From positions 2,674,728-2,717,791 of the forward strand of contig ML992502.1 in assembly GCA_010093995.1 (NCBI GenBank): a DNA stretch of 43,064 bases. Reading direction: 5' to 3'. The DNA comes from Elsinoe ampelina (taxonomy: Eukaryota). Below are positions 1 through 43,064 of the stretch, one piece after another. A program made the translations under genes and the position numbers. A model generated the notes under the pieces. It worked only from the letters and a program-made list of their open reading frames with translations. It did not search any database and had not been told where the DNA came from. The stretch's first letter is position 1. The number at the start of each line of letters is the position of its first letter.

Positions 1-9
1 TCTACAGAG

Positions 10-165
10 GCTTCCGTATACTTTGCCAGACTCATCGTCTGGTTCAGATGCCAGAAGTCTACTGTAGCCCCGAATCACAACGAGCGAAAAGCGCCCCGAA
101 ACTCTGCTAGCCAGATGTAGAGGCGCTCAGAGCTCGTTTGAGCCCTGCTTAGCAGGTTGCTTTTT
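10..165 (+). ncRNA. Candidate structured small RNA (Pol III-type), copy 1
   Basis: Diverged direct repeat of 768-918. Four hairpin stems are conserved between copies while three of the loops differ. A-box-like TGGTTCAGATG at 40-50, T5 run at 161-165, downstream B-box at 199-209. Family not recognised. Confidence 0.55.
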
Positions 166-198
166 GCCACTTTGGCATGCAAATGGGCGGCGGTTCTT

Positions 199-209
199 GG
201 TTCGATTCT
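199..209 (+). promoter_or_regulatory. Pol III B-box-like element downstream of copy 1
   Basis: GGTTCGATTCT fits GGTTCRANNC and is conserved in position with 963-973, although the surrounding spacer has diverged. Confidence 0.5.
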
Positions 210-728
210 GTGCTATGCGATGTTCTTTTTGAGGCAATTTTCAGCATCGTGTTGGACAAGTGACGTGTCTCTTTGCTTGTCCTCTCCCATCACCAAAGCT
301 TCTGGATACGAGTATTCACCGGTGCGACATTTTTGGTAGATATTTTGATGCTGATGTCATCGTGATCAAAGAATTCAATGAGTAGTGACTTTGAATGAGG
401 AATCTTCGTGTAGCGAGCCAAAGGAGGCGCACAGTTGGTAGTCGATTATGATTGCACGATTTGCACAGGGGACCTCATCTGTGAGCGGATGTCCGTTACC
501 TAGCCACACAGTAGTCCCTTGTAGAAACAGATAGAGCACTCACCATTACGATGGCAGCGGAATGACTTCCTCTTGCAAGATGAGCGCTGCTCACGGCGAG
601 AACGAACGACACCGATACTGCAAGTTACAGGTCTTGTCTTTGTGAGTTGGGCAATGGGCATTTGGCATGTGATATTGCAAGCAATCCAGCCTGCGATATG
701 CAAGTCATACCACATTGGTGCATGACAT

Positions 729-734
729 TATATA
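729..734 (+). promoter_or_regulatory. TATA-like box upstream of candidate ncRNA copy 2
   Basis: TATATA about 35 bp upstream of the start of the shared repeat (G768). The equivalent site for copy 1 lies outside the window. Confidence 0.35.
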
Positions 735-767
735 GTTATCAGTCGTCCCTTTTCCTCATCCTACAAT

Positions 768-918
768 GCTTCCGTATACTCTGCCAGATCCGTCTGGTCC
801 AGATGCCAGACATTGTAGCCTCAAATCACAACGAGCGAAAAGTTCCCCGAAAACTCTGCTAGCCAGATGTAGAGGAGCTCAGAGCACGTTTGAGCCCTGC
901 CGAGCAGGTTGCTTTTTT
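768..918 (+). ncRNA. Candidate structured small RNA (Pol III-type), copy 2
   Basis: Hairpins CCAGA/TCTGG (784-797), CTCTGC/GTAGAG (854-874), GCTCAGA/TTTGAGC (877-895) and CCTGC/GCAGG (896-908). A-box-like TGGTCCAGATG at 795-805 and T6 terminator at 913-918. Confidence 0.55.
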
Positions 919-962
919 GTTGTTCTCGGTGTCAAATCACGTGATGTTGTAGCAGGCACGTG

Positions 963-973
963 GGTTCAATTCT
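963..973 (+). promoter_or_regulatory. Pol III B-box-like element downstream of copy 2
   Basis: GGTTCAATTCT, 45 bp after the T-run, matching 199-209. Confidence 0.5.
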
Positions 974-1179
974 CATCAGCCGACTTATTTTTGAGCGAAA
1001 TAGTCTTCATTAGTCTAAAAATAATGGCATCGTAGCAGTTCAGAAAATAACTAGGTAGTTTGCCGATTAGAAGAAATTCGTCATGTGACGCTCGCCCCCC
1101 CAAGGACTGCCCCCGTGAATTCAACGCCTTAGATAACTACAATCTATCCCACTAGATCGAAACTTCATCCATTTTTATC

Positions 1180-2658
1180 ATGCCTTCTGCAGTGGAACAA
1201 GCCTTGGTGACACTTGTGCCGTCTGTCAATAATCTTCCCATCGAATTGACGAGTCTTGCCAATGCGTTGTTGATGCAATCTCGCTCAAAAGCAGCGAAAC
1301 TCAAACCTGACGAGGAGATCGCCAGAACATATGTCTGCAGTCACATTGCTTGCGAAAGGTAAGTTCTGAGCGTGTCTGATCATGTCATAGTCGCGAATGA
1401 CGACGAAGGCTAACGTGGACGGCACAGGCTCAAGTCTCGACTCGGTTTAGAAATACAGCCACGACCGCCGGTCCCACCACGAGTGTACAAGAAGCTCAAA
1501 GCATTCTTTGACAAGCAACTTGATGTCCCATCGACTCCGAGCGCCGTTCGTCAGGTCGATGCGCTCAACCGAAGTGGTGCGGATAGCTCACGTAAAGCTA
1601 CCCCCGCTTCAAACAGGAGTGCGGTGACGCCGTCGTCCCGCAAACGCCTCCGTGATACCCAAGACGACACTCCGAGCAAGACTCCCGCCGGTGTTGTGCT
1701 ACCGGAGACTGGAGGTGACGATGCGGACACCCCATCTCGAAGGTCCGAGAAGCGTGCTCGCCCATCATCAGCCAAGGATCTAGCTGAGCTCGCAGCCGGC
1801 GCCACGAAGTCACCGAACCGCAAGTCTGGGAGGCTGTTCGCACCATCTCCGAATAAGCAGAATGCGCCACCTGAGTGGGTAGATGACATGATTGCAAGAC
1901 TGGCAAACAAATTTGAGGCTCCTGCCGCCACCCATATTCGCGCCGGCCTTGACCATGTTCTCGCAGTGCGAGGCTTCTCGATCGAAGATGCGCTGGATGC
2001 AACGTCGTCGACGTCCAAATCACGAAAGACCAAGGCTAAAGAGCCTGCTCCCCACGAAGGCAGTGGAATCATCACTCCTCTACGTCTCCCGGCACTTCTC
2101 ATCATCCTCACCCTGTTTGTCGTCGGCAAACAGAAGGGGTGGCGACTCACCAATCAAGACCAATTCGCTGCGAAGCAAGACACTGGACTGGAGGCCATTC
2201 GAGAGATGGAGGAAGGCTGGGCGCCTGAAGAAGAAGCACTACAGGCAGACTTGGAAGGATTCCTCGCAGCCGCTGGAGAGGAGGGATGGATGAATGCGGA
2301 ATGGTTCCAGCATGTGACACCGGAGGATGATCTGGACAAGATGGACGTGGATGATGAAGTCACGACTCGGGGCAGGAAGAAGATGCCAAACAAGACGCCA
2401 TTGAGGAGGAAGGAGAAGCATGCCCCTCGGCCGACGGCTAATGCAGATGAGGATGACGACGAGGACACGGCGGCGGGGCTTCAAGTCGGACTCGGCACCA
2501 TGTTCCAGGACGCAATAGATTGGCTCAGCGACGATAGAAGGGAGGAGTACAGAGAGTGGAAAGCCGGCATCTTGCACCGTCTCGACGAACTGGAAGGTGT
2601 CCCAAGCACCAACTCAAGCAGGAAAAGGACGAGCAGACCCGTAGTGTCTGCAGCCTAA
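1180..2658 (+). CDS. ORC6: Origin recognition complex subunit 6; exons 1180-1358 and 1428-2658, 469 aa
   Basis: Intron 1359-1427 (GTAAGT, GCTAAC branch, CAG) joins the two track ORFs in frame. Motifs LKPDEEIARTYVCSHIACERL, PRPPVPPRVYKKL and C-terminal GLGTMFQDAIDWLSDDRREEY are typical of filamentous-fungal Orc6. It also has several S/T-P-x-K/R CDK sites. Confidence 0.9.
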
Positions 2659-2727
2659 ATTCTCATCCCATGACGATAAAGTCAAGCGACCAGCGCCATC
2701 TATACTCAAGGGTATCTACGCTCACAG

Positions 2728-4182
2728 CTAATACCAAATACTCCTCGTCCTATGATGCGGAATCGCCTCCGCCCCTTCCTTCTCCCTCTCCTTTGCCAAA
2801 TCATACAAGAAGAAATCAATCAGCACGGCATTCACCTCGGCCTCCGGGTGAGCTGCCACGATCTGTCGCCGTATGAGCTCTACGACCCATATGCTGCATC
2901 CGCGCAGCTGGCACTCCCAGCTACTGCCTGACTCGATCATTTGCTTGGTGCGGATGGCGTAGTCTAGCTTTGGGCTGTAGGAGAGGCAGCCGAGGGAGTG
3001 GAGTTGTTGGGGAACGCGGTAGTCTGATGTGTCAGTCATGATGCTTGGGTCTGGCCAGGAGGAGGAGGGAGGGAGGGGGCTTACCGGCGAACATAGTCAG
3101 ATGGTCGATGTCGTGGAATTCCCCGTAGCTTTGCCCGTCAAACGCGGCCCATAGGTCGGCGACGAAAATCTGGGGACGCTTGAGGAAGCGGACTTTCTTT
3201 CTGTCGAAGGTGGATTCGTCGCGGAAGCAGGCGAAGTGGTGGGCGAGCAGATTGGTCAACTTGCCAGCGCTTTTGTCGGCGGATTGAACCAGGTTGGCGA
3301 CGCTGCCGTCGAAGATCTGGATGGTTAGTGGATGACGATGGACAGTGTGGGAGGGAAAGGAAGGCTTACATCTCGGAGTACTTGACCTGCTTCACGGAGG
3401 ACGTCGAGGCGTTGGAGGAGGAGGGGCATATCCTCCTCTCCGTTGCCACGGAAGATGTGGCGCATGGATTCTTCTGTGAGATACGACGTAGTGGTCGTCC
3501 CCTCCATGTAATCTTGAGTCTGTTCAGCAACGCCACCGTCCTCGTTCGTAGCCAGGGCACCTTCCTCAGGCTCATCGACCTCGAGCACGTTATCACTGTC
3601 AAGAAGGTTTGGTGGCTGTTCTACTCCATCCGTTGCCATTTCCGCGGATGATGCGTCTCTTCGCTCCTCTGGATCTTGGGAGTGATCTGGCATCGATTCG
3701 ATGTCGGAAGCCACTGATTTGTCTTCCTCCTTCGGTAGCCAGAATGAAGGCGACGTGATTGGTGTGCCTTCGTCAAGCGCTCTTTGGAGTGCAGCGACAA
3801 GGCTCCAATACCCTGTCCATCGCTTCTCTCGGTACTCGATGCTCCATCGCTTATCCTCGCCCAGTTCAGACCAAAAGCTGAAGTTCAGCAAATCCATAGT
3901 AAAGATAAAGTTCAGCGTCGCTTCATCCTTTGCTTTCGGGTGAAGCTCATGTTCTGACCAGGCCGTTCTGGAATATGATCTGCGTTGCATCTCCTGCCAT
4001 ATCAGCTCAGCGGCATTGACCGTGCCGGCCCTGTCGATTGCCACATCAATGGCATTGCCGTAGATATACTCAGCATCTCGAAGCACTTTTGTCTCCGAAG
4101 TGATCTCGTTTGTCTTCGGTTTGATGCCCAATGACTTCCGCAACAGCTCCAGGAGTTCCGGATCTGCTTCGTCGTCCGACAT
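2728..4182 (-). CDS. QNG1: Queuosine salvage protein / queuosine 5'-phosphate N-glycosylase (DUF2419, C9orf64 family); exons 4182-3370, 3316-3085, 3023-2728, 446 aa
   Basis: Introns 3317-3369 (GTAAGC..CTAAC..CAG) and 3024-3084 (GTAAGC..CTGAC..CAG) join three track ORFs in frame. Family motifs: FTMDLLNFSFW, GYWSLVAAL, FRDE, KRPQIFVADLW, MFADYRVPQ (spans intron 2), DFFLYD and terminal HHRTRSIWY. Confidence 0.93.
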
Positions 4183-4266
4183 CACTCCTGCCTAGCATGA
4201 TCTAGGGGGAAAATCGGGTTGGCCCGATAGTGCATGTGAGAATGAAACTGATTACCTAATAGCATA

Positions 4267-5216
4267 CAGTCGTTTTGAGTTCAACCGAGCCACCCCGGGC
4301 TTGGCGGTACTCTTCACCGACTTCTGCTTACTAAAATTAGCTAGCTAGAAGTCTATAGAGAATACTATAGAGAATATTAATAAATTAAAGCTAAAAAAAG
4401 GTATAATAGTCGCTATACTACTCTAATTAGGTTATTACTATTATAATTAATTATTAAATAGCTAAACTAAAGCTAGTAGATATATAGTTCTTACTTACTA
4501 AAAAGTATACTAATTATGCTATTTATACTACTACTAAGGTAGCTAGAGCTATAATCTATTAAATTTAACTATCTCTTAAGTTCTTTAGTACTTCTTATTC
4601 TTCTATTAAAGCTTATATACTATACTTTTATACTTTTACCTCTTTCTTAGAAGATATAAGTCCTTTATAGCTAAGCTCTTTCTATACTAACCTATCTAAG
4701 GAGGTAATAGCCTACCTAAATAATATTTCTACTACTTATCTTAATAAAGTTTAAGCCTTCTTAAGAGAGATATATAATTACTAGATATACTTAAGTATAA
4801 TCTAGTATATAATCTAGCGCTAGTAATAGTCTTAAAAGGTAGCTAAGAAGGTAGTAGCTAAAAGAGATATAATACTTAGAGTAAATTAGACTCGAAGGTA
4901 TATACTTTAGCTAGTTAATAGAATTATTTATATTAATAAGTTAGCTTATAATAAGTATATAGTATAGAGGAGATATAGGTAGACACCTATTAGTAAGAAG
5001 TATATAAATATCTAGCTAAAGTAGCATAGTAAGAGATAGAGCATATTACTAGCTATTACTATTAATAGCTATCTCTTTAGTACCTTAATCTACTATAGAT
5101 TAATTACTAGTAAGATCTTTATTAGCTAGCTAATAGATATAATAATACTAGAGCTTCTAGCTAGTATAATCTTTATTATAGATAATACTTTAATCTACTA
5201 GAGTAATAAGGTAAAG
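4267..5216 (+). mobile_element. Tc1/mariner DNA transposon copy A, left part (TIR and most of the RIP-degenerate transposase)
   Basis: TA at 4265-4266 followed by TIR CAGTCGTTTTGAGTTCAACC, which matches the reverse complement of ~23245-23339. Colinear with 12903-13239 plus 20269-20873. De-RIP reading gives TAYLDEVQ, VDESA and MDNASIH. Confidence 0.88.
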
Positions 5217-6091
5217 NNNNNNNNNNNNNNNNNNNNNNNNNNNNNNNNNNNNNNNNNNNNNNNNNNNNNNNNNNNNNNNNNNNNNNNNNNNNNNNNNNNN
5301 NNNNNNNNNNNNNNNNNNNNNNNNNNNNNNNNNNNNNNNNNNNNNNNNNNNNNNNNNNNNNNNNNNNNNNNNNNNNNNNNNNNNNNNNNNNNNNNNNNNN
5401 NNNNNNNNNNNNNNNNNNNNNNNNNNNNNNNNNNNNNNNNNNNNNNNNNNNNNNNNNNNNNNNNNNNNNNNNNNNNNNNNNNNNNNNNNNNNNNNNNNNN
5501 NNNNNNNNNNNNNNNNNNNNNNNNNNNNNNNNNNNNNNNNNNNNNNNNNNNNNNNNNNNNNNNNNNNNNNNNNNNNNNNNNNNNNNNNNNNNNNNNNNNN
5601 NNNNNNNNNNNNNNNNNNNNNNNNNNNNNNNNNNNNNNNNNNNNNNNNNNNNNNNNNNNNNNNNNNNNNNNNNNNNNNNNNNNNNNNNNNNNNNNNNNNN
5701 NNNNNNNNNNNNNNNNNNNNNNNNNNNNNNNNNNNNNNNNNNNNNNNNNNNNNNNNNNNNNNNNNNNNNNNNNNNNNNNNNNNNNNNNNNNNNNNNNNNN
5801 NNNNNNNNNNNNNNNNNNNNNNNNNNNNNNNNNNNNNNNNNNNNNNNNNNNNNNNNNNNNNNNNNNNNNNNNNNNNNNNNNNNNNNNNNNNNNNNNNNNN
5901 NNNNNNNNNNNNNNNNNNNNNNNNNNNNNNNNNNNNNNNNNNNNNNNNNNNNNNNNNNNNNNNNNNNNNNNNNNNNNNNNNNNNNNNNNNNNNNNNNNNN
6001 NNNNNNNNNNNNNNNNNNNNNNNNNNNNNNNNNNNNNNNNNNNNNNNNNNNNNNNNNNNNNNNNNNNNNNNNNNNNNNNNNNNNNNNNNNN
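5217..6091. other. Assembly gap
   Basis: Run of 875 N. The nesting model predicts ~950 bp of missing sequence (Tc1 segment plus 5' part of an LTR). Confidence 1.
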
Positions 6092-6358
6092 TTTATAATA
6101 CTATCTAATTGTACTTTATTATCTATAAGATATACCTTCTCTAACTCTTACCTTAGTGCTATACTACTATAGAAGTAGAACTACCTTGTTCTTAGCTTAG
6201 CTTAGACTACTAGTATAGACTATATTTAGACAGTTTATAACACTTTAACTATCCTTACTATAGTATAGCACGCTACGAGGTTAATAAGTAACTCTTACTC
6301 TAAGTTACTATTAGTATCTTTAATTACTAGTAAGCTAGGAAAGCTTACTATTAATAAT

Positions 6359-8341
6359 ATATCTACTACTAGTTTAACCTTAGGTAAACATAGAAGGTCT
6401 TTTAGTATAGGGAAAGGACAGAGTAGACCTAAGTTAGAAGTAGAACTCTTCTATAGGGACTATATCTACTTAAAGCGCTTCCTTGTTTAACTTAAGGCCT
6501 TCTTTACTCTAGAGAGAAATAAGTACGCTAACGATATAGTAAAAGTCCTCTATACTAGAATATACCTTAAAGGGGCTACCTTCGAGTAGTTTAAGCCTTA
6601 TATAAGTAGCTACCTAGATAGATAACTAAGCCTAGATATAAAGGCTATCTTTAAGAGCTTTAGTATCTTCTAGGTAAAGATTAAGTAAGTCTTTAACATA
6701 TCTAATAAGAAACATATTACTATAATAAAGATCTAATAACTATAACAATATAGGTCTATAGCCTAGTACTATTCCTAGTTCTAACAACTTATAATATACC
6801 TAGACTAGAATAATAGTACTAAACATTTAGTATTCTACTAAGGACTAAGTAACTTAGTTAAAGACTAGATAATACCTAAGCTACCTAATAGTCTTTAAGA
6901 ACTAGTAGATACTATAATTGCTATTAATAACTAACTTTACAAACGACATATAGAGTATTATAGAGGATATAAGGCAAACACTAGATATATATATTCCTCT
7001 TAAAACTATAGAGACTCTATAGAACTTAACGCTATACGCGAAGGTTGCCTCTTATAGGTATAAGGCTAAGGCTACGGAGGAAAGTTCCTTAGTAGAAAAG
7101 AGAGAGAGAAGTATAAACGAGATAATCTATATTTTAAATATAAAAGACCTAGACATTAGGCTAGAGACTACTAACAAGGGGCGCTAGCTAATAAATTACA
7201 TATAATAGTTACTAGGCTAGTAGAGAAAAAGACTAATACTACTATAGAAGACCTAACAACCTTTAGCGTAGGTAAGGAAATATAGAAGAAGTCTATAATA
7301 ACTTAAGAGGTAATAGAACTCTCTCCGGATGTTATACTTAATATCTCTATAACTAATAATAAATAATAAAGCTATTACACGACACTATTATAGATAGTAT
7401 ATTATAATAACTCTTATTATATTTACTTATTAGATAAGTAAGGATCTAGTTAGTTTCTATATAAGCTATCTAAGTATAGGCAACTAACGAAATAGCTAGA
7501 CTAGGAGTTTAACCTAGAAGGGCTTTCTATAATTAGTAGTAATATTAACTAACCTTAGAAGGTAGTTAGTAATAACTACTAATATATAATTATTAAAATA
7601 AAGTATTAGGACGTAAGTGCTATATAATAATATAGTAACTTTACCTTTAGCTCTTATAGCAAACTATAAGGAAAGGCATATTATATATTACTCTAGAAAT
7701 GTATAAATCTAAATTGTAAATAGTACTATACTATCTACTTATATAATATACTTAGAGAAGATACTATTAGTCTTAAATATACTATAGACTTCTTAATAAT
7801 TAAAATAGATAGTACTATTCCCTATAGCTAAGTATAAGAGTATACTTAGTGTAGCTTTACTAACTATAACTATACTAGAGGTAGTAGTAATAAAGAGAAA
7901 TATAATAAGAAATACACTAAACAATTATAGTATAATAACATAAATAAGAACTTATCTAACAACGACGATATACTACTACTAAGTAGATAACTTAAAGCAT
8001 ACCTTATAGGGATATAGAGGAATTATATAATAATATACATCTACTACTAGAATAGGATATAATAAGATAAATCTATATAACTTACTTTTGTCTTTAATAC
8101 TAATACCTAGCTATACCTAGAAGGTATAGTTATACTAATATAGGTATATAACACTACTTAGTATAACTAGTAGAGAATTATTAGACTTTATAGTTACTAA
8201 GAGACTTAGGCGCTAGAAGTTTACCTTACTATATTAAACAATAACAAAACACAACTTACCTAATAGATATAGTACTAATAGTAGATACGTGTAGGAAGGG
8301 ATTAGCTACTTATCTAAGGAGCTATAATGACAAAAAACTAG
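6359..8341 (+). pseudogene. gag of Gypsy family 1 (RIP-inactivated), ~660 codons
   Basis: One frame throughout: de-RIP FLVQLKAFF...LKGAAFEWFEP, CCHC knuckle CFKCKRPGHxARDC at ~7130-7170, a long C-terminal extension, and an end at ACA AAA AAC TAG. Confidence 0.75.
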
Positions 8342-11300
8342 CTAGTTGTTGCCTAATAAGGTAAGACAATAACACTAGCTAAAGCCTTAGTATAATAAAG
8401 ATCTATACGTTAAACTACTTTATACTAGAAGTCGAAATATAAGGAAGTAAGGTAAGAGCAATAATAAATTCAGGAGCTAACTATAGCTACGTCTCTATAA
8501 TAGTTACTAATTAGCTTAAACCTTATTAACACTAGAAGGAGTTACCTTACCTACTTACTATAGTAGATAGAACCTCTATAGGGAAGGACGGGAAAGTTAC
8601 TTAGGAACTATAAAATATTATAATTAAAATCGAAACACACATAGAAAAACGATTAATCAATATAGTAGACATATAGTATAATATAGTACTTAGTATAGAC
8701 TAGCTTTAATAATATAATCTAGATATAGACTAGATTAAAGAAACACTTAAATTTCCTAAGTATAATTATAGAACGTAGGAAGTATAATTAGCTCTATAGA
8801 TACTAACTATAAGAATAGTATAGGTACGACTAATAGTTAGAGCTATTACTAGTATAAGTAATTAAGCACTTCCGCTAGAATATAAAGACTTTAAGGACTT
8901 ATTTAAAGAAAGAGAAGGTATTATAGCCTTACTCTAATATAAACTATAGAATTATAAAATACTCTTTAAAGAGAGTAAATCCCTAATATACTATTAAGGT
9001 CTTATACTACTATTAAAATAAGAGAAGAATATCCTTAAAGACTATATTAATAAGTACCTACTTAAAGGATTTATACAACTATTAAAATTACCTATTATAT
9101 ATAGAATGCTTTTTGTACCTAAAAAGAATAGAATATTATAAATATATATTAATTACTAGAAACTTAATATACTTACTAGGAAGAATTACTATTCTCTACT
9201 AAGGATTAACAAACTTTAAGACTAACTACGTAGAGCTAAATAGTTTACTATAATTAATATTAAGGACGTTTATTATTAAGTATAAATAAAGAAGAGTAAG
9301 AAGTAGAAAACGGCTTTTAGGACATAATAGAGTCTATATAAGTACCTCGTTATACTCTTTAGGTTAACTAATACTTCTATAACCTTCTAAGAGTTAATTA
9401 ATAACACTCTATAAGAATACCTTAACAACTTTATCTTAGTATATTTAGACAATATTATTATCTTCTTAAAGATATATAATAAACATATAAGATATATTTA
9501 TAAGGTACTATAGAAACTAAAAGAAAAAGACTTACTAGTAAAGCTCTTTAAGTATAAGTTTTATAAATATAAGATATAATTTCTAAGCTATATTATATCT
9601 ACTAATAGTATTAGACCTAATCCGAAGAAGATTAAGTTAGTAAATAACTAGCTAGAACCTACTATAGTTAAGGAGGTTTAAGCACTACTAGGATTCTTTA
9701 ACTACTACTATAAGTTTATTAAGGGGTTCTCTAAAGTAGCTATGCTAATATTTAACCTTATAAAAAAGAAAACTAGCTTTGTCTTTAATAAGGAATATAG
9801 GTAGGCCTTTAAGGAGCTAAAGCTTAGGCTTATAATAGCACCTATCCTAGCACTTTTCGACCTAGACTAATAAGCACTATTAGAGACAGATACCTTAGAC
9901 TTTATAATAGAAGCATATCTAGCGTAGAAGAATATAGAAGAATAACACTACCTAATTATATACTACTTACGAAAAATGACTAGACCTAAACTTAACTACG
10001 ACATATATAATAAGGAGTTACTTACAATTATAGAAGTATTCTATAAGTAGAGGGTATACCTAGAGGGAATAATCTTACCTATGTAAGTCTATACCGACTA
10101 TAAGAACCTATTATATTAGACAATAACTAAGGTTTTTAATAGATAATAGGTTTAATAGTTAGAAACACTTATAAGCTATAACTTTTAGATTTACTATATT
10201 AAGGGATTAGAGAATAGTAGAGTAGACACTCTTAGCTAATAGCTAGATTAATTAAAGAATATAACAATTATAGAGGCCTCTATACTAAAGTAGCAAGACA
10301 GTGCTTTAGTCTATAAGCACCTAAAGGTAGAGTAGTTATATAGCCTTACCTAGGAGCTTATATAAGAACAGAAATAAGAAGTTATTTAAATATACTATAA
10401 TAACCTAATAGCGGGACATAGTAGGATTAATAAGACTATTAAACTTATTATATAAAACTACCTCTAGAAAGGACTTTAAAACAATATTAAGACATATATT
10501 ACTATATACGATATATGCTATAAGTCTAAGTACTTACGACATAAGCTATATAGCCTATTATAACTCTTACTACTACTAGACAAACTATAGCAATTAGTTA
10601 CGATAGACTTTATAGGACCTCTACTACTATTAGAAGAACCTCTTATAGGTATAAAGTATAATAGTATTCTAGTCCTAGTAGATAGGTTTACGAAGTATTA
10701 CTACTTTATACTATATAAGACAATAGTAACTATAGAGAATATAGTCTTTGTCTTTCTCCGAACAATTATTTTATAGTATAGAGTACTATAAGATCTAATT
10801 ACTAACAGGGATAAACTATTTATATTATAATTTTAGTAGTTATTTATAGACCTATTAGGAGTTAAATATAAGCTATTAATATCTTTCTACTTATAAACGG
10901 ACAAATAAATAGAGTAAGCTAATTAAATACTAGAATAATACTTATAGTATTACCTTAACTACGAATAAGACTTATAGGCATTATTACTTCTACTAGCTAA
11001 ACTTGCTATTAATAATAGGAAGTTAGCAAATAGAGTATTACTATTCTACGCTAATTACGGTATATACCTAGATTTATACTATAATATACTCGGGATTAAG
11101 CCGATATCTAAAGATATAAATATACTAGTAGCTAATATTAAGAAACTATATAACTAGCTATACTATAATATAGTATTTATATTATAAAGAATAGCTAAAT
11201 TTACTAACTAGAAGAGAATTAAGAGACTAATTCTAAAGGAGAGAGAGAAAGTTTACCTCCTTAGTAAGAATATTAAGACTAAGAGACTAAGTAAGAAACT

Positions 11301-11730
11301 AAACTATACTAAGCTAGGACCTTTTAAGATCCTAGAAAAGAAAAACAAAAACATATATAAACTAGAGCTACTAAGGCATATAAGAATCTATTTAGTCTTT
11401 TATATATCTCTACTAAAGAAAGTACTATAGAACGCTATACCTAGACTTATTAAACTAGATAAAGAGACATAGGAGCTATAGTATAAGATTAAAAGAGTTT
11501 TATATTATAAATTTATAAAGAGAAAGCGTTACTATCTTATCTACTAGAAAGGACATTAGTATAGTAAGGCAATATAGAAACTAGAGAAACACCTTACCTT
11601 ATAAATAATTCTAAATTACTAGACTAAAAACCTATCCTAAGTAAACTAACTAGGTAGGCCTAATACTACTAATACTAAATAAAAATAAGAATGCCTAAGG
11701 AAGACTACTTAGCTAATAAAAGTACCTTAA
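8338..11730 (+). pseudogene. pol of Gypsy family 1 (protease, RT, RNase H, integrase, chromodomain), -1 frame relative to gag
   Basis: De-RIP motifs: IDSGA (~8464), FVPKKDG..CIDYRKLN (~9110-9170), YLDDII (~9440), ETDASD (~9885), integrase zinc finger and core, and chromodomain YLIHWKG..ATWEPEEHL (~11530-11595). End coordinate is approximate. Confidence 0.85.
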
Positions 11731-12006
11731 TTATTACTAAATAGGAAACTCTAATTAGAGTTAAGTATAAATAATTACTAATCCTATAGGAGAATAGAAT
11801 CCACTAATAATAGTATTTCCTCTTACTCTAGAACTTAAGTATAGGTTTTCTCTAGAGAAATTACTTTCTCTACCTTATTCTCTAATTTCTATATCTCTTC
11901 GTATAGGTAAAGCTTATTACCTATAGCTCTTTAATAAGCCTCTTTTGCCTTTTTATAAGCTTCTTTAGCTTTCTTTCTAGTAGTCTTAGCTATAACTAAT
12001 TCCTTT

Positions 12007-12621
12007 NNNNNNNNNNNNNNNNNNNNNNNNNNNNNNNNNNNNNNNNNNNNNNNNNNNNNNNNNNNNNNNNNNNNNNNNNNNNNNNNNNNNNNNNNNNNNN
12101 NNNNNNNNNNNNNNNNNNNNNNNNNNNNNNNNNNNNNNNNNNNNNNNNNNNNNNNNNNNNNNNNNNNNNNNNNNNNNNNNNNNNNNNNNNNNNNNNNNNN
12201 NNNNNNNNNNNNNNNNNNNNNNNNNNNNNNNNNNNNNNNNNNNNNNNNNNNNNNNNNNNNNNNNNNNNNNNNNNNNNNNNNNNNNNNNNNNNNNNNNNNN
12301 NNNNNNNNNNNNNNNNNNNNNNNNNNNNNNNNNNNNNNNNNNNNNNNNNNNNNNNNNNNNNNNNNNNNNNNNNNNNNNNNNNNNNNNNNNNNNNNNNNNN
12401 NNNNNNNNNNNNNNNNNNNNNNNNNNNNNNNNNNNNNNNNNNNNNNNNNNNNNNNNNNNNNNNNNNNNNNNNNNNNNNNNNNNNNNNNNNNNNNNNNNNN
12501 NNNNNNNNNNNNNNNNNNNNNNNNNNNNNNNNNNNNNNNNNNNNNNNNNNNNNNNNNNNNNNNNNNNNNNNNNNNNNNNNNNNNNNNNNNNNNNNNNNNN
12601 NNNNNNNNNNNNNNNNNNNNN
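12007..12621. other. Assembly gap
   Basis: Run of 615 N. The homologous interval in copy c (34671-35335) is 665 bp. Confidence 1.
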
Positions 12622-12744
12622 TATCTATAAGATATACCTTCTCTAACTCTTACCTTAGTGCTATACTACTATAGAAGTAGAACTACCTCGTTCTTAGCTT
12701 AGCTTAGACTACTAGTGTAGACTATATTTAGACGGTTTATAATA

Positions 12745-12902
12745 CTAAGTATATATCTCTTACGCTATTAAGGTTATAATTCTTCTTCTTTAGCTTAAAT
12801 TTAACCTAATCTAGTACTTAAATATCTCTTTTAAAGCTTCTCTTTCTCTTTATCTACTTAAAGAATTTAGTTAAAACTTTATAAGAGTTAGCCTTAGAGG
12901 TA
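12745..12902 (+). mobile_element. Tc1 copy A, middle fragment
   Basis: Matches 21509-21666 of copy B and ends in the TA that copy B inserted into. Confidence 0.88.
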
Positions 12903-13239
12903 TAGTTGTTTTAAGTTTAACTAAGCTACCCTAGGCTTAGCGTGTTATACTCTATATCGACCTCTCGTTATTAAATTTAGCTATCTAGAAGTCTATAGAG
13001 AATACTAATAAATTAAAGCTAAAAAAAGATATAATAGTTGCTATACTACTCTAATTAGGTTGTTACTATTATAGTTAATTATTAGATAGCTAAATTAAAA
13101 CTAGTAGACGTATAGTTCTTACTCGCTAAAGAGTATACTAATTATGCTATTTATGCTACTACTAAGGTAGCTAGAGCTATAATCCGCTAAATTTAACTAT
13201 CCCTTAAGTTCTTTAGTACTTCTTATTCTCCTATTAAAG

Positions 13240-13702
13240 TGTCACGAACTGTCTAAACATAGCCTACGCTAGTAGTCTAAGCTAAGCTAAGAACGAGGTA
13301 GTTCTACTTCTATAGTAGTATAGCACTAAGGTAAGAGTTAGAGAAGGTATGTCTTATAGATAATAAAGTACAATCGGATAGTATTACAAGGGCTAGCCTT
13401 AGCAATACTAGTGTTCGCTATCTAGACGAGGTTAACTATAGTACTTATATAAGGTAAGGACTACTTCTATATATATGTGTTCTTTACTATATACTCTATA
13501 TACTCTATATACTCCGTAGCGAGAGTCGGGGGCAACATAAAGTATATATCTACTAGTAACCTACGTGCTCTATAGTTCCCGGGGTAGAGCTACTAGAGAA
13601 GATAGAGAACTAGGTAAATGTCGGGCTAGGTTACGTAATAACCTTAGTAGTTTAATTAGTCCTAACGTCTCTATACTTTAGCTATTCTACTAGTTCGTAA
13701 CA
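13240..13702 (-). repeat. 3' LTR of Gypsy 1b
   Basis: TGTCACGAAC...GTTCGTAACA termini; adjacent TTACTCTCCTCCCTT is the PPT on the minus strand. Confidence 0.93.
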
Positions 13703-13776
13703 TTACTCTCCTCCCTTAATTAAGTTATTCTAATAAGTAAGTATTCTTCCTTATCCTTATGCGCTATATACTAAAT

Positions 13777-14325
13777 ATGCCTCTTAGTTGTCGAAGGTAT
13801 AGTAAATCTAGTATATCCGTATAAAAGAACCTCTTGGAGTTTATTAAATTATTTAGAACTAATATGCTATAAGCTTGCTCTCGTTATAAGTTAAAAGGGC
13901 TAGACTATAAAGTCTATATTTAGTTAGGTATTTATAGCTAGTATGTCGCAAGTAACTACTCGGGTTATAATATTTAAGTAACAAAATTGAAATAGTAGCG
14001 TCTCTAGTCTAAGTATATTCGTTTACGAAAGGAATTAGTTATAGCTAAGACTACTAGAAAGAAAGCTAAAGAAGCTTATAAAAAGGCAAAAGAGGCTTAT
14101 TAAAGAGCTATAGGTAATAAGCTTTACCTATGCGAAGAGATATAAAAGTTAAAGGACAAGGTAGAGAAAGTAATCTCTCTAGAGGAGACTCGTATTTAAG
14201 TCCTAGAGTAGAAAGAAATACTATTATCGGTGGATTCTATCCTACTATAGGACTAGTAATTATTTATACCTAACTCCGACTAGGGTTCTCTATTTAGCAA
14301 CGATTAAGGTGCTTCTATTAGCTAA
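13777..14325 (+). pseudogene. Antisense accessory ORF of Gypsy family 1 (six-Cys putative Zn-binding motif plus coiled coil), copy b
   Basis: Intact ATG and a single frame. De-RIP reading: FIESFGTDMPxACSRCxxKGLDCKVHVRSGxCGxCVASxHSGCDIQVTKLEWQRL, then heptad-rich RLRKELA..KKAEEA..ELRLREEMQKLEDK. Stop position is approximate. Confidence 0.65.
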
Positions 14326-17300
14326 GTAATCTTCCTTAGGCATTCTCGTTTTTGTTTAGTGTTAGGAGTGCTAGGTCTATCTAGTTAGTTCGCTTAGGAT
14401 AGGTTCTCGATCTAGTAATCTAGAATTACTTACGAGGTAAAGTGTTCTTCTAGTTCCTATATTGCCTTACTATACTAATGTCCTTTCTAGTGGATAAGAT
14501 AGTAACGTTTTCCCCTTATAGATTTATAACGTAAAATCCTTTTAATCTTATACTATAGCTCCTATGTTTCTTTATCTAGTTCGATAGGTCCGGGTATAGC
14601 GTTCTATAGTACCTTCTCTAGTAGTAATATATAAAAGACTAGATAGATCCTTATATGTCTTAGTAGTTCTAGTTTATATACGTTCTTGTTTTTCTTTTCT
14701 AGGATCTTAAAGGGTCCTAGTTTAGTATAGTTAAGTTTCTTACTTAGTTGTTTCGTTTTAATATTTCTACTAAGGAGGTAAACTTTCTCTCCCTTCTATA
14801 GAATTAGTTCTACAATTCTCTTCTAGTTAGCAAAATCTGCTATTCTTTATGATATAAATGCTATATCGTAGTATAGCTAGTTATATAGTTTCTTAATGTT
14901 AGCTACTAGTATGTTAGCGTCCTTAGATATTAGCTTAATTCTGAGTGTGTTATAGTATAGATCTAGGTATATTCTATAGTTTACGTAGAATAGTGAAATT
15001 CTATTTGCTAACTTTCTGTTATTAACGGCAAGCTCTATAAGCGGTAATAGCGTCGCCTATAAGTCTTACTTATAGTTTAAGTAGCATCGTAGGTACTACT
15101 CTAGTACTTAATTTACCTATTTAGTTTATCTATTCGTTTATAGATAAAAGGAGGTTAATAGCTTATATTTAACTCCTAGTAGGTCTATAAATAATTACTA
15201 GAATTATAACGTAAATAGCTTATCTCTATTAGTTATTAGGTCTCGTAGTACTCTATGTTATAAAATAATTATTTAGAGGAAGGCAAAGGCTATATCCTTA
15301 GTAGTTACTATTGTCTTATATAGTATAAAGTAGTAATACTTCGTAAACCTATCTACTAGAACTAGGATACTATTATACTTTATACCTATAAGAGGTTCTT
15401 CTAATAGTAGTAAAAGTTCTATAAAGTCTATTATAACTAATTACTATAGTTTATCTAGTGGTAGCAAGAGTTATAATAGGCTATATAGCTTATGTTATAA
15501 GTGCTTAGACTTGTAGCATATATTACATATAGTAATATATGTCTTAATATTATTTCGGAGTCCTTTCTATAGGTAGTTTTGTATAATAAGTTTAATAGTC
15601 TTATCGATTCTGCTATGTCCCGCTGTTAGGTTATTATAGTATATTTAAATAACTTCTTTCTTCTATTCTTACGTAAGCTCCTAGGTAAGGCTATATAACT
15701 ACTCTACCTTTAGGTACTTATAGACTAGAGCGCTATCTTACTACTTTAGTATAGAGGCCTCTATTATTGTTATATTCTTTAAGTAATCCAGTTGTTAGCT
15801 AAGAGCGTCTACTCTACTATTCTCTAATTCCTTAATATAGTAGAACTAAAAGTTGTAGCTTATAAGTATTTCTAACTATCGCACTTGTTGTCTATTAAGA
15901 ATCTTAGTTGTTGTCTAATATAATAGGTTCTTATAGTTGGTGTAAACTTATATAGGTAAGGTTGTTTCTTCTAGGTATACTCTCTATTTGCGAAATGCCT
16001 CTATAATTGTAAGTAACTCCTTGTCGTATATATCGTAGTTAAGTTTAGGTCTAGTTATTTTTCGTAAGTAGTATACGATTAGGCAGCGTTATTCTTCTAT
16101 GTCCTTCTACGCTAGATACGCTTCTATTACAAAGTCTAAGGCATCTGTTTCTAGTAGTACTTATTAGTCTAGGTTAAAGAGTGCTAGGACAGGTACTATT
16201 ATAAGTCTAAGCTTTAGCTTCTTAAAGGCCTACCTATATTTCTTATCGAAGACAAATCTAGTTTCTTTCTTTATAAGGTTAGATATTAGCGTAGCTACCT
16301 TAGAGAATCCTTTAATAAACTTATAGTAGTAGTTAAAGAACTCTAGTAGCGCTTAAACCTCCTTAACTATTGTAGGTTCCGGCTAGTTATTTACTAACTC
16401 GATCTTCTTTAAATTAGGTCTAATGCTATTAGTAGATATAACATAGTCTAGAAATTGTATCTTATACTTATAGAACTTATACTTAAAGAGTTTTACTAGT
16501 AGGTCTTTCTCTTTTAGTTTCTATAGTACTTTATAAACATGTCCTATATGTTTATTATATATCTTTAAGAAGATAATAATATTGTCTAAATATGCTAAGA
16601 TAAAGTTATTAAGGTATTCTTATAAAGTATTATTAATTAACTCTTAGAAGGTTATAGGAGTATTAGTTAACCTAAAGGGCATAATAAGGTACTTATATAG
16701 ACTCTATCGCGTCCTAAAAGCTGTCTTCTACTCCTTACTCTCCTTTATTTATACTTAATAATAGGCGTCCCTAATATTAATTACAGTAAACTATTTAGCT
16801 CTAAGTAGTTAGTCTTAAAGTTTGTTAATTCTTAGTAGAGAATAGTAATTCTTCCTAGTAAGTGTATTAAGTTTCTAGTAATTAATGTATATTTATAATA
16901 TTCTATCCTTTTTAGGTATAAAAAGCACTCTATATATAATAGATAATTTTAATAGTCGTATAAATCCTTTAAGTAAGTACTTGTCGATATAGTTCTTAAG
17001 GATATTCTCCTCTTATTTCGATAGTAGTATAAGACCTTAATAGTATATTAGGGATTTACCCTCTTTAAAGAGTATTTCGTAATTCTATAGTTTATATTAG
17101 AGTAAGGCTATAATACCTTCTCTTTCTTTAAATAAGTCCTTAAAGTCTTTATATTCCGGCGGAAGTACTTAGTTACTTACGCTAGTAATAGCTCTAACTA
17201 TTAGTTATACCTATACTGTCCTTATAGTTAGTATCCGTAGAGCTAATTATACTTCCTACGTTCTATAATTATACTTAGGAAATTCAAGTGTTTCTTTAAT

Positions 17301-19800
17301 CTAGTCTATATCTAGATTGTGTTATTAAAGCTAGTCTATACTAAGTACTATATTATACTATATGTCTACTATATCGATTAATCGTTTTTCTATATGTGTT
17401 TCGATTTTAATTATAACATTTTATAGTTCCTAAGTAACTTTCCCGTCCTTTCCTATAGAGGTTCTATCTACTATAGTAAGTAGGTAAAGTAACTCCTTCT
17501 AGTGTTAATAAGGTTTAAGCTAATTAGTAACTATTATAGAGACGTAGCTATAGTTAGCTCCCGAATTTATTATTGCTCTTACCTTACTTCCTTATATTTC
17601 GACTTCTAGTATAAAGTAGTTTAACATATAGATCTTTATTATACTAAGGCTTTAGCTAGTGTTATTGTCTTGCCTTATTAGGCAACAACTAGCTAGTTTT
17701 TTGTCATTGTAGCTCCTTAGATAAGTAGCTAATCCCTTCCTACACGTATCTACTATTAGTACTATATCTATTAGGTAAGTTATGTCTTGTCGCTACTTAA
17801 TATAGTAAGGTAAACTTCTAGCGCCTAAGTCCCTTAGTAACTATAAAGTCTAATAATTCCTTACTAGTTATACTAAGTAGTGTTACACACCTATATTAGT
17901 ATACCTATTCCTTCCGGGTGTAGCTAGGTATTAGCATTAAAGACAAAAACAAGTTACGTAGATTTATCTTGTTATGTCCTATTCTAGTAGTAGGTGTATA
18001 TTATTATATAATTCCTCTATATCCCTATAAGGTATACTTTAAGTCGTTCGCCTAGTAGTAGTATATCGTTGTCGTTATTGTTGTTATTAGATAAGTTCTT
18101 ATCTATATTATTATATTATAGTTATTCGGTGTATTCTTCGTTATATTTCTCTTCGTCGCTACTGCCCCTAGTATAGTTATAGTTAGTAAGGCTACACTAA
18201 GTATATTCTCTTACTTAGCTATAGGGGATAGTACTACCTATTTTAATTACTAAGAAGTCCGTAGTGTATTTAAGACTAATAGCGTCTTCTCTAAGTACGT
18301 CGTGTAAGTAGATAGTATAGTACTATTTGTAATCTAGATTTGTATATTTCTAGAGCGATATATAATATGCCTTTCCTTATAGTACGCTATAAGGGCTAAA
18401 GGTAAGGCTACTATATTGTTATATAGCACTTACGTCCTAATACTTCGTCTTAATAATTATATATTAGTAATTGTCGCTAACTACCTTCTAAGGTTAGTTA
18501 CTATTACTACTAATTATAGAGAGCTCTTCTAGGTTAGGTTCCTAGTCTAGCTATTTTGTTAGTTACCTACGCTTAGATAGCTTATATAGGAACTAACTAG
18601 ATCCTTACTTGTCTAATAAGTAAATATAACAAGAGTTATTATAACATACTATCTATAATAGCGTTGCGTGTTAGCTTTATTATTTACTATCGGTTATAGA
18701 GATATTAAGTATAACATCCGGAGAGAATTCTACTACCTCTCGAGTTATTATAGACTCCTTCTATATTTCCTTACCTATACTAAAGGTCGTTAGGTCTTCT
18801 ATAGTAGTGTTAGCCTTTTTTTCTACTAGCCTAGCAACTATTATATGTAATTTATCGGCTAGCGCCTCTTACTAGTAGTCTCTAGCCCGATACTTAGGTC
18901 TTTTACACTTAAAATATAGATTGTCTTATTTATACTTCTCTCTCTCTTTTCTACTAAGGAACTTTCCTCTACAGCCGTAGCCTTATACCTATAAGGGGTA
19001 GCCTTCGCGTATAGTATTAAGTTCTATAGAGTCTCTATAGTTTCGGGAGGAACGTATATATCTAGTGTTTGCCTTATATCCTCCGTAACGTTCTATATAT
19101 CGTTTATAAAGTTAGTTATTAATAGCAATTATAGTATCTACTAGTTCTTAGAGGCTATTAGGTAGCTTAGGTATTATTTAGTCTTTGACTAAGTCGCTTA
19201 GTCCTTAGTAGAATACTAAATATTTAGCACTATTATTCTAGTCTAGGTGCATTATAAGTTATTAAAACTAGGAATAGTACTAGGCTATAGACCTACGTTA
19301 TTGTAGTTGTCGGATCTTCGTCGTAGCAACGCGCTCCTTATTAGATACGTTAAAGACTTGTTTAATCTTTGCCTAAAAGATATTAAAGCTCTTAAAGATA
19401 GCCTTTGTATCTAGGCTTAGTTATCCGTCTAGGTAGCTACTTATATAAGGCTCGAACTACCTAAAGGTAGCGCCTTTAAGGTGTATCCCGGCATAGAGGA
19501 CCTTTGCTACGTTATTAGCGTACTTGTCTCTCTCTAGAGCGAAGAAGGCTTTAAGTTAAATAAGGAAGTACCTTAAGTAAGCGTAGTCCCCGTAGAAGAG
19601 TTCTACTTCTAACTTAGGCCTACTCTATCCTTCTATACTAAAAGACCTTCTATGTTCGCCCGAGGTTAAACTAGTAGTAGACATGTTGTTAATAGTAAGC
19701 TTTCCTAGCTTACTAGCGATTAAAGATACTAATAGTAACTTAGAGCAAGAGTTACTTATTAACCTCGTAGCGTGCTATACTATAGTAAGGGTAGTTAAAA

Positions 19801-20263
19801 TATTATAAACTGTCTAAACATAGCTTACGCTAGTAGTCTAAGCTAAGCTAAGAACGAGGTAGTTCTACTTCTATAGTAGTATAGTACTAAGGTAAGAGTT
19901 AGAGAAGATATATCTTATAGATAATAAAGTACAATCGAATAGTATTATAAGGGCTAGCCTTAGTAATACTAGTATTTACTATCTAGACAAGGTTAACTAT
20001 AGTACTTATATAAGGTAAGGACTACTCCTATATACATGTGTTCTTTACTACATACTCTATGTGCTTTATATACTCTATAGCGAGAGTTAGGAGCAATATA
20101 AAGTATACGTCCGCTAGTAACCTATATACTCTATAGTCCCTAGGGTAGAGCCGCTAGAGAAGACAAAGAACCGGGTAAACGTCGAGCTAGGTCACGTAAT
20201 AACCTTAGTAGTTTAATTAGTCCTAACGTCTCTACGCTTTAGCTATCCTACTAGTTTATAATA
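19801..20263 (-). repeat. 5' LTR of Gypsy 1b
   Basis: Direct repeat of 13240-13702, differing mainly by RIP-type transitions. Confidence 0.93.
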
Positions 20264-20268
20264 TAAAG

Positions 20269-21104
20269 CTTACGTACTACGCTCTTATACTCTTATCTCT
20301 TTCTTAGAAGATGTAAGTCCTTTATAGCTAAGCTCTTTCTATACTAACCTATCTAAGGAGATAATAGCCTACTTAAACAACATCTCTACTACTTATCTTA
20401 ATAAAGTTTAAGCCTTCTTAAGAGAGGTATATAATTGCTAGGTGTGCTTAAGTATAATCTAGTATATAATCTAGTACTAGTAGTAGTCTCGAAAGGTAGC
20501 TAAGAAGGTAGCGGCTAAAAGAGATATAATACTTAAGGCGAATTAGACTTAAAGGTATATACTTTAGCTAGTTAATAGAATTATTTATATTAACAAGTTA
20601 GCTTATAATAAGTACACGGCATAGAGGAGGTATAGGTAGACGCCTATTAGTAAGAAGTGTATAGATATCTAGCTAAAGTAGTATAGTAAGAAGTAGAGCG
20701 TATTACTAGCTATTACTATTAATAGCTATCTCCCTAGTACCTTAATCTACTATAGATTAATTACTAGTAAGATCTTTATTAGCTAGCTAATAGATATAAT
20801 AATACTAGAGCTTCTAGCTAGTATAATCTTCATTATAGATAATACTTTAATCTACTAGAGTAATAAGGTAAAGAAGCTAGTATAAGAGTATAGAAGTTAC
20901 CTTAAATACCTACTACCCTATTTACTAGATTTTAATTCTATTAAGTAATTCTTCTTAATACTAAAGACATAAGTAAAGTAATACTATAATCTAGTCACTA
21001 GGTACAAGAAATATACTAATTTCTTAGAGCTAGCTATCTACTCATATAGTAGACTATACACTAAGGCGCACTTTAAGAGCTATAGATATAGTATAAGGTT
21101 ATAG
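20269..21104 (+). pseudogene. Tc1-type D,D34E transposase of copy B (3' part; the 5' part lies before 13240)
   Basis: De-RIP VDESAC...MDNASIHRSDEVKKLVQEHGSRLEYLPPYSPDFNPIE, with 34 residues between the second D and E. Confidence 0.88.
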
Positions 21105-21137
21105 GGGATCTATTTAGTACGTAAGAAATTGCTTATG

Positions 21138-23057
21138 TTAAATAAGTTTAATACTAAGACCTAGTAAAAACTCTTTACTACTACTATAACTACTCTATAC
21201 TATATATATACTACTTCGAGTTAGATAAACTAAGTCTAGTTTAGTAGCCGAACTAGATTAATATTTATCTTAGCCGCTAAGCTAGTTAAATCGTCTATTG
21301 CGCTATATAAATTAATATTTATATTAGCTACTATAAACTAGGTAAAAGTGCCTATTTCGACTACTAAGATAGTAAGGTATCTAACTTACTTAATTCGATC
21401 TAGCTCGTATAACTATCTTAGAGTAATACTAGCGCTTAAAAGAGCTAATTTAGCTTTAAATCCGGTATAGAAGGCCTTTATTAAAGGCCTAGGTATTCCT
21501 CTACCTATCTAAGTATATACCTCTTACACTGTCGAGATTATAATTCTCCTTCTTTAGCTTAAATTTAACCTAATCTAGTACCTAAATATCCCTTTTAAAG
21601 CTTCTCTTTCTCTTTATCTACTTAAAGAATTTAGTTAAAACTTTATAAGGGTTAGTCTTAGAGGTAATAGGTAAGGATCTTAAGTCGTTTATAGGCCCTA
21701 AGCGCTACTATAGCTAGTAAGGAGTAATCGAGTTTGTAATATTAATATAGTTAATAGGTGTTAGAGAGAGTACAAAAGGCACTAAAGACGCTAAAGGCGT
21801 TAGTGTTAGTAGTGTTAGTAGAGCGCTTTTAATACTCCTCGAGGCCTTTAAGTAATTAAGGCTTAATATAAGGCCTATAGAAGAACGATTAATAGTAGCT
21901 TTACTATCGCGAATAGTAGTAGTCTAGGTATACTTATCCTCTATTATAATCTAGTAGTACTTACTATTTAACGTACGCTAGTATAACCTCTTATAGTTAT
22001 AGTAATTACAATTAGTGTAAGTCTATACTAACTCTAATAGAGGCTCCTTATTGCTATTTACGCCCTCGAGCGTACTATATAATTAGCTCGTTACTAAGCC
22101 TCGACCTTATAATAGTAGCGCTAGCTACACTACCTATAAAGATAGTAGTATTACACTAGCTACTAGAGTCTATACTGTCCTTACTAGCGTCGATCTAAGG
22201 GAGAATTACTATAAAAGCAGCAGTAGTAGACCTATTAAAGAGTTTAGAACTAGCATAGTTAAAGGTAGTTATATAACTCTTAAATTTACTATAGAGTTTA
22301 TAGCTGTTAGTATCTTCTTTATCTCGGTAGTAAGGCTAAGCCTAAGCTACTAGTAATCCTTAGTAAGCTAATCTTCGAGCTTATTAACTAGCCTCTATAT
22401 CTTAGCTAGCTCTAATATCGCTACTCTAAATAGCTACTATATACTAAGACGCTTATAGGTAGTAGCGTAATTAAGTAAAAGTAGCTTAAGTATAGCTTAA
22501 GTAATAAGACTACTCTTCTCTACTGCCTAATTAGCTAGTACTAACTACGATAGATTACTCGGCTAGCTAAATATATGCTTATTATAGTATAGAGTCTTAC
22601 TTCCGAGCTTTACTACTAGCCTTACCTCTACTATCTAACTAAGATAGAGCATATCTAAGTCGCTAGAATCGGTCTCTAGTAACTCCGGCACTTACGACAA
22701 CTATAGTACCTCTATTACCTATATATCTAGCTCTTTCTCCGGTGCTATATTCGACTTAATCGACTGCCTTAGCTAGTCTAGTATAGGTGTTAGAAACCTT
22801 AATTAAAGAGACAGCTACTAAGATCCAGCTTATAAAGGTAGTATAACTTAGTTTATAGCTTGCTCTATAAGCCTCTAAAGAGCTAAGTTAGCAAATACAA
22901 CCTCTAGATAAGGTGCTACCTACGCTAGCGCTAGTATATAGCTCTTTAGCTAGATAGTTAGACTATAACAAAGGTTATCTAGTACCTTCTCTAACGAGCT
23001 TAAGGAGTGCCTTAAAGAAGAAGAGACTAGCAGTAACAACGGAGGAGTAGAGGATAT
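21138..23057 (-). pseudogene. Putative cargo ORF of the Tc1 element (~640 codons), convergent with the transposase
   Basis: One minus-strand frame gives protein-like de-RIP sequence: Ser/Pro-rich N-terminus, a coiled-coil stretch, a Cys/Trp segment, and the helical block DPYEVLxEFFEWMKRKR...ENYDLDSVR...EGLLHRIRSQISSFK. Boundaries are inferred. Confidence 0.5.
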
Positions 23058-23339
23058 TATAATTGCCTCCTATACTACCCTTAAAGGTTTCTTTATATAG
23101 CTAGAGCAATAGTTAGTTATAGAAGAAGAACACTTATAAGCTATAATTTAGTAACGTTAGTATATACTAACTAGTCTATTACACCTTTTTTCAGCTTTAA
23201 TTTTATTTAAATAGATAGCATTATTAAGCTATTCGACTCTATATTCTCTCTAGACCTCTAGCTAGCTAATTTTAGTAAGTAGAAGTTAGTAAAGAGTACT
23301 ACTAAGCCTAGAGTAGCTTAGTTAAACTTAAAACAACTA

Positions 23340-24447
23340 TAATAGATAAGAATCTTAAGTCGTTTATAGGCTCTAAGTACTACTATAGCTAGTAAGGAGT
23401 AATTAAGTTTATAATATTAATATAGTTAATAGGTATTAGAGAAAGTATAAAAGGCGCTAAAGACACTAAAGGTATTAATATTAGTAGTATTAGTAGAGCA
23501 CTTTTAACACTTCTTAAGGCCTTTAAGTAATTAAGGCTTAATATAAGGCCTATAGAAGAACAATTAATAGTAGCTTTACTATTATAAATAGTAGTAGCCT
23601 AGATATACTTATTCTCCGTTATAATCTAGTAGTACTTACTAGTTAATATACGCTAGTATAATCTCTTATAGTTATAGTAATTATAATTAGTATAAGTCTA
23701 TACTAACTCTAATAGAGACTTCTTATTGCTATTTATACTCTCGAGTATACTATATAATTAGCTTATTACCGAGCCTTAATCTTATAATAGTAGTACTAGC
23801 TATATTACTTATAAAGATAGTAGTATTATACTAGCTACTAGAGTCTATACTATCCTTACTAGCGTCGATCTAAGGGAGAATTACTATAAAGGTAGTAGTA
23901 GTAGACCTATTAAAGAGCTTAGAACTAGTATAGTTAAAGGTAGTTATATAACTCTTAAATTTACTATAGAGTTTATAGCTATTAGTACCTTCTTTATCTT
24001 AGTAGTAAGGCTAAGCCTAAGCTACTAGTAATCCTTAGTAAGCTAATCTTTAAGCTTATTAACTAGCCTCTATATCTTAGCTAGCTTTAATATTACTACT
24101 CTAAATAGCTACTATATACTAAGACGCTTATAGGTAGTAGTATAATTAAGTAAAAGAGGCTTAAGTATAGCTTAAGTAATAAAACTACTCTTCTCTACTA
24201 CCTAATTAGCTAGTACTAACTATAATAGATTACTTAGCTAGCTAAATATATACTTATTATAGTATAGAGTCTTACTTCTAAGCTTTACTACTAGTTTTAC
24301 CTCTACTATTTAACTAATATAAGGTATATCTAAGTTACTAGAATTAGTCTCTAGTAACTCTAGTACTTATAATAACTATAGTATCTCTATTACTTATATA
24401 TCTAGCTCTTCCTCTAGTACTATATCTAACTTAATTAACTACTTTAG
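23340..24447 (+). mobile_element. Tc1 copy A, third fragment
   Basis: Colinear with 21665-22772 of copy B and broken at 24447 by the Gypsy family 2 LTR. Confidence 0.9.
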
Positions 24448-24647
24448 TAATTATAACTAGTAAGATAAGAAGTTAATTATATCTATTTATTAAGATATCG
24501 AGACTTAGAAGAAGAAGAAGAAAGCTAGTATATAAAGCATATATAATATTAAGAGTAGAGCGGCTAGAAGCCTAGGCTATAATACTAAGATTATATAACT
24601 AATCTAAACTAGATCCTAACTAAATCTAGTTTGTAATCTATCTTATA
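24448..24647 (-). repeat. 3' LTR of Gypsy family 2 (~200 bp)
   Basis: Repeated at 37518-37679 and followed by a pyrimidine tract (PPT on the minus strand). Exact ends are blurred by RIP. Confidence 0.75.
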
Positions 24648-27600
24648 TTACTACTTTTCCTCTTAAATGTATTTACTCTTAAATACTATTATACATTATT
24701 TATCGATCTATCTTAGCCTTAGCTTATCCCTATAAGAGTCTAGATAGTTACGTAGCACGTTAGCTACTTCTTTAAGATTGTTAATTAGCTACTAGGTAAG
24801 ATTCTCTAGATATTCTTTCTAGCTTACGTAGGCGACTAGCCTACTATATAGTATACATATATTAATTATGTCGTCTACCTCGTATTTCTCTTTACTATCG
24901 ACTTTTACTAGAGGTGGTTTATTAAAGGCTTAGCCTAGTAGAGAGTTATTTAGATACTTAGTAAGAAGGTTAGCGTAGAACACTAAGTAGATCCTTTATA
25001 GCGTAGCTAGTAGATTAAGCTTATATACTAGCGGTAATTGTTTCTTAAGGATCTTATAGAGACTAACATGCTTTAGTAGTAGCTTTAGATTACTCTATAG
25101 CTAGAGGTTCTTTGTTAATAGCTAAACTAAATTACCTACCTTAAACTCTATTAGCTAGCGGTACTTATTAGCTTATTCTACTATCCGTAACTAGGTAATA
25201 GCAAGGTTAGCCTTAGTAATAGCTAGTGCCTCTTCTAGTTACTTAGTAAGTGTGTAGATGTCGACTTTATTTAGCTTAGCTCTTGTTAATAGTACGTCGA
25301 AAGGAGGCTAGAAGCTTAGCCTTAGCTTATATCCTCTATTAACCTTAAATAGCGACAATTTAGTACTCTCTAAAGAACTAGCGTTAGTAGAGAATTTAGT
25401 AACTAGTAGAACAAGAGTTTAATTACTAAAACGTGTTATATACGAATAGATAACTCGCTTAAATTTATAATTTATAACCTCTAACTAGCTATCTATTTAT
25501 AGGTGTCCTATAGTAGATAGTTTAGTAGTAATCTTTAGGATCTAGTATAGCCTTTTCTATACGTCGCTAACGAACTAAGAGCTATAGTCGAAGGTAATAC
25601 TATCTAGTAGACTATATAGTTTCTATACGTAGAAGAATAATAGCTTAGTAGTCTCGAACGCTAAGGTCTCTCTATCTCTAGAGAAGTAAGGAATTAAGTG
25701 TCGTTCTTTAGATAAACAATTAACGATATAAAGTACTACGTTATAGCTATTAGCTAAGGGTAGACTAGTAACAAAGTCTATTATAATATGTTACTAGGGC
25801 CTCTCCGGAATAGGTAAAGGCAATAGAAGGCTAGCTAGTAAGCTATAGTAAGCCTTTAAGTATTTATAGTTATAGTAATTAGTAACGAACCTCTTAATAA
25901 AGTTGTCGTAGCCTAGGATAAAAAAGGTAGTCTTAATTATAGTAGCTATTTTAGTAGCTCTAGTATATATATAGTTCTTTAATATATAGACCTCTTAGAT
26001 AACCTTTATAGCTATTAACTACGGTACGAATAGTTAGCTAGCGACCTATAACATTCCTTTATTAATAGTAATATTAGTTAATAGTAGCTATTTCCTCTTT
26101 AGGAAGGCTTCTATTATATAGTAGATGCCTCGAGCTAACTTAAACTTAGTGTCTTATAAGTTAGCCTTAGCTACCTTATTAAAAAGAGGTAAAGGCTCTT
26201 CTATAGTCGAAATAGGTACTATATAGATGCCTAGTTTAGTAGCCGAAATAGGCGCCGATATAGGTAGCGAAATAGAAGGTAAACTAGGAGGTAAAATAAA
26301 TAATAAACTAAATAGTAAACTAGTTCGCGAACTAGATACTAAACTAGATCTTAGTTCGGCTTAGATTAGTAATCTAGTTCGGATATAACCTAGATTTAGT
26401 TCGTTAATAATATACTAATCTAGCACCTTATATAGTAGTAGTATCTAGCGTAGATTAGAGTCTTCTTTCGAATATAGTATATCTCTATTTCTTCTCGTAA
26501 GTATATTAGCCTTACTATTAGTAGCGCTAGGCCTATATATAATCTTAAAGTTAAACTACGTAAGGTAGAGAGCCTAGTATACTTAGTAGCGTAATAGCTT
26601 CTAAGTCTTTATAAAGTATATTAAGAATTAGTAGTTAGTAAGAACATAGATAGCCTTATTAGATTAAGTACTTATAAGCTTAGGGGCCTACTCCTCGAAG
26701 GCTTAGACGATAGCTAGTAGTTCCTTGTCGTAGATAGCGTAGTTATATTTAGCTTTATTTATAAATTTACTAAAAAAGGTAATAGGCTAAAGAATATTAG
26801 ACTTGTTATATTATAATAGAATTCTAGCAGTAGTAGTATCGGAGGTGTCTATCTTAAAAACTATCTATTTCGAGTAATTAAAGTATATAAGGATAGGTAT
26901 ACTTATAATAGTATACTTTATATAATTAAATATAGTAGTATACTTATCGTTCTATAGTATAGTATCCTTCTTAAGTAGATTATTTAGTAGCTTAGTAATA
27001 GTACTAAATCTCTTAATAAAATAGTAATAGTAGCTATAGAAACTAATAAAGCTTCTTACCTAAGTAGTATTACTAGGGGCTAGCTATTTCTACACCTATA
27101 TAGCTTCTACCTTCTTAAGATCTATCTTAACTCTATCTTAGCTAATAATAATACTAAGATACTTTACTTCTATTAGGTAGAACTTACTCTTTTTAATATT
27201 AGTATTTAAGTCTAATTTATAGAGCTACTAGAGTACTAGCTTAATATACTTAGTATACTCTCTATAAGTACTATTAGTATAAATAAGAATATTATTAAGA
27301 TAGATTAACACGAAACGCTCTAGTATATTAATAAAGTTATAATTTATAAACCTCTACTATACTATAGAGGCGTTAGTAAGACTAAATAGTATTACTAACT
27401 ACTTAAAGTTACCTATATATATAGAGAATATAGTAAGATCTTTACTATTAACAGAGTTATAGAGGTAGTAGAAGGCTTAATAGATATTAATCTTACTAAA
27501 CTATTTAGCCTTACTTATATACGTAAGTGTTTCTTTAGTAAGAAGTAGAGAATAAATATCTTACTTAGTTACCTTATTAAGGCTATAGTAGTTAATATAG

Positions 27601-28443
27601 AAATAGAGTTCTCTACCTAGCTTATAAACAAAAAGAATAGATAAGAAATAGCTAGTAGAGTTTAGTATAATAAAGTCTTTATTAAGGTGTTTATAGATAA
27701 ATTACTCTACTATATTAAGCTCCTTAGGGAATAGGCGCTATAGAAGTTCTATACGTAGTAGTTTAGTACTATTCTTAAGTATAATCTAGTTATTAAATTC
27801 TAACCGATATAGAGGAAGAGTATTAGATTATTCTTTAGAGAAGACATTAGTAAATTCGTATAGCTCTTCTAAAAGAACTACTATAGGATCTAGTTCTAGC
27901 TTAGAGGCTATCTAGTAGTAGTCTTTAATATTCTTTATTAAGATTATAAATACCTTATTCTCTTAGTATTTAGCTACTAATATAAAGGTAGCTATACTAA
28001 TAAAGGTAATAGTTAGCTCTTTCTATTTAGTATTACTTACGTAGGTAGGTAAGTAGAAGAACTTATATATTAACTAAGTACTATAGGAGATTAGCTTAAA
28101 CTCTCCCTAATTTAGCTTAAAGTTCGACCTAAGAGCTAGTAGCCGATATAGTCTAGTTTATTCTAACTTAGTAGCTAAGCTAACCTAGAACTAAACTAGT
28201 TCTAAACTAGGGTAGCAGCTTTGCCGAGCTAGATTTCTAGATCCGAGCTAGGCTTAGATCTAGATCCTAGTCTTTTAATTAGCTATAGTAGCTTCTACTT
28301 AATAACGACTAGTAAAAACTCTTCTTTGTATATAACTTAGCTATACTTATAGTTAATAGTAGCCCTATTAGCTTTAAGCTAGCCGAGGCTAAGAATAATA
28401 TTAAAACAGCTAACATCTATAATATAAAAGGTAGTAAGAGTAT

Positions 28444-31400
28444 TATTACGAACTAGTAGGACAGCTAGAGCGTAGAGACGTTAGGACTAATTAAACTACT
28501 AAGGTTATTACATAACCTAACTCGACATTTACCTAGTTCTCTATCTTCTCTAGTAGCTCTACTCTAGAAACTATAGAGCGTATAGGTTACTAGCGGACAA
28601 GTACTCTATATTACTCCCGACTCTTACTATAGAGTATATAGAGCATATAGAGTACGTAGCAAAGAATATATATATATAGGAATAGTCCTTACCTTATATA
28701 AGTACTATAGTTAACCTTGTCTAGATAGTAAACACTAGTATTACTAAGGCTAGCCTTTATAATACTATCTAATTATACTTTATTATCTATAAGATATACC
28801 TTCTTTAACTCTTACCTTAGTGCTATACTACTATAGAAGTAGAACTACCTCGTTCTTAGCTTAGCTTAGACTACTAGTGTAAACTATATTTAGACGGTTT
28901 ATAACACTTTAACTACCCTTACTATAGTATAGTACGCTATAAGGTTAATAAGTAACTCTTACTCTAAGTTACTATTAGTATCTTTAATTGCTAGTAAGCT
29001 AGGAAAGCTTACTATTAATAATATATCTACTACTAGTTTAACCTTAGGTAAACATAGAAGGTCTCTTAGTATAGGGGAAGGATAAAGCAGGCCTAAGTTA
29101 GAAGTAGAACTCTTCTATAGGGACTACGCCTACTTAAGGTACTTCCTTATTTAACTTAAGACCTTCTTTACTCTAGAGAGAGATAAGTATACTAATAACG
29201 TAGTAAAGGTCCTCTATACTAGGATATACCTTAAAGGCGCTACCTTCGAGTAGTTTAAGCCTTATATAAGTAGCTACCTAGATAGATAACTAAGCCTAGA
29301 TATAAAGGCTATCTTTAAGAGCTTTAGTATCTTCTAGGTAAAGATTAAGTAAGTCTTTAATATATCTAATAAAGAACGCATTACTATAATAAAGATCTAA
29401 TAACTATAATAACGTAGGTCTATAGCCTAGTACTATTCCTAGTTCTAACAACTTGTAATATACCTAGACTAGGATAATAGTACTAAACATTTAGTATTCT
29501 ACTAAGGACTAAGTAACTCGGTTAAAGACTAGATAATACCTAAGCTACCTAATAGCCTTTAAGAACTAGTAGATACTATAATTACTATTAATAACTAACT
29601 TTATAAACGACATATAGAGCGTTATAGAGAATATAAGGTAAACACTAGATATATATATTTCTCCCGAAACTATAGAGACTCTATAGAACTTAACGCTATA
29701 TACGAAGGTTGCCCCTTATAGGTATAAGGCTAAGGCTACAGAGGAAAGTTCCTTAGTAGAAAAGAGAAAGAGAAGTATAGATAAGACAATCTATGTTTTA
29801 AATATAAAAGACCTAGATATTTGGCTAGGGACTATTAATAAGAGATACTAGCTAATAGATTATATATAATAGTTACCGGGCTAGTAGAGAAAAAGGCTAA
29901 TACTACTATAGAAGACCTAATAACCTTTAGCGTAGATAAGGAAATATAGAAGGAGTCTATAATAACTTAAAAGGTAATAGAACTCTCTCTAGATATTACG
30001 CTTAATATCTCTATAACTAATAGCAAATAACAAAGCTAATACGCAACGCTATTATAGATAGTATATTATAATAACTCTTATTATATTTACTTATTAGACA
30101 AGTAAGAATCTAGTTAGTTTCTATATAAGCTACTTAAGCGTAGGTAACTAATAAAATAGCTAGACTAGAAGTTTAACCTAGAAGAGCTTTCTATAATTAG
30201 TAGTAATATTAACTAACCTTAGAAGGTAGTTAGCGACAACTACTAATATATAATTATTAAAACGAAGTATTAGGACGTAAGTACTATATAATAATATAGT
30301 AACTTTACCTTTAGCTCTTATAGCGAACTATAAGGAAAAGCGTATTATATGTCGCTTTAGAAATATACAAATCTAGATTATAAATAGTACTATACTATCT
30401 ACTTATATAATATACTTAGAGAAGACACTATTAGTCTTAAATATACTATAGACTTCTTAGTAATTAAAATAGATAGTACTATCTTCTATAGCTAAGTACA
30501 AGAGTGTACTTAGTATAGCCTTACTAACTATAACTATACTAGAGGTAGTAGCGATAAAGAGAAATATAATAAGAAATACACTAAATAACTATAGTATAAC
30601 AATATAGATAAGAACTTATTTAACAACAATAATATACTACTACTAAGTAGACAACTTAAAGTATACCTTATAAAGATATAGAGGAATTATATAATAATAT
30701 ATACCTACTACTAGAATAGGACATAATAAGACAAATCTATATAACTTGCTTTTATCTTTAATACTAATACCTAGCTATACCTAGAAGGAATAGTTATACT
30801 AATATAGGTATACGACACTACTTAGTATAACTAGTAAAGAATTATTAGACTTTATAGTTACTAAGGGACTTAGGCGCTAGAAGTTTACCTTACTATATTA
30901 AATAATAACAAAACATAACTTACCTAATAGATATAGTACTAATAGTAGATACGTATAGGAAGGGATTAGCTACTTATCTAAGGAGCTATAATAATAAAAA
31001 ACTAGCTAGTTATTGCCTAATAAGGCAAGATAATAACACTAGCTAAAGCCTTAATATAATAAAGATCTATATGTTAAATTACTTTATACTAGAAGTCTAG
31101 ATATAAAGAAATAAGGTAAGAGTAATAATAGATTTAGAAGCTAACTATAGCTACGTCTCTATAATAGTTACTAATTAGCTTAAACCTTATTAATACTAGA
31201 AGAAGTTACCTTACCTACTTACTATAGTAGATAGAACCTTTATAGGAAAAGATAGGAAAGTTACTTAGGAACTATAAGACGTTATAATTAAAATTAAAAC
31301 ACATATAGAAAAACAATTAATCGATATAGTAGATATATAGTATAATATAGTACTTAGTATAGACTAGCTTTAATAACACAATCTAGACGTAGACTAGATT

Positions 31401-34400
31401 AAAGAAATACTTGAATTTCCTAAGTATAATTATAGAACGTAGGAAGTATAATTAGCTCCGCGGATACTAACTATAAGGATAGTATAGGTATAACTAATAG
31501 TTAGAGCTATTACTAGCGTAAGTAATTAAGTACTTCTACTAGAATATAAAGACTTTAAGGACTTATTTAAAGAAAGGAAAAGTATTATAGCCTTACTCTA
31601 ATATAAACTATAGAATTATAAAATACTCTTTAAAGAGAGTAAATCCCTAATACACTATTAAGGTCTTATACTACTATTAAAATAAGAGAAGAACGTCCTT
31701 AAGAACTACATCGATAAGTACCTACTTAAAGAATTTATATAACTATTAAAATTACCTATTATATACAAAGTACTTTTTATACCTAAAAAGAATAAGATAT
31801 TATAAATATACATTAATTACTAGAAACTTAATACACTTACTAGGAAGAATTACTATTTCCTACTAAGGATTAATAAACTTTAAGACTAACTACTTAGAGC
31901 TAAATAGTTTACTATAATTAACATTAGGGATGCCTATTATTAAGTATAAATAAAGAAGAGCAAGAAGTAAAAAACAGCTTTTAGAACGTAATAGAGTTTA
32001 TATAAGTACCTCGTTATGCTCTTTAAATTAACTAACGCCTCTATAACCTTCTAAGAGTTAATTAATAATACTCTACGAGAATACCTTAATAACTTTATCT
32101 TAGCATATTTAGACAATATTATTATCTTCTTAAAGATGTATAATAAATATATAAGACATATTTATAAGGTGCTATAGAAACTAAAAGAAAAAGACTTACT
32201 AGTAAAGCTCTCTAAGTATAAGTTTTATAAATATAAGATATAATTTCTAAGCTATATTATATCTACTAATAGTATTAGACCTAATCCGAAAAAGATTAAG
32301 TTAGTAAATAACTAGCTAGAACCTACTATAGTTAAGGAGGTTTAAGTACTACTAGGATTCTTTAACTACTACTATAAGTTTATTAAGGAGTTTTCTAAGG
32401 TAGCTATACTAATATTTAACCTTATAAAAAAGAAAACTAGCTTTATCTTTAATAAGGAATATAAGTAGGCCTTTAAGAAGCTAAAGCTTAGACTTATAAT
32501 AGTACCTATCCTAGCACTTTTCGACCTAGACTAATAAGCACTATTAGAGACAGATACCTTAGACTTTATAATAGAAGCATATCTAGCGTAGAAGAATATA
32601 GAAGAATAACACTACCTAATTATATACTACTTACGAAAAATGACTAGACCTAAACTTAACTATAATATATATAATAAGGAGTTACTTGTAATTATAGAAG
32701 TATTCCGTAAGTAGAGAGTATACCTAGAGGGAATAACCTTACCTATATAAGTCTATACCGACTATAAGAACCTATTATATTAAACAATAACTAAGGTTCT
32801 TAATAGATAATAGGTTTAATAGTTAGAAACACTTATAAGCTACAACTTTTAGATCTACTATATTAAGGAATTAAAGAATAGTAGAGTAAACGCTCTTAGC
32901 TAATAGCTAAATTACTTAAAGAATATAACAATTATAAAGGCCTCTATACTAAAGTAGCAAGATAGCGCTTTAGTCTATAAGCACTTCAAGGTAGAGTAGT
33001 TATATAGCCTTACCTAGGAGCTTATATAAGAATAGAAATAAAAAGTTATTTAAATATACTATAATAACCTAATAGCGGGACATAGTAGAATTAATAAGAC
33101 TATTAAACTTATTATATAAAACTACCTCTAGAAAGAACTCCGGAACAATATTAAGACGTATATTACTATATATAATATATGCTATAAGTCTAAGCACTTA
33201 CGACATAAGCTATATAGCCTATTATAACTCTTGCTACTACTAGACAAACTATAGCAATTAGTTACGATAGACTTTATAGGACCTCTACTACTATTAGAAG
33301 AACCTCTTATAGGTATAAAGTATAATAGTATTCTAGTCCTAGTAGATAGGTTTATAAAGTATTACTACTTTATACTATATAAGACAATAGTAACTATAGA
33401 GGATATAGCCTTTACCTTTCTCTAAATAATTATTTTATAGTATAGAGTACTACAAGATCTAATTACTAATAGGGATAAACTATTTATATTACAATTTTAG
33501 TAGTTATTTATAGACCTATTAGGAGTTAAATATAAGCTATTAATATCTTTCTACCTATAAACGGACAGACAAATAGAGTAAGCTAATTAAATACTAGAAT
33601 AATACTTATAGTATTACCTTAACTATAAATAAGACTTATAAGTATTATTACTTCTACTAGCTAAACTTGCTATTAACAATAGAAAGTTAGTAAATAGAGT
33701 ATTACTATTCTATACTAATTATAGTATATACCTAGATTTACACTATAATACACTCGGGATTAAGCTAATATCTAAAGATATAAATATACTAGTAGCTAAC
33801 ATTAAGAAACTATATAACTAGCTATACTACAATATAGTATTTATATTACAAAGAATAGCTAAATTTACTAACTAGAAGAGAATTAAGGGACTAATTCTAA
33901 GAGAGAGAGAGAAAGTTTACCTCCTTAGTAAAAATATTAAGACTAAGAGACTAAGTAAGAAACTAGACTATACTAAGCTAGAACCTTTTAAGATCCTAGA
34001 AAAGAAAAATAAAAACGTATATAAACTAGAGCTACTAAGGCATATAAGGATCTATCTAGTCTTTTATATATCTCTACTAGAGAAAGTACTATAGAACGCT
34101 ATACCCGGACCTATTAAACTAGATAAAGAGATATAGGAGCTAAGGTATAAGATTAAAAGGGTTTTATATTATAAATTTATAAAGGGAAAGTGTTACTATC
34201 TTATCTACTAGAAAGGACATTAGTATAGTAAGGTAATATAGGAACTAGAGAAATACTTTACCTTGTAAGTAATCCTAGAATACTAGACTAAAAACCTATC
34301 CTAAGTAAACTAACTAGGTAGGTCTAACGCTACTAACACTAAACAAAAACGAGAATGCCTAAGGAAAACTACTTAGCTAATAGAAGTATCCTAATTGTTA

Positions 34401-35458
34401 CTAAATAGAGAACCCTAATTAGAGTCGAGTATAAATAATTACTAATCCTATAGGAGAATAGGATTTACTAATAATAGTATTTCCTCTTACTCTAGAACTT
34501 AAATATAGATTTCCTCTAGAGAAATTACTTTCTCTACTTTATTCTCTAATTTCTATATCTCTTCGCATAGGCGAAGCTTATTACCTATAGCTCTTTAATA
34601 AGCCTCTTTTGCCTTTTTATAAGCTTCTTTAGCTTTCTTTCTAGTAGCCTTAGCTATAACTAATTCCTTTCGTAAATAAATATACTTAGACTAGAGATAC
34701 TACTATTCTAATTTTGTTACTTAAATATTATAACTCGAGTAGTTACTTATAATATACTAGCTATAAATACCTAACTAAATATAGACTTTATAGTCTAGCT
34801 CTTTTAACTTATAATAAGAATAAGCTTATAGCATATTAGTTCTAAATAACTTAATAAACTCTAAGAGATTCTTTTGTATAGATATGCTAGATTTACTATA
34901 TCTTTAATAACTAGAAGGCATATTTAGTATATAGTATATAAGGATAAGAAAGAATACTTACTTGTTAGAATAACTTAATTAAAGGAGAAAAGTAATGTTA
35001 TAAACTAGTAGAATAGCTAGAGCGTAGAGATATTAGGACTAATTAAACTACTAAGGTTATTACGTAACTTAACTCGATATTTACCTAGTTCTCTATCTTC
35101 CCTAGTAGCTCTACCTCGGAAACTATAGAGTATATAGGTTACTAGCGGACAAGTACTCTATATTACTTTTAACTCTTGCTACGAAGTACATAGAGTATAT
35201 AAAGTACATAGCAAAGAATATATATATATAGGAATAGTCCTTACCTTATATAAGTACTATAGTTAACCTTGTCTAGATAGCGAACACTAGTATTACTAAG
35301 GCTAGCCTTTATAATACTATCTAATTGTACTTTATTATCTATAAGATATACCTTCTCTAACTCTTACCTTAGTGCTATACTACTATAGAAGTAAAACTAC
35401 CTCGTTCTTAGCTTAGCTTAGACTACTAGCGTAGACTATATTTAGACAGTTCGTAACA
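28444..35458 (+). mobile_element. Gypsy family 1, copy c, full length (7015 bp), inserted in the protease region of Gypsy family 2
   Basis: 463-bp LTRs at 28444-28906 and 34996-35458, TSD AGTAT at 28439-28443 and 35459-35463, PPT AAAGGAGAAAAGTAA before 34996. Confidence 0.96.
34373..34921 (-). pseudogene. Antisense accessory ORF of Gypsy family 1, copy c
   Basis: Homologous to 13777-14325, with the same 549-bp length and ATG retained at 34921. Confidence 0.6.
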
Positions 35459-37517
35459 AGTATTTAGCTTACTAGAGACAGTAGTAGTAAGGGAAACACT
35501 ATAAGTAACTTACTCTATTAGAACACTATTATAAGCCTAAAGCTAAATAGAGCTAGCTAATGCTATAGAGTAGCCGAAGCTCTTTAGCTTATTAAGGACG
35601 TTATAATTAACTACAGCGCTAATAAGTGTACTAGTATTAATAAAAGCTTAAAGCGTAATAGTGTAAGAGTAGTTATAAGAGTTATAAATAGTAATAGGAG
35701 TTATAATAGCGAGGATATAGTAGCTAATAACGCTATTTAGTAACTGTATACCTCTAGATCTATCTTAAATTACTCTTATTCTACTAGAGGATAGAACTTG
35801 TCCTCTAGCTACTTATTTCTCTAGCTAGAGTAGCTAGTAGACTCGTAGTCTATTTCGAGGTTAACCTAAGGCTAAACTAGATCTAGTTCGTAGGCTAAAC
35901 TAGTATCGACCTAGTTACTTAATTTAGCTAAGCAATTCTAAAGCTACTATATCTCCTCTATAGCGCTAATACGTATAGGGCGTATAGTAGTATAAGTAGC
36001 CTTCTCTAAGGCGCTAGCTATACACTTAGTAGAGATATGTCTAGGCTTGCTATATATGTAATAGGTAAGTACTAGAGCTAGACGGAAAGGCTATAGAGTA
36101 CCTCTAGTAATAGAGTAGAAGGTAGGTAGAGCTATAGGCGTAGAGGTAGAATAAGATACGTAAGTAGGTGTAGTAGTAGCGTAGCTTATAGCTAGTATAG
36201 AATATAAAGCCTAAGTGCGCTTAGTAATAAGGTTATTCTATTAGATATTATAGTTAGTAGCGTAGGCCTTAGTAATAAAGGTAGTAAGGTTATTAGTGTC
36301 GTAGTTAACTAGAGTATTATATAGCTTATTAGATATCTTCTAATAGATCTAGTATAGCTACTCCTCTTTAGCAATTTTAGCGTAAAGAGTATACTTATTA
36401 AACTTGCTAATAAAGGAGTTAAATATACTATTACGCTAGAAGAGGTTAGCAAACTAAGTATATATAGTAGCTCTATAGTTAGGATCCTTAAAGCGCTAGG
36501 CTAGAAGAGTAAGAACCTCTTTAACGCTAATAATATTATTACTAGCTAAGTCTATAATAAGGATATAAGCTTCTCTAGAGAGGTATAAGTATAGATAGGT
36601 AAACTAGGTATCTCTTATAGAAAAACAATCTATATTAGTATATATCTTATTCCTTATCTAGTGCTTAAAGACCTTAAACTACTCTAGTATACCTATGCTA
36701 AAGATAGCTAGGTCTAGTATCTTTTCTAATAAGGTAGAGCTACATATAGAAAGGGCTAGTATACTATACTCTATCTTGTTTCTTAGTTAGTTTACCTTAG
36801 CCTTAAGCTTTTAGATTTTGTCTAGGTAGTAAGTAGCTTAAGTAGTAATACTATTAGTATAGAACTAAGATATGTCTAGTTTAGATTAGAGGTTACTAAG
36901 CTAGGCCTAAGTAGTATCTAACTTATAGTAATAGTAGAGAGTATTAGTATAAGCGCCTTTTACCTACGTAGTCTACTTATTATAGGAGGACTTAATATAG
37001 TTAAATATATCTCTTAGTACCTATATACTATGCTCTTCCTATAGCTTCTTAAGGAGTATAGCGTTAGAGAGAGTAAAAAGATTATAGTAAAGAGAGTAGA
37101 TAGAAGTGTTATTATTATTAGGAATAGGTTAAGGTAGCTTACTTTAGTAGCGCTCTTTGTTACTATAGTTAGATCGAGCTATACTTAGTATAGTTAGTTA
37201 TAAATATAATAGTAGAAAAAGTTAATACGTAATAAAGGAGGTATTTAAAAATTTAGCTAGTAGCCTACTTCCTTCTTAAGTTATCTATAACTTAACTTAT
37301 TACCTTCTTCTTATATTTATAGTTTATAGTATTAACTTATATAGTAGTAGCAAGGATCTATTATAGTATACGCGGGAACTATAGTTATAATAGCTTCTTC
37401 TTTAATTCTTTAATTCTTTATAAGTAGTAGTTATTAGTAGTTATATAAGTAGTAGAATAACTAGATAGTTTAATAGCTCTATTACTTAGTTATAGTTGTT
37501 TTAAAGTCTCGATATAG

Positions 37518-37679
37518 TAATTAGAACTAGTAAGATAAGAGGTTAATTACGTCTATTTATTAAGATATTAAGACTTAGAAGAGAAAGAAGAAAGCTAGTA
37601 TATAAAGCACGCGTAATATCGAGAGTAGAGTAGCTAGAAGCCTAGGTCGCGATGCCGAGATTACGTAACTAATCTAAAC
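37518..37679 (-). repeat. 5' LTR of Gypsy family 2, interrupted by the Copia insertion
   Basis: Matches 24448-24609, then switches abruptly to the Copia LTR. Confidence 0.8.
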
Positions 37680-40600
37680 TATTAACTTGTTTATAGGGAG
37701 AAAAGAGATTTATTACTACCTAATCTACTAAACTAAGGTAGATTATAACTATATAAATACTTAACCTAATAAACTAAGAGATAACTAAATTAATAGAACT
37801 CCTAAATAATAATAGATTAAGACAATAACTATCTAATTTAATTATAAATTAGTAGAGTAGTAGATAAGTGTTTAGTTCTACTAGGGGATAAACTAAATTA
37901 GGGTCCTTCTTAGTGCTCTAGCTTATACCTCAGTTAATACACCCCTTTACTAAATAGCTATAAGGCTATTATAGCTAGTTAGTAGACTACTAACTCAAGA
38001 AATAGCTATTATAAAAAGGCCTTATACCTTCTAGGTAGTAATAACTTAGTTAAACTATTAGCTAAGGTGTCTACTAATAGTGTCTATATTACTAAGATAG
38101 AGCTAGATAGATCTCTAGCTAGATTAATCTCTTGTCTTAGCTAGTAATAATAGATATTAACATAATAAAGGTGTATATTAAGCTTCTTAATTAGACTAGA
38201 GATAAGGCTAATTGTTTACTAATTGTTACACTAAATGCTAATATACTTAAGGGGATAGATAGAGGCTATTAGCCTCCTCTACTATATAGCTTACTTAGTA
38301 GTCTCTATAAGAGTAAGTAATTTAGCTTCTATACTTAAGGTTATAAGTATTAGCTACTTAGTAGCCTTCTAGTTAATTAAGCCTTAGAACATCTTAAATA
38401 GATAGCCTTAAAGGCTCTTCCTTAAAGGGTAACTACTAAAGCTAGTATCTAATAAGACTTAGAAGATTAGAGATAGTATTAAGCTATTAAAGGTAAGAGC
38501 TAGATCTTTAGTTTTATAGAGATACTAGATTACTCTATTTACTAGCCTCTAGTAAGTTAGTAATAGATTAGTTAAGTACTCTAACAATCTAGAAGTAGCA
38601 AAGGCAACATTAGGCCTTATAATAACAGCTATAAAGTTAATAGATCTAATCTTCTACTAGTATAGATAGATCTCTTATAGTAATACTTAGCCTTTATAAG
38701 GCTAGAGTATCTTAATTAGAAGTAGTGTTAATATTAGCCTTATTAGCTCTATAATAAACTTACTATATATCTACTTTATATACTAGGCTTAACTAAGCTA
38801 TAGCTTCTTAGTTACTCTATCCCTTATAACTTAGATAGCTAGAAACTAGCTTAGATCTCTAAGTACCTTTATCTTATATTTAGTATAGAGAGCTATAATA
38901 ATAGAATTAGCCTTCTCCTTATGCTTCTTAAGATATATAATAGTAATATTATCTATAAAGAAGAAGATTATTACTTTAGAGGTTAGCTAGAGGTAAGAAG
39001 CCTTAGAAGCCTAAGTAAAACTAATACTCTTTAGAGTAGTAGTAAATTTAGTATACTAGAGAGCTAGAGCTTATTTAAGACTATATAAGGCTTTATTAAG
39101 CAAGAGAATTATATCTAATAGAGTAATACTAGAATAGTCCTTTATAAGCTCCTCTATAACTAACTTAAATCTAGAAGGGATAGTATAGTAGATAGTCTTA
39201 TTAATAGAGCTATTAATATAGGTATTAACAATATCTATCTAGATAGCCTCTATATCTTTATAAGTAAGTAGAGCTATAAGCATTCTAAAGATCTTAGCTA
39301 CTAGAGTTACTATATAAGTCTCTAATTCTGTTAATTAGAGATTATCCCTTATATAGATTTTTACTTTATACTTTATAACCTCTCCTTTATTATTAACTTT
39401 ATAGGTAAATACCTATATTAAAGAGATAGGCTTACCTATTGCTTAAGTAGCTAGCATAATAGTCCATATATGTTTTAAGTATAAAGTAAGCAATTTAGCC
39501 TTTATAGCTTCTTAAAATTACTTTCTATAAGGGTAAGCTTTAAGCTCTTTAATATTAGCTAGTAGTAGAGGAAGATTATCCCTTAATTCTAGCTTAGGCT
39601 ATATTAGCTTTATTAATAGATAAGCATTAAAGGCTTAGTAATATCTAGGAGCCTTATTAGTTTATATAAGGGTAGTAATATATACTTGCCTCCTTAGCTT
39701 CCTTATTCTCCTTATAGTAAGGATATACTTAGAAAGAAGGTTAGCTAACCTAGTAGCAATTCTTTAAGAGAGTTACTTAGGTTAGGCTTTAACTACCCCT
39801 TTAGTTTAACCTTCCTCCTTATTCCCCTTAGCTTTAACTCCTCCTATTAGTAGAGGAGATAGCTATATTACTATTAATAGAGATAAGGCTAGAGTATTAA
39901 AGAACTAGTCTACTAAGGTACTATCCTTAATCTAAGCCGGGCTTAGATCTAGAGATAGTGGATTTAGTGCTAATTATACTAGTAAATAAGAATTATAAGG
40001 CTTATAAACTAGTAACTAAGATAGGCTTAGCTCTTAAGCTAGATTCTTAGCTAGAGTCTTAGTCTATATTAGAGGCTAAGATAGACTCTAAACTAGATTC
40101 TAAACTAGATATTAAACTAGACTCTAAACTAGATACTAAACTAGATTCTAAACTAGATTTAGTTTAGTTATTCCCTCTACTTTATATACCTCTTTAGATT
40201 TATTAACCTTCTATAGAAGCCTTAGTAGATTAAGTAATCTAATTAGTTTTAGTTAAGGTTATTCCTCTAGTTTATAGAACTAAGTTTTATTAAATCTAAT
40301 ATCTCTTATTCTAATAACCTTCTTAGAGAATAATATAAAGATCCTAAAGATGTTAGTTAAGTTATAGCTAACTAGATAGCTAATATAAGCCCTTAGTATA
40401 AGCTTATTACTACTTATAATAAGCTTATCTAAAGTATAAGCTTATTACTACTTATAATAAGCTTATCTAAAGTATAAGCTTTATATCTAAGTAGCCTAAG
40501 ATAAGTAACTAATAGAGAATATCTATAAACTAGCTTAAAGAGAGTCTTCTAGTCTAGCTTCTTAAGAGGTGTTCTATTAATTAGATAAGCTACTAATCTA

Positions 40601-43064
40601 TATAGTTTAGAGTGTAATTCCCTTAGTAGATTAGTAAAGATAGTAATTGCCCTTACTCTCCTTAATAGTATAGCTTCTATTCTTTCGTTATAACTATTCT
40701 AAGCTTAAGTGTAGGGAGTAGATAGCTTATAATAGATTTCTTTACTATCTAGGAAGATAGTAAATTTAAGGCTAAAGGCTTTCTTATTATTACTCTTAAG
40801 GAATTTAATTTTAAAGCTAAGATTACTTTTAATATAAATAATTATCTTAATATAGATTTTATTAATCTTATATCTATAAGTATAGGTAGTAATTAGTTAA
40901 TAGTTAGTAGTTCTATAAGTAAAGTAGCTTATATATCTTGCCTTATTATAGCTAGTAAATCTATTAATAATAATATTAAAAGTAGTTCTCTTAAATAGCT
41001 TTAATATAGCAAGTTTAGTGTTAGAGCTCCTTTATATAATCTACTAAGTATTTAATAGCTTATAAGTCTAATATAGAGACCTAAGATAAATTAGTTAAGC
41101 TAAACTAGGCTTAGTTAGAGTTAGTTTACTACTAACTATAGTAGTTAGAAGGTAATTAATAGACTCTAAGCTTAGATAGCCTATAACTTTATACTAAGAT
41201 TAATTAGTCCTTATAGTAACTATAGTAAATGCTAATAGTAGATAATTATTATTATCCCTTAATACTATAGTAGCAACATTAGGAACTTTAGAGTTATCCT
41301 TAAAGATATATTAGTTATACTTTAGTATAACTAAGAAGAGTGCTTTTCCTTTATAGCTAATCTCTATAGTTTAAGTATTCTAGTAGACTCTACTATTAAT
41401 AAACCTCCTAAGGCTAACTAGATTAGTTATAATTAATAGNNNNNNNNNNNNNNNNNNNNNNNNNNNNNNNNNNNNNNNNNNNNNNNNNNNNNNNNNNNNN
41501 NNNNNNNNNNNNNNNNNNNNNNNNNNNNNNNNNNNNNNNNNNNNNNNNNNNNNNNNNNNNNNNNNNNNNNNNNNNNNNNNNNNNNNNNNNNNNNNNNNNN
41601 NNNNNNNNNNNNNNNNNNNNNNNNNNNNNNNNNNNNNNNNNNNNNNNNNNNNNNNNNNNNNNNNNNNNNNNNNNNNNNNNNNNNNNNNNNNNNNNNNNNN
41701 NNNNNNNNNNNNNNNNNNNNNNNNNNNNNNNNNNNNNNNNNNNNNNNNNNNNNNNNNNNNNNNNNNNNNNNNNNNNATAAATACTAAGTATAATTCTATA
41801 GTTATAGCTATATTAATTAGCACTAGTAGAGTTAACCCCTTCTAATATTATACTTCTTTAGTAAGAATAGTATTAATTCTCTCCTTAAGCATCTTATTAT
41901 TTAGCCTTTATCTAATCTCCTTTATAGTCTACTAGTTTAGTATCTATCTATCTAGCCTTATATACTTATTTAAGTAATAGCACTTACTCTACTTATACCA
42001 GCCTTAATATATATACTTAGGCTCCCTAATAGAACTAGGTTTCTTATAAAGAATATTCTTAGTAGCTATAGAGAAGGCCATAGCTCCCTTACTAGTCTTT
42101 ATAGTATTATATAGCTTATAAAGCTTATAGAACTATCTAAATTTAATAATTAGTTTAAGTATAGTTAGTAGAGTTAGTAAATCTAGATTAATAAGGTACT
42201 TATTAGTAAATACTAGTTTAGTTTTAGAGATAGAGAGTAAAAAGTCTCTCTATAGCCTTAAGCCTTAAGCTTCTAGTAGATTATAATTCCTAGCCTTATC
42301 TATAATCTCTTTCTATTACTAAAGCTAATAGTCTATATTCTATAAGGAAGAACTAGATAGCTACTTCCTCTAGAGTGCTTTAACCTTAAGCTAAATAGCT
42401 ATATTAGATAGAGTAAATCTGTTCTTTAAAGCTTAAAGAATAGCCTATAGATAAGAATTCTCTTCTAGCTAAATAACAGTAAGAACTTATAGTGCAATTA
42501 ATAACTAAATAAGGCTAGCTAAATTAGCTAAGGCCTTATATTATTTATTATACTATGCTTGTTCCTTCTTATATATCTAGAAGAGTACTAAGAAGTTAAT
42601 ATTTACTACCTCTAGCCTCTAAGGCTTAAGGAGCCTCTCTAGCTTAATAGTCTTCTAGGGATTAATAAGGTTCTATATCTTAGTGTTTAAAGCTCTTATC
42701 TTAATAATATATAGCTAGCTAGCTTATTTAGCCGATATAGCAAGAATAATAGGTGTTCTAGCTATTAAGGTGTTAGTATCTATAGTTGTTTATCTCTTTA
42801 TTAACACTTAAATCCTATAGTTGTAATTAAGGCAGTTCTTAATAGATTCTAATACTTAAAAAGCAAGATAATAGAAGATTAACTAATAGATCAAGTAGGA
42901 AAGTAACTAAGTAATATACTTATATAGGGGTAGTTATACTAGGCTTATAACTATTAACTTGTTTATAGAGAGAAAAGAGATTTATTACTACCTAATCTAC
43001 TAAACTAAGGTAGATTATAACTATATAAATACTTAACCTAATAAACTAAGAGATAACTAAATTA
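37680..43064 (-). mobile_element. Ty1/Copia LTR retrotransposon (RIP-degenerate), runs off the window end
   Basis: LTR 37680-37939 is repeated from 42952. PPT AAGGGGTG and PBS-like GTTAT(G)AGCC on the minus strand. De-RIP motifs QMDIVNAYIN (~39210-39243), LNKALYGLKQAP (~39065-39100), FFFVDDI (~38945-38968) and RNase H LADGLTK (~38045-38065). Confidence 0.9.
41440..41776. other. Assembly gap
   Basis: Run of N inside the Copia element. Confidence 1.

Follow-up and report, generated by a model that had tools for sequence, protein, structure and literature searches.

A tandem pair of candidate Pol III small-RNA genes without a known family upstream of ORC6 in Elsinoe ampelina

Yeast makes several small structured RNAs, among them RPR1, SCR1, snR52 and RNA170, from A/B-box promoters. 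A more particular arrangement is that of SNR6 in S. cerevisiae, with a TATA element upstream, an A block inside the gene, an oligo-T, and a B block that lies beyond the coding region and past the terminator, ~200 bp from the A block (PMC5855946, sections available to us). For SNR6 in Aspergillus, the accessible portion of PMC9569327 holds nothing on promoter layout. Yeast further contains TFIIIC-only ETC sites, weakly transcribed tRNA relics such as ZOD1, an ancient tRNA-Ile gene, and RNA170, a Pol III RNA that is associated with an ETC site and whose function is unknown (PMC5356446, in part). According to the same part of that source, a T5 run is enough to terminate Pol III in S. pombe, a T6 run in S. 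cerevisiae, and Pol III read-through of 50–200 nt is common. In Aspergillus fumigatus, low-copy tRNA-related SINEs of 140–493 bp carry degenerate A and B boxes, AfuSINE2 with an oligo-T among them (PMC5063351, partial text).

The locus compared here with these systems opens a window of 43,064 nucleotides of Elsinoe ampelina DNA, the whole stretch that was analysed and to which all positions refer. Two direct repeats on the + strand, copy 1 at 2–165 and copy 2 at 761–917, are 87.3% identical over 165 alignment columns (blastn, E 5e-48), and copy 2 extends to 918 with the last base of its T6 run (913–918). A repeat search resolves the pair into four in-register blocks at offsets of 751–758, namely 10–30/768–788 and 36–55/791–810 (95% identity each), 63–101/814–852 (90%) and 94–165/846–917 (92%). 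MAFFT over 10–165 yields 157 columns; 14 of these are substitutions and 8 hold gaps, so that the copies differ in 22 columns and are 86% identical. The original prediction, made from the letters alone, had described direct repeats about 85% identical and ~758 bp apart with diverged spacers, and both parts of that description hold. The gaps between the copies measure 3, 4, 1 and 1 nt, which excludes a coding exon. Outside the block, nothing in the flanks was aligned by blastn, and a local alignment of 166–330 with 919–1083 recovers solely the stretch from a downstream B box to TTTTTGAG, with a score of 27 where shuffles give 18.6 ± 3.3 and 12 in 500 of them score as high. As the block is 86–87% identical and its flanks are otherwise unalignable, ~160 nt have been kept while the ~600 nt spacer drifted. 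Within the window the pair stands alone: blastn gave no third match at E ≤ 10 on either strand, and nhmmer with a two-copy profile and all filters off (--max, E ≤ 100) returned the two copies and two noise matches (E 22 and E 51) from the whole window. Neither search thus detects an additional copy, even a degraded one, in the remaining 42 kb, repeat-rich DNA included, and the predicted multicopy character stands for two copies in 43 kb.

Both copies are located within 1.17 kb upstream of the ORC6 gene (1180–2658, + strand), whose translation is 100% identical to an Elsinoe ampelina protein (name as given by NCBI), the next relatives being from other Elsinoe and from Sphaceloma. The ORC6 intron at 1357–1425 is seen as removed in spliced contigs of two sequencing runs. 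The stretch from copy 2 to the ORC6 start contains two CACGTG sites. The window begins 1–9 nt before copy 1, and the upstream promoter region of copy 1 consequently falls outside it. The first 4.3 kb are gene-rich with ~53% G+C; from ~4300 to the window end, G+C content is 29% and RIP indices are strong (TpA/ApT = 1.99; (CpA+TpG)/(ApC+GpT) = 0.18). This 39-kb RIP-degraded repeat region adjoins the gene-rich DNA of the element pair, which is 3–4 kb away from the GC/AT isochore border. RIP was also considered and appears unlikely as the origin of the differences between the copies: 10 of the 14 substitutions are transitions, and their contexts are not CpA by eye.

Searches against known families returned no relative of the repeat. 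None of the 4227 Rfam families matched anywhere in the window at gathering score. A permissive search of 1–1100 at E ≤ 10 gave sR33 as sole match, with 14.5 bits where the gathering score is 37; this archaeal C/D model fell on the − strand between the copies and was taken as noise, and membership in a known RNA family was rejected on these results. The locus thereby differs from RPR1, SCR1, snR52 and RNA170, as it lacks matches to the RNase P, MRP, SRP and snoRNA models. It also differs from SNR6 in that the RNA would not be U6: the same region gave no U6 match even at E ≤ 10, and no ACAGAGA box is seen by eye. Inspection by eye against the consensus sequences known to us, which serves as a lead only, likewise revealed no convincing box C/D, H/ACA, U1/U2/U4/U5/U6, RNase P CR-I, MRP or SRP Alu motif. 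ARAGORN called no tRNA gene in its default setting or at 90% thresholds; at 70–80% thresholds it reported only pseudo-tRNAs anchored on the B boxes, with 5′ ends at non-corresponding places in the two copies. A tRNA gene was rejected accordingly, as no cloverleaf is called at default or 90% thresholds and the relaxed calls are mutually inconsistent, and the conserved 160 nt upstream of the B box bear no likeness to a tRNA. These outcomes agree with the initial statement that the repeat could not be matched to a tRNA or to the other known RNAs named there. When metagenome contigs were searched for the invariant 18-mer at 74–91, 10 loci came up, in all of which the match is confined to the motif itself; since their flanks are unrelated, they are chance matches. 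A text search for the 19-mer at 105–123 found it absent from paper texts, and literature on Elsinoe non-coding RNA (by title or abstract) and on novel Pol III small RNAs in Dothideomycetes yielded nothing relevant. Collectively, these data identify the pair as a real, non-random, gene-like feature without a known family.

The signals in and around the copies may point to Pol III. An A-box-like sequence fitting TRGYNNANNNG is present on the + strand of both (TGGTTCAGATG at 40–50, TGGTCCAGATG at 795–805), and TGGTYCAGATG is common to the two at this position. Because the motif occurs in the window at chance frequency (138 observed, 137.3 expected), it carries no statistical weight by itself; the predicted A box was found where it had been placed. 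Each copy closes with TTGC and an oligo-T, as had been noted from the letters, T5 in copy 1 (157–165, the T5 itself at 161–165, + strand) and T6 in copy 2 (909–918), and inter-copy similarity stops exactly there. T5 and T6 are of a length at which Pol III of fungi terminates (PMC5356446, in part), and both runs are candidate terminators. A TATATA at 729–734 (+ strand), also part of the original prediction, stands 27–32 nt before the start of similarity at ~761 in copy 2.

Beyond the candidate terminators, 33 and 44 nt behind the T-runs of copies 1 and 2, follows a B box of the form GGTTCRATTCT (GGTTCGATTCT at 199–209 and GGTTCAATTCT at 963–973). The motif GGTTCRANTCY has exactly these two matches, both on the + strand, when both strands of the 43,064 bases are searched; 0.05 are expected and none of 100 shuffles reaches two. 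The B box is therefore, statistically, the strongest single promoter-like feature of the locus. In both copies its bases provide the loop, of 7 nt, and some of the stem of a 5-bp hairpin (196–212 and 960–976, + strand) that resembles a tRNA T arm, and ARAGORN assigns it as T arm at relaxed thresholds. An oligo-T appears 15–17 nt past the B box, in the manner of a tRNA gene's 3′ end: a second T5 run, contained in TTTTTGAG at 226–233 (T5 at 226–230) and at 988–995 on the + strand, which is conserved behind copy 2 with a matching spacing from the B box. The B boxes and the TTTTTGAG elements were thus confirmed at the places first reported for them. Like a tRNA gene or relic, the module has a B box that fits the T-loop consensus, a 5-bp stem and a nearby oligo-T; unlike a tRNA gene, the locus shows no default cloverleaf and its 160-nt body is not tRNA-like. 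Judged from these resemblances, the T-arm-like B-box hairpin is probably the relic of the 3′ half of a tRNA gene. The whole resembles SNR6 in its oligo-T, B block past the terminator and long A-to-B distance (~160 nt here, compared with the ~200 bp of SNR6), and may also do so in the candidate TATA upstream of copy 2 and the A-box-like internal site. It departs from SNR6 in setting the B box 33–44 nt behind the terminator, in a T-arm-like hairpin with a second T-run behind it.

Promoter-like boxes, a T-arm-like hairpin and oligo-T are also what a low-copy, tRNA-derived SINE-like element would carry, or some other mobile or decaying Pol III element that had inserted twice nearby or had been duplicated after a single insertion. 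The adjacent 39-kb RIP-degraded repeat region would suit such an origin, and the A. fumigatus elements with their degenerate boxes provide a fungal precedent (PMC5063351, partial text); AfuSINE2 is similar in length range, boxes, oligo-T and low copy number. The pair differs from it in several respects. No target-site duplications were found: the flanks share no word of at least 7 nt, and the best words, a 6-mer at copy 2 and a 5-mer at copy 1, are at chance level (for copy 1 with a 5′ flank of 9 nt). The 5′ part is not a tRNA-related head. The B box lies outside the conserved body and past the T-run, separated by ~160 nt from the A box, with an unconserved spacer between, which is unlike a SINE body; the tail is neither A-rich nor LINE-like, and beyond the tandem pair no dispersed copies occur in the 43-kb window. 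Duplications, head, spacer and copy evidence within the window thus disfavour a SINE-like element, which we consider quite unlikely.

The TATA may also be read differently, as the promoter of a Pol II small RNA of snRNA or snoRNA type, next to which T-runs and B boxes would be incidental. The TATATA precedes copy 2 by a typical distance, and GCUUUUUG, which we take to be loosely like an Sm-type site, was counted in favour of this origin. Box C/D and H/ACA motifs are absent by eye, Rfam contributes no snRNA or snoRNA match, no conserved 3′ hairpin stands behind the U-run, and a B box accompanies both copies where 0.05 would be expected. A Pol II product is hence an improbable account of the pair.

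Folding was analysed for both copies. Four hairpins have stems that are identical in the two copies: CCAGA/TCTGG (26–30/38–42), CTCTGC/GTAGAG (102–107/117–122), GCTCAGA/TTTGAGC (125–131/137–143) and CCTGC/GCAGG (144–148/152–156). Loops 1, 3 and 4 vary and loop 2 is invariant, so the four conserved stems and three changing loops first described are borne out. Of the 46 columns that make up the stems, not one differs between the copies (hypergeometric P 2.4e-4 for the 22 differing columns, P 6e-3 for the 14 substitutions taken alone), P values that are weakened by the stems having been picked after inspection of the sequence. With this post hoc choice in mind, the avoidance of stems by the differences is the main evidence suggesting a constraint on pairing. 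The invariant parts further include a tract at 73–91 (19 nt), predicted to be single-stranded, and the 9-nt loop at 108–116. Copy 1 folds on the + strand with an MFE of −52.4 kcal/mol (z −3.07 against shuffles; − strand z −3.53). For copy 2 the + strand MFE is −40.1 kcal/mol with z −0.93, and 40 of 200 shuffles are at least as stable. Copy 1 has a 5′ closing stem that copy 2 lacks owing to a 4-nt deletion. In both copies TCTGG at 38–42 can pair with CCAGA at either 26–30 or 51–55, and the fold of copy 2 uses 51–55.

Two sequences do not allow a real covariation test. In this comparison none of the 45 pairs of the + strand consensus fold shows a double change, and the four hairpins contain no compensatory change. 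An alternative helix of 90–94 with 123–127, overlapping hairpin 3, includes one compensatory pair (G93:C124 to U:A) and a C92:G125 to U.G change, and an alternative helix neighbouring it loses a pair in copy 2. The structural selection originally proposed is accordingly favoured by the stem avoidance and by the one compensatory pair in the alternative helix, and finds no backing in compensatory changes of the hairpins or in the stability of copy 2. With respect to strand, consensus folds are equal within 0.5 kcal/mol (−40.85 on +, −40.4 on −). Hairpins 2 and 3 each have one conserved G.U pair on the + strand, which becomes C.A on the − strand and therefore shortens them there to 4 and 5 bp in the consensus. 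These G.U pairs, together with the orientation of the B boxes and the T-runs on the + strand, lead us to prefer the + strand for the putative RNA.

The folding data bear on the possibility that the locus acts as DNA and yields no stable product, the duplicated B boxes serving as a TFIIIC site (ETC-like, or a poised tRNA relic) or as part of another cis-element upstream of ORC6. Arguing for it, the B boxes are statistically the strongest feature, TFIIIC-only ETC sites and weakly transcribed relics such as ZOD1 exist in yeast (PMC5356446, in part), the isochore border is 3–4 kb away, and the two CACGTG sites stand in the interval from copy 2 to the ORC6 start. The best-conserved part, however, is the 160 nt before the B box and not the B box itself, and the differences avoid self-complementary stems while one of the strands retains G.U pairs. 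Stem avoidance and strand-specific G.U pairs are expected for an RNA, which favours RNA over a protein-binding DNA site, and we hold a function as DNA to be unlikely. A functionless relic of a tandem duplication, its copies kept alike by local gene conversion, would be in keeping with the existence of two copies only and with the poor folding of copy 2. Conversion alone leaves the stem avoidance unexplained, as well as the persistence of a B box and a second T-run in flanks that are otherwise unalignable, and such a neutral origin appears very improbable.

A hint of transcription comes from public sequencing data. Ten runs from four studies contain parts of 1–3000, none of which is recorded as RNA; four of these (X3, X4, X7 and X8) were mapped. 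Run X3 is nevertheless RNA, since it carries ORC6 with the intron removed. It includes an unstranded 162-nt contig at 70–231 with 0 differences and a depth of 3.3, compared with 67.5 on ORC6. This contig is the only X3 cover between 1 and 1166, copy 2 being uncovered. It begins inside the element at 70, crosses the T5 at 161–165 and extends a single base beyond the second T5 (226–230). Such a contig fits a read-through transcript and fits stray DNA carry-over or low-level transcription equally, and is thus a weak hint. Runs X4, X7 and X8 gave no cover on 1–1166 apart from a 42-nt piece in X4, which at 83% identity and with unrelated flanks was taken as chance.

We therefore favour, with a probability of roughly 0.55, the reading of the pair as two tandem genes ~755 bp apart for a structured, lineage-specific Pol III non-coding RNA of ~160 nt with an SNR6-like hybrid promoter. 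Of the SNR6-like Pol III gene put forward in the original prediction, the sharp block, the oligo-T, the rare B boxes and the TATA at copy 2 all stand; the A box is at chance frequency, and transcription amounts to one low-depth contig. In the proposed mechanism, TFIIIC would bind the downstream B box and the internal A-box-like site and thereby place TFIIIB over the upstream TATA. Pol III would start on the + strand near CTACA at 3–7 and 761–765 and stop at the T5 or T6 that closes the conserved block, with some polymerases possibly reading through to the second T5, 60–70 nt further on. The RNA could act as component of a lineage-specific RNP, with the tract at 73–91 and the loop at 108–116 as likeliest contact sites, a role to which we commit as a guess; its 3′ oligo-U may provide a La/Lsm-type handle. 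While the promoter logic is the known one of SNR6, the RNA itself would be new.

A bolder version, which we regard as a long shot, sees a new fungal Pol III RNA family in whose gene the 3′ half of an ancestral tRNA gene survives as a module with two uses. At the DNA level, this module would be the extragenic B-box promoter; in a read-through RNA of ~225 nt it would form a T-arm-like hairpin marking the precursor for tRNA-type 3′ processing, and the invariant 19-nt tract would serve a lineage-specific RNP as guide or as binding site. If so, the locus would represent a fungal parallel to the tRNA-like 3′-end formation of other non-coding RNAs.

Should the locus prove untranscribed, the paired B boxes would be candidate extra-TFIIIC sites near the border between gene-rich and RIP-degraded DNA. 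To our knowledge, the fungal Pol III transcriptome outside yeasts comprises almost only tRNAs, 5S, U6, SRP and RNase P RNAs. If the favoured reading is true, a duplicated Pol III RNA without a family in a Dothideomycete plant pathogen would lengthen this short list. The SNR6 layout, with its B box past the terminator, would then serve other genes as well, and the pair would hint at how promoters of this kind originate from tRNA relics.

The two candidate Pol III small-RNA genes, direct repeats at window positions 2–165 (copy 1) and 761–918 (copy 2), differ by transitions that are distributed unevenly between the strands. Comparison of 10–165 with 768–918 yields ten transitions, of which nine are C/T and a single one G/A when read on the + strand, a bias that could result from transcription-linked mutation or, given the small sample, from chance. 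Two CACGTG palindromes (938–943 and 957–962), which we take to be bHLH/Cbf1-type sites, are located after the copy 2 T-run (913–918) and before its B box (963–973), and no CACGTG counterpart was found behind copy 1. The palindromes also lie ~210–230 nt upstream of the mRNA start of the adjacent ORC6 gene.

ORC6 occupies positions 1167–2658 on the + strand, with its ATG at 1180 and an intron at 1357–1425 (GT..AG) that is confirmed by spliced contigs in sequencing runs X3 (RNA) and X4. The X3 contig begins at 1167, adjoining adapter-like letters, and the 5′ end of the ORC6 mRNA is therefore placed near this position. PF05460 is assigned to the ORC6 database protein, although a Pfam search of the exon-2 translation gave no match at E ≤ 0.001. 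Across 1172–3000, contigs of runs X4, X7, and X8 agree with one another in their variant bases, both in ORC6 and in the gene that follows it, and differ from the window by ~2–8%. The labels of these runs name two different organisms; a single diverged strain or sister species appears to be present in all three, perhaps as part of mixed host-pathogen samples.

Convergent to ORC6, a queuosine salvage protein gene (PF10343) is encoded on the − strand at 2728–4191. Because the Pfam match is split into three segments that lie in different reading frames (E 1e-32 to 1e-38), this gene contains at least two introns.

At ~4250–4350, gene-rich DNA gives way sharply to an AT-rich stretch (4300–43064, 29% G+C) with extreme RIP indices, namely a TpA/ApT ratio of 1.99 and a (CpA+TpG)/(ApC+GpT) ratio of 0.18. 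Three N runs, at 5217–6091 (875 bases), 12007–12621 (615 bases), and 41440–41776 (337 bases), are assembly gaps or withheld stretches and give rise to false open reading frames in six-frame translation; apart from such artefacts, no ORF of at least 90 aa was found in 4300–43064. Motif matches recur here in both direct and inverted order, which suggests that the AT-rich stretch contains repeats that are each present in several degraded copies.

Follow-up and report, generated by a model that had tools for sequence, protein, structure and literature searches.

An antisense third gene of fungal chromoviruses encodes a zinc-cluster-like protein with one residue that covaries with an LTR motif

Introduction

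Retroelements that code for regulators of their own LTR include foamy virus, with Tas, and HTLV-1, with Tax and the antisense protein HBZ, the latter made antisense from the 3' LTR. Third ORFs are also known from Neurospora Tad and Cladosporium CfT-1. The closest described systems are antisense extra genes of LTR retrotransposons situated between pol and the 3' LTR, a class long known but lacking an assigned function; the consulted part of one review covers them for plants, gives Boty of Botrytis as the fungal example, states that the function is unknown, reports that a nuclear role is suspected for the plant genes (aORF-3R) and mentions the HTLV antisense promoter (PMC7264820). Boty-like (BcGypsy1) Ty3/Gypsy elements of Botrytis cinerea and Sclerotinia carry such an antisense gene, brtn, according to a title cited in PMC8365987. 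For zinc-cluster factors, the consulted part of a further paper describes activation through dense arrays of half-sites (PMC10250231).

We set aside one further candidate, an antisense leucine-zipper ORF in Verticillium elements: PMC3441728 contains no occurrence of antisense, ORF3 or third ORF, and PMC3145793 nothing relevant. The words antisense, zinc and ORF3 do not occur in PMC3248453, and the searchable literature, outside which lie subscription journals, Repbase and GyDB notes and supplements, yielded no paper that pairs a zinc-cluster ORF with motifs of an LTR. Antisense genes in this position are already known, and the match between a protein residue and an LTR motif is what the present analysis adds.

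Results

Three RIP-degraded Gypsy copies in one window

The window, by which we mean the whole stretch of 43,064 nucleotides analyzed here from the 28-Mb assembly of Elsinoe ampelina, opens with about 4 kb that hold genes and continues as AT-rich repeats of RIP type (TpA/ApT of about 2). Within the first part lie a host frame of 414 codons (1414-2658, + strand) with no Pfam match at E 0.001 and an intact host gene (2728-4191, - strand) that encodes a queuosine salvage protein (PF10343) and adjoins the repeat block. The same Gypsy element occurs three times in the window, as copies a, b and c. These copies and the parts of copy b outside the antisense frame are as follows.

6092-12006: copy a, interrupted by an assembly gap
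13240..20263, - strand: Gypsy/chromovirus copy b, 7024 bp, RIP-degraded, 5-bp target-site duplication TAAAG
28444..35458, + strand: copy c of the same element, 7015 bp, target-site duplication AGTAT
14320..18200, - strand: pol frame (RT, RNase H, integrase), its end meeting the ORF3 stop tail-to-tail
13240..13702, - strand: 3' LTR of copy b, 463 bp, its U3 end facing the ORF3 start
13703..13715, - strand: polypurine tract between the 3' LTR and the ORF3 start, identified by reading the sequence
13468..13475, - strand: site that corresponds to the TATA box in intact relatives, the putative sense promoter
13492..13572, no strand assigned: RIP-worn A-type motif copies in U3, at 13492, 13501 and 13566, with a fourth at 13683; clearer in locus L031
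13632..13637, no strand assigned: remnant of a CACGTG box, TACGTA in copy b and CACGTG in L031

Copies b and c each have LTRs of 463 bp and a 5-bp target-site duplication. Read with X at stops, the frames of copy b match the Pfam families Retrotrans_gag, RVT_1, RT_RNaseH, Integrase_H2C2 and SH3_Tf2-1. The closest intact relative with DNA context, locus L036, is 49% identical to the window element in pol and 52% in gag, and a protease and a chromodomain are present in all four intact relatives whose pol was scanned, L036 included. From the domains of copy b together with the protease and chromodomain of L036, the window element is therefore a chromovirus; the domain order is that of the group (gag, then PR-RT-RH-IN-chromodomain), and the LTR pair, polypurine tract and 5-bp duplication are all present.

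Other repeats share the window. A second, different RIP-degraded Gypsy pol lies at 24450-28430 (- strand), with copy c inserted into or beside it, and a RIP-degraded Copia element (RVT_2, E 4e-11) lies at 37800-41000 (- strand); CpG is nearly missing at 38-43 kb. Between copies b and c there is a 1.1-kb direct duplication of 89% identity (21665-22772 and 23340-24447), with short matches at 4265-4383 and 12745-13004, and its two arms are probably the LTRs of a different element.

A dead antisense frame between pol and the 3' LTR

The initial annotation described a third gene, here called ORF3, on the strand opposite to gag-pol. Its features are the following.

13777..14325, + strand: ORF3 of copy b, 182 codons; dead, with 17 internal stops
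34373..34921, - strand: ORF3 of copy c, 17 internal stops
11709..12005, - strand: 3' part of ORF3 in copy a, cut by the assembly gap
13876..13968, + strand: six-Cys cluster region, codons 34-64; one TGC and five TAT in copy b
13954..13956, + strand: codon 60, Asn (AAC), four positions after the fifth Cys (Cys5+4); the Gly/Asn position that covaries with LTR motif type
13981..14226, + strand: long helix or coiled-coil region, approximate limits, mapped from the L036 model
14227..14322, + strand: acidic tail rich in Trp, Phe and Leu, approximate limits

The place and strand given for ORF3 are correct: it runs from ATG to TAA on the + strand in copy b, where gag-pol lies on the - strand, and from 34921 to 34373 in copy c, and the tail said to be visible in copy a is found there at 12005-11709 on the - strand. 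The inner edge of the LTR, at 13702, stands 74 bases before the ATG, against a claimed 75. The span of 549 bp and the ATG are borne out, whereas an open frame is not, given the 17 stops in copy b. Several cysteines had been restored from TAT, and indeed a single one of the six positions reads Cys in copy b and five read TAT.

We compared 31 copies of ORF3 in this genome, namely copy c and 30 of 40 listed copies, copy b included. They contain no indels, 29 retain the ATG, and each has 14-19 stops, all of them TAA or TAG. A Cys codon is kept at position 34 in four copies, at 37 in five and at 56 in six, and positions 44, 53 and 64 read TAY in all 31; L031, a less mutated copy (GC 44%, 5 stops), has Cys at 37, 56 and 64. 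Among pattern matches in this genome, position 53 is TAY in 93 cases and TGY in none. Because Cys 44 and Cys 53 never read Cys in the copies of this genome, both rest on intact relatives. RIP turns CpA and TpG into TpA (PMC3017866, in the part consulted). Since it can account for any TAA, TAG or TAT, the dead copies alone are no proof of a gene, and we dropped the lack of TGA stops as an argument for one, since RIP makes TAA from TGA. A copy of ORF3 read with X at stops matched no Pfam family. Every copy examined in this genome has been killed by RIP.

Intact relatives of ORF3

Such damage invites the reading that ORF3 is an artefact of decoding RIP-damaged DNA, in which any TAT can be taken as Cys and any TAA or TAG as sense, or else a captured fragment of a host gene; the two cysteines never present in this genome fit an artefact. 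We therefore turn to relatives outside the dead copies. A HMMER profile built from 25 dead copies, run against 1.84 billion proteins, found 18 at E <= 0.001 (best E 7.7e-21); a word-based search with the alignment of the 25 copies gave no match. Later searches returned 26 and 194 matches, of which the few with names are hypothetical proteins of Hortaea, Aureobasidium, Elsinoe, Sporormia, Bathelium and Friedmanniomyces. All six cysteines are invariant in 13 of 13 intact matches. The spacing C-x2-C-x6-C-x8-C-x2-C-x4-9-C occurs in 151 of the 168 distinct relatives fetched, with a last spacing of 6 in 126 and of 7 in 23, counts that are silent on more distant forms because the search motifs select this subfamily. 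The six-Cys reading reached by de-RIP is thus what relatives display, as C-x2-C-x6-C-x8-C-x2-C-x6/7-C. The L031 and L036 proteins are 40% identical over 196 columns, the tail covered.

Among 30 intact ORFs, changes fall mostly at third positions. The five closest pairs give dN/dS values of 0.03-0.13, and over all pairs with an estimable dS the range is 0.03-0.20. Eight of nine pairs aligned as DNA have indels that are multiples of three or none at all. The check for codon-level conservation proposed with the initial annotation thus returns purifying selection, and unmutated relatives keep every Cys.

The arrangement is shared as well. The 3' end of pol converges on the ORF3 stop in 50 of 61 metagenome loci, so that the antisense place between pol and the 3' LTR, first read from the dead copies, recurs tail-to-tail with pol in intact homologues; nine of the other loci are too short and the remaining two represent one deleted LTR element. 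ORF3 lies inside an LTR element in 52 of 52 informative loci. Stops interrupt all three pol-sense frames over ORF3 in each of the 10 cases checked, and ORF3 is therefore no extension of pol. The best 120 of the 194 matches include no long fused form of the protein, and no relatives came from viral contigs (0 of 12 candidate stretches) or from prokaryote genomes (0 of 3); ESM Atlas features pointed to unnamed Ascomycota clusters only.

The invariant cysteines, dN/dS values far below 1, the LTR-element setting and the lack of a fused form all stand against an artefact or a host-gene fragment, a reading to which we give very little credence and which the relatives have already refuted. ORF3 is almost certainly a real gene, and it is a widespread accessory gene that is dead in this genome.

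A separate observation concerns L038:4673-7086 (the same in L039), a 2.4-kb internally deleted element with two 330-bp LTRs, an intact ORF3, a gag fragment and no pol. It may be a non-autonomous derivative that retains the regulator.

RNA on the ORF3 strand

A related element, L059, is present in 23 RNA runs. In all three runs examined, contigs skip the 62 bases directly after its ORF3 stop, a piece that reads GTATGT...GCTGAC...TTTAG on the ORF3 strand and, as a 62-nt GT-AG piece, is a typical fungal intron. Because these intron signals are on the ORF3 strand, the RNA is made on that strand; this antisense RNA overlaps the end of pol. In a fourth run, of unspecified kind, the joint did not appear. 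All of this evidence consists of contigs for one relative from three leaf-litter studies of 2019, possibly a single campaign. The 62-base piece is missing in the sister loci L056 and L058 and present in L057, L059 and L083, and in a second element a 57-base GT-AG gap separates L050 from L053 at the same place. A pattern scan found intron signals just past the ORF3 stop in 8 of 30 cases, against 1 of 27, 2 of 25 and 0 of 30 in controls, which is a weak result because the scan missed the proven L059 intron.

Depth on the RNA contigs (in X5, the 767-1929 contig at 77 and its neighbors at 9-12) was dropped from consideration, contigs being unable to rank levels. Inside the integrase, a comparison of L059:1837-1891 with L058 reveals a 55-base gap that is CT..AC on the ORF3 strand and GT-AG on the gag-pol strand, and which reads as sense-strand splicing in that relative.

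A zinc-cluster-like protein with a predicted coil

The likeness to Zn2Cys6 domains noted in the initial annotation is upheld in the cysteine spacing (the 151 of 168 relatives above) but not in the Pfam Zn_clus match or the basic recognition residues. In the HMMER check against Zn_clus (PF00172), 5 of 18 relatives scored 10.5-12.9 bits, below the curated cut-off of 21 bits, and 14 of 57 relatives reached E <= 1, with a best E of 0.0053. The residue four positions after the second Cys (Cys2+4), which we take to be the position of Gal4 Lys18, a basic recognition residue, is Asn in 72, Gly in 36, Lys in 16, Ser in 14 and Arg in 6 of 151 relatives, and a PROSITE-like zinc-cluster pattern matches 10 of the 151. 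Being below the Pfam cut-off and without the basic residues of Gal4, the protein is therefore zinc-cluster-like and no canonical Zn2Cys6 member. The six cysteines presumably bind zinc.

AlphaFold2 applied to 57 sequences gave a model with pLDDT 85.9 (models 85-86) in which a helix at the N terminus is followed by two short ones across the Cys region, a helix of 100 residues and a loose tail. The top Foldseek rows are chains of Hap1, Pho7, Put3, Ppr1 and CBF3, none at E <= 0.001; Hap1 (1pyc) superposes at an rmsd of 1.7 Å over 35 columns with E 0.92. VIA-align gave Z 2.2, rmsd 2.6 and 41 aligned positions for Gal4 and nothing at Z >= 5, a lack of strong matches that does not imply a new fold. 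A profile search of PDB sequences brought up coiled-coil noise only, with Lac9 at E 8.2. The long K/E/A/L heptad region previously noted after the cluster corresponds to the 100-residue helix predicted in the model, and the acidic Trp tail recurs as an acidic aromatic tail in 22 of 22 relatives, all of which have a basic N terminus (+6 to +12) and an acidic tail (-6 to -15).

Modeled as a homodimer, residues 1-170 of L036 score 0.37 where the best control reaches 0.00, with contact agreement of at least 72% and pLDDT of at least 75. Of 30 solved pairs, 21 attain the dimer mark, and of 23 single chains none does; for eukaryotes the figures are 17 of 29 pairs (only 1 of 7 without an older solved relative) and 0 of 30 single chains. 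The modeled coil is antiparallel, with the heads at opposite ends, and the model lends support to a putative dimer of the ORF3 protein.

One residue covaries with the motif of the U3 array

Gly and Asn both occur often at the ends of helices, and adenine is a base that Asn commonly reads. Beyond the polypurine tract, the U3 of relatives keeps a constant order in element sense: often CACGTG, which we take to be a host site of bHLH type, then a motif array and then, some 20-40 bases on, TATATA. The array, directly upstream of the TATA box, mostly holds 5-9 motif copies at 7-10 base spacing, with orientation changing within it, and up to 11 copies occur against fewer than one in shuffles. Two motif types are found, CTGAGCA (T-type) and CAGAGCA (A-type). 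The residue at Cys5+4, presumably the second-half counterpart of the Cys2+4 contact residue of Gal4, follows them: Gly goes with the T-type in 11 of 11 and Asn with the A-type in 14 of 14 of the 25 non-redundant loci, which remained from 34 candidates after 5 uninformative and 4 redundant ones were set aside. Among the uninformative loci are L033, which has Asn and a different repeat in place of either motif, and L084, which also has Asn and gave 0 strict matches. Across the family, Cys5+4 is Gly in 84, Asn in 65, Asp in 1 and Ser in 1 of 151.

Cys5+4 is the sole perfect column of 174. A blind scan of 109,886 residue-by-k-mer pairs found 10 perfect ones, 8 of them at Cys5+4 and the other 2 at a clade marker with 2 changes, and the best integrase column reached 0.81. 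On a tree built without the Cys4-Cys6 segment there are four changes of motif type. Placing all T-type loci in one clade is rejected (AU 1e-9), and likewise by the N-terminal 49 columns alone (AU 0.010) and by the part after Cys6 (AU 1e-12). The type label carries phylogenetic signal (4 changes against a shuffled mean of 8.4), four changes are few, and the N-terminal test reaches only p = 0.01. We first noticed the rule by eye in these same loci, wrote it down and then tested it; held-out support is thin, coming from L031, L078 and near relatives of loci already seen. The LTR of L031, unseen before the rule was made, is A-type. The window family has Asn, and its 33 LTR copies, which make one data point, average 4.3 A-type against 0.09 T-type remnants; its Asn and A-type arrays match the prediction of the rule. 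As common helix-end residues, Gly and Asn could arise as two states without DNA contact.

In L033, the U3 upstream of position 3034 has neither motif and shows by eye a different repeat, GTTCCT-purine-G, and the protein has a changed N-terminal helix that lacks the usual Arg pair. This locus is possibly a third specificity class.

The covariation lends indirect support to the transcription-factor-like protein that was originally suggested, its DNA binding being a prediction from sequence; the antisense promoter suggested in the 3' LTR is a putative one, and for the anti-silencing role suggested alongside it, we found no specific evidence.

Linkage of ORF3, U3 and integrase

An alternative account of the match is that the U3 motifs are sites for host factors and the residue merely hitchhikes with them, the ORF3 protein serving in another role such as anti-silencing, chromatin tethering or assembly of the integration complex. 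Several observations suit it. The ORF3 and integrase trees of 23 elements conflict, with 4 of 20 splits shared and a Mantel value of 0.24; each alignment rejects the topology of the other, and strict co-descent of the two was ruled out. Lying side by side, ORF3 and U3 recombine as one block, as in L044 and L048, whose U3 differ and whose ORF3 are only 42% identical. CACGTG, too, is of the bHLH host-site type. Simple hitchhiking would, however, have the N-terminal stretch between U3 and the residue group by motif type, and its 49 columns do not (AU 0.010); on each flank, a nested Asn group stands nearer to Gly-type proteins (0.60 versus 0.52 and 0.54 versus 0.35); the step from Gly to Asn at Cys5+4 needs two base changes; and the blind scan found no other homoplastic residue that matches the motif perfectly. 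Because neither flank groups by type, hitchhiking is weakened, still standing as an account that we think unlikely.

The same two loci form an LTR mosaic: L044:571-758 and L048:1-188 share 188 bases at 96% on the side of the TATA box away from the motif array, the identity ending at that box.

Discussion

We propose that the ORF3 protein would hold zinc with its six cysteines and that the long coiled coil would join two such proteins as a dimer. The dimer would dock on the 5-9 motif copies between the CACGTG box and the TATA box in the U3 of its own element, where the Cys5+4 residue would help to set the base that is read, Gly with CTGAGCA and Asn with CAGAGCA. The acidic aromatic tail would then draw in the transcription machinery, and the element would thereby turn on its own LTR. 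Judging from sequence comparison, the protein quite likely binds its own U3 motif. If it does, there is a good case that it acts as an activator rather than a repressor. Taken as a whole, an element-encoded, LTR-binding regulator, with activation the likelier sign, is an interpretation that we hold to be reasonably probable.

The covariation data would also fit a protein that binds the U3 array and represses or insulates it, through copy control or competition with host factors, or one that bridges LTRs or the arms of an array through its antiparallel coil. The predicted antiparallel dimer with heads at opposite ends, the switch of motif orientation within the array and the antisense RNA overlapping the end of pol would all be in keeping with that proposal, whereas the acidic aromatic tail and an array just upstream of the TATA box suit an activator better; we consider repression or bridging rather unlikely. 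The L038/L039 element, with LTRs and ORF3 and no pol, is compatible with either an activator or a repressor.

Because ORF3 and U3 are neighbors on the genomic RNA, they could move between pol backbones as a cassette of regulator plus sites. Returning to an activator, we lean slightly toward a joint reading in which these widespread fungal LTR elements code for a sequence-specific transcription factor of their own, a divergent zinc cluster, a non-CGG motif is read by the second half of the cluster, the Gly-T/Asn-A code has switched several times and factor plus U3 form an exchangeable cassette; that same reading, held with the same slight preference, would make these elements "complex" retrotransposons with private, mutually insulated activation circuits.

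For the ORF3 family there is now a candidate target and a sharp prediction, that two protein types prefer motifs one base apart, and the residue-to-motif match does more than describe the gene, since it points to a target and to an assay that can decide the matter. If the proposal is true, fungal retrotransposons govern their own transcription like complex retroviruses, solo LTRs of these families act as promoters that a mobile factor switches, and a second mode of reading DNA is added to the zinc-cluster fold. Annotations routinely list ORF3 as a "hypothetical" or "Zn(2)-C6" protein of the host, and counts of fungal transcription factors may therefore be inflated; two relatives are automatically named "Zn(2)-C6 fungal-type" in UniRef.

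Among known systems, brtn, as described in citing papers, resembles ORF3 as a transcribed antisense gene between pol and the 3' LTR; no Botrytis or Sclerotinia names occur among the few named ORF3 matches. The plant aORF-3R genes (Grande gene23, RIRE2, Retand, PvRetro13) share position, orientation, conservation and antisense transcription with ORF3, and differ in that, according to the review, they have neither a clear likeness to known proteins nor a reported target sequence; the word zinc is absent from its text (PMC7264820). Tas, Tax and HBZ offer a working analogy alone, with different hosts and domain types and with a relation in sequence or fold neither found nor expected. With the Zn(II)2Cys6 factors (Gal4, Hap1, Put3, Ppr1, Pho7; PF00172), ORF3 proteins have in common the six-Cys spacing, an acidic tail and, as predicted in the models, two short helices and a downstream coil. 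They differ from these factors in scoring under the Pfam cut-off, in having Lys at Cys2+4 in only 16 of 151, in a conserved loop, VH(V/I/L)RSG, that is free of Pro in its six central positions, and in an extra N-terminal helix within a total of about 190 aa. The Gal4 coil is parallel, whereas the dimer model of ORF3 is antiparallel. Finally, the candidate site of the ORF3 protein is CTGAGCA or CAGAGCA rather than CGG, and the residue that covaries with it follows Cys5 rather than Cys2.
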